Assembly (NCBI GenBank): GCA_904393845.1
Contig: CAJFNB010000001.1
Coordinates: 16,341 to 80,340, forward strand
From: Candidatus Alloclostridium intestinigallinarum
Lineage (GTDB): Bacteria > Bacillota > Clostridia > Christensenellales > UBA3700
DNA: 64,000 nucleotides
Direction: 5' to 3'
Part shown: positions 1 to 64,000 of the stretch, one piece after another
How the letters are laid out: every line of letters begins with the position of its first letter
Numbering within the stretch: the stretch's first letter is position 1
The notes under the pieces: generated by a model
Told to the model about the DNA's origin: nothing
The model's input: the letters and a program-made list of their open reading frames with translations, nothing else
Database searches by the model: none
Position numbers and translations under genes: made by a program

Positions 1-526
1 TCCCCTTTCTGCCTGCAGGCTTTGTCTGCGCGGCGGAAACGGACTGTTCCTTTTTGTCTTCTTCAGCCGTCTTTTCCGCCGTTTGCACTACCGCCGCAAT
101 ATCTTCCCTCTCCGCGGGCGGCGCTTCTTCGGAAAAAGCCTGCTCCTCGGGCGCCTGTTCCGCGTTTTCGGCAGATTGCTCCGTATTTGAAAGTTCTTCT
201 TCCTGTCCGTCCGGCTCTTGATTGGACTTGAATACCTCTTCTTCCCCGAATACGGGAGCGGGCGACGACAGCGCGATGACCGCTCCGCCCTTTACTATGC
301 GCGCCGCCACCTTGCTTTCGCGTGTGAGCGGATAAGGCAGGTTGAATTTGCTTGCCGCGGGGGCGGAAAAATACCTGCCGTCCACCATGAGTTCGGCAAT
401 TGCGCCCTCGGGACAATGCGTCTTTACCTCTCCCGTGGTTCTGCCGCCGAAATATTCCAGTTTGATAAGCCCGGGCGCGCCGCCGTCGGTGCGCGCGAGC
501 ACGATATTTTTCTTGACAACGAACAT
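1..526 (-). CDS. hypothetical protein (first ~175 codons; gene continues past left edge)
   Basis: rc ATG at 524-526 with GGAGG upstream (rc of 534-538). Hand translation MFVVKKNIVLARTDGGAPGLIKLEYFGG... has no stop down to position 1. It is absent from the ORF track only because no stop lies in the window. Confidence 0.5.
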   Translation of the reverse strand, partial: MFVVKKNIVLARTDGGAPGLIKLEYFGGRTTGEVKTHCPEGAIAELMVDGRYFSAPAASKFNLPYPLTRESKVAARIVKGGAVIALSSPAPVFGEEEVFKSNQEPDGQEEELSNTEQSAENAEQAPEEQAFSEEAPPAEREDIAAVVQTAEKTAEEDKKEQSVSAAQTKPAGRKG

Positions 527-621
527 GAAAAAACCTCCGAATATGTGCTGTTTAAGCATATGCCCCGAAGGTTTATTTTATTACGTATTGTCTGTTAAAT
601 TTCCGATTTGACCGTACTTTT

Positions 622-1437
622 TCAAAGCAGCTTTGATAATCTGATAAAGTCGTCTATACCGAGTTTTTCTCCGCGTATGCGCGCGTCGTAGCCGCACGAT
701 AAGAGCATTTCTTCCGCCTGCGCCCGCGTCAAGGGGAATGAAGAGCATAAATTGTTGACCAGCGTCTTGCGGCGCATGGCGAACGCCGCCTTGATAAGTT
801 TTTTCACAAGCGGCTTATTCACGTCCGCGTACTTGTCGTGCATATCTATGCGCACGACGCAGCTGTCCACATTGGGGCGCGGAGTGAACATGGTACGCGG
901 CACGACGCGCGTTATCTTGGCAGTACCTTCCAGCGCGACGGCGGCGGTTATCGCGCCGTAGTCGGCGGTGCCGGGCGCGGCGGTAAGCCGTTCGCCCACC
1001 TCTTTCTGCACCATTACGGATATGCTTGAAGGCCGGGTCTTTCTTTCCAGAAAGCGCATTATCACGGGGGTGGTGATATAATAAGGCAAGTTCGCCGCGA
1101 GCTTATACTCCCCGCCCAGAATTTTATCAAGGTCTTCGTCGCTTTCCTTCATAATGTCGCGGAAGACGACTTCCACTTTGTCGTCGAGTCCCGCAAGCGT
1201 TTGCGAAAGGACGGGCATAAGATTTTTGTCTATCTCGTAACTTACCACCCTGTCCGCCTTGGCGGCGAGAGCGGCGGTAAGCGTACCCGCGCCCGCGCCT
1301 ATTTCCAGCACGGTGCCGCCCGAAATTCCCGCCTCGTCCACGATTGCGGCAAGCAGGTTTTTATCCGTGATAAAATTCTGTCCGAACTTTTTTTCAAAGG
1401 AAAAATTCGCCCCGGCAAGAATTTCGGCTATGCTCAT
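622..1437 (-). CDS. rsmA: 16S rRNA dimethyladenosine transferase RsmA/KsgA
   Basis: FGQNFITD N-terminal signature, SAM-binding VLEIGAGAGTLT, NLPYYITTP. Start moved to the internal ATG at 1435-1437 (MSIAEIL), which overlaps the upstream stop as ATGA. Confidence 0.9.
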   Translation of the reverse strand: MSIAEILAGANFSFEKKFGQNFITDKNLLAAIVDEAGISGGTVLEIGAGAGTLTAALAAKADRVVSYEIDKNLMPVLSQTLAGLDDKVEVVFRDIMKESDEDLDKILGGEYKLAANLPYYITTPVIMRFLERKTRPSSISVMVQKEVGERLTAAPGTADYGAITAAVALEGTAKITRVVPRTMFTPRPNVDSCVVRIDMHDKYADVNKPLVKKLIKAAFAMRRKTLVNNLCSSFPLTRAQAEEMLLSCGYDARIRGEKLGIDDFIRLSKLL

Positions 1438-2060
1438 ATAAGTTTCCTCACTCTGAGTTTCGCGCCTATTCCTCGCGCTATCTCCGCCGCCCTCTGAAGC
1501 TGTTCGGGCGGCACGCAGTCCACTATACTGAGTACCACGTTTCCGCCGCACCTGACGCACTCCTTGGCAAAGTCAAGCATTATATCGAACGCTTTCAGTC
1601 CGAAACGGCTGTGGCAAAGTTTGTCGTACGACTCTGGGTCGGTGGCGTTTAACGATACGTTTATCGTATCTATGCACTTCGCCATGCGCGGAGCTATGTC
1701 CTTACCCAGAATGGCGCTGCCCTGTCCGTTGGTGTTGATTCGCGTCTTTATACCCCTGTCGTGGGCATATCCCGCCAGCATTTCCACCAGGTCGAAACGC
1801 GCGCTCGGTTCGCCGTAGCCGCAGAACACCATCTCCTTGTAGCGGCTGAAATCCATTTTATCCAAAATTTCCGTAACGTCCGTATAAGAAGGTTCCCTGT
1901 CCAGCCAAAGGTCGTAGTCGCCCTCGCCCTTATGACTGCCGAACTCCCTGCCGTCCATGACGGATTCGTGGTTGCGCAGGCAAAATTCGCAGGCGTTGGA
2001 ACAGTAATTGGTCAGATTTATATAGATATTTCCGTAAATGGTGTATACGTATGTGTTCAT
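1434..2060 (-). CDS. TatD-associated radical SAM protein
   Basis: CxxxCxxC cluster (CSNACEFC) near the N-terminus; 208 aa; directly downstream of tatD and coupled to rsmA. Matches the TatD-linked rSAM family as I recall it. Confidence 0.7.
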   Translation of the reverse strand: MNTYVYTIYGNIYINLTNYCSNACEFCLRNHESVMDGREFGSHKGEGDYDLWLDREPSYTDVTEILDKMDFSRYKEMVFCGYGEPSARFDLVEMLAGYAHDRGIKTRINTNGQGSAILGKDIAPRMAKCIDTINVSLNATDPESYDKLCHSRFGLKAFDIMLDFAKECVRCGGNVVLSIVDCVPPEQLQRAAEIARGIGAKLRVRKLI

Positions 2061-2072
2061 TTCCGCCTCCGC

Positions 2073-2831
2073 TTAAAAACCGTAATACCGCCGCGCGTTC
2101 TCCGCGGTCAGCCTTTCCGCCTCATCGAAAGTAACGCCCAGAATCTGCGCCATCTTTTCCACGACATACCTCACGTAAGCGGGGCGGTTGACCTGCCCTC
2201 TGAACGGAACGGGGGTCATGTAGGGACAGTCAGTTTCCGCAAGCAGTCTGTCTTTCGGCACGGCGCGGACTATATCGTCCTTTTTCGCATTTTTGAAAGT
2301 AATCACTCCGCCGAATGCAAAATATGCGTCGAATTCGGAAAACCGCTCCGCCATCTCGCGGCTGCCGCCGTAACAATGCAGAAGAACTCCGTTTTCAAGC
2401 AGTTCCCTGCACTCGCTTAAAATGGCAAACGCGTCGCCGTAGGCGTCGCGTATATGCAGGTTGACGGGCTTTTTCGCCCTGTGCGCCATCTCAAGCTGTG
2501 TTATAAATACCTGCCGCTGTACGCTTCTGGGCGCAATTTCGTAACAGTAGTCAAGCCCTATTTCGCCCACCGCAACCGTTTTGGGCAGGGCGGCAAGCGC
2601 AAGATATTCGTCGACGTGCCCCTTTTCAAATCCTGCCGCCTCCTCGGGGTGGCAGCCCACGGCGCAGTACACGCCCGCGTGCCCCTCCGCAAGGGCGGAA
2701 GCGCGGCGGGACGACGACAGGTCGAATCCGTTTTCAACCACGGCAAACAAGCCGTCCTCAGGCATGCGCGCAATCTCTTCTTCCGCGTCCAGCCTCTCGT
2801 CGAGCAGGTGGCAGTGACTGTCGATAAGCAT
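2073..2831 (-). CDS. tatD: TatD family metal-dependent hydrolase/DNase
   Basis: MLIDSHCHL start, NLHIRDA, GEIGLDY and ETDCPYM motifs typical of TatD. Confidence 0.9.
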   Translation of the reverse strand: MLIDSHCHLLDERLDAEEEIARMPEDGLFAVVENGFDLSSSRRASALAEGHAGVYCAVGCHPEEAAGFEKGHVDEYLALAALPKTVAVGEIGLDYCYEIAPRSVQRQVFITQLEMAHRAKKPVNLHIRDAYGDAFAILSECRELLENGVLLHCYGGSREMAERFSEFDAYFAFGGVITFKNAKKDDIVRAVPKDRLLAETDCPYMTPVPFRGQVNRPAYVRYVVEKMAQILGVTFDEAERLTAENARRYYGF

Positions 2832-2832
2832 A

Positions 2833-4794
2833 TTAAGAAATGTCGCTGCCGGCGGGCATGTCCCCGTCCGGTTTAAGCAGGGTGAGCCTGCCTTCCTGAT
2901 CGGAAGCGCAAAGCAGCATGCCCTGCGAAAGTATGCCGCGCAGTTTGACGGGCTTCAAGTTGGAAACTACCACCACTCTTCTGCCCACCATATCTTCGGG
3001 AGCGTAATACTTTGCAATGCCGCTTACTATCGTGCGCGGCTTTTCCTCGCCCAGGTCAACGGTGGAGCACAGCAGTTTATCCGCCTTTTCCACCTTCTTG
3101 CAGTCGAGGATAACGCCCACTTTGAGCTGTACTTTGTCAAAGTCCTCTATGCCTATTTCAGCCTTTTCCTCGGGTTTTCCGGCGGCTTTTTCCGCCCCTG
3201 CCGCGGATTTTTTATCCTTTTCGCCGGCAAGATCTTCCGCTATTTTTTCCAACTCTTTCAGCTCCTTTTCTATGTCCAGCCTGTTGAACAGGTGCGCGCC
3301 CTTGTCCACCCTGCCGCCGTAGCTCATGGGCTTTTCGAGGGAAGCGAACGTGCGCTCGCCCTCGGGAACGCCGAGTTTGTTCAGTATCTTTTCCGCCGTT
3401 TCGGGCAGGAACGCCTGTAATACCACCGCGCAGGTGCGAATGGCGTTTGCCAGATTGAACAGTACGCTCGAAAGGCGCACTTTGCCTTCTTCGCTTGCGC
3501 CCAAAGTCCAGGGCGCGGTTTCGTCGATATACTTATTGGCGCGGTGAAGCACTTCCCATATAGCGTCCATAGCCGTGGTGACGTTGGGCTTTTTCAGCTC
3601 CTGTCTCACCTTTTCAAGCAGGTTTGCCGTAAGCGCTTTGAGCTCGCCGTCCTCCTGCCCGCTATCTCCGGCGGGCGCGGGAACGCTTCCGAAGTATTTG
3701 TCTATCATGGCTGTGGTACGCGATACCAGGTTGCCCAGCGTGTTTGCAAGGTCGGAATTGTAAGAGCGCACGAGCATTTCGTTGCTGTATTCGCCGTCCT
3801 CGCCGAAGGGCACTATGTGCAGAATATAGTAGCGCAGGGTGTCCACCCCATATCTGTCGCTCAAAATGAAGGGATCCACCACGTTGCCCTTCGACTTGCT
3901 CATCTTGCCGCCGTCGAACATTATCCAGCCGTGTCCGAACACCTTTTTGGGAAGGGGCAGGTCGAGCGCGGTCAAAAACGCGGGCCATATGACGGAATGG
4001 AACCTGACTATCTCCTTTGCCATCATGTGCACGTCGGCGGGCCAGTATTTTCTGAACAGTTCGTCGTCGCCGCCCGCGTATCCGAGCGCGGTGATATAGT
4101 TGAAGAGCGCGTCCAGCCACACATATATGACGTGCTTGCCGTCGAAAGGCACTTTTACGCCCCAATCGAAAGAAGTACGCGATACGCAAAGATCCTGCAA
4201 TCCCGGCTTGACGAAGTTGTTGAGCATCTCCTTGCGGCGGGACGCGGGCATAAGAAAATCACCTTCCGAAAGCAGTTTTTCTATCACGTCCTGATACTTG
4301 CTCAGGCGGAAGAAGTAGCTTTCTTCGCGCGCCGTCTGCACTTCCCTGCCGCAGTCGGGGCATTTGCCGTCAACAAGCTGGCTTTTCGTCCAGAAGGATT
4401 CGCAGGGCACGCAGTACATTCCCTCGTATTCGCTTTTGTATATGTCGCCCTTTTCATAGAGCTTTTCGAATATCTTCTGCACCGCCTTTTCGTGGTACTC
4501 GTCAGTGGTGCGGATAAACTTGTCGTAGGTGATATCAAGCCTCTTCCACAGCCTTTTCAGGTCGTCCACCAGCTTGTCCACGTACTGCTTGGGCGTAATC
4601 CCCGCCGCCTCCGCCGCGCGCTGTATCTTCTGCCCGTGCTCGTCCGTACCCGTCAGGAAGAACACGTCCTTGCCGTCCAGACGGTTGAAGCGCGCCAGGG
4701 CGTCGCATACCACGGTGGTGTAGCACGTTCCGATGTGCCACTTGCCGCTGGGGTAATATATGGGTGTAGTGATATAATATTTTTCCTTTTCCAT
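2833..4794 (-). CDS. metG: methionine--tRNA ligase
   Basis: YITTPIYYPSGKWHIG (HIGH-type), KMSKSKGN (KMSKS), Zn knuckle CPDCG, C-terminal tRNA-binding domain (VGVILDCKKVEKADKLL). Confidence 0.95.
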   Translation of the reverse strand: MEKEKYYITTPIYYPSGKWHIGTCYTTVVCDALARFNRLDGKDVFFLTGTDEHGQKIQRAAEAAGITPKQYVDKLVDDLKRLWKRLDITYDKFIRTTDEYHEKAVQKIFEKLYEKGDIYKSEYEGMYCVPCESFWTKSQLVDGKCPDCGREVQTAREESYFFRLSKYQDVIEKLLSEGDFLMPASRRKEMLNNFVKPGLQDLCVSRTSFDWGVKVPFDGKHVIYVWLDALFNYITALGYAGGDDELFRKYWPADVHMMAKEIVRFHSVIWPAFLTALDLPLPKKVFGHGWIMFDGGKMSKSKGNVVDPFILSDRYGVDTLRYYILHIVPFGEDGEYSNEMLVRSYNSDLANTLGNLVSRTTAMIDKYFGSVPAPAGDSGQEDGELKALTANLLEKVRQELKKPNVTTAMDAIWEVLHRANKYIDETAPWTLGASEEGKVRLSSVLFNLANAIRTCAVVLQAFLPETAEKILNKLGVPEGERTFASLEKPMSYGGRVDKGAHLFNRLDIEKELKELEKIAEDLAGEKDKKSAAGAEKAAGKPEEKAEIGIEDFDKVQLKVGVILDCKKVEKADKLLCSTVDLGEEKPRTIVSGIAKYYAPEDMVGRRVVVVSNLKPVKLRGILSQGMLLCASDQEGRLTLLKPDGDMPAGSDIS

Positions 4795-4795
4795 T

Positions 4796-6487
4796 TTATT
4801 TCGCCGTATACGCGCTGATATAAGTGCTCAGTCCCGCCGATTCCATAAACTTGGGCAGAGGCTTGGTTATGGTCACGGTCGCGCTGCTGTCCTCGGGATT
4901 GGTAACGGTGTAGGTGCCGTCTTCTTCGTTATACGCATAGTTGGAATCGGTGCAGCCCTCTTCGCCGACCGTCCAGTATCCGGAAGCCACGACGCCCGCC
5001 AGCATCCATTCGCCTCCCTCCTGCGCGTAGTTGAGGGAGCTGAGAGCCGCCACGGAAGTGTAGTCGCCGGTTATGCCGTTCATATAGAAGAAGAAGGTGA
5101 CTTCGCTGCCGTCAATTGTGCGCGTTATCACGGACGCGGAAATGTAGTCCACGTATACGGTATCCGTGGTGCTGTCGATTACCATGCCCAAAGCGTATTC
5201 GCCGTCCAGATTGAATTTGTAAAGCGCGTTGGATACGGTGTAGTACATATACTTGCCCGCCACGTTGTTGTTGGTGGCGTTTGCGGCTTCGTCCCTCACC
5301 GCCACGATGGTGGGAGCGCCTTCGAGCGCCTGCTGGGTGCCGTCTTCGTCCGTACCTATCTTCACGGTGACGGGAGTGCCGTTATCGTTGTAGTAACGGT
5401 TGATATTGGAGCTGCTCACCGAAAGCGCGCCGTACTCATAGCTTACCGCTTCGATGGACGAAAGCGCGGAATTGGCTATTACCTTTTCGTTCGCCATATC
5501 GAGCGCCGCGCCGTCGCCTGCGCCTATCATATCGGGAGTAACCAGATATTCCGCGGTGGCAGTCCTTGCATTGGACGTCGAGGACGAACCGGGAGTGCGC
5601 GAATAGAAGAGCGCCACGCCCGTATCTTCTATGCTGTAATCGAGAAGAGCCACGGTGTACTGGTACTGCGCCGCCACGCTCGCGCCCTCGGGCACGAACG
5701 AGGTGTTATCAATAAGAAGCGTGCTCACGCCCGCATAGTTGCAGACGTATACCCTGTTGCCGTAGAGCACGGAAGAATTTTCGCTGTCCGCGGCTTTGGT
5801 GTAGAAGAACATATCGCTCACCCTGTCGCTGCCGTAAGAATATTCGCCGTCCTTTACGAAAAGCACGTCGGTTACTTCTTCCGCGACGACTTCCTTCGCG
5901 CCGATTTCCTCATTGGTATAGGAAATCTTGACTATCTGCGAATTTGCCGTATCGTAGTAGAACAGCGCTTCGTCCGTCCAGATATATTCGTACGTATTCG
6001 CCGCCAGCGTGGTTACGAGCTGGGTCCGGGTTCCGTCGGTGCGGGTGCGGTAGAAGTCCTGCTGGGAGGTAAGCACGGTGCCGTCCGACTGGGTATCGGT
6101 GGAAGGGGAAGTATAGTATATCCAGTTGCCGAACACGTAAAGTCCGCCTTCCGCCTGACCGTTGTAGAACATCTTGGGAACAACCACCGCAACGTCCCTG
6201 ACGCTGCCGTCGGCGGCAAGGGCGCCCTTCATGATGCTGCCCTTGTAGCCGGCCTGTCCGAACCAGTTGTTTTCGGGTTCGGTGATGGAAGATGTGTCGC
6301 CTTTGCCGTTGACGAAGTATACCGTGTTGCCCTGCGCCACCGCAACGCTGCCGTTACCGGATACGGCCGCTTCGGGATCGGTAGTACCCACGGGTCCCCA
6401 TGTATAATCCTGGCACGCCGCAAGCACGGCGGTCGCGGCAACAGCCACTACCAGGACGATAAGAGCGAGTTTTGCGATTTTTTTCAT
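4796..6487 (-). CDS. lipoprotein, beta-propeller (DUF5050-like) repeat protein
   Basis: Signal peptide plus lipobox (LAAC). Recurrent VYFVNG / WIYYTS / LFYYD / LYKFNLDG blades. Stop lies 1 nt from the metG start. Confidence 0.55.
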   Translation of the reverse strand: MKKIAKLALIVLVVAVAATAVLAACQDYTWGPVGTTDPEAAVSGNGSVAVAQGNTVYFVNGKGDTSSITEPENNWFGQAGYKGSIMKGALAADGSVRDVAVVVPKMFYNGQAEGGLYVFGNWIYYTSPSTDTQSDGTVLTSQQDFYRTRTDGTRTQLVTTLAANTYEYIWTDEALFYYDTANSQIVKISYTNEEIGAKEVVAEEVTDVLFVKDGEYSYGSDRVSDMFFYTKAADSENSSVLYGNRVYVCNYAGVSTLLIDNTSFVPEGASVAAQYQYTVALLDYSIEDTGVALFYSRTPGSSSTSNARTATAEYLVTPDMIGAGDGAALDMANEKVIANSALSSIEAVSYEYGALSVSSSNINRYYNDNGTPVTVKIGTDEDGTQQALEGAPTIVAVRDEAANATNNNVAGKYMYYTVSNALYKFNLDGEYALGMVIDSTTDTVYVDYISASVITRTIDGSEVTFFFYMNGITGDYTSVAALSSLNYAQEGGEWMLAGVVASGYWTVGEEGCTDSNYAYNEEDGTYTVTNPEDSSATVTITKPLPKFMESAGLSTYISAYTAK

Positions 6488-6529
6488 ATCTGACTCCTAT
6501 ATAGGTCGTTTTGCTTTAACGCACATAAT

Positions 6530-6558
6530 ATTATAATATAAATATTAGCATATTGCAA
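6530..6558 (-). promoter_or_regulatory. sigma-70-type promoter for the lipoprotein-metG-tatD-rsmA operon
   Basis: On the minus strand: TTGCAA (6558-6553), 17 nt spacer, TATAAT (6535-6530), about 45 nt upstream of the start at 6487. Confidence 0.55.
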
Positions 6559-6780
6559 ACACTTTTTACTCCGCAAAAGCGGATACGGCAAATATATACC
6601 TTTCTTTTACATGGCTCGTTTCTGTTCCGTCGGCGCAAATCGACGTCCCGTGCCCAGCCGTTTACCCGACGACAGCCGCCCTAATAATACACATATGCCT
6701 TTTAGCCGCGGCGTACCGCAAAATTGCGCCGTCTTTTGCCCGCTTCCGCCGCGACCGGCCCCCTGCGCCGGAAGGATGTA

Positions 6781-6818
6781 AAAAAAAGCGCGTCCCGACG
6801 CGCCGTTTTACTTTTTTT
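6781..6818 (-). terminator. rho-independent terminator (bidirectional shape)
   Basis: GCGCGT (6788-6793) / ACGCGC (6798-6803) stem with a 4-nt loop, flanked by an A-run (6781-6787) and a T-run. Lies just downstream of the gene ending at 6854. Confidence 0.7.
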
Positions 6819-6853
6819 CTTCCGTCCGCCCCGTATCCCGGCGCCACCCGGAC

Positions 6854-7357
6854 TTATCCGAGCGCCGCAAGTTTGGACGGAACGTGGAACGTATCGCATA
6901 AAGTGGGGAATACCGCGTACAGAAGATAAGGGGAATCCGCGCCGTTGCGCTCTATCCTGAACGCGTTGAACTTCGACTTCCCTGCCGCGTATTCCACGGG
7001 AATAAACGCCTCCACAAAGTAATTGTTTCCCTCTCGGCGCACCTCATGCGGCACGCGGGGATCGAGCATTTCCGTCAGGCGGCGTCCGTTTTCATGGCGG
7101 ATCTTGCCCGCCCATACAAGCCCTCCCGGGGAAAATTCGTATTCGAAATACTCGTTTTCGTTGCCGTCCGGGGAAAAGAATATCTCCACGACGCAACCGT
7201 CGTAAATAGGCTCGTTATCTTCTTTGAACGGAGAATAAAAGCTGCTGTCGTACGCGGAGTAATAAAGGCGCAGACCGCCCTCTTCCTCTTTTATTTCAAG
7301 CGTGGTCAGCCTGTCCGCTTTTTCACCGCTGTTGGCACGCAAAGTATATTTCATCAC
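6854..7357 (-). CDS. carbohydrate-binding family 9-like domain protein
   Basis: 167 aa. The pattern CVVEIFFSPDG...YFEYEFSPGG...FNAFRIE resembles CBM9-like/DOMON-like domains. Overlaps the upstream gene by 4 nt. Confidence 0.45.
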   Translation of the reverse strand: MMKYTLRANSGEKADRLTTLEIKEEEGGLRLYYSAYDSSFYSPFKEDNEPIYDGCVVEIFFSPDGNENEYFEYEFSPGGLVWAGKIRHENGRRLTEMLDPRVPHEVRREGNNYFVEAFIPVEYAAGKSKFNAFRIERNGADSPYLLYAVFPTLCDTFHVPSKLAALG

Positions 7358-9483
7358 TCTTCCGCCTTCTTTTTCGCCTTTTTACCGGCGGATTTTTCCG
7401 CTTTCTTCACTTCTTTTTTATCCGCTTTACCCGCCTTTTTCTCCGCACTCTTGCTCTTATCCGCCTTTCTGCCGCCCGCGGGCTGTTCCGCCGCCACGGG
7501 CTTGCTTCCTATCACGCCCTGCGCCGCGCCTTCGCCCGAAGCCACTATCTTGCCCGTGCCGCTTATGGCGCGCAGATATGACTTGTCGTGGTTGAACGTG
7601 GGAACGAGCACTTTAAGCTGTTCCACGACCGCTTCTTTATCGTTGGTGGCGCATATGTCGTGCATCTTTTGCAGCTGTTCCATAAGCCAGGGCTTGTCTA
7701 TCGTCACCTGTCTGCCTATGAATATCTTTTCGTTGGGCGTTTTCTGCAACCCTTCTTCCTTCATAAGCAGTTCTTCAAACAGCTTCTCGCCGGGGCGCAG
7801 TCCCGTGAATTTTATCTCTATATCCTTATACGGCGTGTAACCCATCATGGTGATAAGGTTTTCCGCGAGCGTAAGTATCTTGACAGGCTCGCCCATGTTC
7901 AGAATGAATATCTCGCCGCCCTTTGCAAACGTGCCCGCCTGCAATACCAGGCTGACAGCTTCCGGTATGGTCATGAAATAGCGTATTATATCGGGGTGCG
8001 TCACGGTGACCGGTCCGCCGTTTTTAATCTGCTCCCTGAACAGCGGAATTACCGAGCCGTTTGAACCTAGCACGTTGCCGAAGCGCACCGCGGCAAACTC
8101 CGTCTTGCTGCCCGACTGCGCCATCATCTGCACTATCTCCTCGCAGCAGCGCTTTGTCGCGCCCATGACGTTAGTGGGATTTACCGCCTTATCCGTGGAT
8201 ATCATGACGAACTTTTCCACTCCGTGTTTGTCCGCCATCTGCGCCACGTTCAGCGTGCCGAATATATTGTTCTTGCACGCTTCCTCCGGATTGGTTTCCA
8301 TAAGCGGAACGTGTTTGTGCGCCGCCGCGTGGAAAACAATCTTCGGGCGGTGTTCCATAAACAGCTCGTCCATCTTATCCCTGTCCGTAACGGAAGCTAT
8401 CTCTATCCTTATGGGATAGTCGGCGCCGTACGTACGCAGTATCTCCTGCTGTATTTCATACGCCGAGTTTTCGTAAACGTCCACTATCACGACTTTTGCG
8501 GGCTTATACTTGACTATCTGTCTGACAAGTTCCGAACCTATCGAACCGCCGCCGCCCGTGATCATACACACCTTGCCCTCTATATACGCCGCAACGCCCT
8601 TATCCGTAAAGGCTATCTGCGGCCTTCCCAGCAAGTCGCCGATATTTATGTCGCGTATCTGGCTGACCATATCGGTGGTGCCCACAAGTTCGCTGATATA
8701 GGGCAGTACCTTTACCTGGCACCCCGTGGACATACACGTCGCCAGCATACTCTTGCGCGCCTGCGCGCTTATCGAAGGTATTGCGAATATTATAGTGGAT
8801 ATGGAATATTTCGTTGCCAGGCGCGGTATTTCCTGCGTGGAACCGACTATCGGCACGTTGTCTATCGTTCTGCCCTGCTTTTCCAGGTCGTCGTCCACGA
8901 GACAGACGGGAATGTAAATACTGTCCTTGCGGCTGAGTTCCTCTACCACCGTACTGCCCGTACTGCCCGCGCCCACTATCATGGTACGCTTGCGCTCCGC
9001 AGGTTTTATCCTGGGAGTCCAGTACGAATACAGCATTTCGTATATCAGGTGCATAACCGCAACCGACATTGACGTGGAAAACGCCATGACGATATACACG
9101 GGAAATCCGCGGTATACGTCGCCCACGATAAATTCGTGCGACGACACGAAGTGGGCGAGCTGGTCCACGCCCGTGAACAGCAGCGTGCCGCATATGCAGG
9201 CGAGCACTATGCGCATATATTCCTTTATGCGCGCAAAGCGCCACACTACCTTGAATATTTTGAACAGTACGAAAAACAAAAAGAAGCAGACAACCACGAC
9301 GGGCGTGCTTATCAGAACGGAATTCACGTATTCGCTGCCGTACTCGTCCACTACGTAGGACTGGGTAAGCAGTGCGGTGGCGAAAAACACCGCCGCAACC
9401 ATAAACATATCAGCCGCCGCGAGTATCCACTCGCGCAGCGTGCGCATGGAATAAGACTTTAAGTCTATCTTCTTTTTGCCCAT
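7354..9483 (-). CDS. membrane-bound nucleotide-sugar 4,6-dehydratase (CapD/PglF/WbpM family)
   Basis: N-terminal TM helices, two Rossmann motifs (VGAGSTGS; ITGGGGSIGSEL), GATKRCCE, FGNVLGSNGSV. Unusual K/A-rich ~70-aa C-terminal tail. Confidence 0.85.
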   Translation of the reverse strand: MGKKKIDLKSYSMRTLREWILAAADMFMVAAVFFATALLTQSYVVDEYGSEYVNSVLISTPVVVVCFFLFFVLFKIFKVVWRFARIKEYMRIVLACICGTLLFTGVDQLAHFVSSHEFIVGDVYRGFPVYIVMAFSTSMSVAVMHLIYEMLYSYWTPRIKPAERKRTMIVGAGSTGSTVVEELSRKDSIYIPVCLVDDDLEKQGRTIDNVPIVGSTQEIPRLATKYSISTIIFAIPSISAQARKSMLATCMSTGCQVKVLPYISELVGTTDMVSQIRDINIGDLLGRPQIAFTDKGVAAYIEGKVCMITGGGGSIGSELVRQIVKYKPAKVVIVDVYENSAYEIQQEILRTYGADYPIRIEIASVTDRDKMDELFMEHRPKIVFHAAAHKHVPLMETNPEEACKNNIFGTLNVAQMADKHGVEKFVMISTDKAVNPTNVMGATKRCCEEIVQMMAQSGSKTEFAAVRFGNVLGSNGSVIPLFREQIKNGGPVTVTHPDIIRYFMTIPEAVSLVLQAGTFAKGGEIFILNMGEPVKILTLAENLITMMGYTPYKDIEIKFTGLRPGEKLFEELLMKEEGLQKTPNEKIFIGRQVTIDKPWLMEQLQKMHDICATNDKEAVVEQLKVLVPTFNHDKSYLRAISGTGKIVASGEGAAQGVIGSKPVAAEQPAGGRKADKSKSAEKKAGKADKKEVKKAEKSAGKKAKKKAEE

Positions 9484-9489
9484 TTTCCC

Positions 9490-10749
9490 TTACTTACTCT
9501 TTTTGCGGGCGTTTTTCTTGCGCAGGACAACTCCCTCTACCTTGCGCCCTTCCGTTTCGTATTTTTCTTCCAGAGCTATCAGCTTTTTGATGGAGTACCC
9601 CTCGTCCACCACCAGCGCCGTGTCGCCGGCAAACGCCGAAAGCAATTCGCTCCTCACGTCCGCGCCGGAATATCCGCTCACTATTACTCTGGAATATTTC
9701 TCTTTCAGTTTGCCGAAAAGTGCGGCTATCTGTTCGCGCTTTCCGTATATGTCAAGACCCGCTCCGGCGCCGAGTTTCCCGTCTTTTACGACGTTTTCGG
9801 CATCTTCGCCTTCTAAAATACGGGCTATTCCCTCTCCGCTTTCATCGTCGAAATCCACGTAAAGCGCGTCACGGGACTGCTTTTCGCGCTCCGCCCACGC
9901 GCCGGCAATATCCGCCGCGCTCTTCGTCACGCCCATCACGTAGGTGACTCCGTCGTTGCCGCCCCTGACCATGGCGCTCTTTATAACGGCTTCGCCCATA
10001 TTGTTCTCACCCTCGTAAACCGTGGCGAGTACCGGGTATTTCGTCTGCATGGTTATGTCGCTTTCATACGTCACGCGCATGAATACCGCGCTCCAGATGA
10101 GCAGAACCACCACCGCAACCACAAAGCCGATGACCAATCCTTCCACCACGGAGATGATAACGGACAGCGCCCCGCCGTTATCGACGGCATACATTGCGTT
10201 CAGGTCTTCTTCCGCGTTCTTGTAAGTCAGCTGTACGGAAAATCCCTCCGTTTCTCCGCTGCCTATCGCCGCCATAACCTGCTGTTCGATGTTGTCGAGC
10301 ATAAATACGGCGTCCCTTGCGCTTTCGGCGCTCACGGTCACGGTAAGCGTGGTATTGCTGTTTCCGAGTTCGAGTTTGATGCCGGACTTCAGTCCGTCCA
10401 TCTTATACGTCCCGTCCGTATTTTCAAGCGCGTTATATACGTTGATGTATACGGTATTGTTCAGCGTATCCACCGCCCTTGCGACAGCCCGCTGCTGTTC
10501 GGCAAGTTTCAGGTTGAGAATTTCGCCCGCATTCGTATCGCCGCTTCCGTCCGTCGGATAGTCAATTTCGGGATACGTAATGGAAAAACCTTCCTTCGCC
10601 TCGTATGTCACGGCGGCGGATCCCGTTATGGAAACAACGCAGAATATAACCGCCACCAGCAATGTGATAACGATAAGCGCCTGCCATTTTCTGAGCACCT
10701 CGACCGCAAGTTTCTTTGCGTCGTACCTCACGCCCTTTTCTTCTTCCAT
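9490..10749 (-). CDS. Wzz/CpsC-like chain-length determinant fused to a degenerate CpsD-like domain
   Basis: Two TM helices flank a periplasmic-type segment. The C-terminal domain is positioned like a BY-kinase, but the Walker A is not recognisable (VMGVTKSAAD). Confidence 0.55.
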   Translation of the reverse strand: MEEEKGVRYDAKKLAVEVLRKWQALIVITLLVAVIFCVVSITGSAAVTYEAKEGFSITYPEIDYPTDGSGDTNAGEILNLKLAEQQRAVARAVDTLNNTVYINVYNALENTDGTYKMDGLKSGIKLELGNSNTTLTVTVSAESARDAVFMLDNIEQQVMAAIGSGETEGFSVQLTYKNAEEDLNAMYAVDNGGALSVIISVVEGLVIGFVVAVVVLLIWSAVFMRVTYESDITMQTKYPVLATVYEGENNMGEAVIKSAMVRGGNDGVTYVMGVTKSAADIAGAWAEREKQSRDALYVDFDDESGEGIARILEGEDAENVVKDGKLGAGAGLDIYGKREQIAALFGKLKEKYSRVIVSGYSGADVRSELLSAFAGDTALVVDEGYSIKKLIALEEKYETEGRKVEGVVLRKKNARKKSK

Positions 10750-12158
10750 ACCTCTCTCCTTCCTGCAAGCAATTGCTTTACTGTCGCTCCGACCGGTATA
10801 TCCCCGGCGTTATGCGCCATTTCCAACTCGAACAGCGCCAACAGCATATATATCACGGTCATGCACGGCAGACCGGTGAATGTGCTCGTATTTATAAGCG
10901 AATATCCTTCAAAGCCTATCATGGCTATAAAGAAGAATATCTTTACGCGCGTGGCGCGGGCAAATACCGTATAATAGCGCATGACGTACACATACGCCAT
11001 CGCAAGCACCCCGACAAGCCCCATACTGCCCAGCGTCTGGAACAGGGTGGAGTGCAGTTGGTAAAACCCCGATTCCGTATGCAGGCGCGTAACGTACCCC
11101 ACATAACCGAAGCCCGCTCCGAACATGGGATTTTCAAAAAATCTGTCCAGAGCCTCTATATAAAGGTAATCCCTGCCCGAAGACTGCAACTTGTCCTCAA
11201 ACGTATTGCCGAGTATGAGCGTGAGCCTTTCCCAATAGAAGGTCAGCACCAGCGCCAACGCCGCCAGGGCGACCGCCAGCACCGCCCAGTACAGCGGATT
11301 TTTCCTGTTATATACTGTAACCGCTATAAGTCCGGCGGCGATTACGACTATTGTAAATATCAGCGCTCCCCGGGAGTGCGCGTACATCACACACGCGAAC
11401 TGTATGCCGGTAAGAAACGCGTACGGCACGACCAACTTCCACGATTTGCCCATAAAATAGAAGTTGAACGCCATGCACATCATCAGCACGGTGGGGTACA
11501 CGTTGCTGTTGCCCCAGCCGAGTCTGGGCACGTATCCGTTGGAGGCAATATCTATGCCGTCGGCATACGCTCCGCCTATCACCGTAACCGCCTGCGCTGC
11601 GGTGAGCATGCCCCATATCGCCATTACCGCGGCGGCATAATCGCCCAGCCTGCATTTGGCCTCTCCGTACAGTTTCACGAAGAAATATACTCCGAGAGGC
11701 GCCACGCCGACATAAAGCACGTTGATAAAAGCTGTCATGCCGTCCTGTGCCGCGGGCGAGAACAGTCCGCCCAACGCCATCGCGACCACAAGCAACGCCA
11801 TGGCAAGCAGATTTGACTTCGGCGACACGACCTTATTGCGCCTGTAACACGCAATATGTATCGCAAGCCCCGCAACGACGGGCAGTACCGCCAGGGCGTA
11901 CTGCCAAAGCTCTCCCGGCATTTTATCCACGTGCACGACGCAGGGCGCCATGGTCACGAAGGGGACCATAGGCACCATATCGCGCACCAGGGCGAGCACC
12001 AGGCCGCCTGTCACGCCCAATACGGCGATGGCTGCAAGCAGATTTTCGCTATACCACAGCACGTACGCCACTACGGCGATAAACGCTATATACAGTTTGG
12101 AGTGCACGAAGTCGTCAAAGCCTTCCCTTGCCCTCCTTGCCGCACGGGCGAGCGTCAT
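10728..12158 (-). CDS. O-antigen ligase/polymerase family membrane protein
   Basis: Polytopic membrane protein with a Wzy_C-like loop (HSRGALIF... FGAGFGY). Start set to ATG 12156-12158 (MTLARAARR), just after the galE stop, rather than the track start at 12218. Confidence 0.65.
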   Translation of the reverse strand: MTLARAARRAREGFDDFVHSKLYIAFIAVVAYVLWYSENLLAAIAVLGVTGGLVLALVRDMVPMVPFVTMAPCVVHVDKMPGELWQYALAVLPVVAGLAIHIACYRRNKVVSPKSNLLAMALLVVAMALGGLFSPAAQDGMTAFINVLYVGVAPLGVYFFVKLYGEAKCRLGDYAAAVMAIWGMLTAAQAVTVIGGAYADGIDIASNGYVPRLGWGNSNVYPTVLMMCMAFNFYFMGKSWKLVVPYAFLTGIQFACVMYAHSRGALIFTIVVIAAGLIAVTVYNRKNPLYWAVLAVALAALALVLTFYWERLTLILGNTFEDKLQSSGRDYLYIEALDRFFENPMFGAGFGYVGYVTRLHTESGFYQLHSTLFQTLGSMGLVGVLAMAYVYVMRYYTVFARATRVKIFFFIAMIGFEGYSLINTSTFTGLPCMTVIYMLLALFELEMAHNAGDIPVGATVKQLLAGRREVWKKKRA

Positions 12159-12163
12159 TTTAT

Positions 12164-13177
12164 TTACTCTCCGTATCCGTCCGGATTCATGCTCTGCCAG
12201 CGCCAGCTGTCCTCGCACATATCCTCAAGCCCGTACTTGCATTTGAATCCCATTTCTTTTTCCGCCAAAGACGAATCGGCATAGCATTCCGCTATGTCGC
12301 CCGCCCTTCTGGGCGCGATTACGTAGGGAATCTTCCTGCCACTTGCCTTTTCAAACGCCTTGACTATGTCCAGCACGCTGTATCCGTGTCCCGTACCCAG
12401 ATTGTAGGTGACGAGCCCGGGCTTTTCTTCCAGCTTCTTAACGGCAAGCGAGTGCGCGTGCGCCAGGTCGAGAACGTGGATATAATCCCTTACGCCCGTT
12501 CCGTCGTGGGTGGGATAGTCGTCGCCGAACACGCTGAGCTGTTTCAGTTTGCCTATTGCCACCTGCGTGATATAGGGCATGAGGTTGTTGGGAATGCCGT
12601 GCGGATCTTCGCCTATCATGCCGCTCTTATGCGCGCCAATAGGGTTGAAATAACGCAAAAGCGCGATATTCAGACTGCTGTCCGCCTTAAAAATATAGCG
12701 GAGCATATCCTCTATCATCAGTTTGGTGTGGCCGTAAGGATTGGTGACCGACAGAGGAAAGTCTTCTTTTATCGGCACGCTCTTGGGCTGTCCGTATACG
12801 GTGGCGGAGGAAGAGAACACGAAGTTCTTGCAGCCGAATTCCCTCATCACTTTGAGCAGATTCAAAGTGTTGGTGAGGTTGTTGATATAATATTCCAGCG
12901 GCTTGGCGCACGATTCGCCCACCGCTTTAAGTCCCGCAAAATGTATGACGCAGTCTATCTTTTCCTTTTTGAAGATGTCGCGCACCTTGTCTATGTCGCA
13001 CAGGTCGTATTCGTAGAACTTCACGTCCTTGCCGCACAGCTTACGCACGCGCTTTACCGCCTCGATTTTACTGTTGCACAGATTGTCCGCTATGATGGGA
13101 TCGTAACCGTTTTCCACCAGGTCGATTACGGTATGACTGCCGATGTATCCGGCTCCGCCTGTAACCAAAACGCTCAT
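12164..13177 (-). CDS. galE: UDP-glucose 4-epimerase
   Basis: MSVLVTGGAGYIGSH, SSSATVYG, PYGHTKLMIE (YxxxK). Confidence 0.95.
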   Translation of the reverse strand: MSVLVTGGAGYIGSHTVIDLVENGYDPIIADNLCNSKIEAVKRVRKLCGKDVKFYEYDLCDIDKVRDIFKKEKIDCVIHFAGLKAVGESCAKPLEYYINNLTNTLNLLKVMREFGCKNFVFSSSATVYGQPKSVPIKEDFPLSVTNPYGHTKLMIEDMLRYIFKADSSLNIALLRYFNPIGAHKSGMIGEDPHGIPNNLMPYITQVAIGKLKQLSVFGDDYPTHDGTGVRDYIHVLDLAHAHSLAVKKLEEKPGLVTYNLGTGHGYSVLDIVKAFEKASGRKIPYVIAPRRAGDIAECYADSSLAEKEMGFKCKYGLEDMCEDSWRWQSMNPDGYGE

Positions 13178-13201
13178 TTTGCCGCCTCCTTCTTTTATAT
13201 A

Positions 13202-14314
13202 TTATCTCTTTTGATGCAGCCCGGCATACACCTTCTGCACCGTTTCATGCATGAACGGAAGATTTTCTTCCAACTCCTCCACCAGCCTGAACTGCGCGCG
13301 GCACCTGACCAGATTGTGCTCGGGATACGCGATTTTGAAATACACGTCCCCTTCCAGATAATCGGTGAGGAACCGCATTCCGCATTCGAACGTCATAAGT
13401 ATCGCCCCTACGGGGAGAAGTTCGCGTTCTTTATCCGTTATACTGTCGCCCAGCCCGCGCATGAATCCGCGGGTAAACGCGACGAAATTTTCCTTGTCGA
13501 AATGTACCTTGTCCAAATCCGGCTCGTCTTCTTTCGCCGTGGAACAGCCCACCCTTATCGCGTCGCCGAAGTCGTAAAGCAGACTTCCGGGCATGACCGT
13601 ATCCAGGTCTATCACGCAGACGGCTTTTTTGGTCGCCACGTCGATGAGCACGTTGTTGAGTTTGGTATCGTTATGGGTGACGCGCAGCGGAATTTCGCCC
13701 TTTGCAAGGGCGCCGGTTATTATACCCATCTTGTCTTTACGCGCACGCGCAAAGTCTATAAGGTCGGAAACGCCCGCCGCTCTGCCCTTTTTATCTTCGG
13801 CAACGGCTTTTTCCAGGTTTTCGTACCTCTTGACCGTGTTGTGAAAATCGGGAATCACTTCGATAAGCGTGGAAGCGTCAAACCCTTCCAGCCTCTTGAT
13901 GAAAAGGCCGAACGCCCTGCCCGCGTCTTCGAACATATCCCTGTTCTCCGCTATAAGATAGGCGTCCGTATTTTCGATAAGCTGGGTCATTCTCCACACT
14001 TCGCCCTGCTTATCCACATAATATGCCGCGCCGTTCACGGTGGGAATTATGCGCAGACATTCTCTGTCGGCGTCCCCTCCGTCTTTTTTCACGATTGAAC
14101 GCAAATAAGCGCTTACCGCCGCGAAATTGTTCATCAGCGCGGTGGGATGGGGAAATACGCGGGAATTCAGCCTCTGCAAAATATACCTGCGCACGCCGCC
14201 CTCGCTTGCGCAAGTGACGGCGTATGTATCGTTGATGTGTCCGTTTCCGAACGGTTTCACATCAAGGCAATTCCCCAAAGTGGAGAATTGCCCTGCAATG
14301 TCAAATAAATTCAT
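13202..14314 (-). CDS. nahK: N-acetylhexosamine 1-kinase (NahK/LnpB-like, APH fold)
   Basis: FGNGHINDTY, RVTHNDTKLNNVL, IDLDTVMPGSLLYDFGD, ECGMRFLTDYLEGDVYF. Closely parallels Bifidobacterium NahK as I recall it. Confidence 0.8.
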   Translation of the reverse strand: MNLFDIAGQFSTLGNCLDVKPFGNGHINDTYAVTCASEGGVRRYILQRLNSRVFPHPTALMNNFAAVSAYLRSIVKKDGGDADRECLRIIPTVNGAAYYVDKQGEVWRMTQLIENTDAYLIAENRDMFEDAGRAFGLFIKRLEGFDASTLIEVIPDFHNTVKRYENLEKAVAEDKKGRAAGVSDLIDFARARKDKMGIITGALAKGEIPLRVTHNDTKLNNVLIDVATKKAVCVIDLDTVMPGSLLYDFGDAIRVGCSTAKEDEPDLDKVHFDKENFVAFTRGFMRGLGDSITDKERELLPVGAILMTFECGMRFLTDYLEGDVYFKIAYPEHNLVRCRAQFRLVEELEENLPFMHETVQKVYAGLHQKR

Positions 14315-14362
14315 TTACTACCTTTTTCGGAAGAATACTCTTCCTTGCATTGAATTTGTGTC

Positions 14363-15976
14363 TTAGTTCTTGTTTTCTTCGTCAGCGCCGTCGCCTTCGG
14401 AAACGCCGGCGTCTTCAGCGGGACCTTCGGCCGCAGCTTTCTTGTTCTTCTTCTTGCCGATAACGCCCTTCTTGGCGAGCACTACCAGGGTAACGATAAG
14501 AACGATAAGCACCGCAGCGCCTACGCCTACGCCCACGCCTATTCTTTCGAACAAACCGAGTCCGCCGGCTGCAAACGCATACATTGCATTACTTCCGGAA
14601 ATGTCAACTACGGAACCGGCATAAGCATACTCCTGTATCTGGCTGTTGGTTGCGGATCCGTACGCCTTGGAACTTCCGTTAAGCACGTCTATCTGCATAG
14701 ACTTGTCACCAGCGGCACCTTCAACACTTTCAACGGAATATTGCTTGATGACGCGGCGGATAACGCCGGTATCCCAGATTTCGTACGTCAGGGTAAGATC
14801 TTTACTGAACAGAGAGTCAACTGCGGAGAAACCTACGAAGTCGACAATGCCGCCCTGCAAAGACCCGAATTCGCCGGAAGTGATAAGATCCCAGCTGTAA
14901 TTCTCCGTTTCCTGCAGCTTGACGTCAAGCACATAGAGCGTATGTCCGTCCACGGTCTGGGTGCTAACGCTACTGTTTACTTTATCGAAAGTTTCTTCGT
15001 TTACCAGGTAGTTGGAGATGCCGTCGCCGCGGCTGGGCAGAGCGGTATACCACCTGTCACGATCAAATCCGACATAACGACCATCGATGTTACCTTCCTG
15101 GTCATCCCATACCAGCCACGTATCATAGCCCCAGTTTCCGTCGGAACCCATGAACTGGACCTTGATAACTCTGTTACCGACTTCGTCCCAGTTGGATGCA
15201 TTCTTTCCGTTCGAGTTGGGCGTAGCATATTCGCCGAGTTCGCTGGCGCTCCCGGCATATACTCTGTAAGTATCGGCGGTTACATTCTCGGTTACACGTT
15301 TATTGTAATCAAAGTCGGACGTATCGTAGGTGACGCCGCCTTCACTGACCTTAACATCTCCTATCCAGTTTGCGGAAACGCCCGCAGGTGCGGTTTCGTC
15401 AAATTTACGGGAAGCCTTATCGCCCTCCTGCCAATAATTAACGCCGTCGATAGTCGCGCTCTTTTCCCATACACCGAACATAGAAGCGATGGAATTAAGT
15501 CCGGGCAAAAGCCTGTCCATCTGACTGACGGTCTGGGAATACGAATTGCCTTTTCCGTCGTTTGCAGTCATCCAGCTTGCATATTGAGTTATCGGATCTC
15601 CAACGGTAGACGTTCCCTGGCCGATAACTATAAGCGCTTCCGTAAGGGTAATCTCGATTTGGGATACGGTATTGGTAACCTGCGCATAACCGCTTACCTT
15701 ACCCTGGTTTTCACGCATGGTCTGATAGAGCAGCCAGGGATCGGAAGCAATATTGTCTTTAATGGGCGTAAGGGTTTCCCCTTCCTCCAGAATCATATCG
15801 GAAGCAGCGGTATAGCCGCTGAAGCCGGGCGATGTAACACTTGCTTTGGGATAAGGATACTCCATATCGTCCCAAGCAGATCCTTCCGCAACGGCGGTAA
15901 AGCCGCAAGCGGAGAATGCGATGACGCTGACAAGCGCAACGGCTATGATAAGCGTCAACGTAAACTTTTTGTTCAT
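14363..15976 (-). CDS. surface-anchored hypothetical protein
   Basis: N-terminal signal/lipobox (FSAC); C-terminal TM helix followed by a K-rich then acidic tail. No recognisable catalytic motif. Confidence 0.55.
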   Translation of the reverse strand: MNKKFTLTLIIAVALVSVIAFSACGFTAVAEGSAWDDMEYPYPKASVTSPGFSGYTAASDMILEEGETLTPIKDNIASDPWLLYQTMRENQGKVSGYAQVTNTVSQIEITLTEALIVIGQGTSTVGDPITQYASWMTANDGKGNSYSQTVSQMDRLLPGLNSIASMFGVWEKSATIDGVNYWQEGDKASRKFDETAPAGVSANWIGDVKVSEGGVTYDTSDFDYNKRVTENVTADTYRVYAGSASELGEYATPNSNGKNASNWDEVGNRVIKVQFMGSDGNWGYDTWLVWDDQEGNIDGRYVGFDRDRWYTALPSRGDGISNYLVNEETFDKVNSSVSTQTVDGHTLYVLDVKLQETENYSWDLITSGEFGSLQGGIVDFVGFSAVDSLFSKDLTLTYEIWDTGVIRRVIKQYSVESVEGAAGDKSMQIDVLNGSSKAYGSATNSQIQEYAYAGSVVDISGSNAMYAFAAGGLGLFERIGVGVGVGAAVLIVLIVTLVVLAKKGVIGKKKNKKAAAEGPAEDAGVSEGDGADEENKN

Positions 15977-16218
15977 AATCCACCTCTTAATTTTCTTTTA
16001 CGTCCTGTCGGCCGCATACTAATTTTACTATATTCCGCGCGTATTGTAAAGCATTAATTATTAAAATCTGCCTCATCCGGCTTTTTTATTGCAGACATTA
16101 TATACTGCAGGTTATAAAAACGACGCAAAATCGTCTTTATTTGTCAAAAACTTGTAAAGTGGGAAAGGAAAATTCCCTCCTCCGCGGCGCTAAACGGCCG
16201 CGCGGAGAGCGTAAAGCC

Positions 16219-16247
16219 TTGCAATTATATTCGTTTGGATATATAAT
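16219..16247 (+). promoter_or_regulatory. sigma-70-type promoter of the GH20-nagA operon
   Basis: TTGCAA (16219-16224), 17 nt spacer, TATAAT (16242-16247), 45 nt upstream of ATG 16292. Confidence 0.55.
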
Positions 16248-16291
16248 AGTGGCAGATACTATCGTTAATAAGGAAGATAAATAGGAAAGAT

Positions 16292-17866
16292 ATGTTGAAC
16301 GTAATACCTTATCCGAATAAAGTACGTCTGCACGAAGGCGGGCTGGAGATGAAAGGCACGGTAACCGTGCGCTGTCCGGAAAAATACTCCTCCATTGCGG
16401 AAAAGTTTACGGCGGATCTGCATAAAAGTCTGCCCTCGCTGCACGTTGAGGACGAAGGCGATATAATCATAGACTTCAATCCGGTCACGGATTACGGACA
16501 GGAAGAGTACTCGATTGAGATAAGCGGCAAGGGAATAGACATCCGCGCTTCCAAAGCTTCCGGATTCATTTATGCATGCCAAACGCTTTATCAGATGCTG
16601 GAGCTGCACAAATTCCATGCGGCTGGGGCCGGACTGCCCTACTGCTATATTGCGGACAAGCCGCGTTTCCGCTGGCGCGGACTTATGCTGGACGAATCGC
16701 GCCACTTTTTCGGCAAAGAAGAAGTGCTGAGGCTTTTGGAGATAATGGCAATGCACAAGCTGAACGCGCTGTGCTGGCATCTTGCGGACGACCAGGGCTG
16801 GAGGATAGAGAGCAAGCGCTATCCCCTGCTCCACGAGATAGGTTCGCGCAGGTCGGACACGCAGGTGGGCGGAATACGTTCGGAAAAATTCTGCGGACAG
16901 GGCTACGAAGGCTTTTATACGCAGGAAGACGTAAAAGAAATAGTATCCAAAGCGCACGCCATGGGAATCCTTGTCATGCCGGAAATTTCCCTTCCCACGC
17001 ACGTGGGCGCAATGGCGGCGGCGTATCCGCAGATAACCTGCACGGACCGGAGTATGCCCGTCGCCACGTCTTTCGGCGACCGCGGCACTCTGCTTTGCGC
17101 AAGCGGCAGCGAAACGCGCGAATTCATAACGGGCGTTCTCGATGAAATATGCGAGCTGTTCCCCTCCCCGTACATATCGGTGCGGGCGGCGGATCTGCAC
17201 GCGGAAAAGTGGCTGAAATGCGACAGCTGCCGCAAGTATATGCAGGAACACTTCATGCACGATCCCAAACAGCTTCAGGCGGCGTTTCTGAACGACGTAT
17301 CGGAGCATCTGAAGAAAAGGGGCAGGCGTATGCTGTGCGAAAACGGCGCAATGGCGGACGGCATGAGCCGCGACATAATAGGCATTTATTCTTCAGCCGG
17401 GCGCGACAAAACGATTCCCGACCAGCTGCGCTGGGGAAGGAGCTATATCGTGTCCCGTCCGGAATATCTGAACTTCGACCTGCCGTACTGCTCCCTGCCC
17501 CTGCTCAGGACGTACGAATTCGACCCGGACAAGGAGCTGAAAGGCTGCCGCTACCTGCACGGCAAGGTTATGGGCATCCAGGCAAACCTGTGGACGGAAT
17601 GGATATACGACAGGGAAAAATTCGATATGTGCCTGTTTCCGCGCATGGCGGCGCTTGCAGAAGCGGCGTGGACGGAACCGGGGGAAAAGAACAGGCAGCG
17701 CTTTACCAGGCGGCTTGCCGCATACCGCGAACTTTTGGAAGGAAGCGGTATAAATTACGCAAAGGATAAGATATGTATGCCGCGCAACATCGTTTCGCGG
17801 TTGAGAAAACAATACTACTACAATCTGACCGATCAGTACATCGAAGTCCGGGAGAACAGAAAATGA
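16292..17866 (+). CDS. glycoside hydrolase family 20 (beta-N-acetylhexosaminidase-like)
   Basis: RFRWRGLMLDESRHFF and HLADDQGWR are typical of GH20. The expected HxGGDE catalytic motif is not recognisable (see findings). Confidence 0.8.
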   Translation: MLNVIPYPNKVRLHEGGLEMKGTVTVRCPEKYSSIAEKFTADLHKSLPSLHVEDEGDIIIDFNPVTDYGQEEYSIEISGKGIDIRASKASGFIYACQTLYQMLELHKFHAAGAGLPYCYIADKPRFRWRGLMLDESRHFFGKEEVLRLLEIMAMHKLNALCWHLADDQGWRIESKRYPLLHEIGSRRSDTQVGGIRSEKFCGQGYEGFYTQEDVKEIVSKAHAMGILVMPEISLPTHVGAMAAAYPQITCTDRSMPVATSFGDRGTLLCASGSETREFITGVLDEICELFPSPYISVRAADLHAEKWLKCDSCRKYMQEHFMHDPKQLQAAFLNDVSEHLKKRGRRMLCENGAMADGMSRDIIGIYSSAGRDKTIPDQLRWGRSYIVSRPEYLNFDLPYCSLPLLRTYEFDPDKELKGCRYLHGKVMGIQANLWTEWIYDREKFDMCLFPRMAALAEAAWTEPGEKNRQRFTRRLAAYRELLEGSGINYAKDKICMPRNIVSRLRKQYYYNLTDQYIEVRENRK

Positions 17867-18999
17867 AAAAGACGATAGTAAACGTACGCCCCTTTTCCGA
17901 GGGCAAAATCAAATCCAAATGCAGCATAGTCGTAGAGGACGGCAGAATAGTTTCCGTCGGCAACATGATTATGGGCGACGTCATAGACGGAGGCGGAATG
18001 ATAGCCTGCGCGGGATACATCGACATCCACACCCACGGCGGCTGGGGCAAGGACTGCATGGAACCCACGTACGAGGCCATAGATACCGTGGCGAAATACC
18101 ATCTGTCCACGGGCATTACCTCGTTCTGCCCCACGACCATGACCGCGGACATTGCGGACGTAGAAGCCGCGCTTGCCAATATGCGCTCGTACAAGACAAA
18201 CGGCGCGCGCCTTGCCGGAGCGCATCTGGAAGGTCCCTTCCTTTCTCCGAAAGCCGCGGGGGCGCACCCTTTGGACAAACTGCTTAATCCGGATAAAAAC
18301 AACACCGCGTTCATAACGCGCAACCGCGATATGGTCCGCCGAATAACCGTTGCCCCCGACCTTGCCGGAGCGCCCTTTGTAACCGCGCTGTGCTCAAGCC
18401 TGGGCATTCAGGTTTCCATAGGTCACGACGGCAGTATCGACGACGAAATATACGCCTGCATAGAAGCGGGCGCAAGCAGCGTCACCCATATGGGGAACTG
18501 CACTTCCCACGCTTCACGCCGCTACCCTTCGCCCAAAAAACACCTGGGGCTTTTCGAAACGGCGCTTGCGGATGACAGGCTGGTATGCGAAGTCATCGCA
18601 GACGACCGCCACGTCCCCGATCCCCTGTTCAAAATCTTCTACCGCCTCAAAGGCAAGGACGGAATATGCTTTGTTTCCGACTCTCTTTCCGTAGCCGGAA
18701 TGAAGGACGGCGACTACTTCCTGGGAAGCGGCGAGAGCGCGCAGGCGATACGCATAGAAGACGGCGTTGCCGTGCTCCCCGACAAGCACACCTACGCCGG
18801 CTCGGTCACGCCCGTATCCAGAATGGTTTCGCGCCTGTACGAACAGGGCTATCCCGCGGAAGACCTTCTGACGATGGCTACCCTTACCCCCGCAAAACTT
18901 ACGGGACTTACGGACAGAGGAGATATAAGACCCGGACTTCTGGCGGATATAAATCTTCTCGACGAGCGTCTGAACGTGGTAAAAACGCTGATGCTGTAA
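17863..18999 (+). CDS. nagA: N-acetylglucosamine-6-phosphate deacetylase
   Basis: DIHTHGGWG, GAHLEGPFLS, THMGN motifs. Start set at ATG 17863 (MKKTIVNV), which overlaps the GH20 stop as ATGA. Confidence 0.9.
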   Translation: MKKTIVNVRPFSEGKIKSKCSIVVEDGRIVSVGNMIMGDVIDGGGMIACAGYIDIHTHGGWGKDCMEPTYEAIDTVAKYHLSTGITSFCPTTMTADIADVEAALANMRSYKTNGARLAGAHLEGPFLSPKAAGAHPLDKLLNPDKNNTAFITRNRDMVRRITVAPDLAGAPFVTALCSSLGIQVSIGHDGSIDDEIYACIEAGASSVTHMGNCTSHASRRYPSPKKHLGLFETALADDRLVCEVIADDRHVPDPLFKIFYRLKGKDGICFVSDSLSVAGMKDGDYFLGSGESAQAIRIEDGVAVLPDKHTYAGSVTPVSRMVSRLYEQGYPAEDLLTMATLTPAKLTGLTDRGDIRPGLLADINLLDERLNVVKTLML

Positions 19000-19085
19000 T
19001 TAGGCGCCGAATGAAAGTGCCGTGCGATAAAGCATTAATCAAAGCGAAAAAACCATTCGCACGGCACTTTGCGCCTACGCTTTAA

Positions 19086-19142
19086 GGGGAAACCCGTTCA
19101 TTCGCAAGCATGCTTGCTTGAGAACAGGTTTCCCCTTCTTTT
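19086..19142 (+). terminator. long-hairpin rho-independent terminator after nagA
   Basis: GGGGAAACC (19086-19094) pairs with GGTTTCCCC (19127-19135). Inner palindrome GCAAGCATGCTTGC. Followed by TTCTTTTC. Confidence 0.7.
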
Positions 19143-19380
19143 CGCGCAAAGTATATTTAAGCAAACTTGTCTTTTGCGCGAAAATTCACCCTTTCCGATT
19201 AAAAACTTGCACGGCAAGTTTTAGCGGTTACGCTTGGCAAAATGCGATTTTGCCGCGCTTTATTTACAATATAAAGCATTGCGGAGATAATGTAATAAAT
19301 AATACTTTTGTTACTTCAAGGCTTAATCAGGGGTGGAGCGTCCTACGCTCCCGCTCGCAAAAGCGCGGTTTCCATAGGTA

Positions 19381-19420
19381 ACTCACTTGTAGTCATTTGT
19401 GGTCATCTATGGTCATTTAT
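19381..19420 (+). repeat. four tandem 10-bp phased repeats (arm-type-site-like)
   Basis: actcacttgt / agtcatttgt / ggtcatctat / ggtcatttat, head to tail. Confidence 0.8.
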
Positions 19421-19462
19421 AGCTAATATTTCAGCCGTTTTTAGTATATGTAAACCCCCCTT

Positions 19463-19525
19463 TGCCACTTACAATCACTTGCAGACATCTGTAATCATTT
19501 GTGCGGCGTGGACATTTCGTGGACA
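19463..19525 (+). repeat. second 10-bp phased repeat block plus CGTGGACA direct repeat
   Basis: ccacttacaa / tcacttgcag / acatctgtaa / tcatttgtgc (19463-19502), then CGTGGACA at 19507-19514 and 19518-19525 (11-bp spacing). Confidence 0.7.
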
Positions 19526-19584
19526 CTCGTTGACTAATATCGAGAGGGTGAGCGTTTGATTGCAAAACCATACAAAAAAATTTT

Positions 19585-19614
19585 TTGAAAAACTTTTAAT
19601 AACTGCCATATATT
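19585..19614 (+). promoter_or_regulatory. putative promoter of the first prophage gene
   Basis: TTGAAA (19585-19590), 17-18 nt spacer, ATATAT/TATATT (19608-19614). Confidence 0.4.
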
Positions 19615-19668
19615 GTCAGAATAGGAAAAGTATCATACAGATAGATAATAACAGAGAGGTGAAGACAT

Positions 19669-20637
19669 ATGTTGACAGCACTTTTAATCGTAGTATTGGT
19701 TTTACCGTTACTCTTGCTTGCTGATAAAATTAAGAGAAACGAAAGAGAAAAACTTATCAATGACGTTAAATCCGGCCGCGGCGTAAAAAGAGGTAAGTCA
19801 GACCCCGTTTTGCAAAAGAAAATCCGGGATGAATTTCTAGCCGAAACTGCCCCGTATCTTGATATCGTTGACCCGAAGGCGAACCTCGGGCTTGTAATTA
19901 AACAGCTTAGAGATAAATATGAACCGGGGGTGGAGCACAAAGTTATCCCAGAAGATACTTATATAAATTATCAACGCATAGAAAATTATCTTGCCGTAGT
20001 TCGATATTCCTGGCACAAGGCTCACATACCTTATACAACCGTGCTTAATTGCCGACTAAGTGAAGTTGAAACCAAGGAAGAAATTATTTCCCTTTTAAAA
20101 AAATATTCGAAACTACCTATTGAGCCATTTGAGGTGACTTTTGATGATATGGAAAACAAACATAAGTGGTTCATGGAAAGATATAATAAAAAGTGTAAAG
20201 ATTACTGGCTCCGTAAATATAGTAACGAACGTAGGGTTATAGACGCGGAACCGACCCTTTTCTTTGCTGGAGAAGACATATATGAAGTTCTTCCATTCAA
20301 ATATTATACAGACGGTATGATACCGTCGGAAATAGTCAGCGAACAATGTTTCGCAAAGACAAGGGAAGAGTTTGAGCAATTCCTCATAGATAATCCTGAA
20401 GTCTGGTGCAGAATTAAAAAGGTCACGGAATTTTTTGAGGACTGCCCCGTGCTCCCTGCTCTTCTCCCCCTTTGCCTTCACAGAAAATACCGCACGTTAA
20501 GACAAAGAATGTACGATTCCTTAAGCTATTTTAATGAAAGCGGTGCTTTGGCTTCGAGCTACATGAAGCCTAGATTGGCTAAGTACGGTATAACAGAGCT
20601 TGTTTATATACCTAATGACCTCTATAATACTATATAA
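19669..20637 (+). CDS. membrane-anchored hypothetical protein (prophage-end moron candidate)
   Basis: RBS GAGAGGTG; N-terminal TM helix (LLIVVLVLPLLLL); no recognisable domain; followed by a hairpin. Confidence 0.6.
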   Translation: MLTALLIVVLVLPLLLLADKIKRNEREKLINDVKSGRGVKRGKSDPVLQKKIRDEFLAETAPYLDIVDPKANLGLVIKQLRDKYEPGVEHKVIPEDTYINYQRIENYLAVVRYSWHKAHIPYTTVLNCRLSEVETKEEIISLLKKYSKLPIEPFEVTFDDMENKHKWFMERYNKKCKDYWLRKYSNERRVIDAEPTLFFAGEDIYEVLPFKYYTDGMIPSEIVSEQCFAKTREEFEQFLIDNPEVWCRIKKVTEFFEDCPVLPALLPLCLHRKYRTLRQRMYDSLSYFNESGALASSYMKPRLAKYGITELVYIPNDLYNTI

Positions 20638-20677
20638 TAATATATAATATAATACTATATAAATATAACCTATCAAC

Positions 20678-20706
20678 AACAGCGTTCTTATGAGCGCTGT
20701 TTCTAT
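20678..20706 (+). terminator. hairpin terminator after the 322-aa gene
   Basis: AACAGCG (20678-20684) pairs with CGCTGTT (20695-20701), followed by TTCTAT. The U-tract is weak. Confidence 0.45.
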
Positions 20707-20991
20707 AGTGTCCTTGACGAACGGAGAGGCGGCCGTGTTATCACGACCGCCTACACATCGCATTAGCGACGTTTAATGCGGATAATACCGCGAATTTTAA
20801 TTTTCGCAATCTTACGCATTATTATCACCCCCCCCTTTTTTGACTATGGTTTAGTCGGGTCGTTAGCAACTACCCCATGGTCTCCAGAGCACGATGTGTA
20901 GCGTTATTATAGCACGCTGCCATTCGTTCGTCAAGTGGCACATCTTCAATTTTTACAAGACCCATTCGGGTGATATTCAAAATAAAATTTT

Positions 20992-21582
20992 ATGAAAATT
21001 GCGGCGAAAATACGCAATTCTTTCCAATTAGAAATTATGAAAATAGATATTTATAAAACCGAAAACAAGTACGGTATCATTTACGCAGATCCACCGTGGC
21101 GTTATGACAACCCAAAAAACAACGACCCGGCGATGGGAGGGATAACATACCCTACCATGTCTCTTGAAGACATATGCAATATGCCGATACATAACATCGC
21201 CTCTAAAAACTGCATTTTGTTTTTATGGGCAACAATGCCAAAATTACGCGAGGCGTTAGAAGTAATTAAAGCGTGGGGATTCAATTATAAAACCTGCGCT
21301 TTTTGCTGGGTAAAACAAAACCCTTCGGGAAATGGAATTTATAGTGGTCTTGGCCACTGGACAAACGGCAACGCAGAGTTGTGTTTACTTGCGACGAAAG
21401 GAGCGCCAAAAAGAGTTTCGAAAAACGTTAAGCAAATCGTCCTTGCCCCACGGGGACGGCACAGTGCCAAGCCTCCCGAAGTCCGTAACAGAATAGTCCA
21501 ACTCATTGGTGATATATCTAGAATCGAATTATTTGCCAGAGAAGAACCAGAAGGTTGGGATTGTTTTGGCAATGAAATATAG
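20992..21582 (+). CDS. MT-A70 family N6-adenine DNA methyltransferase
   Basis: IIYADPPWRY (DPPW catalytic motif), LFLWAT, GHWTNGNAELCLLATKG. The start may instead be ATG 21037. Confidence 0.85.
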   Translation: MKIAAKIRNSFQLEIMKIDIYKTENKYGIIYADPPWRYDNPKNNDPAMGGITYPTMSLEDICNMPIHNIASKNCILFLWATMPKLREALEVIKAWGFNYKTCAFCWVKQNPSGNGIYSGLGHWTNGNAELCLLATKGAPKRVSKNVKQIVLAPRGRHSAKPPEVRNRIVQLIGDISRIELFAREEPEGWDCFGNEI

Positions 21583-21607
21583 GAGAATATATAATAAGGA
21601 ATAAAAA

Positions 21608-22186
21608 ATGAACGAGGCAATAAGAAACCATCACACGATTGAATTTTTATCAGATAAACCGATAGCACTCGAACAAATATTTTATTTAGTCGAAAAAGAT
21701 GAAGCTCAGTTTTTTTATGGCACATGCGAAGTGTGTGGTGGGAAAAACAAAGTAGAACTCAATGGGTATGAATTCCCATGTCCAAAGTGCCACGGTCAAA
21801 GTTCCAGCAATATAATTGTGCTGCGAGTTCCCAGATATACTGTTCATAGGTTTCGGGTATCTGGTATTAGCGAGAACAAGACTGGGGCTTACTGGAAGCC
21901 TTCCTGTGGTTTAAGCACTGAAATTGAGATAACATTTTCTCGCCCCCGCCCTCGCGTTGGAGCATCGTGGAATGAATATGATAAAAAATACGTCTTAAAA
22001 TCTTCTAACCATTCAAAAATCATATTAACTCAATTTGGACATGAATACCATAGTGAATATAAAGCCGCCGTAGCAGAAGCGGATAAATTAAATGAGGAGC
22101 AACAAGCTATCGTTCAAAAGTACAACGCTGACTTCAACACAAATTTCATATTTGAGAAACCAAAATACGACAGTAAATTTCAATAA
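21608..22186 (+). CDS. zinc-ribbon hypothetical protein
   Basis: CEVCGG...CPKCHG pair of CxxC knuckles. Lies between the two methyltransferase genes. Confidence 0.5.
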   Translation: MNEAIRNHHTIEFLSDKPIALEQIFYLVEKDEAQFFYGTCEVCGGKNKVELNGYEFPCPKCHGQSSSNIIVLRVPRYTVHRFRVSGISENKTGAYWKPSCGLSTEIEITFSRPRPRVGASWNEYDKKYVLKSSNHSKIILTQFGHEYHSEYKAAVAEADKLNEEQQAIVQKYNADFNTNFIFEKPKYDSKFQ

Positions 22187-22208
22187 AAATTTCTATTTAT
22201 GAGGTGCT

Positions 22209-23363
22209 ATGATTAAAATCCTTCTAGGAGGGAGTCCCTGCACCTTTTGGTCTATTGCCAGAGCTGGTAGAGAAACTCATCCTAGTGGTGTTGGATGGGA
22301 ATTATTTGAAAACTATTTAATAGCAAAAGAAAAATTTCAGCCTGATTTTTTTATCTACGAGAACAATCAAAAAATCCATTCATCGATAGTTGAAGAAATT
22401 CGCCGACTTTTAGGATGCGGCACAGATTCCAACACCCATTGTATTGAAATAGATTCGGCTCTTGTTTCTGCTCAAAAACGACGCAGGTTTTATATACATA
22501 ATTGTGGCAACGTTGAACAGCCCGCGGATCGAGGCATCCTTTTTCAAGACATACTTGATAATGGAATAGTAGAACGGGACAAGGCTTATTGTCTAACGTG
22601 CCATGAGGGCAATACACGGGACTACTTTTTAAAACGACAAACAAATTTGGTGTTCATTCCGATTTACGATGAACTAGCAGCAAACAAATCGAAAAATATC
22701 TCCAATGACAAATATTATCGCATATATTTCGCAGACGGCAAGGCGGCAACGATGTGTGCAGGAGACATACAATCCGTGTTGGATAATGGATTACATCTAC
22801 CCCTTTTTTCTGGCACATATTCTTTTGAAACCAGCGGAAGCATTAAACCTGCAAATCCGAAACTACCCTCTCCTATATATGAAATAAGAAATGGCGAAAT
22901 ACTGATAAGAGGAAGAAAATATCCTGTGAATCTGAAAGACGGTTTGTACACTATCAGGAAACTTTCGAGCGCCGAGTGTTGCCGTCTACAAACACTACCG
23001 GAAGATTACTGTCGAAGTGTTTCAAACACCCAAGCCTATCGTTGCATTGGAAATGGGTGGACTGCTGAAGTGATAATCCATATTCTTTCTTACGCGCTGC
23101 GAAACATCCCAAAAAACGAAGAAGTTGTTGTCTTATCTCTGTATGATGGTATAGGAACTGGCAGATACTGTTTGAATAAAATGGGGTTTACAAATGTGAA
23201 GTATTACGCATATGAAATTGATAAACACGCCATCAAAGTCGCAACAAGCAACTTTTCTGACATCATAGAGTGCGGAGATGCGTTTCAAGTAAGAGAACAA
23301 TTGTTTTCAGAAACATTTCCGCCGAACCACGAAATTGACTTGAAAACAAATAGAAGGAGATAA
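22209..23363 (+). CDS. DNA (cytosine-5)-methyltransferase, circularly permuted motif order
   Basis: Motif IV GGSPCTFWS at residues 7-15. Then ENN (VI), QKRRRF (VIII), RKLSSAECCRLQTLPEDY (IX), GNGW (X). Motifs I-III (LSLYDGIGTG, YAYEID, GDAFQV) lie at the C-terminus. Confidence 0.8.
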   Translation: MIKILLGGSPCTFWSIARAGRETHPSGVGWELFENYLIAKEKFQPDFFIYENNQKIHSSIVEEIRRLLGCGTDSNTHCIEIDSALVSAQKRRRFYIHNCGNVEQPADRGILFQDILDNGIVERDKAYCLTCHEGNTRDYFLKRQTNLVFIPIYDELAANKSKNISNDKYYRIYFADGKAATMCAGDIQSVLDNGLHLPLFSGTYSFETSGSIKPANPKLPSPIYEIRNGEILIRGRKYPVNLKDGLYTIRKLSSAECCRLQTLPEDYCRSVSNTQAYRCIGNGWTAEVIIHILSYALRNIPKNEEVVVLSLYDGIGTGRYCLNKMGFTNVKYYAYEIDKHAIKVATSNFSDIIECGDAFQVREQLFSETFPPNHEIDLKTNRRR

Positions 23364-23366
23364 AAA

Positions 23367-23714
23367 ATGAAATATAAAAGATTGACAGATAGAGTGATTG
23401 CTGAAATGTTAAGAAACACAGAGGGAGAAAGTTGGGATAGCGACAACATCGAAGCACAATGCTATATTCGCCTTGCCGAGTTGGAAGACAAAATCGAGAG
23501 CGGAGAGATTATCTCCGTGATACAAAGCGAGCAAGACGAACAAGAGATAGCTTACTTCGTAAAACATAATGCGGCAGTTAGAAAACAAGCCGTGAAAGAA
23601 TTTTCGGATAAAATCCTATCTGCTAGCAAAATAACATTTTGTGCTTTCACAGATGCAAGAATGGAACTATCTTTGGCTGAATACAAACAGTTAATAAAGG
23701 AGGCGGAACAATGA
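23367..23714 (+). CDS. hypothetical protein
   Basis: RBS AAGGAGA; the RLAELEDKIESG helix is typical of small phage early proteins. Confidence 0.55.
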   Translation: MKYKRLTDRVIAEMLRNTEGESWDSDNIEAQCYIRLAELEDKIESGEIISVIQSEQDEQEIAYFVKHNAAVRKQAVKEFSDKILSASKITFCAFTDARMELSLAEYKQLIKEAEQ

Positions 23715-24049
23715 GAAACAGGAATTGCCCGGATAAGGACGCGTGCTGGGACTATAAAGCGAGTAATTGCGAGGGTTGCGCGATAGGAGAAAAGATTGCT
23801 CGCCTCGTACGTCAAAACAAAAAACTCAAAGCCGAAAACGCCAACCTTCGCCACCGCGGGGAAGTCGCGGAAAGGGCGTTAGAAAACAAATGCAAAAATG
23901 TATGTAGTGCTTGTGGAATGCATCAAGCAGCGAATTGTAAGGGAAAGGAATTTTGCCAACAGGAAGCATTTAAGCGTTCTTTGGAACAAGCTGAAAAAGA
24001 ACTCTCGGAGGAGAAGAACAATGATTCACGAAGAGCTGGAATGGTGTGA
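23711..24049 (+). CDS. small Cys-rich coiled-coil protein (paralog family member)
   Basis: RBS AGGAGG; KKLKAENANLRHRGEVAERAL; C-terminal AEKELSEEK. Confidence 0.55.
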   Translation: MRNRNCPDKDACWDYKASNCEGCAIGEKIARLVRQNKKLKAENANLRHRGEVAERALENKCKNVCSACGMHQAANCKGKEFCQQEAFKRSLEQAEKELSEEKNNDSRRAGMV

Positions 24050-24374
24050 TGTATGCGAAGATTGCGCCCAATATAAAGCCCTCGGTAACGATAAGTACTT
24101 ATGTGTGCTCGAAGGTGGAAGGTGCAACGGATATTTTGCCTATAAGAAACTCAAAGCCGAAAACGCCTCTCTTCGTGCAAGGCTGGAAAAGGCGGTGGAG
24201 CTGCCGACAATCTATGAGCATATATCATATCCCTATCTTGAGAGGATGTATAGCGAAATTATTTATTATGTCATATATAAAGAAAATGGAAGAATTATGA
24301 CTGAAAAGTTTGGCAAAAACAAATCCAAAGCCGAAGCACGGCTGGAAGAGATGAAGGAGAAGAACAGTGACTAA
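24021..24374 (+). CDS. small Cys-rich coiled-coil protein (paralog family member)
   Basis: Start moved to ATG 24021 (MIHEELEWCDVCEDC) behind GGAGGAG. KKLKAENASLRARLEKAV shares a 21-nt exact DNA repeat with the preceding gene. Confidence 0.55.
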   Translation: MIHEELEWCDVCEDCAQYKALGNDKYLCVLEGGRCNGYFAYKKLKAENASLRARLEKAVELPTIYEHISYPYLERMYSEIIYYVIYKENGRIMTEKFGKNKSKAEARLEEMKEKNSD

Positions 24375-24771
24375 CGAAGAGCTGAAAAAGAAGATTGTTG
24401 AAATTTTGGAAGAGGGTCAAACCCCTGTCGAATATGATGACGGAGATTGGGTATGAACTTATTTTCCTACAAATGAAGATGTTGCCGACGCGCTCATTGC
24501 GGCAGGAATTGGCGAGGTGGAAGAAGCAAAAAGAAAAGCCTTTGTGTACAATAGAGAAATAACGCATTTAGACGGAATACTGAAAGGCGCAGAACGGCGT
24601 GCCGAAGTTGCCGAAAAAGAGTTCAAAAAAACAGAGCACCGCGCGGAAGTTGCGGAGAAAATGTTTAATATTTTATATGAAGAAACAAGTGAGTATATGA
24701 AAGTTTTATCGAAAGAGTGGTATAAATACCAAGCCGAAAAAGAACTCGCGGAGGGAATGGAAGATGACTGA
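24367..24771 (+). pseudogene. paralog-family gene interrupted by one in-frame TGA (24454-24456)
   Basis: GTG 24367 reads MTNEELKKKIVEILEEGQTPVEYDDGDWV, then TGA, then the same frame continues TYFPTNEDVADALIAAGIGEVEEAKRKAF... to 24771. The paralog at 24764..25099 is continuous across the equivalent region (FADALIAAGYGNVEEVEHRA). Confidence 0.5.
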
Positions 24772-25099
24772 AAAAGATAAGATAGCAAATATATTGAATA
24801 GTACGGAAATATCACACGAGTTATCAAAAGACGATATATATAAATTTGCCGACGCACTTATCGCGGCTGGGTATGGCAATGTGGAAGAGGTTGAACACCG
24901 CGCGGTAGTTACGGAAAGGGCATTACTTGTAGCTTGCGATGATATAAAGGGTTTGTGTAGATATCTTTACGAGATTGAAAAGATAACGAAAGCGATTACG
25001 ATTAAGTGTTATCATCCCGAAAAAATAGTGCCGAGAGAGTACATTGTCATAGCCGAAAAGGAACTCGCGGAGGAGAAGAAAGATGGAAATCGAATTTAA
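24764..25099 (+). CDS. small coiled-coil protein (paralog family member)
   Basis: FADALIAAGYGNVEEVEHRAVVTERAL; C-terminal AEKELAEEKK. Confidence 0.55.
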   Translation: MTEKDKIANILNSTEISHELSKDDIYKFADALIAAGYGNVEEVEHRAVVTERALLVACDDIKGLCRYLYEIEKITKAITIKCYHPEKIVPREYIVIAEKELAEEKKDGNRI

Positions 25100-25271
25100 G
25101 AAACCTAATACAGTAATATCAGCAGAGTGTTTTCCTGATAAAAAGCGACCTGCACTATGTATTACAAAAGGCGCCGAAATGCGAGTTTATGGATATTTTC
25201 AAGACAAAGAATGCGCAGATGAATTTATATCCACACTATATCAGTTAGTTGTAGGGGCAATAAAAAAATGA
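25083..25271 (+). CDS. hypothetical protein
   Basis: 62-aa ORF overlapping its neighbours in operon fashion. Confidence 0.4.
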   Translation: MEIEFKKPNTVISAECFPDKKRPALCITKGAEMRVYGYFQDKECADEFISTLYQLVVGAIKK

Positions 25272-25576
25272 GTACATGTGGTAAAGGCTGTATGCCTGAA
25301 TGCGAATATTTTACGACCGCAGGATGTGTTTCACCTTTTAATTGCCCATACAAAATAGAAACAAGATACATCAACTCAGTAACGACCTTCCCTGAACGAG
25401 AAATCCGAACTATGACCGACGAAGAATTGTATGAAATGATGGACGATATGGTCGAATTTATGAATCGTATTAGAGAAATAAATGAAAAACTAGCATGCAC
25501 CATATCAATTCTTCATAAGCGCTATCTGCAGGGCAAAAGAGATAAAACACACAATAAGGAGAAAAACGATGAATAA
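25268..25576 (+). CDS. Cys-rich hypothetical protein
   Basis: The N-terminus MSTCGKGCMPECEYFTTAGCVSPFNC suggests metal binding. Confidence 0.45.
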   Translation: MSTCGKGCMPECEYFTTAGCVSPFNCPYKIETRYINSVTTFPEREIRTMTDEELYEMMDDMVEFMNRIREINEKLACTISILHKRYLQGKRDKTHNKEKNDE

Positions 25577-25949
25577 TGGCGAAGCAAATAAATTTAGCGA
25601 GATAGAATTTAAATTTCGTTATAGTGTACGCACGAATAAATTTGTCTTTTGGTCTCCGAATTGCAGTACCGTGTTGAAATATCCATACGACAACGTAGAC
25701 TATGACGCTATACTAAATGATGTTCTTACTGATCTCAGGAAACAATATTTTCTTACCAACGCCGATGTCTACACAATTGAGGAGAAGATTAGATCGGCTA
25801 TTAGGGAAATATGTACTCGACCGCAGGACGATCCTCATTGGCTGCTTGACACCAAACCGAAACTCACCCGGCACGGGAGTGCAGGAGCAGATTCTCTGAG
25901 GGAAAGGTTTTCAGATCTTTTACAAAGACATAGAATGAGGTGGTTATAG
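25569..25949 (+). CDS. hypothetical protein
   Basis: 126-aa ORF with an overlapping start; followed by a 120-nt AT-rich gap. Confidence 0.45.
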   Translation: MNNGEANKFSEIEFKFRYSVRTNKFVFWSPNCSTVLKYPYDNVDYDAILNDVLTDLRKQYFLTNADVYTIEEKIRSAIREICTRPQDDPHWLLDTKPKLTRHGSAGADSLRERFSDLLQRHRMRWL

Positions 25950-26071
25950 TACTGATTTCATTTCTTTAACCCTTTAAAAAAGCTATTTTACGCATTATAA
26001 AACAAGTGTTTTATCAACCACTTTTTCCCCTATTTTCATAAAAAAAATACAATATTAAGGAGTGAATACAT

Positions 26072-26473
26072 ATGAGTAGTTATTTATCCTTTCGCAAGAA
26101 CGGAGTTAATGTTATTTCCTTTTCACGAAATTCGGAAATATATGAAGTCTTGAGATATCAAGCGCCCATCGGCGAATGGGCTCCTGTGGACAGCAAGGCT
26201 TTATGCGAAGGCCTTGAGGAGTTATATGACTCAAAGCAAAGATGCCTCAATTATAAGAAGACACAAGAAAAAGCCTTGGAGTACCTCTCGTCCGCAGAAG
26301 ATATTTACGAAGCACTTTCTTCGATTCAAGATATCGAAGAACAAATCGAAGGGATTGAACGGTGCATCGCTTACCTCGACCTTCTAATAAAAATTGCCAA
26401 GGAACATGTGTATGAATACAGGAATGGCGTTCTCGAAGAAAAGGAGATAAAGTTTGAATGGAAAATCGACTGA
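26072..26473 (+). CDS. hypothetical protein
   Basis: RBS AAGGAG 8 nt upstream; 133 aa. Confidence 0.5.
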   Translation: MSSYLSFRKNGVNVISFSRNSEIYEVLRYQAPIGEWAPVDSKALCEGLEELYDSKQRCLNYKKTQEKALEYLSSAEDIYEALSSIQDIEEQIEGIERCIAYLDLLIKIAKEHVYEYRNGVLEEKEIKFEWKID

Positions 26474-27042
26474 ACGAAAATAAAAAAGAATTTCTCTTGT
26501 TGTGCGAAGATATTAAACGGCCGGGAATCAGCGAACTTCTTAAATGGCTGGAGACCTCGGATTTTTTTACGGCACCGGCGAGTACCAAGTACCACGGTTC
26601 TTATGAAGGAGGACTCTGCGAGCACTCATTAAATGTTGCCAAGACCCTACGCCTCTTATGCGGAGACTCCGATATACAGAATGTCCCCTTGGAAACAATT
26701 TATATCACTGCCCTCTTCCACGATTTGTGCAAGGTTAATTTTTATAAGAAAAGCAAGCGGAATGTAAAAACGGATGCCGGCTGGGTTGAAAAAGATTATT
26801 GGGAGGTAGAGGAAAAGTTCCCTTGTGGGGAACATGCCGATAAGTCAATTATCCTGCTCCAGCAATATATAAAATTACTGCCTGAAGAAATTATGGCAAT
26901 TAGGGCACATATGGGAGGTTTCGACACTTCTGTTAAGGGAGGCAGTTTTATGATAGGTAAGATTTTCGAAAAGAGCAATCTTGCGGTCTTGCTGCACTGT
27001 GCAGACTTAATGGCTACATACATCTGCGAGAGGAAGGAATAA
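26458..27042 (+). CDS. HD-domain phosphohydrolase
   Basis: GLCEHSL and ALFHDLCK (HD motif), HCADLMA. Confidence 0.7.
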   Translation: MENRLNENKKEFLLLCEDIKRPGISELLKWLETSDFFTAPASTKYHGSYEGGLCEHSLNVAKTLRLLCGDSDIQNVPLETIYITALFHDLCKVNFYKKSKRNVKTDAGWVEKDYWEVEEKFPCGEHADKSIILLQQYIKLLPEEIMAIRAHMGGFDTSVKGGSFMIGKIFEKSNLAVLLHCADLMATYICERKE

Positions 27043-27043
27043 C

Positions 27044-27262
27044 ATGACAAAACATATTCTAAGCTTATTCTACGACACAGACGAGGATTTATGGATTGTA
27101 GACTTCCCAGAATTCCCTAATTGTTCGGGGGTTGGTCAAACCGCTGCCCTAGCCTTAATTAACGGAATTCGAGCCGTCGAAAAGGAAGCAAAAATTTATA
27201 AAGTGAAAGGGCTTCCAAGTCCTATCACTTTACAACTTTTGGAAACAAAAAAATACATATAA
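27044..27262 (+). CDS. HicB-like / UPF0150 family small protein
   Basis: DEDLWIVDFPEFPNCSGVGQTAALAL pattern, typical of the HicB N-terminal fold. No HicA partner seen. Confidence 0.55.
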   Translation: MTKHILSLFYDTDEDLWIVDFPEFPNCSGVGQTAALALINGIRAVEKEAKIYKVKGLPSPITLQLLETKKYI

Positions 27263-27273
27263 AGGAGGCAAAG

Positions 27274-28089
27274 ATGCCGAAAGAAAAAAATGAAGCAGCA
27301 AATAAAGACATTGCGGGACTCAATATCCACGAGAAGCTTTTAAAGATAGCCGATATGGCTGGCGTGCTCAGAAAGAACCGCGAAGGATTTAACTATAAAT
27401 ACACAGACGAAGCGGAAATTCAAGCAAAAATAACGGCAGGAATGCAAAAGTATAAAGTGATGCTCTACCCTTCGATTGTCCCGGGAACATTAAATATATT
27501 CCCCCACCATTATGAGAAACCCAAAACTCGTAAAGAGAAGGAAAAGGTCATCGACTATACGGTTCCCGTGAATGAAATTATCGTTTCTTGCGAAGTTGAA
27601 TACCTTTGGGTAAACGCCGACAACCCCGAAGAGAAAGTTACCAGATACTGGGCATACATCGGACAAATGGAAGACGCTTCACAGGCGTTCGGAGCGGGTG
27701 CTACTTACGGAAACAGATACTATCTTTTAAAAGCATTGCAACTCGCAACCACGGAAGACGACCCTGACGAATATCGCTCTAAACAAAAGAGAGCCCTCCA
27801 AGAAGAAGAGGATAAAGAAGTGAGGGAAGCCAAAGAAAAAGCCGAAAAGGTTCTCAAAGAGGCAAAGGCCGAAGTAGTCGCTTCGGGTACAGCTCTTATA
27901 TCAAAAGGAGTGGCGAAAGAAGAGATAAGTAAAATTGTTGCCGAGTTGAATAATGGCAACGGAAATCCGAACTCGATAAAAGACCTCGATACCGCAAAAA
28001 GAATCAAGGAAGCTCTTGATAATTTCCAACCTCAACCGCAACAACAAAAAAGAACTCAAAGTAAAAAAGGAGAAACAACAGAAAAATGA
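27274..28089 (+). CDS. ERF-family single-strand annealing protein
   Basis: FNYKYTDEAEI and GAGATYGNRYYLLKALQLATTEDDPD match ERF conserved blocks. K/E-rich tail. Confidence 0.7.
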   Translation: MPKEKNEAANKDIAGLNIHEKLLKIADMAGVLRKNREGFNYKYTDEAEIQAKITAGMQKYKVMLYPSIVPGTLNIFPHHYEKPKTRKEKEKVIDYTVPVNEIIVSCEVEYLWVNADNPEEKVTRYWAYIGQMEDASQAFGAGATYGNRYYLLKALQLATTEDDPDEYRSKQKRALQEEEDKEVREAKEKAEKVLKEAKAEVVASGTALISKGVAKEEISKIVAELNNGNGNPNSIKDLDTAKRIKEALDNFQPQPQQQKRTQSKKGETTEK

Positions 28090-28490
28090 TATTTTGTAAC
28101 GGACAAATTTACGCAAAAGTTTGGAAGGCGACACCGGCAGAAAACGGAAAATACATAGACCTCAGAATCAGCACATCCGAAAAAGGCCAAGATGGTAATT
28201 TCGTCAATTCTACTTGGTTTCCAAGGGCAATAGGACATGCCGCGAACTCTCTCAAAGGTGTAAAAGACGGCGACCGCATTTTAATAACTAAGGCGAAATT
28301 CACCAACGAATCTCGTGAAATAAGCGAAGGAAATCGCCGTTCTTATTTCAATTTCCGAATTCTTGAAGCAAAAATTCTATCGGAAGATAACCAACATCAG
28401 TCTTCGCACGATGCTGAAGCAGTAAAGAAAGAGCCCACTTTGCCTCCTTCTGCCCCCATTATCGATGAGGCGGAAGACTGTCCTTGGTAA
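28086..28490 (+). CDS. single-stranded DNA-binding protein (OB-fold, SSB-like)
   Basis: Position between ERF and the nuclease; ~100-aa OB-like core; disordered linker; acidic C-terminal tip IIDEAEDCPW. Confidence 0.5.
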   Translation: MIFCNGQIYAKVWKATPAENGKYIDLRISTSEKGQDGNFVNSTWFPRAIGHAANSLKGVKDGDRILITKAKFTNESREISEGNRRSYFNFRILEAKILSEDNQHQSSHDAEAVKKEPTLPPSAPIIDEAEDCPW

Positions 28491-29227
28491 GCACAGGAAA
28501 AGAACGATATAGCTTCACGAAACTTTCCTCATTTAACAATTGCAAATATGGCTACAAGCTTACTTATATCGACCACTGTAAAGGTATAGGCAACTGCTTC
28601 AGTTCTTACGGCAGTCATGTCCATTCGATTATGGAACGATATGCCAAAGGGGAACTCAATCTTTGGGACTTGCCGTCTGTTTACGAATGGGAGTTCGACT
28701 CGGCAGTCCCTGAGAGTTTCCCTAAAAGCCGTTTTTGCAAAGATATGCGCAAGTTGTATTATGAACAAGGGCTCACGTTCTTAAATAACTTTTCCGGATA
28801 TGATGAAATCGACATTTTGGGAGTGGAAGAAACCTTTGAGTATCCTATTGATGATTGGATATTCACCGGTGTCATAGACCTTATAATCCGAGATAAAGAC
28901 GGGAAGCTTATCGTCCAAGACTACAAATCAAAATCAGCTTTTAAAAATAAAGCAGAGCAAGCAGAATACGCAAGACAGCTGTATCTTTATTCTCTCTATG
29001 TAAAAGAAAAATATGGAAAATATCCTGACTTATTGCGTTTTGTAATGTTCCGTAAAGAGAATATAATAGACATCCCCTTTAACGCGGCAGGAGCAGACGA
29101 AGCCGTTGGTTGGGCTAAGGAAACCGTTAAAAAAATACGCGAATGTGATGACTTTTCGCCGTCTTGCGAAGAATTTTTTGCCGAAAACTTATGTAACCAC
29201 AGAGAATATTGCATCAACAGAATTTAA
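28484..29227 (+). CDS. PD-(D/E)XK nuclease, Cas4/RecB-like with Fe-S cysteines
   Basis: TTG start. GVIDLIIRD...VQDYKS (D...QxK). One N-terminal Cys (FNNCKYGY) plus a C-terminal C...C...C...C cluster. Confidence 0.75.
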   Translation: MVSTGKERYSFTKLSSFNNCKYGYKLTYIDHCKGIGNCFSSYGSHVHSIMERYAKGELNLWDLPSVYEWEFDSAVPESFPKSRFCKDMRKLYYEQGLTFLNNFSGYDEIDILGVEETFEYPIDDWIFTGVIDLIIRDKDGKLIVQDYKSKSAFKNKAEQAEYARQLYLYSLYVKEKYGKYPDLLRFVMFRKENIIDIPFNAAGADEAVGWAKETVKKIRECDDFSPSCEEFFAENLCNHREYCINRI

Positions 29228-29242
29228 AGGAGGTGAATACCT

Positions 29243-31207
29243 ATCTTTGTAGAAAAGGAACAGATACAAAAAGCTAAAGCGAAGCTCGGAGATAGGAACG
29301 CCGACATAATAGCAGAGCTTCTGCATGTGGAAAAATGGGATGAAAAAAATAAAAAAGGATGCTGTCCGTGGCATTCGGAAGACACTCCGAGTTTTATATA
29401 TAACCCCAAAACTTATAGTATGCATTGTTTCGGATGCGCACGCAATACTGACATCATTGATGCATACATGCACACAGGTTTAACCTATATAGAAGCGGTA
29501 CAAAAGCTCTTCGAAGAAGCAAAAATACAATACACCTTCGGCGAAGTGGGGGTGAAAACCAAACATCAATATCATTATCCTACCCTCGACGAGTTGAACG
29601 AAAAAAGCCACGCGAGTGCTTATCTTGAAAAGAGAAAAATTTCCAGGGAAACTATCGACAAGCTTGATATCCGAGAAGATTCTCATGGTAATATCTCCTT
29701 CAATTATTACGACACAAACGATGTCCTTTGTATGGTTAAATATCGCCCTTCTCATAAAATTCCGAAAGGGTCGGGAGAAATAAAAAGCTGGTGCCAAAAA
29801 GGAGCGGATACAACTCCCCTTTTGTATAATATGAACCGCGTGAATATTACGCAACCTTTATTAATTACAGAAGGGGAACTCGATGCCGCTGCCGCAATTG
29901 AAGCTGGATACACAAACGCCGTTTCGGTTCCTTTTGGTGCGAACAACTACTCCTGGATAGAGGAAAATTTCGATTGGCTTGAACAATTCGATGAGATAAT
30001 AATTTGCTCGGACAACGACGAACCGGGAATAAAAATGCAAAAGGAATGTATTTTCAGACTTGGTTCGTGGCGAACGAAAGTAGTCGATGTGCCAAGGATA
30101 CATACCGACCCCGTCACAGGGAAAACCATCCCGATGAAAGACTTGAACCATGTTCTGTACTACGAAGGGAAAGATGCAGTTATAAACCTCATACATAATG
30201 CGAAAGACTCTCCCGTGGATAGCGTTTCAGATTTTTCAGACATTTCAAACATTGATCTGGATGAAATTGATGGAGTAAAAACCGGCATAGAAGAAATCGA
30301 CAGCAAGCTCATGAAACTCTTTTATGGCTCATTTACGATTATAACCGGGGTCAACGGTTCTGGTAAAAGTAGTTTTATATCTCAATTGATATGCAATTCC
30401 TTAGACGATGGCAAAAACGCATTTCTCTATTCAGGGGAACTACCTAATTTTCAGTCAAAAAACTGGATAAATTATATATTCTCCGGACAACGTAATTTGA
30501 GGGAATACAACATAAGCGGCGCCCAGTATTGGAAAGTAACACCCGAAGCGCAAGCAAAAATCAACGAATTTTATAAAGGGAAACTGTTTATCTACAAAGA
30601 CGGGTATGACCACCGCGTAGATTCTATTTTACAGGCAATGGAAGACACAACTCGAAAATACGGTTGCAAGTTCCATCTTATAGATAATCTTACATCGGTC
30701 AATCTCGGGGCAAATGACCAAAATAAGTTCCAAAAGCAAGAAGAATTCGTCACAAGGTTAATTGATTTTGCCAAAAAATTCAATGTTGCCGTAGTGCTTG
30801 TGGTTCACCCCCACAAGCTGGACACAATGCGAAGATTGACAAAAATGGACATACAAGGTATTTCCGCAATCATAGACCTGGCGCATAGAATTATCAGTCT
30901 ATATCGCGTTACAGCGGCTGATAAGAAAGGTGAACCCAGTAAAAAAGGAAATGGCTGGTACAAAGAGCCTATCAAATACGACGTGCTCTGTGACATCCTC
31001 AAGGATAGAATGCTGGGCTTCGAAGGCAGTACGACGGGGTTATATTACGATCGTCCCTCAAGACGTTTTTTTGTCGATGAAAAAACTCTCGACAAGAAAT
31101 ATAAGTGGGACGATGCCGAATACGACTCCCCGCTCCCATTCCCACCGCCCCAACTTAACACACCTGCCGATGATGAAATTTACGGTACGATAAAGGAGGC
31201 TACATGA
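29243..31207 (+). CDS. bifunctional DNA primase / DnaB-like helicase (T7 gp4-like)
   Basis: CHC2 Zn finger CCPWHSEDTPSF...CFGC; TOPRIM EGELDA...DNDEPG; Walker A GVNGSGKSS. The 5' end is uncertain: ATC 29243 behind AGGAGG, or GTG 29327. Confidence 0.85.
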   Translation: MFVEKEQIQKAKAKLGDRNADIIAELLHVEKWDEKNKKGCCPWHSEDTPSFIYNPKTYSMHCFGCARNTDIIDAYMHTGLTYIEAVQKLFEEAKIQYTFGEVGVKTKHQYHYPTLDELNEKSHASAYLEKRKISRETIDKLDIREDSHGNISFNYYDTNDVLCMVKYRPSHKIPKGSGEIKSWCQKGADTTPLLYNMNRVNITQPLLITEGELDAAAAIEAGYTNAVSVPFGANNYSWIEENFDWLEQFDEIIICSDNDEPGIKMQKECIFRLGSWRTKVVDVPRIHTDPVTGKTIPMKDLNHVLYYEGKDAVINLIHNAKDSPVDSVSDFSDISNIDLDEIDGVKTGIEEIDSKLMKLFYGSFTIITGVNGSGKSSFISQLICNSLDDGKNAFLYSGELPNFQSKNWINYIFSGQRNLREYNISGAQYWKVTPEAQAKINEFYKGKLFIYKDGYDHRVDSILQAMEDTTRKYGCKFHLIDNLTSVNLGANDQNKFQKQEEFVTRLIDFAKKFNVAVVLVVHPHKLDTMRRLTKMDIQGISAIIDLAHRIISLYRVTAADKKGEPSKKGNGWYKEPIKYDVLCDILKDRMLGFEGSTTGLYYDRPSRRFFVDEKTLDKKYKWDDAEYDSPLPFPPPQLNTPADDEIYGTIKEAT

Positions 31208-34200
31208 GAATTTTCCAAAACTATCATAAGCATTCTATGTATACAAACGTCAGAATTTCCGATTCGGCGGTTACCCCGGAAGCATATGCTTTGCGCGCAA
31301 AAGAACTTGGGCATACCATTGTTTCTTCTTGTGAGCACGGATGGCAAGGTAATTACTTCGAGACTATCGAAATAGCAAAAAAATACGGTCTTAAACCATT
31401 GATTGGCGCAGAGGCCTATTGGGTTAAAGACCGTTTTGAAAAAGACAGAAGCAACTGCCATATGTTTATCGGAGCAAAAAACGAACGTGGAAGGCAGGCT
31501 CTGAACGACGTGCTCTCCGAAGCAAATCTCACAGGCTTCTACGGGCAACCGAGGCTTGACATCCCTTTAATTCTCTCTCTTCCAAAAGACGATGTCATAG
31601 TCACGTCAGCCTGTATAGCCTATTGGAGATATGAAGACATAGAACAGATAACGGCTGAGTTTGCCAACCACTTCGGCAAAAACTTTTTCTTAGAGGTTCA
31701 ATACCACAACACCCCGTCCCAAAGAGAATTAAATCAACGAATCTTGAAACTTCATAACGAGCTGAAAATCCCGTTGATTATGGGGTGCGACAGCCATTAC
31801 ATATACCCCGAACATGGACAAACCAGAAGTGATTTTCTAGTTTCTAAGGGCTTGTCATATCCAGATGAAAAAGGATGGTTTTTAGACTACCCCGATGGTG
31901 ATACGGCATATCAACGTTTCGCCACCCAATGCGTATTAAGTGATAGCGAAATATGCGACGCGATGGACAACACAAACGTGTTTTTGGATGTCGAAGAATA
32001 TGATACGCCTATCTTCAATTCCGAAATAAAAATGCCGTCGCTCTACCCTAACGCCACACAAGGTGAAAAGAACGAAATATATAAACAGCTGGTGTGGCAA
32101 GGATGGAAAGAGTACAGAAAACAAGTTCTTGAAGATAGGTGGGCTCATTATGAAGACGATATTAAAAAGGAAATGCAAATCGTCTTCGATACCAACATGG
32201 CCGACTACTTTATCAATAACTATTATATAATACGCAAAGGTAAGGAAAACGGGGGCTGGCTTACCAAGTCAGGCAGGGGGTCGGCAGTATCTTTTATAAC
32301 AAATATGTTGCTAGGGTTTACCGAAGTAGATCGTATTGCGGCAAAAACCCACATGTATCCAGAGCGTTTTATGAGCACTACCCGTATATTGGAAAGTGGT
32401 TCGCTCCCCGACATAGACTTCAACTGCGCCCCCGTCGAGCCTTTCGCCCGTGCGCAAAAAGAAGTTCTCGGGGACGACCACTCGTATCCGATGATAGCGT
32501 ATGGAACAATGCAGAAATCGGCGGCATGGAAATTATATGCAAAATCACAGGGAATCCCATTTGAGATAGCCAATGCCGTTTCAGAACAAATACGCAAATA
32601 CGAAAACGCAATTAAACACGCTCAGGAAGACGAAAAAGAAGCCGTTGACATTTTTGATTATATCGACAGAGAGTATCGGGACATCTACGAAAGAAGCAAA
32701 GATTATCTCGGACTTGTTACATCTTGGAGTATTGCCCCCTGCTCATATCTCCTGTATTCCGGGAGCATTCGAAAAGAAATAGGGCTCGTCAAAGTCAAGG
32801 ATAACATCTGTTGCATTATGGACGGGCATTGGGCTGAAAAATGCCACTTTCTGAAAAACGATTTGTTAAAGGTCTCGGTCGTGGACTTGATATATCGAGC
32901 CTATCACCGAATAGGTATGGAACCACCGACTGTCAACGAACTGCTAAAGATGTGCCCGCCCGACGACCCCGCGTGGGAAATTTACGAGCTTGGTTGCACC
33001 TTGGGTATCAATCAATGCGAACAGCCGGGAACATCGGCACGCGCAGGCAAATATAAGCCGAAAAACATATCGGAATTGGCCGCTTTTGTCGCGGCAATAC
33101 GCCCGGGATTCAAATCAATGTACAAAACTTTCGAAAGCAGAAAGCCGTTTGCCTATGGTGTAAAAGCGTTCGACGATTTAATACAGACGGAAGAAATGCA
33201 AAACAGCTTTATTCTTTATCAAGAGCAAGAAATGGCAGCTCTGAATTACGCCGGGCTAGATATGAGCGAATGCTACACCGCCATCAAAAACATTGCGAAA
33301 AAGCGCACGGATAAAGTCTTGGCGTACAAAGAGATGTTTGTAAACGGCGTTTCAAAAAAGTTAATGAGGGTCGAAAACAAAGACGAGAAAACCGCAATTG
33401 AACTCGCAACAACCCTGTGGACAATTATAGAAGACTCTGCCAATTACTCGTTCAATGCTTCCCACGCATACTGCGTAGCGCTCGACAGCTTGTATGGTGC
33501 GTGGATTAAGGCTCACCACCCTCTTGAGTTCTACGAAGTGATGCTTACTATCGCAGAAGAGAAAGGTGATAAAGATAAAATGAACGCCCTTAAAAACGAG
33601 GCTGAAAGTTTCTTCTCGGTAAAATTCCCGCCATTCAGATATGGACAAGACAACCGGCAAATTAAAGCCGACTCCTCCTCTAATTCGATTATTAACTCCA
33701 TATCATCCATCAAGGGGTTTAATGTCAGCGCGGGAGAAATTTTGTATAACTGTGCCCAACAACATTTTTCTTCGTTTATTGATGTATTGAGTTGGCTCAG
33801 CTCAAAAGGATTTAAAGAAGCAAAAGTCAAGCCCTTAATCCTCATAGGATATTTTCAGCAATTCGGGAACATCAACAATTTATTGTTTCTCCTGGACTCT
33901 TGGAAATTATTCAAGGAAGGCGAAGCCAAGCTTATACGAAAGGATAAAGTTAAGCACAATATCATCAACGACATTTTAAAAGAAAAATGTATGGCTGAAG
34001 CAAAGAACGGGGCTGAAAGTACGAATTACAAGGTCGCAGGGCTTTGTGAAGAATGTTTAAAAGAATTGGAAAAGCGAATCACGGAACAACCATTGCCCGC
34101 TCCCTCGGTTAAAGAACAAGTCAACAACTCCCTCGATATTTTAGGGTATGTAGATGTCGTCACCAATAACCCCGATGACAGAAAACGTTTATTGATAACC

Positions 34201-34413
34201 GATGTAACGAAAATGGAAGACAGTTCAGGCAAGACTTGGGGATACAGGATTGGGACACATAGTATTGGCACCGGCAAATCCGCAAGAGTGACTATTCGGG
34301 CTGCTAAGTTCGCGCAATCACCAGTTAAGCCAGGAGATATTCTTTACGCTACCGAGGTATATCAAAACAAAAGTGGCTATTGGTATCTTATATCTTATAG
34401 AAAAGAAATATAG
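31204..34413 (+). CDS. dnaE: DNA polymerase III alpha subunit (DnaE-type)
   Basis: 1069 aa. N-terminal PHP domain (HKHSMYTN...SSCEHG), LPDIDFNC palm motif, C-terminal OB-like region. Confidence 0.9.
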   Translation: MRIFQNYHKHSMYTNVRISDSAVTPEAYALRAKELGHTIVSSCEHGWQGNYFETIEIAKKYGLKPLIGAEAYWVKDRFEKDRSNCHMFIGAKNERGRQALNDVLSEANLTGFYGQPRLDIPLILSLPKDDVIVTSACIAYWRYEDIEQITAEFANHFGKNFFLEVQYHNTPSQRELNQRILKLHNELKIPLIMGCDSHYIYPEHGQTRSDFLVSKGLSYPDEKGWFLDYPDGDTAYQRFATQCVLSDSEICDAMDNTNVFLDVEEYDTPIFNSEIKMPSLYPNATQGEKNEIYKQLVWQGWKEYRKQVLEDRWAHYEDDIKKEMQIVFDTNMADYFINNYYIIRKGKENGGWLTKSGRGSAVSFITNMLLGFTEVDRIAAKTHMYPERFMSTTRILESGSLPDIDFNCAPVEPFARAQKEVLGDDHSYPMIAYGTMQKSAAWKLYAKSQGIPFEIANAVSEQIRKYENAIKHAQEDEKEAVDIFDYIDREYRDIYERSKDYLGLVTSWSIAPCSYLLYSGSIRKEIGLVKVKDNICCIMDGHWAEKCHFLKNDLLKVSVVDLIYRAYHRIGMEPPTVNELLKMCPPDDPAWEIYELGCTLGINQCEQPGTSARAGKYKPKNISELAAFVAAIRPGFKSMYKTFESRKPFAYGVKAFDDLIQTEEMQNSFILYQEQEMAALNYAGLDMSECYTAIKNIAKKRTDKVLAYKEMFVNGVSKKLMRVENKDEKTAIELATTLWTIIEDSANYSFNASHAYCVALDSLYGAWIKAHHPLEFYEVMLTIAEEKGDKDKMNALKNEAESFFSVKFPPFRYGQDNRQIKADSSSNSIINSISSIKGFNVSAGEILYNCAQQHFSSFIDVLSWLSSKGFKEAKVKPLILIGYFQQFGNINNLLFLLDSWKLFKEGEAKLIRKDKVKHNIINDILKEKCMAEAKNGAESTNYKVAGLCEECLKELEKRITEQPLPAPSVKEQVNNSLDILGYVDVVTNNPDDRKRLLITDVTKMEDSSGKTWGYRIGTHSIGTGKSARVTIRAAKFAQSPVKPGDILYATEVYQNKSGYWYLISYRKEI

Positions 34414-34422
34414 GAGGAATAC

Positions 34423-35307
34423 ATGAAAGAAATTCTTATAATTAACGGTTCCGGCGGAGTCGGAAAAGGAGAATTTGTAAAAGCCCTTAAACGATTTGCG
34501 ACGGTGAGATACATCAGCATCGCCGATAAAGCAAAAAGTATAGCTAAAGACATCGGGTGGGATCAGCAAAAACGGGAAAGAGATAGAAAATTCCTTTACG
34601 ACTTGAAACATCTGATAGATGAATACAATGATTACAATTATCATTACGTTCAGGAAGAAATCAACAAATTTTTGAAAAAAAGATATGAAGAAATTCTGTG
34701 TATTGATATGCGTGAAAAGGAACAAATTGAGAGAGCTAAAGCTGATTTCGGAGCAAAAACCATATTGGTAACTCGTCCCGATGTTGCCCAAATCACATCC
34801 AACCCCGCGGATAAAAATGTCAATGATATTGAATACGACTTCACCGTTGATAACGATGGAAATTTGAACGATTTGTTATTAACCGCACGAAACATCGTCG
34901 AAATCCTTAGACAACAATGGAGGGCTACACACAAAGCTACAAAACCAAACGAGTATAACAAAGTCATATACATAAGCCACCCGTTCGGTGGGGAACAAAA
35001 AAATATCGAAGATATTGAAAGAATAATTCTTTCTCTTATCAAAGATCTGCCGGACTATCTGTTTCTCTCCCCTTGTCATGCATTCGGATACCAATACAAA
35101 GAACTTGATTACGAACAAGGACTTTCCGAATGTATCTGGCTACTTGACCAGGCAGATGAAATGTGGGTATTCGGAGATTGGGAAAATAGTAAGGGTTGCT
35201 TTGCGGAAATTGATTACTGCGAAACAATGCATATACCATATCACATATTCAAAAATAAGGAGGAAGCATTAAATGAAGGTAACACTTTACACGACCGGTT
35301 GTCCTAA
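34423..35307 (+). CDS. P-loop kinase-like domain fused to DUF4406 / nucleoside 2-deoxyribosyltransferase-like domain
   Basis: N-terminus ILIINGSGGVGKG (Walker A-like). C-terminal half VIYISHPFGG...WVFGDWENSKGCFAEIDYC resembles the DUF4406 pattern. Confidence 0.55.
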   Translation: MKEILIINGSGGVGKGEFVKALKRFATVRYISIADKAKSIAKDIGWDQQKRERDRKFLYDLKHLIDEYNDYNYHYVQEEINKFLKKRYEEILCIDMREKEQIERAKADFGAKTILVTRPDVAQITSNPADKNVNDIEYDFTVDNDGNLNDLLLTARNIVEILRQQWRATHKATKPNEYNKVIYISHPFGGEQKNIEDIERIILSLIKDLPDYLFLSPCHAFGYQYKELDYEQGLSECIWLLDQADEMWVFGDWENSKGCFAEIDYCETMHIPYHIFKNKEEALNEGNTLHDRLS

Positions 35308-35473
35308 ATGTACGGTCTTAAAAGCCAAATTGGACGCCAAAGGGATTGCTTACACTGTAGAAAGCAATACTGAAGAAATGGCCAGGAGGGGGTTTGATTA
35401 TCTCCCGATGCTTGAAGTTGACGATATAGTTTACGACTTTGCCAAAGCCGTAAAATGGGTAAATGAGAGGTGA
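35273..35473 (+). CDS. nrdH: glutaredoxin-like protein NrdH
   Basis: 66 aa; CPKC redox motif at residues 10-13; sits immediately upstream of nrdD. Confidence 0.7.
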   Translation: MKVTLYTTGCPKCTVLKAKLDAKGIAYTVESNTEEMARRGFDYLPMLEVDDIVYDFAKAVKWVNER

Positions 35474-37383
35474 TTATGGAAATAAGTTTGAATTTGGACA
35501 AAGAATTTACTGATTGTATAAATGAACTCCGCGAAAAATATGGTGAAAAATTTGAGATGATGAATGGCTTTCACAACCAAAATCTTAATTTCACCGATTT
35601 TATAAATAATTTTGTCGATACTGCGACCGTAGCGGATGTCACGATTGACGCGAACGCGAACAGTAGCACTCACGACGTTCGCACATTAATGAGCGATATG
35701 GTTAAACCCCATACAAAACTACTTTCGTTCAATAAAATATTCTGCGAGACGCGGAAAAAATACGGGGTCGAAGCTGCACGAAAGTGGCTTGAAGAGGAAT
35801 GGAACGGAACGTTTTATCTGCATGACGCCCCTTCCGCAAGTTTCCTGAGTTACTGTTATGCATACGATATCCAGCAGATAGCGGAAAAGGGATTGTTCTT
35901 TATAAACCGATTCAAAACAAGCCCTCCTAAACACCTTACAACCTTCAATGACCACATTCTTGAATTTATTTCTTGGGCTGCAAACCGGACGAGCGGCGCC
36001 GTCGGGTTGCCAAGCTACCTTGTTTACAGTTTCTACTTTTGGAAGGAAGATGTAAAAAACAAGGTGTTTTTAAAAGACCCCGAATATTATCGCAGACAGT
36101 GTTTTCAAAAATTCGTATATGACCTGAACCAGCCATATCTCCGTGTGACTGAATGTGCGTTCACGAACATTACCATTATGGATAGATGCTATCTTACCGA
36201 ATTGTTCGGTGGCAAACAGTTCCCGAATGGAGAGTACATAATCGATTACATCGACGATATCATAGAACATCAGAAAGTCTTTATGGAAGTAGTATCGGAA
36301 ACTCGTGCAGACACCATGATGACATTCCCTGTTTTGACGTACAGTCTGCTGTATCAGAACGGAAAATTTGTTGACGAAGATTTTGCGCGTTGGTGCAATA
36401 AACACAATATGAAATGGTGCGACAGCAATTTTTATGTCGGAAACGACGTTACATCGCTTTCTAACTGCTGTCGCCTCGTTTCCAATACGAAAAAACTCCG
36501 TGCCTTTATCAATTCCATAGGTGGCACTTCCCTTTCGATAGGAAGCGTAAAGGTCAATACGATAAACCTGCGGCGTATAGCATTGGAAGCAAATGGTGAC
36601 CAGAACAAATATATAGAAATCCTTGGAGATAGAGTGAAAACTTGTATTAGAACGCTGGACGTGATACGTGGAATTATTTCGAGAAATATCGAAAAGGGCT
36701 TGCTTCCCAATTATAGTTACGGGCTTATTGAACTTGATAAGCAATACAACACAATCGGGATTACCGCAATGTATGAAGCACTGAACGATTTCGGACTGAT
36801 AGATACTGATGAGTTCGGGAATAAGTCGTATTCAACAAAAGGCCTTGAATTTGCAAAGCGTATTATGAACACCATAAATACCATCAAGGATGAATACGAA
36901 AATGGTTATAGCATAAATGTCGAAGCTATACCAGCCGAGCGTGCAAATGTGGTTCTCTGTAATAAAGACAACGAACTCTACCACCCCGAAAAAGAATATT
37001 TTATCTACAGCAACCAATGGATACCCCTTATGGAAAAATGCACACTGAATGAAAAAATTAAGCTCGGAGCGTTGTTGGATAAGGAGTGCGGCGGAGGACA
37101 AATTTCGCACATAAATATTCAGGGCGACTTTGCCAGCGAAGAGCAGGCTTGGGGGCTTTTAAATTACATAGCAAGTCAAGGCGTAATTTACTTCGCCTAC
37201 AATAAGAAAATCTCCGTATGTGAAAACGAACACGCGTTTTTCGGTGAAACGTGTCCTAAGTGTGGCAAACCTAAAACAGATACATATTGTAGAGTTGTCG
37301 GATTCCTCACCCCCGTCAGCAGTTGGAGTAAGGAACGAAAGAAAGAATTTGATCACCGTAAATGGTTTAAGGTGAGCGAATGA
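35470..37383 (+). CDS. nrdD: anaerobic ribonucleoside-triphosphate reductase (class III)
   Basis: 637 aa. C-terminal Zn ribbon CENEH...CPKCG and glycyl-radical loop CRVVGFLTPV. Confidence 0.9.
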   Translation: MIMEISLNLDKEFTDCINELREKYGEKFEMMNGFHNQNLNFTDFINNFVDTATVADVTIDANANSSTHDVRTLMSDMVKPHTKLLSFNKIFCETRKKYGVEAARKWLEEEWNGTFYLHDAPSASFLSYCYAYDIQQIAEKGLFFINRFKTSPPKHLTTFNDHILEFISWAANRTSGAVGLPSYLVYSFYFWKEDVKNKVFLKDPEYYRRQCFQKFVYDLNQPYLRVTECAFTNITIMDRCYLTELFGGKQFPNGEYIIDYIDDIIEHQKVFMEVVSETRADTMMTFPVLTYSLLYQNGKFVDEDFARWCNKHNMKWCDSNFYVGNDVTSLSNCCRLVSNTKKLRAFINSIGGTSLSIGSVKVNTINLRRIALEANGDQNKYIEILGDRVKTCIRTLDVIRGIISRNIEKGLLPNYSYGLIELDKQYNTIGITAMYEALNDFGLIDTDEFGNKSYSTKGLEFAKRIMNTINTIKDEYENGYSINVEAIPAERANVVLCNKDNELYHPEKEYFIYSNQWIPLMEKCTLNEKIKLGALLDKECGGGQISHINIQGDFASEEQAWGLLNYIASQGVIYFAYNKKISVCENEHAFFGETCPKCGKPKTDTYCRVVGFLTPVSSWSKERKKEFDHRKWFKVSE

Positions 37384-37859
37384 TAATCAAAGACATCCAA
37401 GACGAAACTCTTCAAGACTATAAGGATGTCGCAATGCTTATCTCTGCCCGCACCTGCGACTGGAAATGTTGCAGGGACGCGGGGTATGAGATATGCCAGA
37501 ATTCCGAAGTCGCAAGACGAAAGGATATAGACATTCCGAACGAGAATATCTGTGAAAGATACTTGTCCAACAAAGTCAGCAAGGCAATTATTTTCGGAGG
37601 TCTTGAACCGATGTTCCAGATCCTAGATATATTGGCTATCTTGGAATTGTTGAGAAACCATTACCATTGTAATGATACCGTCGTAATATATACGGGATAC
37701 GATAAATCCGAAATCAAGCCGCAGATAAGAGCCCTTTCCGAATACCCTAACGTAATAGTAAAATACGGGCGATTTATACCAAACCAGCCTACTCATTATG
37801 ATGCCGTTTTGGGGGTGTTTCTTGCAAGTCCCAACCAATGGGCAGAAAAAATTTCATAA
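37380..37859 (+). CDS. nrdG: putative class III RNR activase (NrdG-like)
   Basis: ATGA overlap with nrdD; 159 aa; Cys cluster TCDWKCCRD...CQN; GGLEP motif. The cluster spacing is atypical. Confidence 0.55.
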   Translation: MIIKDIQDETLQDYKDVAMLISARTCDWKCCRDAGYEICQNSEVARRKDIDIPNENICERYLSNKVSKAIIFGGLEPMFQILDILAILELLRNHYHCNDTVVIYTGYDKSEIKPQIRALSEYPNVIVKYGRFIPNQPTHYDAVLGVFLASPNQWAEKIS

Positions 37860-37869
37860 GGAGAAAATA

Positions 37870-38055
37870 ATGAAAATAATAATAAATCCCGATTTAGAGT
37901 TTGCCGCAAAGGTCAAGGAGCAGATTCTCTCAAACGATGGATACTGTCCGTGCAGAATTTCCCGCACCCCTGATACAAAGTGTATGTGCAAAGAATTCCG
38001 CGAGCAGAAAGAACCGGGGTTATGTCATTGCGGACTTTATCTGAAAACAGAATAA
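37870..38055 (+). CDS. ferredoxin:thioredoxin reductase catalytic-subunit-like small protein
   Basis: Start at ATG 37870 behind AAGGAG. The CPC-x9-CMC-x11-CHC arrangement (GYCPCR...KCMCKEF...LCHCGLY) resembles the FTR beta chain. Confidence 0.6.
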   Translation: MKIIINPDLEFAAKVKEQILSNDGYCPCRISRTPDTKCMCKEFREQKEPGLCHCGLYLKTE

Positions 38056-38058
38056 TAT

Positions 38059-38084
38059 AGGACGCCATGAAACCATGGCGTCCT
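38059..38084 (+). terminator. strong hairpin at end of early operon
   Basis: AGGACGCCATG (38059-38069) pairs with CATGGCGTCCT (38074-38084), 11 bp, loop AAAC. No clear U-tract. Confidence 0.5.
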
Positions 38085-38304
38085 ACTCTAGAAGGTGCTC
38101 CACAAGAGCATGAGCACTTGCTCTTGTGACAATGCGCGTTCCGAAAAGGTAAGCAATCCCAAAAAACCTATCGGAACATTTTTATTCTACCACAAAAAAA
38201 TTTTTTGTCAAGGGTTTGTGATAATTTAAATTTTAACAAAAATAACTTTACCCTTTTTATTGACACCCGATGTTATATTCGGTGGGATATATTATAAAAA
38301 AATA

Positions 38305-38318
38305 TGAACAAATGTTCA
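38305..38318. promoter_or_regulatory. palindromic operator-like site upstream of the sigma-like gene
   Basis: TGAACA-AA-TGTTCA perfect inverted repeat, 77 nt upstream of ATG 38395. TTGACA hexamers lie nearby. Confidence 0.35.
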
Positions 38319-38394
38319 GAATTTTGACACTCAGATATTGCTTTTGGCGAATTTAGGATATACACTAAAATTACAGTAACCCAAGGAGGAAAAT

Positions 38395-38916
38395 ATGAGA
38401 GAACCTGATGTTTGGAGTAAAACATTGCTTACAACCTACTACTATCTTCCGAAAGCGGTCAAGTCCGCTGAGGTGAAGATAACTAACTATCCTTTTACAC
38501 AAGGGACAGTATTCCAGGACGCCGTGACGGTATGCAAAACAATACAGCGTTTAACGGACAACAGAAATGCGCTCATTAACGCAAAAATAATCGTTGATAG
38601 CATAATGGATAAACTACCAAAGACATACCGAGATTTTTTATATCTAAGATACATAAAACACACTCCTTTTGAAGAAGTAGCATCCTTTCTCGGAATAAGC
38701 CGTTCTACCGCTTACAGGAAAAACAATGAAGCGGTTGCTGCTTTTGCCTCAATTCTTGAAAATTCTTACAAGGAAGCAGAATATTTCTGTAATGTATTTG
38801 AAGCTCACCCGTTTTTGGGGGAGGCATACAGAATCATCCGCGACAATGAAAGACGTCAGCGCTTAATGAACAGACAAAGGGTTGTGGATGGAAAACCGAC
38901 CGATATCGCAAAATAA
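38395..38916 (+). CDS. sigma-70 region 4-type HTH regulator (ArpU/RinA-like late activator candidate)
   Basis: RBS AAGGAGG. LPKTYRDFLYLRYIKHTPFEEVASFLGISRSTAYRKNNEAV is a region-4-like HTH. It is a stand-alone gene between the early and late arms. Confidence 0.55.
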   Translation: MREPDVWSKTLLTTYYYLPKAVKSAEVKITNYPFTQGTVFQDAVTVCKTIQRLTDNRNALINAKIIVDSIMDKLPKTYRDFLYLRYIKHTPFEEVASFLGISRSTAYRKNNEAVAAFASILENSYKEAEYFCNVFEAHPFLGEAYRIIRDNERRQRLMNRQRVVDGKPTDIAK

Positions 38917-38920
38917 GTCG

Positions 38921-38968
38921 AAAAAAAAGGCAGCTGCGATTTCGCAAACTGCCTGTAAAAAAAATTCT
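38921..38968. terminator. bidirectional terminator between convergent arms
   Basis: GGCAG...CTGCC stem with inner TGCGA/TCGCA (38929-38953), flanked by A8 upstream and A8 downstream. Confidence 0.6.
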
Positions 38969-39010
38969 CCGCGCCAATCGGCGCAATCCCACAATAATAT
39001 TTGCCAGTGA

Positions 39011-39047
39011 AAACGCCGCAGGAGGTTATATCCTACGGCGTTTTTTT
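39011..39047. terminator. rho-independent terminator
   Basis: AAACGCCG...CGGCGTTT stem with inner AGGA/TCCT, followed by TTTTTTT (39041-39047). Confidence 0.7.
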
Positions 39048-39088
39048 ATTTCCTCGCCACCGCGCGTCCGCGCAATGCCGCTTATTGT

Positions 39089-39538
39089 TTATACTTCGCA
39101 AGTATAGTCATCATCCGGGAAAAATTTTTCTCCCAGATCGGTAGCCTGTCCCTCAAACCAGATAGAGTCATAGGGAGGTAATTCTTTTTTCTTTTTAACC
39201 TTAATCATATACTCCCTGTACCAATATCTTATCATCGAAGGTATACTTACTATAAATGGCATAACAAACCCGAATACTGTATTCTGGATTCCGTGGCCTG
39301 CTTCATGTTGTTTGACGTGTAAAGTGGGGTTTTCGCTTGTGAACATAAACCCTCCGAGGCTGAATCCGCCCCATCCTTCACCTATTTCGAATCGAATCAT
39401 ACAATGAAAGCGACGCGGTTTATATCCGAATATCATCAAAAATACCGCTATCACAAGCCCCAGCAACGTCAATGGCAACCCCCACGTTAACGAGAGCGTC
39501 CAGAATAACACCGGGTTAATCTTCTCATTTTTGTTCAT
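39089..39538 (-). CDS. membrane protein with HExxH motif (DUF3267-like putative zincin)
   Basis: TM helices; KQHEAGHGIQN motif. Last gene of the late arm; overlaps the holin-like gene by 14 nt. Confidence 0.5.
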   Translation of the reverse strand: MNKNEKINPVLFWTLSLTWGLPLTLLGLVIAVFLMIFGYKPRRFHCMIRFEIGEGWGGFSLGGFMFTSENPTLHVKQHEAGHGIQNTVFGFVMPFIVSIPSMIRYWYREYMIKVKKKKELPPYDSIWFEGQATDLGEKFFPDDDYTCEV

Positions 39539-39854
39539 CTTCCGTCTCCTTCTTAGCTTGTTCTTCTTGCGCCTTTTTAATTGCGTAACTTTTCACGCTT
39601 GCAAAAATTTGTTCAACAAGTGAATCTAAAACAGCGGTAGTGAAAAACGGCTTCAATACTTTGGGAACTAATTTCTTTAACTGTTCAATAACCTCAGCCT
39701 TTTTCTCTTCTCCTGCCTTACCATCTATTTCCACGTTATCTATCCCGGCAGCTATCTGTGCGGTTATCTTGTTTTTTATGTAGAAATAGTACGACACAAA
39801 CGTGCCTATAATCGTTAAAATTGCAAACACTATCGACAAAATTGTTTCTAACAT
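39525..39854 (-). CDS. holin-like protein (LL-H-type architecture)
   Basis: RBS AAGGAGG. Single N-terminal TM helix followed by a charged helical tail (GEEKKAEVIEQLKKLVPK), at the end of the tail-fibre region. Confidence 0.45.
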   Translation of the reverse strand: MLETILSIVFAILTIIGTFVSYYFYIKNKITAQIAAGIDNVEIDGKAGEEKKAEVIEQLKKLVPKVLKPFFTTAVLDSLVEQIFASVKSYAIKKAQEEQAKKETEDEQK

Positions 39855-39997
39855 AGTTTCCTCCTTATCACATAATATATTTCTTAGTGATATGTTCCTT
39901 GAATTCCCTTATGCGAATATCTCTTTCGCTTTCAAGAGTAGCTGGAGACCCTTGTATACAATAGCCGCCAACAGGAAGCCATCCGAGACGGGAAAAT

Positions 39998-40165
39998 TCA
40001 GGTTTTTAATGCGTCGGGGGCAATATCTCCTATTCCGGTTTGAAAAGAGAATGTCTTCACCTCTCCATTTGATAGTTTCATTCCGACTAAATAAGTATGT
40101 GGTGCCCCGTCCACGGTGAAGTTGCCAGCATCGATTTCCCTACCATCGGACAAGTGAAATTTCAT
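39998..40165 (-). CDS. orphan fibre N-terminal module (55 aa)
   Basis: MKFHLSDGREIDAGNFTVDG parallels KFALSDGQEIDAGNITVDD of the LRR protein. Start taken at ATG 40165, coupled (ATGA) to a 31-codon upstream micro-ORF behind GGAGGG. Confidence 0.4.
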   Translation of the reverse strand: MKFHLSDGREIDAGNFTVDGAPHTYLVGMKLSNGEVKTFSFQTGIGDIAPDALKT

Positions 40166-40269
40166 ATTATACTCTCCCCGTTCACTTGAGATTTCCAACA
40201 AAACCTCCGCGACGAGGTTATCCAGCTTGCCTGCCTGTAAAAGTCCGTGAATGCCATTGTCTACCCTCC

Positions 40270-41382
40270 TTAGCTGTCCGCCTTGCTTATATCGCCGTCG
40301 GTGCAGTGAACAGTATAATTGCCTGTATTTGAATTCCAGCTATATACCTTACTTATTCCCTGCCATTGTGACTGTGTTCCCGCATAGTTTATGCTTGTCA
40401 ACCTTGTGCAGCCGTATAATGCATACTTGCCTATACTTGTTACGCTGTCGGGTATGGTTATACTTGTCAAGCCACTGCAATAGGAGAATGCCCATTCTCC
40501 TATGCTTGTTACGCTACCGGGTATAGTTATACTTGTTAAACCACTGCAACCGGAGAATGCATCATTTCCTATGCTTGTTACACTTCCATCATCAGGAATT
40601 ACACTGTTTTGACAACCTGATATAAGCGTTTTGCTTGCCGTTTCTATTATACAATTTCCCGAACTATGATATATCGGATTGTCCTGTGCTACAATTATAC
40701 TTGTCAAACCGCTGCAATTGTAGAATACATTACTTCCTATGCTTGTTACGCCGCTCGGGATTGTTATGCTCGTCAGTCCGGTGCAATTTTGGAATGCACT
40801 GCTTCCTATACTTGTTACACTATCGGGTATGGTTATGCTTGTTAAGCTACTGCAATTGTAGAATGTGCTACTTCTTATACTTGTGACGCTGTCGGGTATG
40901 GTTATACTTGTCAAGCCACTGCAATCTCGGAACGCACTGCTTCCTATACTGGTTACGCTATCCGGTATAGTTATGCTTGTCAAGCCGGTGCAACCACGGA
41001 ATGCACTGCTTCCTATATTTGTTACAGGCTTTGCGTTGTGTTCGGTAGGTATTACTATTTCATTTAATGTTTTGCCGTGATCAGTAAGCCCTGTTACTGT
41101 CGCCGCCGCGTTGGTTTCCGAAAAAGTAAAAATTTCAGGCGGGGCTGTAACTGGTGTTGTAATTATTCCCGCATTTATCGTGCTTCCGTCCGAAAGCGTT
41201 AGCTTCAAATCATAGGAATGCTCCGCGTCGTCAACCGTTATATTACCTGCGTCAATCTCCTGCCCGTCCGAAAGCGCAAACTTCACCTTGTACGTGCCTT
41301 CTATATCGGGAATAACAAAAGAAACGGTTTCACTCGTACCGTCCGACTTTGTAATATTGAGTTGATACGATTTTGTCGCCAT
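40270..41382 (-). CDS. BspA-type leucine-rich-repeat protein (receptor-binding candidate)
   Basis: About 7 repeats of SAFxxCxGLTSITIPDSVTSIGS, preceded by the fibre-type N-terminal module. Confidence 0.75.
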   Translation of the reverse strand: MATKSYQLNITKSDGTSETVSFVIPDIEGTYKVKFALSDGQEIDAGNITVDDAEHSYDLKLTLSDGSTINAGIITTPVTAPPEIFTFSETNAAATVTGLTDHGKTLNEIVIPTEHNAKPVTNIGSSAFRGCTGLTSITIPDSVTSIGSSAFRDCSGLTSITIPDSVTSIRSSTFYNCSSLTSITIPDSVTSIGSSAFQNCTGLTSITIPSGVTSIGSNVFYNCSGLTSIIVAQDNPIYHSSGNCIIETASKTLISGCQNSVIPDDGSVTSIGNDAFSGCSGLTSITIPGSVTSIGEWAFSYCSGLTSITIPDSVTSIGKYALYGCTRLTSINYAGTQSQWQGISKVYSWNSNTGNYTVHCTDGDISKADS

Positions 41383-41385
41383 TTA

Positions 41386-41532
41386 CTATTCCCCCGTAAC
41401 CGCCGTAAGAGTTACTCCCGTAATGCTTACGCCGTCGTCGCCCTTATCCCCGGCTGGTACTATAAATTCCCCAGCGGGAATTTCTGTACCATCTGTGAGT
41501 GTAATTTGTATAGAATAAACTTTATCAGCCAT
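41386..41532 (-). CDS. 48-aa fibre adapter-like protein
   Basis: ATG 41532 behind AAGGAGA. MADKVYSIQITLTDGTEIPAGEFIVPAGDKGDDG matches the N-terminus of the 162-aa protein. The longer track ORF (to 41742) overlaps the upstream gene and was rejected. Confidence 0.55.
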   Translation of the reverse strand: MADKVYSIQITLTDGTEIPAGEFIVPAGDKGDDGVSITGVTLTAVTGE

Positions 41533-41569
41533 GTTTTTTTCTCCTTTTTTTCTCAAATATTTTAATCTG

Positions 41570-42574
41570 TTACCAGTGGATAATAATTCTCCCGTTCGCT
41601 CCGCGACCTCCGTTTGACGAGCTCCCCAGATTACGATAGCCGCCTCCACCTCCGGCACCTCCCGCAGTGCTAGGGGCATCTCCTCCATTTCTGCTTGAAC
41701 TCGTACCATCTTCGCCACCTCTGCCAAATTGGCTGCAAGCACCTGTTCCTGCGCCAGATAAACTTCCTTTTACCTCGTAACCGCCACGATTGATGCGATA
41801 ATCATCTCCCTCTGTGGGATACCCAACAAATACAGAGATGGCATCGCTTTCTGTGCCGCCATCCACGACGCCTCTGCCTCCGGTGTAACCATCCGCCTGG
41901 TACAAAGCAACAAACGCAGACGGAATGGTCACTGTTCCACCATTACCGGCGGTACCATCGCTAGCACCGTGACCACCGCCACAGATAAGACTTTCCCCTC
42001 CGATTTGAAGAGAAGAATTACCTCCCGATTTCCCAGTTCCTCGATACGTTCCACCGGTTGCTCCTTCGCCGCCTCTACCTATCACACAATAAAGCGTATT
42101 GTTTTCTCCTCTAAAGGTTTTAAAATCAACCGCAGTCACAGCATAGCCGCCACTGCCGCCGCCGACCCCGCATAATAAGGAGGTACCGCCGGAACCTCCG
42201 CCACCGCCGCCTATTATTTCAAATATCAATATGTCTTGAGTGCTCGGTATTTCCGGTATCAAAGTATCTCCTGATGAGTTGCGCGTATAGTACTCCCCGT
42301 TCTCGCTCCTGTATATCCATATGGCTCCATAGCCAGAAAAAAATTTGGAAGAAAGGTCATAACTATTTGTAAATGTAGGGCGGCCGCCTTTTCTACAAAA
42401 CATCACGGGCGCGTCATTTTTTTGAACTTTTTCAACAGAGACATTCGTAAAATCTAAGAAAGGTTTTATATATTCGTAGTTTGAAAAAGCTCTTGATCGA
42501 GGGTCGGTTTTATCTGTCGCCACTTCCAAATCATATGCTTCGGCAATATCCGTTCCGTTTATTTTTAGCGGCAT
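41570..42574 (-). CDS. glycine-rich adhesin-like tail protein (paralog 2)
   Basis: N-terminus is homologous to 43111..44886. Runs such as IIGGGGGGSGG, CGGGHG, GGAGGGGGY are typical of Gly_rich-type domains. Confidence 0.65.
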   Translation of the reverse strand: MPLKINGTDIAEAYDLEVATDKTDPRSRAFSNYEYIKPFLDFTNVSVEKVQKNDAPVMFCRKGGRPTFTNSYDLSSKFFSGYGAIWIYRSENGEYYTRNSSGDTLIPEIPSTQDILIFEIIGGGGGGSGGTSLLCGVGGGSGGYAVTAVDFKTFRGENNTLYCVIGRGGEGATGGTYRGTGKSGGNSSLQIGGESLICGGGHGASDGTAGNGGTVTIPSAFVALYQADGYTGGRGVVDGGTESDAISVFVGYPTEGDDYRINRGGYEVKGSLSGAGTGACSQFGRGGEDGTSSSRNGGDAPSTAGGAGGGGGYRNLGSSSNGGRGANGRIIIHW

Positions 42575-42576
42575 AA

Positions 42577-43065
42577 TTACTCCTCCACCATGTTAATCGA
42601 CGGAGCTTCAATTTCCGCGCTAAATCTAATTTTCCCGTCAACTATTTGAAAATGCTCCGCGACGAACAGTAGTTGCTGTATCTGCTCATGTGTTAAAGCA
42701 GGCAAGTATCCGTCGGGGGTTATCGTTCCCTCTTTTACCGCTACGTCTTGAATTCCTACACCTTTTATATTTTGCCCTTCAGGATTTGGTTTTCCGCCAT
42801 CATTTGTCCACGAAATATTTCCGTCCGCATCCACCGAGGGAGTAAATGTCGTTCCCGTGTCGCCTTTCACACCTTTTATGTTCCGCGCCGCTGGATTTTG
42901 TTTACCCCCATCGTTCGTCCAAGAAAGGGTACCGTCTTCGCTCACGGAAGGGGTGAATGTTGTACCCGTGTCACCTTTGTCTCCGGCGGGGACAACAATA
43001 CTTCCGGAATCGACTGACGTGCCGTCTGTTAACGTAGCCGTAAGTTTGTATATTCTGTCTGCCAT
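42577..43065 (-). CDS. short tail fibre with tandem ~36-aa repeats
   Basis: GDKGDTGTTFTPSVSEDGTLSWTNDGGKQNP is repeated. The C-terminal module EQIQ...DGKIRFSAEIEAPSIN is shared with the 572-aa fibre. Confidence 0.65.
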   Translation of the reverse strand: MADRIYKLTATLTDGTSVDSGSIVVPAGDKGDTGTTFTPSVSEDGTLSWTNDGGKQNPAARNIKGVKGDTGTTFTPSVDADGNISWTNDGGKPNPEGQNIKGVGIQDVAVKEGTITPDGYLPALTHEQIQQLLFVAEHFQIVDGKIRFSAEIEAPSINMVEE

Positions 43066-43110
43066 TCCTTTTCCTCCTATTTTTTTTGTTAATTAATAGT
43101 AAATATTTTA

Positions 43111-44886
43111 TTAAACACAAAAACAGTAACTTATCCTCGTATCACTAGAGGGCGAAGAACTGCTCATGTGTCCCTGCGGATCGACGATTGAATATTGGTT
43201 TTTAAATAAAGTATCGCATGAACGAAGCCACCAAGAACTCGCTCGACTCTCATCATTAGACAAATATTTTATCCTATCTTTATAATTATTTCCATCTTTA
43301 ACACTTCTCCAATACTCATATTGTTCTCCTTCAGCTAGGTACGGGCTAGTGTTATCTTTTTCCTCAATCTCTGCCTCCGCAAGCAACCAAAGCTTGTCTG
43401 AAGATATTACAATATCTGTACTTCCCAACCCTTCCATCGCTCTTTTATTAACTGGTTTAATGACTTTTTGTAAATCGGCTGGAAGTTCTAAAAACAGCGC
43501 AGGCATCGTATAATTGCGCATATAACTTCTATCCCACCCCCAACAAGTAGAGGAAGACTCCATTTTATATTCCGTCGTAAGCAAATTTTTCATACCAATG
43601 GTTATTTTCGCTTTTCCGCTACTATTAGATAGGTCATCGTGGTCAAACCCTAAAATCACAAGTGTTATCTTTTCCCCTGTACTCAAAGTAATAGTTTTTT
43701 CATCCCCCACTGAGAAGAAAACACTCGCCTTGCCCACACTTGCAATATTGTCAATTTCTGTCCATGAAGCATTTGAAAATGTAATAGGCTCAATCGGCTC
43801 CGTATAGACGATAATCTTTGGACGTCCACCATTACCGCCATTAGACTGACTGAAGGCTTTCCCATGTCCCCCTCCACCGCCTGCGCCATTTGCATTGATA
43901 TCTGCGTCACCGCCATCATAGCCATTGTTGGTCTTGCCCTCAATCCCCCCATTACCAAACTGGCTGGGGGCGCCAGAGCTTGCGCCTCCTCCCTCGGTAA
44001 CGCCATTGAATCCGCCACGAGTCAATTTATACTCATCTCCTTCATTTTCGAAACCAACAATTAAAGTATTCTGGGGACAGGTAATAGTGCTTGCACTAAC
44101 TCCACCATTTGCAGACAAACCGTTTGTATAATAAAGAACTGATATTGCTTCTGGTAGGTCATCGGAGATATTGATTGTACCACCACTTCCTACGTCGCCC
44201 GCGTTAGCTCCTTTTCCGCCTCGACAAGTTATTACAATTTTTTCTTTTCCACTTTCTTCGTAGACAACTTCCACATCACGCCCACTAGTCGCAGAGCCGC
44301 GATTAGATGCACCTATTCCACCATAGTCGGAACTGCTTGGCGAATCATTGAGCGGTTTTATACGTACTCTTACTTTTGCATAACTATAAGTTCCACCACT
44401 TTCGTTATATGGTAGTTCCTCAGTATTGACCATGATTACTGCATATGCTCCGGCGCCGCCACCAACACCAGCCAGTATTGCGCCGCCACCGGTACCCCCT
44501 CCGCCACCGGCTACCATTTCAATAATATAACAAGTTGAGGCACTTTCCGTTGTTTCCCCGTTGTTCGTAGACCAAACTGATAAGAAGTTCGTAGTGGGAG
44601 TTTTAGTGTCAGGCTTGGAAAATACGATATTCCATTCTTGAACATCTTCGCTCGGAGGCGGGGCAGGTGCATACGATATCACCTCTGTAAAACTTGGTCT
44701 TCCACCTTTTGTGCAAAAGGTCATAGGCGTGCCGTTATTTTTAAATTCGGGAATTTGAATCTTCGTACTTTCGAAAAATGGTTTTATATATTTATGATTC
44801 AAATATGCTCTTTCCCTTGTATCCCCTTCGCTCGCAACCTCCAGCATATATTTTGTTTCAATATCTTCTCCATTTATTTTAAACAT
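43111..44886 (-). CDS. glycine-rich adhesin-like tail protein (paralog 1) with extra C-terminal WWLRS domain
   Basis: MFKINGEDIE... is homologous to paralog 2. MVAGGGGGTGGG, NGAGGGGGHG. The C-terminal ~225 aa with SSWWLRS resembles DUF6273. Confidence 0.65.
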   Translation of the reverse strand: MFKINGEDIETKYMLEVASEGDTRERAYLNHKYIKPFFESTKIQIPEFKNNGTPMTFCTKGGRPSFTEVISYAPAPPPSEDVQEWNIVFSKPDTKTPTTNFLSVWSTNNGETTESASTCYIIEMVAGGGGGTGGGAILAGVGGGAGAYAVIMVNTEELPYNESGGTYSYAKVRVRIKPLNDSPSSSDYGGIGASNRGSATSGRDVEVVYEESGKEKIVITCRGGKGANAGDVGSGGTINISDDLPEAISVLYYTNGLSANGGVSASTITCPQNTLIVGFENEGDEYKLTRGGFNGVTEGGGASSGAPSQFGNGGIEGKTNNGYDGGDADINANGAGGGGGHGKAFSQSNGGNGGRPKIIVYTEPIEPITFSNASWTEIDNIASVGKASVFFSVGDEKTITLSTGEKITLVILGFDHDDLSNSSGKAKITIGMKNLLTTEYKMESSSTCWGWDRSYMRNYTMPALFLELPADLQKVIKPVNKRAMEGLGSTDIVISSDKLWLLAEAEIEEKDNTSPYLAEGEQYEYWRSVKDGNNYKDRIKYLSNDESRASSWWLRSCDTLFKNQYSIVDPQGHMSSSSPSSDTRISYCFCV

Positions 44887-44891
44887 TGTGC

Positions 44892-46610
44892 TTACTCCGT
44901 TGCTGCATTGAAGCTAGGTGCTTCCAGTTCTACCGCAAAAATAACTTTGCCGTCGGTCACTGTCATATTCTGCGCGAGATATTGGAACATCTGAATTTGT
45001 TCGGGGGTTAAACCAGGTTCTCCTGCCGCTCCTGGGTCGCCTTTGTCCCCCTTTTGTCCTTTTTCGGTAAAAAGTCCCCAGTGCTGTACGTCCGCATCCG
45101 GTGTTTCCATACCGTTGGATATGTCTGCTATGCAGCAATAACTGTTACCATCATATTCAACTACATCATTTATGACATATTGACCAGTTCCGCTTGTCCA
45201 TGTACCCAAGAATGAGAAACCTTTGCCGTCCTTTCCGGGCTCACCTGGTTGTCCTGGAGCGCCGGGAGCACCTGGTTGTCCTGGAGCGCCGGGGTCGCCT
45301 TTTTCACCATTTTTTGCCTTGATTTCGACAGTAGAAGAACTTCCATCAGTTTTGTTGAATTTCGCCTTGGTTACCATATATTCCCCGTCAGTCGATGTTT
45401 CTTCTACGATAACGTCTGTAATGCCGACACCATCGCCACCATCTTGCCCAGGGGCACCTTGCTCTCCTCTTGATGGTTTCCCCGTATCTTCTCCGTCAAT
45501 AAACCAGTTTCCGTTCTCGCCTATTTCCGGCGCATTTTTTGTGGCAACTTCTCCCCATTCAAAGTCGTAATCTTCATCGCTTTTCTTTACAAGCGCTTCC
45601 CCTACATTTCCACCAGGAGGGATAATTTCCCCTTTGCCGGGAACAGCACCTTCCTCTTCAAGCGTCAACGTCTCTACACCCACGCCGTTCTTGGCTTTTA
45701 CTTCGGCTTCCTGGGAATTCCCGTCTTCAAAGTTGAATGTGATAGGAGTCTTCGTAAATCCCCCGGCTGTAGAAGAAACGCCACTCTCTACAGATTGTAC
45801 GCCACTCTTACCATTTGTTACAGTGTATGTTATAGCGTCTCCATCATTAAAAGTGATTTCATATGTATCGACTAAGCCTTCAGTATTTTTTTTCACGAGA
45901 CTTGTGATTCCCTTGCCTTTGGGGATTGAGAACTTCAGTTCTATTGTTTTCCCGTCTTCGCTTGCGGTGGTCTCGATTTTAGGGGTACTGCCAGGCGTGA
46001 GTTCCTCTACAACCTCGTCTACTGTTATCTTGATAACAGAAGGTTTGTTTGTATCAACGCCGTTAATAACCCAGTCCCCGTCCTCGGCAATCTCGGGTGC
46101 TATAAGCCCGTTAGCATATTCTTCTAACTTCTTTGCCGTAGCGAGTAATTGCGCCAATATGTTTTGAGCTTCCCCATCGGTTTCCCCCTCATTGTCGGTT
46201 ATATTGGTTGCGGCAACATGTATATAAAACCCTTGGGAAGTCAAAACCTCTACCCCTTCGGAGTCCGTATCGCTTCCGATGTCCGTCTGAAACGCAATGT
46301 TGCATAACACACGACCTTCTTCCTTCAATAGTCCTGCCGGAATAGCTATCGCCGCCTGCGTGTTTTTGGGTTTACTCAGTTCCTCAAAAGCGTAGTTCAC
46401 TAATTCACCGTCCGGCAAAACCGCGTACACTATTGCAGAAGTGTAATTCGATAAGTCTATTTCACCACGGTCATCATATAAGGTTACAAGCAGTATTCGT
46501 GACTTTGCGTCGCCTATCTGCGCTGAAACTACAGACACCGGAGCAACATTATAATCTACCGTAGGCAACCTCAAACACCTCACGGCCTTACCTGTCAAAT
46601 CAACAGACAT
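44892..46610 (-). CDS. BppU-like baseplate/fibre protein with collagen-like repeats
   Basis: N-terminal BppU_N-type pattern (VSAQIGDAKSRILLVTLYDDRGEIDLSNY). G-X-Y runs (GAPGQPGAPGAPGQPGEPGKDG). Confidence 0.7.
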   Translation of the reverse strand: MSVDLTGKAVRCLRLPTVDYNVAPVSVVSAQIGDAKSRILLVTLYDDRGEIDLSNYTSAIVYAVLPDGELVNYAFEELSKPKNTQAAIAIPAGLLKEEGRVLCNIAFQTDIGSDTDSEGVEVLTSQGFYIHVAATNITDNEGETDGEAQNILAQLLATAKKLEEYANGLIAPEIAEDGDWVINGVDTNKPSVIKITVDEVVEELTPGSTPKIETTASEDGKTIELKFSIPKGKGITSLVKKNTEGLVDTYEITFNDGDAITYTVTNGKSGVQSVESGVSSTAGGFTKTPITFNFEDGNSQEAEVKAKNGVGVETLTLEEEGAVPGKGEIIPPGGNVGEALVKKSDEDYDFEWGEVATKNAPEIGENGNWFIDGEDTGKPSRGEQGAPGQDGGDGVGITDVIVEETSTDGEYMVTKAKFNKTDGSSSTVEIKAKNGEKGDPGAPGQPGAPGAPGQPGEPGKDGKGFSFLGTWTSGTGQYVINDVVEYDGNSYCCIADISNGMETPDADVQHWGLFTEKGQKGDKGDPGAAGEPGLTPEQIQMFQYLAQNMTVTDGKVIFAVELEAPSFNAATE

Positions 46611-46613
46611 CCC

Positions 46614-46988
46614 TTAGTCCTCCTTTATGATTGGTTGTAAAGCTATCATCTCTGCCGCAGAAAGCGTCAGAGGCTCTATTTCGTCCAAATTGAGCGCGAT
46701 TTGAGGCGCGTCAACTTGTGTATCGTCTAACTCTTTAATTGCGCTCCTGCAAGCGCTCAGGGCGTCAGGTTTTATTTTGCAACTACCTCCGTCTTCAACA
46801 ATCTTTCCGCCCTCATCTCTCTCGCCATATTCTTCTACAATGGCGCGGAGTTTTTCATTATAAAAATTTTCCTCGTCATCCGTTCCTTTAATTACCTTCA
46901 TCATCTTGTAAGCAAGCCTCGCAGGTACCTGAATTTGTGACTTGGATATAATTATTTTCCTAATTAGAAGTAATTCGTCTAACTTCAT
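46614..46988 (-). CDS. hypothetical tail-module protein
   Basis: Start moved to ATG 46988 (MKLDELLLIRK) behind AAAGGAGA. Lies between Tal and the BppU-like gene. Confidence 0.5.
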   Translation of the reverse strand: MKLDELLLIRKIIISKSQIQVPARLAYKMMKVIKGTDDEENFYNEKLRAIVEEYGERDEGGKIVEDGGSCKIKPDALSACRSAIKELDDTQVDAPQIALNLDEIEPLTLSAAEMIALQPIIKED

Positions 46989-47020
46989 AAATAAAATTCT
47001 CCTTTTATTCCGTTTTGATA

Positions 47021-47049
47021 TTGACAACCTCCGAAAAATGATTTATGAT
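47021..47049 (+). promoter_or_regulatory. near-consensus sigma-70 promoter for the lipoprotein gene
   Basis: TTGACA (47021-47026), 17 nt spacer, TATGAT (47044-47049). Confidence 0.65.
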
Positions 47050-47078
47050 AAACATAAGTTCATTCTTCGGAGGGGATT

Positions 47079-47591
47079 ATGAAAAAATTTGCTTTGATTT
47101 TGCTTGTCGCCGTGCTGTGCGTACCGATATTCGCATTTGCCGCCTGCGCAGAACCCGACGACCCTTACGACCTCTCCACTAAAGAGATAGGCTACGAAAT
47201 TCCCGTCTACCCCGACTGCGAGTTTTCGTATGTGGTGAAGTGGGAAGAATGGGATCCCGAAACCCGGGAAGACATTGAAAAGAGCTGTACCGTAAAAATT
47301 ACGGATATGAAGGCTATTTTAATAGAAAAAAACTCAATTTCTCAAGGAGATACCCTTGAAAATGATTACTATCCTTACATAATAAAGATTACTATTGAAG
47401 GACAAACCGATGTTGCATTTGCAGGATTAAAGGTAACTTGTTATGTTCGTGGTGATAATTCATCTAGCTCTCTCCTTAATTCAACAGTTGATAATGACGG
47501 AAAAATTAGGTGGGAAAATAATTTAGGGTATGATTATCTCTCGGGATTGTCCTTCTCTGGACTTTATACTTCGGGAAATTTTCAATATTAA
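47079..47591 (+). CDS. lipoprotein encoded antisense to the tail operon (moron)
   Basis: RBS GGAGGGG. Signal peptide plus lipobox (IFAFAAC). It is the only plus-strand gene inside the 25-kb minus-strand late arm. Confidence 0.75.
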   Translation: MKKFALILLVAVLCVPIFAFAACAEPDDPYDLSTKEIGYEIPVYPDCEFSYVVKWEEWDPETREDIEKSCTVKITDMKAILIEKNSISQGDTLENDYYPYIIKITIEGQTDVAFAGLKVTCYVRGDNSSSSLLNSTVDNDGKIRWENNLGYDYLSGLSFSGLYTSGNFQY

Positions 47592-47599
47592 TTATTCCA

Positions 47600-50500
47600 T
47601 TATTTCGTTGAAATTGTTTTACCCTCTAATGTCCAGTTTCCCTTTAAATTACCACCGTCGGGTGTTATTTCAATGCATGGAGAACCATTTATACTAATAA
47701 CGAACACTCCATTGCTATCATAATTAAAACTTAGTTGATTTGCATCATTGTCAGAACTCTCCACGATGCATAGTCCAATATGTCCTGAGCCTCCAAGCCC
47801 CGCGAGAGTTGGTCCCAAGTATGCAGCTTCACCATCCCCGGTGATGTGTATTGTTCCATCTTCTGCAAGGGGAAAAGTGGTACAAGCTACTCCCTGAGCA
47901 CTAACCAGCGCAGAATAGTTCGGTTCTTTAATATCTATTATACCCTTATTGATTGATACCTTTCCGCTATTATCAACTGTAAAACTACCCTCGCCGAGGT
48001 TTAAACTTCCTGCAGTTATCGTAACAGAACCATCCTTGGCAGCCTTGAATTTTCCGCCCAAATTCAGTCCATCTGTACCGAGATAAACACCCTCCTTGGT
48101 GCTGGTCATCGAATCCGTGCCGTTGCACAATGCTGTACTGCCGATAGTAAATCCACCGATTGTGCCGCTTTTTGCAGTCAAATAGCCGTCGTTGTTCACA
48201 CTGAACAAACCATTACTTGCCGATATGCTGTTTTTGGATAATGTCAGTCCGCCTATCGTGCCGTCCTTCGCAGTCAAATGGCCGTCGGCTGTCACTCCGA
48301 ACAACCCGCTTGACGTAGTTATACCGTCTTCACTGAAAGCAAGGGCAAACGTCGTAACATCGCCCTCGATTTTCCTTGCTACGCCTATGCCGCTTTCACC
48401 TATCGTAAGCCCGCCTATAGTGCCGTTCTTCGCGTGTATTATGCCCTTCAACATCACGTTGCCGCTACTGTCTGCCGAGAATACCGTTTCCCCGTTCCCG
48501 TCTTCGCCCGGCACTTTAATGGTTATGCCGCTTTCGTCAAGGGTGATTGTGTTGGATTCATTGCTGATTTTAAGGTTACTGCCCATAATCAGATTGCCCA
48601 CCAGCACGTCCGCTATTAGACCGTAAGCGGTGGTATTGTCGTCCAAAGAGACTTCACCGAGTGCGAGCGAGGAAGTCAGCCAATTATCTTCGGTGAAGAG
48701 CAGAACGTTGTTGATAAGACGAACCTGCCTGGGAGAAAACTTCTCCGCAGTCTCTCCGTCTTCTCCGCTTTCTGCTTTCTCGATTTTTCTGCCCAAAATA
48801 CCTGTTTCGTCTATCGTGAACTGTTGGTTAGCCATATTGCCGATAGCCGCCCTCAGGGTACTGTCTAACGGCTTTTCTATCAGGTTTGTAATCGTTTCCT
48901 TGTTTTTGGAATAGTCGGTCAAATCCGACCAATTGGAAACCACGGTTTTACTCACCGAGGACGTCTCCTTGAGTATGTCCGCCAGCGAAAGAGATGTGCT
49001 GTTCGGCCGCGTTGCCGTGGAAAAACTCATCGAAAAATCTTCGGCTGTGTCCAGGTTAAAACTTATCTCCATTAGAGCAGGTTGAAAGAAATTGCCGTCC
49101 GATTTTTCTATGGTGATAAGCCTTCCGAGTTCAAGCTGTTCGCTAAAGGTTTCAAATTCCTTTATCCTAAGGAAATTTATCGCATTTACAGTTGTTTCAT
49201 ATTTGGGTTTTGCGGCACGCGATAAATCTTCCTGCGCCGCGAGCATGAGTTCCCGGGAGAGTGTAAGCCTCTCTTCAAACGGCATATCCTCTGTTTCGGC
49301 GTAGTTCTCGTTGGAATACTCACCTTCTATCCAATAGTGCTTAAGTTCCAGGTATAATTCTGTACCGTGGTCTTTGTCATAACGCTGAATAAAATATTCG
49401 ACGTTGCAACCATAATTTTTATAAGGGTCGTTTTCGTCAATTTCTTCGCCGTCGGGTAAATCATATCCCTGCGCTATTTTGGAAAGGCTTTCGTTAATGC
49501 CGTCTATCGCATCTTGGATTTGTTCTTTTACTTCCGTAAGCCGCTTTTGCTCATTCTCCCAAATGGTTTTCCAGCCGCTGTCCCCGGGCACCTGGCTATA
49601 CATTGTATATCTCACAAAGCCGGAAACATAGAAGTATCTCACAGAGGTGGAATTAGCACCTTTTAGCACGCCGTATCTCTTATCAGCCACGCTGTAATAA
49701 TTCGTATTGACATCCCACGAACTGGTTTCACCGTCGCCGATTGGTAAAGAGATTTCGTCACCGCCGTCGGATGGGATAAATTTTCCTTCCGTCATTTTAC
49801 CCGAGGTGACTGCGAAAGTTATGCTACCTTCTTCTCCGTTGTAGTTTTGGTTATCGAACGTAACCGTTCCCGTCTCCGACAACTTACCGTCGGCGTCTTT
49901 GACCGCCTGAACTTCGGTATCAATAACAAGCTTGCAAAAGCTCTTCTGTGCTTCGGCAGTTTCCACACCGTAGCGCTTGTCGTTAATGATGTAATAAATC
50001 GTATTAGGGGACTGTACGCTATCATCTACTTCTATCGACAATGGTTTTTCTACTATAGTTCCATTATTCGATTTGTGAGTAGCTTCGGTTATTTCTCCGT
50101 TATCTACGACAATCTTTATAATTTCCTTCGGATTGATAATTCTTATCGTACCGCTTGTAGACAGCGCCCCGCTTTCGTTTTTAATCAGATAAGTGCTGTC
50201 TTCTGTAATAAGTCTGCAAAAGCTTACTTTTCCGTCAAAGAAATAAAGGGGCGTTAAATCCTCTTTCGTAGAAATAAAATCTTTTATCAGTTCATTCGGA
50301 GTTCCCGTAGTTCCCTGGTCGGAACCTTCTTCCGTTGTATCGTAATAAAAAACATAGTCCTTATCACCTTCAACGATTTCTTTCATCTTCGGAGCCGATT
50401 TATAGGCCGTAATTTGTTTATCGGGATTGTCCGCTTCAAAGACAGTATTTTGCCCGTCTGCCGCCTTAAAATACACCGACGGGGGATATAAACTGTTCTT

Positions 50501-51775
50501 ATCGACGTCCACCTCTTCGGCGGTAATATATTCCTTCCCTGTGGGGATATTACCGTCTTCGCCGGTTAAAGCCTCGTCGCTTGCATTTTCTTTATCTGTC
50601 TGCATTTGTTTGACGACCACTTCCAAATCGTTGACCTTTAAATTGGCATAGACTAATTCTTCGTCGTTCTCGGTCTTGAGCTTTTCCTGGTCGTAAAGCT
50701 CCTGCATAAGTTGTGTGTAACTTCCGTCGTCTGTTGCTTCCTGCGCAGCTTTAAGATGCTCTTCCCAATCCTGTAGCGCTCCGACCAATTCTTTCGACAT
50801 CCACGGATAATCAACTTTACCGTCTTCGCTTTTATCTTTCATATAATACTCGAAGTCGGCGACATAGTTTGTCCCCATAGGGTTGACGTTAGTAATGTCT
50901 AGACCGTCTCCCGAAACTTCCATAACCGTCACAAGCTCATCGGCTTTTTCATTGATAGCCATTTTCGTTGCGACATTATCAAACGAAAGGTATATATCTG
51001 TGGGGATATTTACATCTTCATAATCACGCACAAATATTGCGTGATGTAAGAAATCGAACTCGAAAACTACATTAAAAGCCTTTTCTACCTCGTTGATGAT
51101 AAAGTCATATGCATTCTGGTCTGAACTTTCCGAAAAACTTCTGCAAGGGTTACTGTCTTCAGAGTTGTTTGCGGGCGTATATAATCCGTTATATCCCGTC
51201 TCATCGTCCTTTATTCCGAGTGAATTAAACCTCACGGAAGGCGTAATCCAAACGATTGTCCATTGTTTTAAATCTTCTGTGATTGTGGGTTCGCTTATCG
51301 GTGAGACCGCCATACTTCCCAGCTTAAGCCCCGCTTGTTTGCAAAGCTGTCCGATGACAGACGGCATCGCGGCAGGGTCGCTGTAATCGTATTGGTCGTC
51401 CTCAAGGTCATTTGTGTTGACGAAGGTGTATACCCTGTCTTCCGTTACGAACCCACTCTCTTGCAGTTGTATCTGGTGCGAATACGCGCTTACGCTTTTT
51501 GTAGACACGTCGCCCTGGGTTTCTTCTTGTACGTCGGCAATTTGGAACCAGCCTATATCCTCGATATAGATAAGCCTCCTGCGTTCAACAAGCCCGTAGG
51601 CTACCTTGTCGATGTAGGCGCTATTCACCGTAAACGTAATTTCCGACAAGTCGTTGAATCTCAAAGACAGTTTCCTTTCGCTGGCTTCGAGAGCGCATAA
51701 AAATCTTCCGTCGGGATTACAAAGATACATCGTGGGACTTTCCACTTGACGATAATAATTAAATTTCGTTATCAT
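47600..51775 (-). CDS. tail-associated (Tal-like) minor structural protein, 1391 aa
   Basis: Immediately downstream of Dit. The N-terminal ~350 aa are typical of siphovirus Tal / minor structural N-terminal regions. C-terminal repeats of (A)K(D/S/N)GTIGG(L/F)T(I/L). Confidence 0.7.
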   Translation of the reverse strand: MITKFNYYRQVESPTMYLCNPDGRFLCALEASERKLSLRFNDLSEITFTVNSAYIDKVAYGLVERRRLIYIEDIGWFQIADVQEETQGDVSTKSVSAYSHQIQLQESGFVTEDRVYTFVNTNDLEDDQYDYSDPAAMPSVIGQLCKQAGLKLGSMAVSPISEPTITEDLKQWTIVWITPSVRFNSLGIKDDETGYNGLYTPANNSEDSNPCRSFSESSDQNAYDFIINEVEKAFNVVFEFDFLHHAIFVRDYEDVNIPTDIYLSFDNVATKMAINEKADELVTVMEVSGDGLDITNVNPMGTNYVADFEYYMKDKSEDGKVDYPWMSKELVGALQDWEEHLKAAQEATDDGSYTQLMQELYDQEKLKTENDEELVYANLKVNDLEVVVKQMQTDKENASDEALTGEDGNIPTGKEYITAEEVDVDKNSLYPPSVYFKAADGQNTVFEADNPDKQITAYKSAPKMKEIVEGDKDYVFYYDTTEEGSDQGTTGTPNELIKDFISTKEDLTPLYFFDGKVSFCRLITEDSTYLIKNESGALSTSGTIRIINPKEIIKIVVDNGEITEATHKSNNGTIVEKPLSIEVDDSVQSPNTIYYIINDKRYGVETAEAQKSFCKLVIDTEVQAVKDADGKLSETGTVTFDNQNYNGEEGSITFAVTSGKMTEGKFIPSDGGDEISLPIGDGETSSWDVNTNYYSVADKRYGVLKGANSTSVRYFYVSGFVRYTMYSQVPGDSGWKTIWENEQKRLTEVKEQIQDAIDGINESLSKIAQGYDLPDGEEIDENDPYKNYGCNVEYFIQRYDKDHGTELYLELKHYWIEGEYSNENYAETEDMPFEERLTLSRELMLAAQEDLSRAAKPKYETTVNAINFLRIKEFETFSEQLELGRLITIEKSDGNFFQPALMEISFNLDTAEDFSMSFSTATRPNSTSLSLADILKETSSVSKTVVSNWSDLTDYSKNKETITNLIEKPLDSTLRAAIGNMANQQFTIDETGILGRKIEKAESGEDGETAEKFSPRQVRLINNVLLFTEDNWLTSSLALGEVSLDDNTTAYGLIADVLVGNLIMGSNLKISNESNTITLDESGITIKVPGEDGNGETVFSADSSGNVMLKGIIHAKNGTIGGLTIGESGIGVARKIEGDVTTFALAFSEDGITTSSGLFGVTADGHLTAKDGTIGGLTLSKNSISASNGLFSVNNDGYLTAKSGTIGGFTIGSTALCNGTDSMTSTKEGVYLGTDGLNLGGKFKAAKDGSVTITAGSLNLGEGSFTVDNSGKVSINKGIIDIKEPNYSALVSAQGVACTTFPLAEDGTIHITGDGEAAYLGPTLAGLGGSGHIGLCIVESSDNDANQLSFNYDSNGVFVISINGSPCIEITPDGGNLKGNWTLEGKTISTK

Positions 51776-51786
51776 CTTATCCCTCC

Positions 51787-52683
51787 TTAGAACTTTATCC
51801 GCTTATAATGCGGACACGATATGGTCACGCTGCCGTTATTATCCGTTGCCGGCGTATACGTTATACTGCCGTCAGAACCTTCAACGGCAGTCTCCCACAA
51901 GATTTGCAGGTTGTTTTTACCGCGCAAAAGCCTGAGCCACTGTTTGTTAAAGTTCCCGAGCAGATTGCTGTTTACACCTATATTCTGTGCAAAAGTCTTT
52001 AACTCGTTATCTATCACAATCGGATAGTAGGATATTGCGGGAGTGCCCGTACCGTCGCTTTCCGCATCTTTCGGCACTACAAGCTGAAATTTGCGGTCTT
52101 CTTTGGTCAAACTATTATCTGTAAGGTTGATAATGGTCAGCCTGTCGCCGCCCGCCTTATTGATTGTTACAGTCGGATAAACATAATCGTCAATCACGTC
52201 CGACTTGTTAATTATTGAGAATTTATTTGTATCATTGGTATTTCCTGTTATAGCCTTAGTTGTAGGTTTACCGTATTGGAACGGCGCATCGAATTGCGCC
52301 GATAAATTATATCCGACGCAGAAGCCGGCTTGATATATAGTACTTGTAACCGTGAAAATACAGTTATAAGTAAAATCGGTAAAGCCGGTCTGGTATATGT
52401 TCAATTTTCTAAATCCTTTTCGTGAGTCAAGCCAATTGAGTATATCTTGCTGTGACTCTTCCGTAATAGGTCTCTCGCTCACAACGGAAAATTCATATGC
52501 CGGCGGATTGTCATAATTCATCCCCTCATAAAAAAATCTTTTGGAGCGAGTGGGTTTCCCGGTTGAAATTGTGGGAACCACATATGCGGTTTCTTCCAGT
52601 GGATTTGCATCAAAACTCATAATTTTGAGACCGTAGTCTCCGGAAAACTTTCCGTCATATGTAAAATTAGTCGCTGTAAACAT
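51787..52683 (-). CDS. distal tail protein (Dit)
   Basis: 298 aa; position between the tape measure and Tal; N-terminus FTYDGKFSGDYGLKI... is typical of the phage tail family. Confidence 0.65.
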   Translation of the reverse strand: MFTATNFTYDGKFSGDYGLKIMSFDANPLEETAYVVPTISTGKPTRSKRFFYEGMNYDNPPAYEFSVVSERPITEESQQDILNWLDSRKGFRKLNIYQTGFTDFTYNCIFTVTSTIYQAGFCVGYNLSAQFDAPFQYGKPTTKAITGNTNDTNKFSIINKSDVIDDYVYPTVTINKAGGDRLTIINLTDNSLTKEDRKFQLVVPKDAESDGTGTPAISYYPIVIDNELKTFAQNIGVNSNLLGNFNKQWLRLLRGKNNLQILWETAVEGSDGSITYTPATDNNGSVTISCPHYKRIKF

Positions 52684-52708
52684 CCATTTTCTCCTTTAAA
52701 AATTTGTA

Positions 52709-52735
52709 TAAAAAAAGAAGCCCTTAGAAGGCTTC
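52709..52735 (-). terminator. canonical rho-independent terminator just upstream of Dit
   Basis: Minus strand: GAAGCC (52735-52730), 7-nt loop, GGCTTC (52722-52717), then TTTTTTT. Confidence 0.75.
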
Positions 52736-52763
52736 GATAATTTCCAATCACGTACACCCTAAT

Positions 52764-53399
52764 TTATACAAGAAAACCGATAATTGATAAAATTGCACCA
52801 ATGGCAATACTTGCAATAGGCACTACAAATTTACTAATAAAATCTTTTTGCTTTGCCTTTTTCTGCTTGCTTTTTAATTCTTCAAGAACAGGCAAAGCGT
52901 CTTTTATTTTATCATATTGTGCGCGCAGTCCTTCTACTATCTCTTGATAAGTCTGCATTCTTTTGTCAGCACCATCTTTATCAATCCCCTTTTGTTCTCG
53001 GAGAGTAGCAATTTTTTCCGAATATTTCTCTATCATAGGACGAATGTCGCTATAATAGTTCGGAATCGCTGCTCTTATTATCTCGGGATCATAAATTTCA
53101 AGAGTATCAACAATTTTGTTTCTATAGTTTATAGAGAGCATATCGCATATATCATAATATGCCCTTTTTAAATGACTTATTAGCTTCGTATATTCAGCGT
53201 CCGCATCTATATTGACATTATTGCCTATAGTAGTATTTGTGATTGCAATGATCCGCATCGTGTGATCAAGAGCTGCCCTAAATTCATTTAATGGTTGAAG
53301 GTTAGTCTTTAATTCGGGATCTGTTTCCTCACAAAGAATATAGTACTCTTTAATGCGTATGTAATATTCTACAACTTTATTCCAGTCGATTTGTCCCAT
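52764..53399 (-). CDS. C-tail-anchored helical protein (accessory cassette gene 2)
   Basis: 211 aa, all-helical by eye, extreme C-terminal TM (VVPIASIAIGAILSIIGFLV), very AT-rich codon usage. Contains NEFRAALDH (an Rx4H string). Confidence 0.6.
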   Translation of the reverse strand: MGQIDWNKVVEYYIRIKEYYILCEETDPELKTNLQPLNEFRAALDHTMRIIAITNTTIGNNVNIDADAEYTKLISHLKRAYYDICDMLSINYRNKIVDTLEIYDPEIIRAAIPNYYSDIRPMIEKYSEKIATLREQKGIDKDGADKRMQTYQEIVEGLRAQYDKIKDALPVLEELKSKQKKAKQKDFISKFVVPIASIAIGAILSIIGFLV

Positions 53400-53426
53400 A
53401 GTTACATGAAATTTATATAGAAATAG

Positions 53427-53612
53427 TTACGGCAGAGGACGCCTCAACGATTTTTTTCTATAATTAAGGTCTTCCTCTTCCGTTCTATACTGTCCTAAAT
53501 TGATTCTAACACCACCAGTAAAAAATCTTTTTTTATTATCTCGCCTAGTAGCGCAAGTAATCGTCGGAACTTTCTCATAATCCCTAAATAATATCTCGCT
53601 CATATTGTACAT
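53427..53612 (-). CDS. small basic protein (accessory cassette gene 1)
   Basis: 61 aa, R/K-rich. It is the first ORF downstream of the cassette promoter. Confidence 0.45.
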   Translation of the reverse strand: MYNMSEILFRDYEKVPTITCATRRDNKKRFFTGGVRINLGQYRTEEEDLNYRKKSLRRPLP

Positions 53613-53660
53613 TTTTTTAGTCCACCCCGCAAGACTGTTGCTTTATGTCAGTTCATTATT

Positions 53661-53690
53661 ATAATACATTTTGTATACGATAAATGTCAA
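53661..53690 (-). promoter_or_regulatory. sigma-70-type promoter of the accessory cassette
   Basis: Minus strand: TTGACA (53690-53685), 18 nt spacer, TATTAT (53666-53661) preceded by TG. Lies inside a ~470-nt AT-rich gap. Confidence 0.55.
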
Positions 53691-54082
53691 TGGTTTTCAC
53701 TATTTTATTGAAAATTATATAACATCTAATATTTATAATCTATTCTATATCTATATATATTATACTTATATTTAATCTTGTCGTCAAACAAGCGTCACTC
53801 TTTACTATAAACCCATTACTTGTATTTATAGTATAACACATATTTTGCGTATTTGCTCCTATGGGGTGCAAAAGTCTAATAAATTTTACATTTTACCGCT
53901 TTGTAGTGCTATATTTCTCATAGTCAATCACTTGTTCAATCCCAAGTTTTATATTCTAAAAAATAGACATAGTTTCTCCTTCGCTCATATTTTCATTTGA
54001 TAAAACTACTCTTTTATCACGGCGGAAAGAACTAATCTCTCCGCCGTATACCGCATTAACTATGGGCGCGGGAACCCATAAA

Positions 54083-57000
54083 CTAGACGCTGGCTCTGTA
54101 ACCGCGCCTGGTCAAAGCATTTTCCATGTTGCGCTCAATTTTCGCAACAGCAGCGTCAACCATATCCGACAGCTTAGGCAGAGTTTCATCGTCTATGGTT
54201 CCGCATTGTATAGTAATGAGTGGCGAATTGTTGTTTATCGTCGCTCCATTGGAATATGATGTCACGCTCGGGAGAATATTTTTCATAAAGTTGTCCATTT
54301 GAGCAGGAGTGGAAACAAATTCCCCTTTGAGGAGTTTAGCAAACTCTTCATTGGATTTGAGATCCGCTATATCCCCGACAAAGCCACCCGTGTGGTAAAT
54401 TCCAGCAGCCTCTTTAAAATATTTAAGTTGGTCTCCAACAAGAGAAACTCTGTCTTTAAGTTTTATGGCGTGTTTTCCTCCATCAGTCATAGCATATATA
54501 TCGCCTTTGTAAGCGAAAACCGCTCTTTCATTAAACCCTCTTGCTTGCGCGGCGGCAAGTATGTCGGCACTTTCTCCTGCGTTCTCAAGATGATATGAGC
54601 CACGTCCAAATCTCACAGTTCCCCAATCATTAGCATCATTCCAGCTAAAATTGTAAGCCGAAGCGCCTTTGATAAGTTCCAGCTCATTAGGATTTATTTG
54701 ATTTTTCGCCTCTTCACCTGGGGTTTCCTCTGTTTGAGTTCTATTATTGTTGAACCATTCCAAGGTATCGTTGTAATATGACGCGGCAGAGCTATAGTCG
54801 TTATTCTTCATAGCTGACACGAATTTCTCTTGTATGCTACCCGCGTTGAAGTTTTCTCCTTTTATCTGCTGATACAAAGAATACATATCTGTAGCACCGT
54901 CTGAAAGAAGCAAAAACCCAGATACTTCGCCTAAAATCTCTTTTACTGTAGTAGCTATGCCGTCAATCTGGCTTGTTATTTTGTCAACCTCTTCCTGTAT
55001 AAATGCTTCATACTCTGCGTATTCGTTATCCATTGATAAGGTTATATCTTGTATAGCATGTTCTAATGTATATTCGTCCAACTCTTCTTGAGCTGTCTGC
55101 AACTCATCTTCTAATTGTCGTTGTCTGGCTTGCCCCTCCGCACTTGTATCCAACCTAGCCGCATTCAATTGGGCTCGCAAAGTTGCCACATTCGCTTGCT
55201 TCCGATTTAACTCCTTTTGATAGGAAACTTCTTCTTGATAGGTTTCTAAGATGTCTTTTCTTATATCGACTAACTCTTTATATATGTCAAGCTGTTCTTC
55301 AAGGGCGGTCTTACGAGCTTCTAACTTTTCTGTTTCGTCTTCTATTTTTAAATCCCGCAATATGGTTGCCCATTCCAGTGTTTTCATATTTAAGTTATCT
55401 TGGGCAATCGCAAGATTTTTCATCGCAACTTCATAGTCATCATCTTCTTCTGTAAGACCATTTAAATTATTTTGGGCGGTCTGCAAAGCCTCTTGATATT
55501 CCGCTATCTCCGATTTTGCAATACCTTGCATTATATCGAAAACTGACTGATTTTGATATTCATCTTTTAATGCGTAACCATCTTCGGTCTTTTCAAAATA
55601 AGTAGATATATCATTAGGAACTTCTTCCATTAAAGTTTTAAGCGTATCCAAAGAGATAACGGCATTTTCCTTTGCTTCAGCAACGGCTTCACTAAGCGCA
55701 TCAAATTGGGAAGAGATTAACTCGATGTCGTCTTCAAGAGACAGTGTGGCTATTTCCTGTAATCCCGTTCGTAAATCTTGTACATATTTGGCCAAAGAAT
55801 CCCAATTCTCTCCATCCCACGCGCCCATTTCCTGCAGGAGAGAGAAGACTTCCTTTGCATCAGCATTTGTTTCGGCAAAATTTTTAACCGCATCTCCCGT
55901 TATCTCTGAAGAACGCTTAAATCCGTTTGCAAACTCTTCTACCGCTTTAATTCCAGCCTTGTGTTCTCCCTTCATAGAGAGTTCTTCCCAAAACTGGTTT
56001 ATGCCATCTGTGACAAGAGTGAACATGGAGTTCCATTTCTCTACATTTTGCAAAATGTTATTTAGTACTAAGTTGTCTCCATATTTCATTCCATCAGTCA
56101 ACTCTATAAGATCTGACAAATGATTTGTTGCCCAAGACCTATCCTCTTCCGAAAGAACTGCATTCCCATCCTTATCAACAGCATTCCAATTAGCTAAGAT
56201 ATCAGTAAGGCGTTCGCTGCCAGCCATCCCTTCCTTTTCGCCTTCTTCGTTAAATCGCATATAGGTATCGACAGCAGTATCTTCAGCTTCTTTTTGTAGT
56301 TCTTTTGCTCCCTCTTCCAGAACACGATTTCGTTCATTAAGTAGCGCAATTTCTCTTTGGATTCTTGCTATCTCTTGTTCATCGGCAATACTTGGCGTTC
56401 CAATGCTTTGCAACTCAATAAGCCGTTCCTTTAAGTCATCTATCGTGGAAGTGTTTTCTTCGATGGCGCTTTTATTCTCTTCCCATGCCGCTCTCGCCTC
56501 TTCAGCAGCCTCTTTTGATTTTTCGTACGAAGGAACTAAATCTATAATCGCTTGAATAGCCATCAGAACGGCAGAAATCGCAGCAAGGATCCATCCTATG
56601 GAGTTAGACATCTCAAACTTTTTAACCGCCATAGTTATTAGTGTTAGCGCCGTAATAACAGCGGTAGCTATACCAATGACTGCGATTGATATTTTTGCCT
56701 CGGCATTGTCAAATGTAGCGATTAAAGCCAATATAGTCGGTATAACAACCGGGATTGAGTTCTTTAATCCTTGGGCAATTTTTTGTCCAGTTGTAAGAGC
56801 TGCATTTCCTGTATCTTTGAACGCTTTCCTCACTGTTGCTAAAACAATGGGTATAGCAACCAAAAATGGAAGTAATTGTCCGTCCCCAACGCTCACAATT
56901 GCGTCGAGCCACGAAACAAACATGGATAGCATATCGACAACGTTTTTAATTGCCGTCGTATCAAGCAGGCTCATAGAAAATCCTTGCCACGCGGCGGTCA

Positions 57001-57148
57001 GTTCATTCACCTTAGCCTCTATACTATCCAAATACGCGACATTATATTTAGACGTTGCCGTGCCCTCGGATTCAGCCGCAATGTTCGCATACTCCATTGC
57101 TTGGGCGTAGTTCTCCATGAGGACGATAAATTTTTCTTGTTGACGTGT
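54083..57148 (-). CDS. tail tape measure protein, exon 2
   Basis: The frame of the MENYAQAMEY... ORF is open upstream to ...LTRQQEKFIVL. It continues the TP901-type TMP core begun in exon 1. TM segments, long coiled coils. The 5' limit depends on the splice site (+/- a few nt). Confidence 0.8.
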   Translation of the reverse strand, partial: TRQQEKFIVLMENYAQAMEYANIAAESEGTATSKYNVAYLDSIEAKVNELTAAWQGFSMSLLDTTAIKNVVDMLSMFVSWLDAIVSVGDGQLLPFLVAIPIVLATVRKAFKDTGNAALTTGQKIAQGLKNSIPVVIPTILALIATFDNAEAKISIAVIGIATAVITALTLITMAVKKFEMSNSIGWILAAISAVLMAIQAIIDLVPSYEKSKEAAEEARAAWEENKSAIEENTSTIDDLKERLIELQSIGTPSIADEQEIARIQREIALLNERNRVLEEGAKELQKEAEDTAVDTYMRFNEEGEKEGMAGSERLTDILANWNAVDKDGNAVLSEEDRSWATNHLSDLIELTDGMKYGDNLVLNNILQNVEKWNSMFTLVTDGINQFWEELSMKGEHKAGIKAVEEFANGFKRSSEITGDAVKNFAETNADAKEVFSLLQEMGAWDGENWDSLAKYVQDLRTGLQEIATLSLEDDIELISSQFDALSEAVAEAKENAVISLDTLKTLMEEVPNDISTYFEKTEDGYALKDEYQNQSVFDIMQGIAKSEIAEYQEALQTAQNNLNGLTEEDDDYEVAMKNLAIAQDNLNMKTLEWATILRDLKIEDETEKLEARKTALEEQLDIYKELVDIRKDILETYQEEVSYQKELNRKQANVATLRAQLNAARLDTSAEGQARQRQLEDELQTAQEELDEYTLEHAIQDITLSMDNEYAEYEAFIQEEVDKITSQIDGIATTVKEILGEVSGFLLLSDGATDMYSLYQQIKGENFNAGSIQEKFVSAMKNNDYSSAASYYNDTLEWFNNNRTQTEETPGEEAKNQINPNELELIKGASAYNFSWNDANDWGTVRFGRGSYHLENAGESADILAAAQARGFNERAVFAYKGDIYAMTDGGKHAIKLKDRVSLVGDQLKYFKEAAGIYHTGGFVGDIADLKSNEEFAKLLKGEFVSTPAQMDNFMKNILPSVTSYSNGATINNNSPLITIQCGTIDDETLPKLSDMVDAAVAKIERNMENALTRRGYRASV

Positions 57149-57201
57149 CAGAAAATTTTTGGCTAAAATCGCAACTTTTAGCCCAAGGTCGAATATTAAG
57201 T

Positions 57202-58212
57202 TTAGATTATTGCTTTTATTTCATCAAGTTTCTCTGGGTAGTATATCTTGATGAAATCGATAAATTGTTCTGGCGTATTTCCGCCAAATCCATATTTCGC
57301 ATGAAATAATTTATGTTGTTTTCTTCCAATGCAAACACCCAAAGGGTGCTTATCTTGTTCTTCGAGAAACGCCGTTAATATTTTTTGTTTATCTTCATCA
57401 CTCAAAATGTTAACATCTTCCGGCATCTCCATACCAATGTTTTTAAGCGCTTGATCTAAGATGAGGTTTTTTGCGAACAAATGATGAATATCATTAAACC
57501 CTTTGCCGTCTATAATATTTTTATACTTGCATCGCTCCATCGATTTTTTCTTCCATTGCGCATTGTTTGCTTGAATAAACCCTAATACGCTTCTATAATG
57601 CGTCCCCGCATTTTTATCTTGCCGATAAATACCGTTTTTCCTGCGCATTTCTTTGATAGACTGTGCTGCCCTGTGCAAACATCTTCCCAATTCCTCATCA
57701 CTCATATCGCGATAATTCTCGCGGACAAAAGCAATATCGTCTTCGGAATATTTGTACATCGCTGCGCCTCGCAATCCTAATTGTTTAATTCTGCAATGCA
57801 CCGCAGATGCCGCTCTGTTCGGAAGCAGTTTCGACAACTCCTTCATTGGTAAAACATAATAATTTTCTTTTATGATGCGGTCCTCTTCTTCTGTCCAGCC
57901 GCCCTGTTTGCTCACTCCTATTATAGATGCGCGACTAACAATACTGCTCGCTGTTCTGTTTGGAAGATATTGTCGAATTAGTTCTTCAATGGAAAGCAAT
58001 CTGTAATATTTACGGATCATGTCATCTTCAGCTTCGGAATATACTGAATATTCAACCCCAACTCTTTTTACTCCCAGATTGCTTGCCTTTGACGCTATCT
58101 GTGTTTTTGTTTTTTTTGGGATGTTTACAAAAATGGTATCCCAATCGCTCGTTTCGTAATTCTGAACGAGCCACTCTAATTGCTTCTCTGTAAATGTGCA
58201 TGGCCTCGCCAT
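57202..58212 (-). CDS. HNH homing endonuclease with four N-terminal SANT/Myb-like repeats
   Basis: Four ~45-aa repeats (W/Y-[ST]-E-x-[ED]...). C-terminal HNH: CKYKN...DIHHLFAKN...RKQHKLFH. Confidence 0.75.
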   Translation of the reverse strand: MARPCTFTEKQLEWLVQNYETSDWDTIFVNIPKKTKTQIASKASNLGVKRVGVEYSVYSEAEDDMIRKYYRLLSIEELIRQYLPNRTASSIVSRASIIGVSKQGGWTEEEDRIIKENYYVLPMKELSKLLPNRAASAVHCRIKQLGLRGAAMYKYSEDDIAFVRENYRDMSDEELGRCLHRAAQSIKEMRRKNGIYRQDKNAGTHYRSVLGFIQANNAQWKKKSMERCKYKNIIDGKGFNDIHHLFAKNLILDQALKNIGMEMPEDVNILSDEDKQKILTAFLEEQDKHPLGVCIGRKQHKLFHAKYGFGGNTPEQFIDFIKIYYPEKLDEIKAII

Positions 58213-58224
58213 ATGTACTTCTCC

Positions 58225-58407
58225 TTACTTGTAATGATTTTTTTCGCGCATTTTTTTATAAAATGCCACGGCCACCAAGAGATCGTCGGTTTTTTCAAAT
58301 CTCCAACGCTCCTTCCCGTTTTTGTCAAACCAACTTTCTTTATCGAAACCCAGAAGATAAAGAAAGCGCGCCATCCTCGTGGACGACACGTTATAAAACT
58401 CTTTCAT
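58225..58407 (-). CDS. DUF5659-like small protein (intron ORF 1)
   Basis: 60 aa. SSTRMARFLYLLGF...RWRFEKTDDLLVAVAFY resembles the DUF5659 pattern. Lies immediately upstream of the HNH ORF. Confidence 0.5.
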   Translation of the reverse strand: MKEFYNVSSTRMARFLYLLGFDKESWFDKNGKERWRFEKTDDLLVAVAFYKKMREKNHYK

Positions 58408-58795
58408 ATAATTAAAATTTTTCGACCTGGCTCATACTTTCATATGAGAAAAGACTATTTCTTCACCTTCAGCTTTACCTGTTAAGGGCATACCTTTTCC
58501 ATTTAAGGGGTTCTCACCCACGCCTTTGCTTGCGCCGTACTCCTTTTGACGCTACTGCGTCCCTTTCGGGGATAGTCGTTGAACCTTCCGCTTGCCTTAC
58601 GGTTTAGCGGCTTGGCTGCATGAGCATCGATTATTCCAAGACTTAGCCCTTTCGAGCATATCTCATCCTTGCGTTGTTTCTACTTTCGTACCGTCATACA
58701 CTCCTTTCGGGTATATTGTGGTGCAAGGCTTTACGAATTACCTGCAGTTAAATATGAACTTATGCGCACATTTCTGTACGCTCGGGCACCAGTTT

Positions 58796-60982
58796 GCCCG
58801 CAAATGCTGTTGCGATCGCGTGCTGTTGCACGTTCGTATACGAATTCCACTTCGAACCGACTTCATCAAGAACTTCGCCGAAATCCCTAAACGTATCGTT
58901 GGAAGAACGCAACTCTATTCCTAAAGTGCTGAGAGTTCCTTCAACATCGTTTAAGCGTTCACCCGTTTCACCATCTATAAATCGTCCTGTTTTGACATTG
59001 CCCATTCGTGCGAAGAGCGTTTTATAGAAAGTACCCACAGATTCAGCACCATCTTGTGTGACTTCTGCAACAGTGGAGATATAGCCAATCAGCCTGTCCA
59101 TTGAAACGCCAGCGACATTGGCCGACGCCGCCGTCTCTGCCATCGCGGTTGCGATGTCACCGGCGCTCGTCGCCGCCGCCATATCAACAGCAGTAAATTT
59201 ATCGACGATACTAAGCGCGTCCTCTACTTCAACCTTATAACCCTTCATTGCACTGGTTAGTGCTTTTGAAGCCTCTGCCGCTTCAAGCTGGCCGAGCTTT
59301 GATAGTTTCATACTATCAGAAATGAGTTGAGTGGTTTCTTCAATGCTATAGCCTTGCCTCAGCCAGGTGTCTGCGCCCTCCGCAACTTCCGTCATTGTGG
59401 CACCGAGCTGTTTTGCCAAGTCTGCGTATGTTTCCACAAGCGCCGTAGTCTCTTCGCGCGTCTTGCCTGTGGCAATTTGCAAGTCGGTGATTGCACTATC
59501 AAGTTCTACAACATTGGTGTAAACTTTTCTCAACGCACCGGTAAGTAACCCTACGAGCGCATAGGCAAAACTTTGTAACAGCTTACTGTTAAAAGTGTCT
59601 TTGATTTGATTGCCTAATGTGTGGCTCTTTGCCTCAAGTTTGCTCATCTCACCAGATGTCTGCTTGTAAAGCTTCTCCAGCTCTTGGGTTTGCTTTGTTA
59701 TGTCGTTGATGTTAGCCTTGCGAACCCCACCTTCTGCTCCCGGATCGGGAACATCACTATCTAGTGTCAGCTGCCCTTTATTTATTGCTTTATACAGGGC
59801 ATCGATAGCCTCGCGCGCTTTCTTACTGTTTTTTATTAAATCAACATATCTTTCATTTAAACTGCTCGCTCCGGCTACAGCTCTTTCCCATCTTATCTGA
59901 AGGTTGCCATCCAGCTTCGAATTTCTTTTTTGCTCTCCCTCTGCTGCTATTTTCTTGACTTCTGCCTCTGCTTGTATGTATCTGGGGTCTGACGCATACA
60001 CTTCGTCACCTATGGCACCCTGTACAGCTGTAGCAGCTTTTTTAACGGCTTCTTCTAATTCTTCATAGTTACCAACTCCAGTGGTAACAACTTTTGAAAG
60101 TTCCTTTTGAAGTTTTATCCACTCTTTTATTCTTTCGGTTACTTTCTTGTCGTTGCCGTCAGAACGGATTCCTGCAACAGTTTCCTCCGCATTATTAAGT
60201 TTGGATGTCGCTTTTGGGGCATTTTCCCCAATGGCATCAACCGCCGCCTTAGCTTCATCCCTTGCCTTTTCTGCAGCCCCCTGAAGCTTTTTATAACTTT
60301 CACTGGTTTCGTCGGTGACATTTGCAAGCTGTCGCTCGAGTTTAATCCAGTTGTTTATTTTTGCCTCTACTTCTCTATCTTCATTCCTTGCCGTTGCTAA
60401 TTCATAGTTCCTATCACGTCCGGTAATACCTTCATTGTATAAACTTTCCAGATCTGGAGATTTTCGCAACACTTCCGTTACTTTATTTAGGAGTCCCTTA
60501 TATTGCTTTTCCAGAGCGTTATATTCATGTCCCCCGCTAGGAGTAATTTTGCCCAAGCGTTTCGCTGTAGAGATAAAATCTCTTAATACTTTCAGTTCCT
60601 CTCTTGGAGCGTTCCTTTGTGTTTTCGGTGTTTCCGCGCCTTTTTTACCAGAACCTTTAACTGTATCATCAGTTTCGGCCTTGAGTTTGATAGGGACAAC
60701 CTCCTTTGCAAGGGCTTGAATTTGTTCTTTAATTCTTCCAATGCTTTCTGTGCTGAGCTCTACGTCAATATTTGCTTTTATATCACCGCTGATTTTTTGA
60801 AGTTGCTCTTTGATATTCTCAAGCGACTTGCTTTTTAAACCTACGTCTATGGTAAGCGGAGATATTTTTTGAACAATAGAGTTCAACTCTCTTTTAATGC
60901 GAGCCCCTGAATCTCCGCTTATATCACCGCCACCTTTAACACCAAAACTTATTCTTACAACATTATCTTTTCCTTCAGCCAT
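58796..60982 (-). CDS. tail tape measure protein, exon 1
   Basis: RBS GGAGG. Coiled-coil N-terminus, then the TP901-type core (ATGKTREETTALVETYADLAKQLGATMTEVAEGADTWLRQGYS...). The track ORF runs 36 nt further into the intron to a TAA at 58760. Confidence 0.85.
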
Positions 60983-61003
60983 TATCCTTTTCCTCCTGTG
61001 GGG

Positions 61004-61528
61004 CTACATGTTGTTTTTATATCTCTCGGACAGAGTTGCTTTCACAACGCCTTTGCTCTTAGCGTTAAACATATCTACTGCCCTTTGCAGAAAATCATTA
61101 GGGTCACGCTGAACTCTGCTCGCAACATATTTTTTCCCGCTTGGGGTTTCCCAATATCCGTGTACTTGCTTGCTTGCATGGTAGCCTTTCGTAAACAACA
61201 ACACGATGTTGTTCAGTCTTTGCCCTTCGACCAATGATTTTCTTGCCAAATTTTCTTCTTTAAATGAAATATTCATATACCACTCTTTTGTGGTTTTATT
61301 CATTTGCGGTTCTCCGACCACAATGTCGTCCGCAGTAATAGATTTTATTAATGGGGTAATGTAATCCAAGAGAGTCGTTTTTAATTTCTCTCCGTATTGC
61401 ATCATCTGACTTTTCGTCAAACAACTCCCACCATATTCTATCCCGTAAATTCTTTTTATCTCTTTCTGTCCAGCGGGAGTGGAGGCGTACTCCCGCACCA
61501 AATTCATAATATATTCTTCAGATAACAT
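61004..61528 (-). CDS. hypothetical protein (tail-chaperone position)
   Basis: Start moved to ATG 61528 (MLSEEYIMNL) behind AAGGAGG. Lies immediately upstream of the TMP. Confidence 0.45.
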   Translation of the reverse strand: MLSEEYIMNLVREYASTPAGQKEIKRIYGIEYGGSCLTKSQMMQYGEKLKTTLLDYITPLIKSITADDIVVGEPQMNKTTKEWYMNISFKEENLARKSLVEGQRLNNIVLLFTKGYHASKQVHGYWETPSGKKYVASRVQRDPNDFLQRAVDMFNAKSKGVVKATLSERYKNNM

Positions 61529-61538
61529 AACCGCCTCC

Positions 61539-61877
61539 TTATCTGATAACTTTCCAGCCCTGTACCTCAGACCAAATTTTTTCGACAAACGAATTACCGC
61601 CAAGCATTTTGTACTGTGTGTACAGCTGTTCGAGATTTTCAAACTCGTACTCGGGAATTTGTTTTGTATCCCGATATTTGTAATACACTGAGGTTATCAT
61701 GCTCCTCAACATACAGGTATATGTCTTGTTTCTGACATCGGCCTTTTCTTTCTCACGCGCTTCTTCTTTCTTTGCACCGAGTAGCCAGTTTCTAAAAGGT
61801 TTGCTGATAACCACAAAAAGAGCGAATGCTCCCGACATTACACTGATGATTTTAGAAACTAAATCTAAAACTTCCAT
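61539..61877 (-). CDS. membrane-anchored hypothetical protein
   Basis: N-terminal TM (IISVMSGAFALFVVI); conserved-looking C-terminal LYTQYKMLGGNSFVEKIW. Confidence 0.45.
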   Translation of the reverse strand: MEVLDLVSKIISVMSGAFALFVVISKPFRNWLLGAKKEEAREKEKADVRNKTYTCMLRSMITSVYYKYRDTKQIPEYEFENLEQLYTQYKMLGGNSFVEKIWSEVQGWKVIR

Positions 61878-61913
61878 TTCTTCCCCTTCAGCTCACCGCT
61901 AGGGGAGCTTATT

Positions 61914-62531
61914 CTACTTTGTTTCTTTTTTAATTTGTGGCATAAAATTTAAAATGTCTGTCAAAGCCCCTGTCGGAAGTTCAGTATTTTGCGATATGTT
62001 CGCCAAAACTTTCTGAATTACTTCAGGGTTTATTTTGTCAATCTTGTTTTTAATAGAGTCAAGCACATCGGCAATCTTAGCGATAATTTCGTTGATTGTA
62101 GTCTGTCCCTCGAGATACCTGAGACGCGCCCCTATAACTTTATCTGCAGCCGCAAATATATACTCCACCGTTTCCGCTCCTATCGCTTCCTTGACGTCGT
62201 TATAAAGAGACGTATGCTTGCAGAATGTGTATACATCTTCCAGCTCGGAGAGCTGCAAATCGGTATAATAATGTATAAGCATGTATTTTTTAATTATATC
62301 GTCAAACCCGCCAATGTACTCCCACACACTTTTCCCTTTTTCTTTGGGAATAACCAAATCCGCGATGTCGTTTACCGCCCCTATTATGTCGGTCAGCGTG
62401 GTTTCGGGAGTAATCGTTACCTTTATGGTGCACGTTTCCTTTCCATCCTCGAGTAAATACTCCTTTACCACATTTTCCTTGTTTCTCAATTTTTTACAAA
62501 ATTTTTCCAGTTCAGTTTTCCTTTTTGCCAT
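61914..62531 (-). CDS. hypothetical protein (tail-assembly-chaperone position)
   Basis: 205-aa acidic helical protein between the major tail protein and the TMP. No slippery site recognised. Confidence 0.4.
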   Translation of the reverse strand: MAKRKTELEKFCKKLRNKENVVKEYLLEDGKETCTIKVTITPETTLTDIIGAVNDIADLVIPKEKGKSVWEYIGGFDDIIKKYMLIHYYTDLQLSELEDVYTFCKHTSLYNDVKEAIGAETVEYIFAAADKVIGARLRYLEGQTTINEIIAKIADVLDSIKNKIDKINPEVIQKVLANISQNTELPTGALTDILNFMPQIKKETK

Positions 62532-62988
62532 TTTCCTTTTTCTCCTCTTTTAGTCTTTTCTGCGCTTTGCGTTTACGCCTTCCTGTCTGAATTTCCTCGT
62601 AAGTAACCCACCCTCCGTCGATTTTTGAGTAGCCAATCCATATATAATCGATTTCGGGGTATTTAAACCAAAACAGTTTGCGTTTTAACTTTGCAACGCT
62701 ATCGGGACATCCCTTTATATCTATTACCTGCTCATGCATATCAGCATATGTAACCACAAAGTCCGCCTTGTATGTGATTGCTGAAATCGTTTTAGAGTTG
62801 CGAGTAAATTTGTCTTGCAGCATGTAGCTTTTTTGCATTTCGTACTTAATGATTTCTCCGCGTTCAAATGCAGGGAGGATAACATCTTTGTAATACCTCA
62901 TTTCTGCAGCGCTGTCAAAAACGATTCCGTTACAGGTTCTATTATCTGTTGATTTGTCAACATTAAATTTGCTGCTTTGTCTGTTCAT
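62512..62988 (-). CDS. DUF1064 (PD-(D/E)XK, resolvase-like) protein
   Basis: FDSAAEMRYYKDV...ITYKADFVV...VIDIKG...KLKRKLFWFKYPEI follows the DUF1064 block order. K/E-rich tail. Confidence 0.7.
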   Translation of the reverse strand: MNRQSSKFNVDKSTDNRTCNGIVFDSAAEMRYYKDVILPAFERGEIIKYEMQKSYMLQDKFTRNSKTISAITYKADFVVTYADMHEQVIDIKGCPDSVAKLKRKLFWFKYPEIDYIWIGYSKIDGGWVTYEEIQTGRRKRKAQKRLKEEKKENGKKEN

Positions 62989-62994
62989 AAGAGA

Positions 62995-63019
62995 TAGCCG
63001 CGACGTAATGTCGCGGCTA
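62995..63019 (-). terminator. GC-rich hairpin after the major tail gene
   Basis: TAGCCGCGAC / GTCGCGGCTA 10-bp stem, 5-nt loop, followed (minus strand) by TCTCTT. Confidence 0.55.
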
Positions 63020-63027
63020 CAAAATAA

Positions 63028-63600
63028 TTAAGCCCCAACGTCTTCTTCGGCATCGGGGTCAACCAGAGAACGTTCGAAAACATTACCCGCATCGTTGGAG
63101 GCGAGCTGGAATTCGATATCTATGGATTGAGGATCGCCTTCACCCGTGTATGTGCCGCTGCCACCCGGAACTACAAATGCTTTGTACGCCTTAATTTCCT
63201 CGTGGTATACAACGCCGTCCTTGTCCTGCCACAGGGTATCACCAGTAATTATGTAATAAGTAGGGCTCAACACAGCGGCATCATTTTTGTATACAGCCGC
63301 CGTTTCCTCGGTGCTTATATCATTGCCTGCCGCTAACCTCATAATCTGAGGGGTAATAATTTGAGTGGATATAGTCATCGTTCCCTCTACGGGATTTACA
63401 AAACCGATTTTATTGGCATGAGTCTGACCGCCGGTAGCCCAAACGGAATCGGACGTTATTTCCCACGAAACTTCGTTGCAGAAATCAATCGTGAGCAGCG
63501 GGGTTCCTTCTTCCTCAATAGTGCCATCAGCCTTGTACTTATAGATTTTCAAATCTACACCACACCTGTTTGCTACTTGAGTTGTTTTTGCAAGTGCCAT
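63028..63600 (-). CDS. major tail protein
   Basis: 190 aa; RBS AAAGGAGA; bracketed by hairpins; positioned upstream of the chaperone/TMP block. Assignment is positional. Confidence 0.55.
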   Translation of the reverse strand: MALAKTTQVANRCGVDLKIYKYKADGTIEEEGTPLLTIDFCNEVSWEITSDSVWATGGQTHANKIGFVNPVEGTMTISTQIITPQIMRLAAGNDISTEETAAVYKNDAAVLSPTYYIITGDTLWQDKDGVVYHEEIKAYKAFVVPGGSGTYTGEGDPQSIDIEFQLASNDAGNVFERSLVDPDAEEDVGA

Positions 63601-63620
63601 TATTCTTTCTCCTTTTCTAG

Positions 63621-63644
63621 TAAAAAAGCGAGCATAGCTCGCTT
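63621..63644 (-). terminator. hairpin terminator/attenuator upstream of the major tail gene
   Basis: AAGCGAGC-ATA-GCTCGCTT (63626-63644), followed on the minus strand by TTTTT. Confidence 0.6.
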
Positions 63645-63649
63645 CGTTA

Positions 63650-63991
63650 TTATTTTGCTATTGGATTTAACCACCCTTCAGGATCAAACCGTTTTCCGCC
63701 GTAATTTGTATAAATTCGTTCCCCTAATGCTACGCCATGGAGATATTTCATCTGGAAAAACTGGTCGTACAACTGATAGATGGTTAATTCATATATGTTT
63801 AAGAGGTTGTATCCAATATTTGCCGCGCAAAGTTTAGATACAATATTCCCCAATGTAAGTTTTTTATTTTGGGATTTTTTGCCAGAGCCGTCCCAATTAT
63901 ATTTTTGAGCGCGTTCCCATAAAATTTTCGCCTTCTTGGAAGCAAATTTAATTTCCGTGTCTTTTTTAATTCCGCCGGTAATGTAATTCAT
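63650..63991 (-). CDS. hypothetical protein
   Basis: 113-aa ORF just upstream of the major tail gene. No motif recognised. Confidence 0.45.
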   Translation of the reverse strand: MNYITGGIKKDTEIKFASKKAKILWERAQKYNWDGSGKKSQNKKLTLGNIVSKLCAANIGYNLLNIYELTIYQLYDQFFQMKYLHGVALGERIYTNYGGKRFDPEGWLNPIAK

Positions 63992-64000
63992 TTGCAGGAT

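Follow-up and report, generated by a model that had tools for sequence, protein, structure and literature searches.

A predicted phage C5 cytosine methyltransferase family with a natural circular permutation between motifs III and IV

The order of motifs in C5 cytosine methyltransferases is a textbook example of rigid conservation. In the exceptions known from nature, the break lies either at a domain boundary, as in the enzymes of the M.BssHII type, or between motifs V and VI, as in the plant DRM proteins, which are eukaryotic, have the order VI to X followed by I to V, and carry N-terminal UBA domains. DRMs are plant-specific and arose from Dnmt3 through duplication and circular permutation (PMC3227630). 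M.BssHII, M.Alw26I, M2.Eco31I, M.Esp3I, and M2.BsaI are the natural permutants designated Type H by Slaska-Kiss et al. in 2018 (PMC5944983), and all 27 natural permutants in the REBASE survey of that year are broken in the variable region (PMC5944983). According to the same paper, breaks between motifs III and IV are known solely from engineered or laboratory-evolved C5-methyltransferases: the designed Type B and Type C forms cpM.MpeI and cpM.SssI, in which the chain begins between motifs III and IV (or II and III), are active, as are tandem-duplicated methyltransferase intermediates and cpM.HaeIII, a product of directed evolution that the paper attributes to Peisajovich et al. (2006). Our literature search found no description of a natural C5-methyltransferase permuted between motifs III and IV.

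Here, we describe a gene of this kind in a stretch of 64,000 nucleotides (hereafter, the window) of Candidatus Alloclostridium intestinigallinarum (contig CAJFNB010000001.1). The complete gene lies at positions 22209 to 23363 of the forward strand, as do all the features given below on the same strand, and it encodes 384 amino acids and a stop codon. Its product is identical in sequence to NCBI HIY98869.1, annotated there as “DNA cytosine methyltransferase [Bacillota bacterium]”. A ribosome-binding site, GAGGTG (22201–22206), is located directly 5' of the ATG at 22209, and another ATG, at 22199, is out of frame.

The protein can be divided into three conserved blocks, the motifs of which were read from the sequence. 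Block A (residues 1–120; 22209–22568) comprises strand beta4 and motifs IV, VI, and VIII: motif IV is GGSPCTFWS with the catalytic Cys11 (residues 7–15; 22227–22253), motif VI is YENN with Glu51 (residues 50–53; 22356–22367), and motif VIII is SAQKRRRFY (residues 87–95; 22467–22493). It is followed by a variable region, the target-recognition domain (TRD), at approximately residues 108–246 (22530–22946), which shows little sequence conservation, differs in length from one family member to another, and has a pLDDT below 50 in the models. Block B (22947–23099) contains motif IX, YTIRKLSSAECCRLQTLPEDY (residues 247–267), and motif X, GNGWTAEVIIHILSYAL (GNGW..., residues 281–297). An 8-residue linker, RNIPKNEE (residues 298–305; 23100–23123), which corresponds to the joint between a canonical C-terminus and a canonical N-terminus, then leads to Block C (23124–23306), the SAM-binding half of the fold, with motif I, VVVLSLYDGIGTG (residues 306–318), motif II, KYYAYEID (residues 331–338), motif III, DIIECGDAFQV (residues 351–361), and a retained III–IV linker. 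The chain ends in a non-conserved tail, SETFPPNHEIDLKTNRRR (residues 367–384; 23307–23360). Each block occurs once in the window, all in a single frame, motifs IV and VI follow one another at the start of the chain, and there are no extra domains. The order proposed in the initial annotation, IV-VI-VIII-TRD-IX-X-I-II-III, is confirmed far beyond chance by these motif positions and by the alignments to PF00145 and DNMT3A described below. In other words, the protein departs from the canonical linear order I to X in its topology, and not in the inventory of its fold.

Several alignments indicate that the two halves belong to one permuted domain. In a sequence search of the PDB, residues 302–368 match DNMT3A 5–72 and residues 4–120 match DNMT3A 78–198, so that the two matching parts are adjacent, complementary, and non-overlapping, in swapped order. 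In its native order, the protein matches PF00145 with 76.2 bits (E = 4e-21; gathering cut-off 22) in two stretches, residues 2–293 covering profile positions 62–319. When the last ~85 residues are moved to the front, the de-permuted protein gives one PF00145 stretch, from profile position 3 to 319 of 324, with 82.6–90.3 bits, and its alignment with the canonical methyltransferase of coliphage alia spans both proteins from end to end (137 bits, E = 6e-42). In this alignment, Block A corresponds to the alia enzyme from residue 66 on and Block C to its residues 3–68; the window protein starts where beta4 of its canonical sisters begins and ends where their III–IV linker ends. The initial annotation had read the gene as a single-chain C5-methyltransferase permuted between motifs III and IV, and had named a permutation-aware PF00145 alignment as one way to check it; that alignment is now one continuous profile match, and the PF00145, DNMT3A, and alia alignments together uphold the reading. 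The contrary possibility that it had raised, of two separate truncated domains, finds no support in these alignments: the halves are complementary, without overlap or gap, and each motif is present once. As judged from its sequence, the window protein is a permutant of Type C topology, with the break between motifs III and IV, the end after motif III, and motif X joined to motif I. It should be mentioned that the NCBIfam model TIGR00675 (dcm superfamily) gives only 65.1 bits against a curated cut-off of 100.65, its match being divided in two by the permutation.

Structure prediction is consistent with this view. Modelled with AlphaFold, the window protein and a 348-aa relative reach a pLDDT of 85–95 in both conserved halves and hold all the expected elements (beta4, alphaD, beta5, alphaE, beta6, beta7...helix X, beta1, alphaA, beta2, alphaB, and beta3); the motif IX region, like the TRD, is modelled with low confidence. 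The pTM of 0.58–0.60 exceeds what one half alone could contribute, and on the basis of these confidence scores beta1 would pair with beta4 within the fold. Foldseek searches against the PDB aligned ~105 columns to DNMT3A (E ~4e-5), and those against the PDB and BFVD gave only ~105 columns or else long alignments with an rmsd above 14 Å; the alignment is short because Foldseek is a sequential aligner, and it is no direct test of a permuted fold. The chain would thus open at beta4 and the Pro-Cys loop of motif IV, pass through motifs VI and VIII, the TRD, and motifs IX and X, and enter beta1 to beta3 (motifs I–III) through the 8-residue linker, to complete the same class I methyltransferase domain with its SAM-binding half. 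Could activity instead require a domain-swapped dimer or oligomer, in which motifs I–III of one chain complete motifs IV–X of another? The C5-methyltransferases of the DNMT3/DRM type, which are its best matches, act as dimers or tetramers according to the descriptions of the PDB hits, and a linker of just 8 residues between motifs X and I is short. However, motifs X and I are connected in the same way in DRM, through a linker about as long, across which the alignment is collinear (4ONJ 180–253 with residues 255–328), and the models in which both halves are confident are monomers, so we regard obligatory domain swapping as improbable.

The residues needed for catalysis are preserved in family alignments of 38 and of 70 sequences. 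Pro10-Cys11, Glu51 (as ENN), Gln89, Arg91, Arg93, the Asp313-Gly314-Ile315-Gly316-Thr317-Gly318 stretch, Glu336, Gly356, and Gly281-Asn282-Gly283-Trp284 are invariant in both, and Asp357 is nearly invariant (at least 90%). The hallmarks of PF00145, namely the catalytic Pro-Cys, the motif VI Glu, QxRxR, and motifs I–III and X, are all present. The usual chemistry would therefore be expected from such a site: Cys11 would attack C6 of a flipped-out cytosine held by Glu51 (ENN) together with Arg91 and Arg93, and the methyl group would come from SAM bound by DGIGTG, Glu336, and Asp357. Two motifs deviate, as motif VI is ENN in place of the usual ENV and motif IV is PCT(Y/F)WS in place of PCQxFS, and one may ask whether the substrate or the chemistry has changed, to RNA, to another cofactor, or to a different C5 adduct. 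We consider this very improbable, because sisters of canonical order carry the same variants, motifs VIII and IX flank a variable TRD of the typical kind, QxRxR is retained, and bona fide DNA methyltransferases, namely DNMT3A/B, M.HaeIII, and M.HhaI, give the best matches. From its sequence, the window gene is predicted to encode a protein that is probably an active orphan phage 5mC methyltransferase.

Compared with the known systems, the window protein differs from the natural permutants in its break site. It shares with the Type H enzymes a single chain with motif X before motif I and presumably the same duplication/truncation route (PMC5944983). Those enzymes, however, are broken in the variable region, whereas in the window protein the break between motifs III and IV falls within the catalytic domain itself, the N-terminus lying 6 residues before motif IV and the TRD being internal. 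Plant DRM2 and tobacco DRM (PDB 4ONJ, 7L4C) have the same DNMT3-like motif flavour, but they match the window protein weakly (E = 4e-4 to 0.03), and the break site, the domains, and the prophage context of the window protein all differ from those of DRM. The claim that the break site is neither that of M.BssHII (variable region) nor that of plant DRM (V/VI) has therefore stood. DNMT3A and DNMT3B are the best matches among solved structures, by sequence (E ~2e-8) and by fold alike, with an LSLFDGIATG-like motif I and GGSPC in common, at ~25% identity over ~105–120 residues in each piece. Their order is canonical and their context different, so this is a resemblance and not membership. The laboratory permutants belong to the same topology class, but they are artificial and usually fall below wild-type activity, whereas the family of the window protein is natural and abundant, purifying selection acts on it, and its cut is clean, with no residue in excess and none lost. 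Of the same lineage, and with the same DNMT3-like motif flavour (LSLFDG..., GGSPC, GNGW) and phage setting, are the canonical phage C5-methyltransferases of Escherichia phage alia (YP_009985271.1, Stephanstirmvirinae) and Vibrio phage ICP1 and metagenomic sisters with GGSPCTYWSIAQ/ENN, which are 33–45% identical to the window protein block by block and, unlike it, run from I to X.

The rearrangement is not confined to this gene. The survey of homologues that the initial annotation had recommended places the gene in a large conserved family: all 120 of the 120 best homologues share the permuted order, start with M-x-K-[IL]-L-[IL]-GGSPC, and end just past GDAFQVR. Roughly 540 representatives reach E ≤ 1e-30; of the 150 best at 50% identity, approximately 97 are permuted, and among 135 fetched viral and bacterial loci, 121 have the full A-B-C order and none the canonical order; one locus with the order ABCABC (L107) consists of two separate genes. 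The hosts are mostly gut Clostridia. A megablast search of the region against GenBank phages gave no match, and the homologue in phage nd4 is annotated as a “hypothetical protein”. In a tblastn search of a phage collection, alia (rV5-like/Stephanstirmvirinae) and ICP1 at first appeared to be permuted; these candidates were rejected, as the translated hits are canonical. The tblastn coverage in Roseobacter and Pelagibacter phages was likewise discarded as a sign of permuted order, because tblastn joins non-collinear pieces into one “place” and its coverage is unusable for order.

The tail requires separate consideration, because the initial annotation had seen in it a signature of permutation by tandem duplication: PPNHEIDL, joined to the N-terminal ILLGGSPC, would recreate a normal III–IV junction. 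The string is indeed present (residues 371–378), but as evidence it is weak, since the tail is not conserved. It has no counterpart in nearly all the family members, and from nucleotide 23326 on it is missing in a close relative, owing to a 149-bp indel (window 23326–23474); in the DNA that the two have in common, they are 99.5% identical. The last codons of the tail share sequence with AAGGAGA, the ribosome-binding site of the gene that follows (ATG at 23367). The usual C-terminus of the family lies 9 residues past GDAF and, together with the N-terminal M-IKLLIGG, already forms a complete III–IV junction. We compared the tails across the family, the DNA with that of the close relative, and the tails with an HMM of the canonical junction, and applied shuffle tests. 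The likeness of the tail to the canonical junction gave p = 0.005, uncorrected for ~10 tests, and in one subgroup the tail “W.PP....E(W/I)LD.LLGG” (P0227, P0032) resembles IDLLLGGSPC with p = 0.02; the others were not significant. The idea that EIDL is a leftover of a duplicated beta4 is therefore only suggestive, and it is not relied on here.

Purifying selection is equally strong on all three conserved blocks, with dN/dS values of 0.046 (IV–VIII), 0.056 (IX–X), and 0.058 (I–III). These values bear on a less favourable reading of the gene, as a non-functional remnant decaying in a prophage, in which the 3' part of a truncated methyltransferase gene is fused to the 5' part of another. The lineage does contain methyltransferase genes in tandem as well as tandem fusions, and the atypical tail of the window copy reads into the ribosome-binding site of the following gene. 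However, hundreds of diverse members have the same termini, all the catalytic residues are invariant, dN/dS is ~0.05 on every block including I–III, and each motif is present exactly once, without overlap or gap. At the level of the family, a remnant is effectively refuted, and even for the window gene it is scarcely credible.

How might such a protein have arisen? Twenty-nine sisters of canonical order carry the family hallmarks GGSPCTYWSIAQ and ENN, and two tandem-fused proteins with the order CABCAB are found in the sister clade, one of which (P0159) was verified as a single 962-aa ORF with halves that are 49% identical. In a neighbour-joining tree, which is rough because it uses short concatenated blocks and midpoint rooting, a single split separates the canonical and tandem forms from the permuted ones, apart from one outlier. 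Partial intermediates of the order CABC or ABCA were absent among 268 proteins and 135 loci. The canonical and tandem sisters and the single split in the tree fit one origin by duplication, fusion, and truncation: most likely, in a lineage of DNMT3-like phage methyltransferases, two canonical genes would have been fused head to tail, after which the first I–III block and the last IV–X block would have been lost. The X-to-I linker resembles a canonical C-terminus fused to a canonical N-terminus. The route suggested in the initial annotation, duplication plus truncation, thus draws support from the tandem fusions, this linker, and the laboratory precedent, and little from the tail signature on which it had been based.

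The genomic context bears on the role of the enzyme. The gene lies among phage replication genes, in the early/replication part of the prophage of a gut Bacillota bacterium. Among the related lysogens in culture are Butyricicoccus pullicaecorum DSM 23266 and Flavonifractor sp. An82. Upstream, on the same strand, are a gene for a methyltransferase of the MT-A70 family (N6-adenine type; 20992–21582) and, between the two methyltransferase genes, a gene for a 192-aa protein (21608–22186) with a weak zinc-ribbon signature and no restriction-endonuclease signature. All three genes stay together in a related phage contig (L004). The sole other PADLOC match nearby is the adjacent MT-A70 methyltransferase; the four flanking ORFs (19669–20634, 21608–22183, 23367–23711, and 23711–24046) gave no PADLOC match, the Pfam matches on three of the flanking ORFs are absent or weak, and no cognate endonuclease, as expected beside a restriction-modification methylase, was found among the four. 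The likely role would be to methylate the phage DNA, and the host DNA in a lysogen, to escape restriction.

A predicted active C5-methyltransferase might instead serve mainly in epigenetic control or supply 5mC for hypermodification. Some phage C5-methyltransferases feed 5mC to TET-like dioxygenases and glycosyltransferases (bioRxiv 10.1101/2023.12.21.572611), and since the prophage that carries the gene is integrated, the enzyme could act on host chromosomal DNA. Against this, neither a TET/JBP dioxygenase nor a glycosyltransferase was found in the part of the prophage scanned, the gene belongs to an early/replication module adjoining a second orphan methyltransferase, and the TRDs of the family are highly variable, sometimes with two genes side by side. 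Since such a module, a second methyltransferase, and variable TRDs form the typical pattern of an anti-restriction methylase, we favour this role and think a different main one unlikely. Taken as a whole, the explanation of a predicted single-chain, competent permuted C5-methyltransferase with an anti-restriction role and a single duplication-born origin is one in which we have considerable confidence. Both halves would fold into one domain and the enzyme would yield 5mC.

We lean, with some reserve, toward the broader claim that this is the first natural family to be recognised in which C5-methyltransferases are permuted within the catalytic, SAM-binding domain, at the III–IV boundary, and that the family is abundant among the phages and prophages of gut Clostridia and appears to have a single origin. 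If this is true, the family would be a natural replay of the duplication-fusion-truncation pathway that Peisajovich and Tawfik showed in laboratory work on M.HaeIII, as outlined in the 2018 paper, and it would have a topology that was absent from nature in the REBASE survey of that year (PMC5944983). With a break within the Rossmann-like catalytic domain, nature would be using a topology hitherto seen in engineered enzymes, and the family, with its canonical and tandem-fused relatives, would offer a natural system for studying how a permutation originates and becomes fixed. The permutation cuts the profile score in half, so that curated models overlook the family, as in the case of TIGR00675 and the annotation in phage nd4, and for this reason surveys of phage and gut methylomes may under-count permuted C5-methyltransferases. 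Being naturally optimised permutants whose catalytic loop stands right at the N-terminus, these proteins may also be possible scaffolds for split or fused methyltransferase tools.

The C5 cytosine methyltransferase gene lies at 22209..23363 on the plus strand and encodes 384 aa, exactly as the initial annotation had placed it; the ribosome-binding site GAGGTG precedes its ATG, and an out-of-frame ATG is also present upstream. Every motif was found at the place and in the order reported there: IV (GGSPCTFWS, residues 7-15), VI (YENN, 50-53), VIII (SAQKRRRFY, 87-95), the variable target-recognition domain (TRD), IX (247-267), X (GNGW..., 281-297), I (LSLYDGIGTG, within 306-318), II (YAYEID, within 331-338), and III (GDAFQV, within 351-361). 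Motifs IV-VIII, IX-X, and I-III are designated blocks A, B, and C, so that the order is A-B-C here and C-A-B in canonical enzymes. Each block occurs a single time in the window, all three in the same frame, and the product is registered at NCBI as HIY98869.1, "DNA cytosine methyltransferase [Bacillota bacterium]". Because the domain halves stand in swapped order, the Pfam match to PF00145 (E=4e-21) is restricted to profile positions 62-319, spanned by residues 2-293. In a search of PDB sequences, residues 302-368 correspond to DNMT3A 5-72 (motifs I-III) and residues 4-120 to DNMT3A 78-198 (motifs IV-VIII), and the X-to-I junction is collinear with the tobacco DRM structure 4ONJ. On these alignments, the two ends of the protein are neighbouring, complementary pieces of a single domain.

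Another reading is that the two ends belong to separate truncated domains. When residues 299-384 were placed ahead of residues 2-298, the de-permuted protein matched PF00145 in a single stretch (profile 3-319 of 324) with a score above that of the native order, the outcome of the profile check suggested in the initial annotation. It also aligned end to end with the canonical-order DNA methyltransferase of Escherichia phage alia (137 bits, E=6e-42), to which the native-order protein aligns in two separate pieces (97 and 55 bits). The objection of separate domains therefore fails; each motif occurs once, and the halves neither overlap nor leave a gap. AlphaFold2 models of this protein (38-sequence alignment) and of a compact 348-aa relative (70-sequence alignment) both show a permuted succession of the elements expected of a class I methyltransferase fold (beta4, alphaD, beta5, alphaE, beta6, beta7 ... 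helix X, beta1, alphaA, beta2, alphaB, beta3); the N- and C-terminal blocks reach pLDDT values of 85-95, whereas the variable region stays under 50. The pTM of 0.58-0.60 in both models exceeds the possible contribution of either half, each less than 30% of the chain, from which we infer that the halves are confidently positioned relative to one another. The pairing of beta1 with beta4 is predicted from these confidence values. Foldseek, a sequential aligner, matched the model to DNMT3A/B across only ~105 columns.

The permuted enzymes are a family, not an accident. A homologue search gave 7346 matches, the best 120 of which all start M-x-K-[IL]-L-[IL]-GGSPC and end a few residues past GDAFQVR, with lengths of 348 to 600 aa that differ because of the variable region. 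An exhaustive search of 1.84 billion representatives returned 5800 at E<=1e-3 and 543 at E<=1e-30; the best 150, classed by the positions of the three blocks, comprise ~97 fully permuted, 29 canonical, and 2 tandem (CABCAB) proteins, the remainder being fragments. By tblastn against 135 fetched loci, the full A-B-C order occurs in 121 (49 viral and 72 bacterial) and the canonical order in none. The survey of homologues proposed in the initial annotation thus recovered the same order throughout its closest matches. Gut Clostridia overwhelmingly dominate the bacterial records (Oscillospiraceae, Lachnospiraceae, Acutalibacteraceae, Ruminococcus, Christensenellaceae), and cultured carriers include Butyricicoccus pullicaecorum DSM 23266, Flavonifractor sp. 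An82, and Acutalibacter intestini. The family alignments show invariant catalytic and cofactor-binding residues, and summed dN/dS is 0.046, 0.056, and 0.058 for blocks A, B, and C (up to 29 independent related-gene pairs per block): the C-terminal I-III block is constrained as strongly as the catalytic block.

Some relatives carry an intein exactly at the motif IV catalytic cysteine (GGSP/C...VHN/CTYWS), which therefore is the +1 extein residue; the carriers are the canonical representatives P0243, P0228, P0258, P0224, P0240, and P0239 and the permuted P0171 and P0174, and in P0171 just ~10 N-terminal residues precede the intein. Part of the permuted enzymes (Phage nd4, locus L003 4001-5677; P0128, P0197, P0205, P0212) have an acidic, low-complexity extension of 80-190 aa past motif III, which in nd4, P0128, and P0212 ends in a common segment, ...LAERRKLHIIDE..RY.CDIIALEYA...

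A GenBank phage protein search reported ~95% query coverage for rV5-like/Stephanstirmvirinae coliphages, ICP1, and others, because the search tool merges non-collinear pieces into one place. Permutation in these phages was rejected: their translated matches are in canonical order, and their enzymes are the canonical sisters of the permuted family. In Vibrio phage ICP1_2006_E (MH310934.1; 2495-3493 of the fetched locus), the sister gene is broken by an in-frame stop directly past motif IV (GGFPCQA-stop) and its annotation gives "short" and long methyltransferase ORFs. A pseudogene is one possibility, a naturally split enzyme another. GenBank phage records with genuine permutation include human faecal phage contigs and Phage nd4, whose gene is annotated solely as "hypothetical protein". 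The best-matching PHROG, 17284 ("unknown function"), and PHROG 16427 match collinearly across the X-to-I junction; permuted members are therefore already in databases, unrecognised. With its profile match divided by the permutation, the protein scores 65 bits against NCBIfam TIGR00675, short of the 100.65-bit cut-off, and the family is probably under-annotated.

The canonical sisters have the III-IV junction GDVFxADFTxYxG-xDxLxGGSPCTYWSIAQ. A typical permuted enzyme ends GDAFQVRxxDWxL-stop, 9 residues past GDAF, which is the canonical linker length, and begins M-IKLLIGGSPC. The cut is clean, immediately ahead of beta4, with no residue missing or repeated. The X-to-I linker, ...HILNGALKDVPRDEEIVVLSMYDG, resembles a canonical C-terminus fused straight to a canonical N-terminus (the alia enzyme ends ...AHILKCMEE and begins MKVLSLFDG). 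In two representatives, two canonical enzymes are fused head to tail. One such fusion, P0159, is a verified single ORF of 962 aa within a contig of 62 kb; the halves share 49% identity and an identical 20-residue motif IV segment, differ in their TRDs, and bear the family hallmarks GGSPCTYWSIAQ and ENN. A crude neighbour-joining tree of the concatenated blocks sets canonical and tandem enzymes opposite the permuted ones across a single split, with one outlier. Together, the clean cut, the linker, the tandem fusions, and the tree support a single origin, in which tandem canonical genes would have fused and both ends of the fusion would then have been truncated. Partial intermediates between the tandem and permuted forms were absent from the classified representatives and fetched loci. 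The contig of P0159 (759-1445, 8553-8931) is methyltransferase-rich, with an N6_N4 MTase and a further C5-MTase, and NikA-like and peptidase S26 genes also lie around P0159; this region may be a conjugative element, not a phage.

The initial annotation had likewise proposed tandem duplication and truncation, and this part of its proposal is supported. Its signature, the C-terminal PPNHEIDL joined to the N-terminal ILLGGSPC as a restored III-IV junction, carries little weight. The string is present (residues 371-378), and its EIDL aligns with alia ...PWGEIDL/LLGGSPC. The family's usual termini form a complete junction without it, and this tail is a length outlier, extending 19 residues beyond block C where the mode is 5-7. 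A closely related phage contig, L004, is 99.5% identical as far as nt 23325 and lacks 23326-23474; this 149-bp indel, whose edges overlap by ~5 bp, deletes the methyltransferase tail and the ribosome-binding site and ~36 codons of the next gene (23367-23714). Beyond 23703 homology is lost again, a sign that the early region of the phage is mosaic. More distant relatives end ...DDDWKIPD-stop, and the final codons here, AGA AGG AGA TAA, overlap the next gene's ribosome-binding site, AAGGAGA. Shuffle tests gave p=0.005 for this tail, uncorrected for ~10 tests, and p=0.02 for the P0227 subgroup tail ...WLDKLLGGDAP-stop; the remaining tails were not significant. PPNHEIDL as a relic of duplication is thus unproven and unnecessary.

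An integrated prophage carries the gene in its early/replication module. At 18800-19700, GC shifts abruptly from ~0.58, on the side of bacterial-type genes (GH20 hexosaminidase, amidohydrolase, sugar epimerases, APH), to ~0.40 in the phage genes, an unusually large phage-host difference. The same junction recurs in independent assemblies (GCA_019116065.1 DXCJ01000084.1; ENA ERZ27234793) and is therefore a genuine prophage-host boundary; neither an integrase nor an att site was found. Upstream, 20992-22186 encodes a 196-aa methyltransferase of the MT-A70 type and a protein of 192 aa that weakly matches zinc ribbons, so that the C5 enzyme is the second gene after MT-A70; the three stay together in L004. 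Downstream follow HD, ERF, PD-(D/E)XK, a DnaG-DnaB primase-helicase, a 1069-aa Pol III alpha-type replicase (PHP and DNA_pol3_alpha domains) and the anaerobic ribonucleotide reductase NrdD, these two at 31204-34413 and 35470-37859, and then tail genes; a small 4Fe-4S protein beside NrdD is probably its activase. No endonuclease-like gene was detected among the neighbours, and no TET/JBP dioxygenase or glycosyltransferase among the prophage genes scanned. The enzyme is most likely an orphan phage methylase that would mark DNA with 5mC against host restriction. Two permuted genes lie side by side in an uncultured Clostridia MAG (L107 2998-5769), and likewise at L139; their catalytic blocks are ~90% similar and their TRDs unlike in kind and length, which suggests stacked specificities. 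Highly variable TRDs and such adjacent genes fit an arms-race role.

In plant DRM, a further natural permutant, the break lies between motifs V and VI, whereas in the present family it lies between III and IV. DRM is reported to derive from Dnmt3 via duplication and circular permutation (PMC3227630). The known natural permuted C5 enzymes listed to date are M.BssHII, M.Alw26I, M2.Eco31I, M.Esp3I, and M2.BsaI, and a REBASE-wide search gave 27 sequences with X before I, all variable-region permutants of Type H/J (Slaska-Kiss et al. 2018, PMC5944983); the III/IV break differs from these too, so that its position is unlike both M.BssHII and DRM, as initially noted. Designed permutants of M.MpeI and M.SssI were active in ten topological types, and tandem-duplicated enzymes are also active (PMC5944983). 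Comparable enzymes, as summarized in PMC5944983, are the cpM.HaeIII variants of Peisajovich et al. (2006), with N-termini between II and III, within III, or between III and IV (Types B and C); these were evolved in the laboratory, whereas the present family is natural. The full-text literature, as far as its incomplete coverage extends, yielded no account of a natural permutant with a III/IV break.

The core reading of a circularly permuted C5 methyltransferase is supported by the complementary halves, the de-permuted profile match, and the family-wide order. Judged from its sequence and setting, the enzyme would be ordinary in chemistry and role. Its III/IV topology is, as far as established, a natural variant otherwise reported just for engineered enzymes. 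The protein is already deposited under generic names, and this topology defines a large phage family, apparently of single origin, with surviving canonical and tandem-fused relatives.

Follow-up and report, generated by a model that had tools for sequence, protein, structure and literature searches.

A conserved antisense lipoprotein gene beside the tail-tip gene of a Christensenellaceae prophage and its possible role in superinfection exclusion

Introduction

To our knowledge, only few model systems exist for phage lipoproteins that exclude superinfection, namely the coliphage proteins Llp and Cor and, in dairy streptococci, Ltp, and the phage biology of Christensenellaceae and other gut Clostridia is almost unknown. 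Llp is a very small protein of about 60 aa; located in the periplasm of a diderm, it targets FhuA, a receptor of the outer membrane. Cognate pairing of llp with the pb5 gene is a feature of T5-like phages. The active domain of Ltp reportedly consists of helical repeats in tandem and is directed against the tape measure protein. Cassettes of a variable C-terminus and an adjacent partner, with orphans in the chromosome, are known from CdiA-CT/CdiI and Rhs-CT/RhsI.

In phage T5, llp adjoins the pb5 gene on its downstream side. Llp excludes superinfection, and the protection of progeny from debris was proposed as its second role (PMC9586334). In Ltp of Streptococcus thermophilus phage TP-J34, a spacer links the lipid anchor in the cytoplasmic membrane to an active domain on the outside; the protein blocks DNA injection. 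It is transcribed in the lysogen, and its gene is part of the lysogeny module, with int and the repressor gene on either side (PMC3952083). According to work cited in PMC11480721, the block is reportedly exerted via the tape measure protein. Morons were described as independent transcription units in the late regions of prophages, with a likely benefit to the host (PMC3594210).

In this study a lipoprotein gene located antisense in a tail operon was analysed and compared with these systems. The window, i.e. the whole stretch of DNA that was analysed, comprises 64,000 nucleotides. The original prediction had placed the gene beside the receptor-binding genes and had named Ltp as an example of its possible function.

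Results and discussion

Comparison with described systems

The lipoprotein resembles T5 Llp, and Cor of the T1/phi80 type, in that its gene lies beside a receptor-binding or tail-tip gene, is predicted to be expressed apart from the late genes and is conserved in the phage lineage rather than being a sporadic moron. In contrast to these proteins, it has a predicted Ig-like domain of 148 aa and a Bacillota host, and its gene is convergent and antisense without a terminator. No family match and no fold similarity to them could be detected (Foldseek against PDB and BFVD, E ≤ 0.001). Furthermore, a specificity matched to the receptor-binding protein of the own phage, as expected for proteins of this type, was not found: the same Tal tip occurred with unrelated lipoprotein C-termini, and the reverse.

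Ltp is likewise a prophage lipoprotein of a Gram-positive host with anchor, spacer and ectodomain, which are predicted from the sequence in the present case. The lipoprotein is nevertheless no relative of Ltp: there was no Pfam, PHROG, NCBIfam or PADLOC match to the Ltp family, the predicted domain is all-beta, and the gene is located antisense in the tail-tip module. It thus belongs neither to the Ltp nor to the Llp/Cor family. With Pfam, PHROG, NCBIfam, PADLOC and Foldseek, no described exclusion protein was found to resemble it in sequence or structure. The location next to receptor-binding genes had been called unusual. This holds only in comparison with Ltp (PMC3952083), since llp of T5 is located likewise (PMC9586334). 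In the present phage lineage the position beside the tail-tip gene is the rule.

With morons the gene shares a sigma-70-type promoter of its own and the placement between late genes of a prophage. Unlike morons, it is non-sporadic, no terminator was found and the GC content does not set it apart from the adjoining genes. As in CdiA-CT/CdiI and Rhs-CT/RhsI, the C-terminus of the Tal protein and a small gene are swapped as a block, and truncated orphans occur in chromosomes. In contrast to these cassettes, the two genes are convergent, no toxin domain was found and the pairing is not obligate.

By analogy, the chances are about even that the protein acts in superinfection exclusion or host protection, in the way of Ltp or Llp. 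We infer its localisation, its expression in the lysogen, its exclusion activity and its target.

Gene, promoter and lipoprotein signals

The lipoprotein ORF covers positions 47079-47591 of the plus strand and codes for 170 aa (ATG at 47079, stop codon at 47589-47591). A Shine-Dalgarno sequence, GGAGGGG, is located at 47069-47075 (+), 3 nt 5' of the ATG. A sigma-70-type promoter was found at 47021-47049 (+), with TTGACA as -35 hexamer (47021-47026), a spacer of 17 nt and TATGAT as -10 hexamer (47044-47049). Thus, the near-consensus promoter and the strong ribosome-binding site of the original prediction are both present. The promoter reaches a score of 11/12. On both strands of 38000-57900 five promoters with this score were found, including the one of the lipoprotein gene, so the score by itself is weak evidence. 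What counts are the position and the conservation of the promoter.

Lipoproteins were recognised by a positive n-region, a hydrophobic h-region, a lipobox of the form [LVI..][ASTG..][GAS]-C and a Cys within the first ~35 residues; the lipobox patterns used were PROSITE-like and G+LPPv2-like. Residues 1-22 with Cys23 (47079-47147, +) comprise a predicted signal peptide, MKKFALILLVAVLCVPIFAFAAC, and the Cys to be lipidated. The layout is MKK-FALILLVAVLCVPIF-AFAA-C23 with the lipobox A-F-A-A-C. The signal peptide passes both patterns, in agreement with the classical lipobox claimed before. A Gram-positive lipobox pattern was passed by 87 of 90 family members, and the lipobox Cys is the sole invariant column in the wide-family alignment A3 (32 sequences). 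Judged by these signals, the ORF is a real lipoprotein gene.

As a small ORF opposite an operon, with a hypervariable C-terminus, it could also be regarded as a spurious antisense ORF or as the target of a diversity-generating retroelement. Both are extremely improbable. A spurious ORF is ruled out by the homologues (about 100 clusters of conserved length), by dN/dS < 1 and by the confident AlphaFold2 fold; moreover, the ORF overlaps no other gene in the window. For the retroelement, the region 47001-48600 was compared with the window by blastn, and no second copy that could be the template repeat was detected. No reverse transcriptase was noticed among the window ORFs scanned, which were a part of all ORFs.

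Genomic context

Positions 1 to ~19.2 kb of the window are host chromosome with 52-55% GC and the genes for MetRS, polysaccharide synthesis, Wzy, GH20 and an amidohydrolase. Phage genes with about 40-46% GC occupy the remainder, from ~19.5 kb onwards and up to the window end. Because host flank and phage genes are found in one window with a shift in GC, the phage is an integrated prophage. No integrase was found at its left end; the right end lies outside the window. The early arm on the plus strand codes for methylases, Erf, exonuclease, primase-helicase, DNA polymerase, NrdD and a sigma factor, and the late arm is on the minus strand. The lipoprotein gene is the only plus-strand gene called in the late arm, as had been predicted; this is borne out by the gene calls on identical contigs and by the ORF list. 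Its GC content is not distinct from that of the adjoining genes.

On the right, the gene is convergent with the gene of a Tal-like tail-tip protein of 1391 aa (47600-51775, -; phrog_6211, E = 8e-51), which was assigned also by the order TMP-Dit-Tal. The distance to the Tal stop (47600) is exactly 8 nt, as first described. The N-terminal third of the Tal-like protein is a hub-like minor tail protein and the remainder a fibre-like extension with GTIGG repeats. Its distal tip is variable at about 47600-48430, the segment that is swapped between the window (W) and locus L011. An S74 chaperone domain, present in most relatives, is missing in the Tal protein of the window, and no lysin domain was found in it by Pfam and further domain searches. 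The genes of a Dit-like distal tail protein with DUF6558 (51787-52683, -; domain match) and of a tape measure protein of 1011 aa (54083-57118, -; phrog_4211, E = 6e-27) were also identified. By analogy with Ltp, the latter is a candidate target of the lipoprotein.

On the left, a divergent gene of 124 aa (46614-46988, -; phrog_1401, function unknown) is separated from the lipoprotein gene by an intergenic region of 90 nt. Its start codon is located 33 nt from the -35 hexamer of the lipoprotein gene. The next gene, 44892-46610 (-), codes for a collagen-repeat tail fibre (Pfam Collagen, E = 1e-6; PHROG tail fibre families). It had been labelled BppU-like; the match to BppU_N is sub-threshold in Pfam (E = 0.047). 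The lipoprotein gene had been described as wedged between Tal and this fibre gene. Tal does adjoin it, but the fibre gene is separated from it by the conserved 124-aa gene.

A search for an intrinsic terminator 3' of the lipoprotein ORF gave no convincing candidate. Therefore, the lipoprotein transcript is expected to run antisense into Tal. Conversely, a late transcript that extends as far as the 124-aa gene and the fibre genes would have to traverse the lipoprotein gene in the antisense direction.

Protein family and predicted fold

By word-indexed search, 27 clusters of close homologues with 162-186 aa were found, all derived from metagenomes or MAGs. An exhaustive profile search extended the family to about 72 representatives at 50% identity. 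Nearly all members of this wide family are 150-175 aa long and can be aligned over their whole length. They are marked by (E/D)hG(Y/D)ExPVYPxCEFxY, a motif that follows the linker and is recognisable throughout. In some members a coiled-coil or collagen-like spacer is inserted between anchor and domain, which fits an ectodomain on a tether.

No match of the lipoprotein, full-length or mature, was obtained in Pfam-A, NCBIfam or PADLOC. The full-length protein matched T4 Spackle (phrog_1586) with residues 1-94 (E = 0.0048). This candidate was rejected because the match was driven by the signal peptide and vanished once the latter was removed. By tblastn, GenBank phages gave no match to the lipoprotein, and scans of IMG/VR and JGI metagenomes with the close-family alignment gave no loci. 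With the sub-alignment A4 of the wide family seven IMG/VR loci were found. On the basis of these searches, the lipoprotein founds a family that was previously unannotated.

An AlphaFold2 model, built with the 27-sequence alignment, reached a pLDDT of 90.7 and a pTM of 0.77. It comprises the signal-peptide helix followed by a seven-strand all-beta domain of Ig-like type. With Foldseek nothing was found in PDB and BFVD at E ≤ 0.001, and the best matches were generic Ig-like sandwiches. Hence, the prediction of the structure that had been proposed yielded a confident Ig-like fold, but no informative structural relative. The model suggests that the ectodomain is a generic Ig-like binding module, and the fold suggests no enzymatic function.

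A sequence search of the PDB gave a weak match to an Ig-like adhesin repeat (4p99, E = 8e-4). The family profile matches the DUF11-repeat protein P0076 with 4372 aa. This profile-level similarity to Ig-like repeats of giant surface and adhesin proteins raises the question of a surface factor in lysogenic conversion, without a role in phage defence, e.g. an Ig-like adhesin or an envelope modulator of benefit to the gut bacterium. Surface variability could then reflect host or immune pressure, and the retention of orphan copies described below fits any host benefit. We regard such a factor as very doubtful. For a generic adhesin, the strict and ancient linkage to Tal in phages of differing GC is hard to explain. 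A small protein close to the membrane beneath the wall suits adhesion poorly, and the Ig-like similarity is generic.

Position and promoter in related phages

The examined phage loci were W, L001-L004, L006, L007, L009-L011 and L019 and the distant loci L012, L013 and L016. In every one of them the order is a 124/125-aa gene (-), the lipoprotein gene (+) and a Tal gene (-) coding for 1286-1498 aa. The left neighbour is the 124-aa gene without exception, and this gene is conserved throughout the phage loci, the distant ones included. In most phage loci the convergent 3' ends of the lipoprotein gene and Tal overlap by 11-18 nt. As the same position is found in every examined locus, down to 30% identity, the gene is a stable part of the tail-tip module and no sporadic moron.

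Across the nine close loci of alignment A2, chromosomal orphans included, no variation was seen in the -35 hexamer, in the length of the spacer (17 nt) or in GGAGGG (9/9), and the -10 hexamer is intact in 8/9. The IMG/VR phages with lipoproteins of 30-40% identity differ in the intergenic sequence. Their promoters consist of TTGATT or TTGACT, 17 nt and TATAAT or TACAAT with TGn extension, followed by GGAGG and ATG, and the distance between promoter and ATG is the same as in the close loci. This apparent conservation in function is the best available evidence for an independent transcription by the host RNA polymerase. The conserved promoter and orientation also support the earlier claim of a host-type promoter of its own, antisense within the tail-tip operon.

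A fixed core position is more typical of a need of the phage itself than of an accessory defence gene. Therefore, a function in the phage's own lytic cycle has to be discussed. A protein made early, by way of the host-type promoter, could coat the membrane of the infected cell. It could mask the receptor or neutralise tail tips, which would spare the loss of progeny on the debris of lysed cells, or it could help in tail-tip function or egress. Position and orientation kept to 30% identity, as for a core gene, the tight packing against Tal with its 3' overlaps and the dual role of exclusion proteins (PMC9586334) are in favour of such a function. Nevertheless, it seems unlikely in all these forms together. 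Orphan copies in phage-free chromosomes argue for a benefit to the cell, an antisense late transcript across the gene would work against late expression, and the variable half is not matched to the tip of the own phage.

Variability of the lipoprotein and pairing with the Tal tip

Among the 27 close homologues, residues 1-56 hardly vary despite many synonymous differences (pooled pN/pS 0.16-0.19). This includes the N-terminal stretch of the mature protein, residues 24-56 (AEPDDPYDLSTKEIGYEIPVYPDCEFSYVVKW; 47148-47246, +; pN/pS 0.16), in which the family motif is located. The pattern of substitutions indicates strong purifying selection on the N-terminal third. Residues 57-170 with the stop codon (47247-47591, +), the C-terminal stretch of the beta-sandwich, form a hypervariable mosaic according to the comparison of loci. 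Here, the identity is 24-58% between most compared loci and 64-94% among few closely related ones, with a pN/pS of 0.46. The segments 1-56, 57-90 and 91-end reassort independently.

In the pairs W/L011 and L004/L010 a single block is replaced, reaching from lipoprotein codons ~35-50 through the C-terminal 120-280 aa of Tal, and the flanks around it are 95-100% identical. From this block swap a cognate pairing with the Tal tip, like that of llp with the pb5 gene, was first suspected. The variable block of Tal (RBD) was therefore delimited, with the conserved stalk as one border and the S74 chaperone domain as the other, and 13 loci were compared. Both parts were similar in L005r-L008r (Tal RBD 96%, lipoprotein residues 91-end 96%) and in L009-L010 (82 and 76%). 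For L006-L011 (88 and 38%) and L004-L023r (83 and 34%) similar tips were found with dissimilar lipoproteins, and the reverse was found for L010-L011 (30 and 97%). Thus, two of the four pairs with a Tal tip identity ≥ 80% carry unrelated lipoprotein C-termini. The overall correlation between both identities is weak (rho = 0.38), and adjacency alone would give as much. No covariation of the lipoprotein was detected with the 124-aa gene, the downstream fibre, Dit or the Tal N-terminus.

Obligate cognate pairing is ruled out by this decoupling in both directions, and the joint swap of the C-termini is explained by physical adjacency. The simplest model, in which a lipoprotein excludes phages with the tip of its own phage, is not supported by the compared sequences. 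The distal half of the lipoprotein appears to diversify in its own right.

A looser connection would be a functional module of the lipoprotein and the C-terminal region of Tal, comparable to cassettes of toxin C-terminus and immunity protein, in which the lipoprotein neutralises or partners the Tal tip. Near-identical phages, which differ by just the one swapped block over both genes, point to this explanation. It is nevertheless distinctly unlikely, because the pairing is not obligate, the joint swapping is what adjacency alone would yield and the domain searches with the Tal tip gave neither an enzyme nor a toxin. The orphan copies bear on this module as well.

Orphan copies in host chromosomes

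Of the 13 lipoprotein clusters with visible context, five were found in ordinary chromosomal neighbourhoods without the rest of a phage. These orphan copies occupy at least three chromosomal sites. At site 1, orphans L005 and L008 with the allele P0012 or a P0016-like one lie among UvrD, a Fe-dependent repressor, a 143-nt tandem array containing tRNA-Glu, a trypsin-like protease and gidA; their Tal fragments have 414 and 407 aa. The same neighbours (UvrD to gidA) surround a different allele, P0023, with a Tal fragment of 450 aa in L020 and L021. Site 2, with VEG and a short-chain dehydrogenase, carries P0007 in L022 and a Tal fragment of 440 aa, which is 94% identical to the Tal gene of the window on nucleotide level. 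Site 3, with RNase E/G, L21, Prp and L27, carries P0010 in L023 and L024; the Tal fragment of L023 has 324 aa, and its tip shows 92% nucleotide identity to L004.

Each orphan retains the promoter, an intact lipoprotein ORF and the 3' end of Tal as an open frame of 216-450 aa. Relative to the ATG, the left edges are at -92, -95 and -176; the former two coincide with the start codon of the 124-aa gene. For the site-1 orphan pair, dN/dS was 0.19 for the lipoprotein (dS = 0.12) and 0.23 for the Tal fragment (dS = 0.16), and dS of a flanking host gene was 0.20. These values are in line with copies that were inherited vertically and kept under purifying selection. However, the same picture could arise by gene conversion from phages, and exchange at an orphan site does occur, since different alleles are located at the same site (L020 vs L005).

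That promoter and lipoprotein gene were repeatedly and independently kept argues that the gene is of use to the cell. The Tal fragment, which is always retained and intact, is not accounted for by selection on the lipoprotein alone. This is in favour of the module of both genes mentioned above: all three independent orphan sites keep the two genes with intact Tal-fragment ORFs, the Tal fragment has the low dN/dS given above, and the whole block occurs as a different allele at one chromosomal site. The truncated Tal C-terminus might be a decoy or an assembly poison, co-trimerising with full-length Tal. On the other hand, the independent orphan events known are just three, and the mimicry by phage gene conversion applies here as well.

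More specifically, promoter, lipoprotein gene and Tal C-terminus may be a discrete, exchangeable cassette, which Christensenellaceae would have domesticated repeatedly as an orphan module against phages. In it, entry would be blocked by the lipoprotein. The Tal C-terminus would poison the tail-tip assembly of infecting relatives by co-trimerising, or it would be a recombination reservoir for the diversification of tail tips. We assign a slim probability to this domestication. If true, it would be a phage-tail counterpart of the orphan cassettes of polymorphic toxins.

Proposed function

Superinfection exclusion is still the best functional guess, and the repeated retention of orphans is an indirect support for it. 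According to this proposal, the gene would be transcribed from its own promoter of host sigma-A type, independent of and antisense to the late tail operon. The product would be exported by Sec and lipidated at Cys23. A short, acidic and proline-rich linker would tether the Ig-like beta-sandwich of about 140 aa, which would be displayed on the external side of the cytoplasmic membrane in the Christensenellaceae (Bacillota) host. The carrier cell, either a lysogen or a bacterium keeping only the lipoprotein gene, would be shielded from related siphophages. The block would act at a membrane step after adsorption, so that the DNA stays out. For this purpose the lipoprotein may bind an incoming component of tail tip or tape measure, or a membrane receptor. 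The conserved N-terminal third could be the constant core of the interaction or of the fold, and the hypervariable mosaic of the C-terminal half the surface of an arms race.

Two features of this system are unexpected, the decoupling of the hypervariable half from the own tail tip and the recurrent chromosomal orphans. If exclusion is confirmed, phages of Christensenellaceae and of further gut Clostridia would possess an unrelated and structurally distinct exclusion family, and in microbiome engineering genes of this type would restrict the hosts that related phages can infect. Should its role be a different one, the gene is still a conserved and unannotated core gene of the phage lineage. In general, the system offers an entry point to the membrane crossing of phages of gut Firmicutes and to the ways in which hosts use phage genes in their own defence. 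It is tractable because of the fixed antisense position, the constant third with the mosaic hypervariable half and the repeated capture as orphan. Among 185,579 species-representative genomes, the only match was an uncultured Christensenellaceae MAG (Bacillota/Clostridia).

Chromosomal orphan units and the Tal C-terminus

The promoter, the lipoprotein gene and a C-terminal fragment of Tal were also found as orphan units in the host chromosome, without the rest of the phage. These units lie amid housekeeping genes at three distinct sites, represented by the related loci L005 (9912-11743), L008 (9909-11722) and L020 (5909-7831) for site 1, L022 (1128-3165) for site 2 and L023 (5906-7150) for site 3. 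In all of them the frame of the Tal fragment is open up to the natural stop. For site 1 two strongly divergent orphan alleles were detected, each from different samples.

The Tal C-termini (window 47600-48430, compared with the phage loci L006, L009-L011 and L019) show two architectures. The first contains a Peptidase_S74 intramolecular-chaperone domain. The second, which lacks Peptidase_S74 and ends with ...GNWT..., was identified in the window, in the phage locus L004 and in the orphans of sites 2 and 3. Near-identical phages differ by a swap of this C-terminal architecture.

Tandem repeats were observed beside some orphans. A 143-nt unit with 6.6 copies (L005 11843-12813) directly adjoins the site-1 orphan, and a tRNA-Glu(CTC) (L005 12793-12867) is located inside one of its units; this array possibly represents a phage attachment site in reiterated form. 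The site-3 orphan is directly adjoined by a 51-nt repeat with 4.3 copies (L023 7192-7420), which contains the palindrome TGTCAAG...CTTGACA and into which the 324-aa 'Tal fragment' ORF of L023 extends.

Outside the window, in the lipoprotein family members P0085 and P0086, the lipobox is separated from the conserved domain by a spacer, collagen-like or coiled-coil, of 60-90 aa. The conserved domain of such members would be set farther off the membrane.

Variable regions and further prophage genes

In the distal tail-fibre region, a BspA-type leucine-rich-repeat (LRR_5) protein is encoded in the window (40270-41382, minus strand) and such proteins were also detected in L004 (4061-9535), L006 (4017-9533) and L010 (4040-9535). 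In some relatives the 572-aa collagen fibre is replaced by an LRR_5 giant of 1824-1838 aa, which shows extensive modular exchange of the host-recognition genes. The tape measure gene is separated from the Dit gene by a variable insert (window 52764-54083, minus strand), which contains a 61-aa gene and the gene of a 211-aa protein with a weak PHROG match to an XhlA-like 'hemolysin'. Two sigma-70-like minus-strand promoters (11/12) precede it, with starts at 53787 and 53690. The relatives L004, L009 and L011 have other small genes or none in this interval.

The junction of host and prophage was located at about 19.2-19.6 kb, where the GC content drops from 0.52 to 0.40. At this end of the prophage (window 19100-19700) neither an integrase nor a tRNA was found, and the first phage ORF (19669-20637, 322 aa) is without family match. 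The early arm ends, immediately ahead of the late arm, with a phage-encoded sigma factor (window 38395-38916, plus strand; Sigma70_r4_2, DUF1492). A possible role of this factor is to drive transcription of the late arm; the lipoprotein gene, by contrast, has a promoter of host type. In L009 (1-1899) an intein that contains a LAGLIDADG domain interrupts the phage NrdD gene; NrdD comprises 980 aa there, compared with 635 aa in the phage loci L001 and L011.
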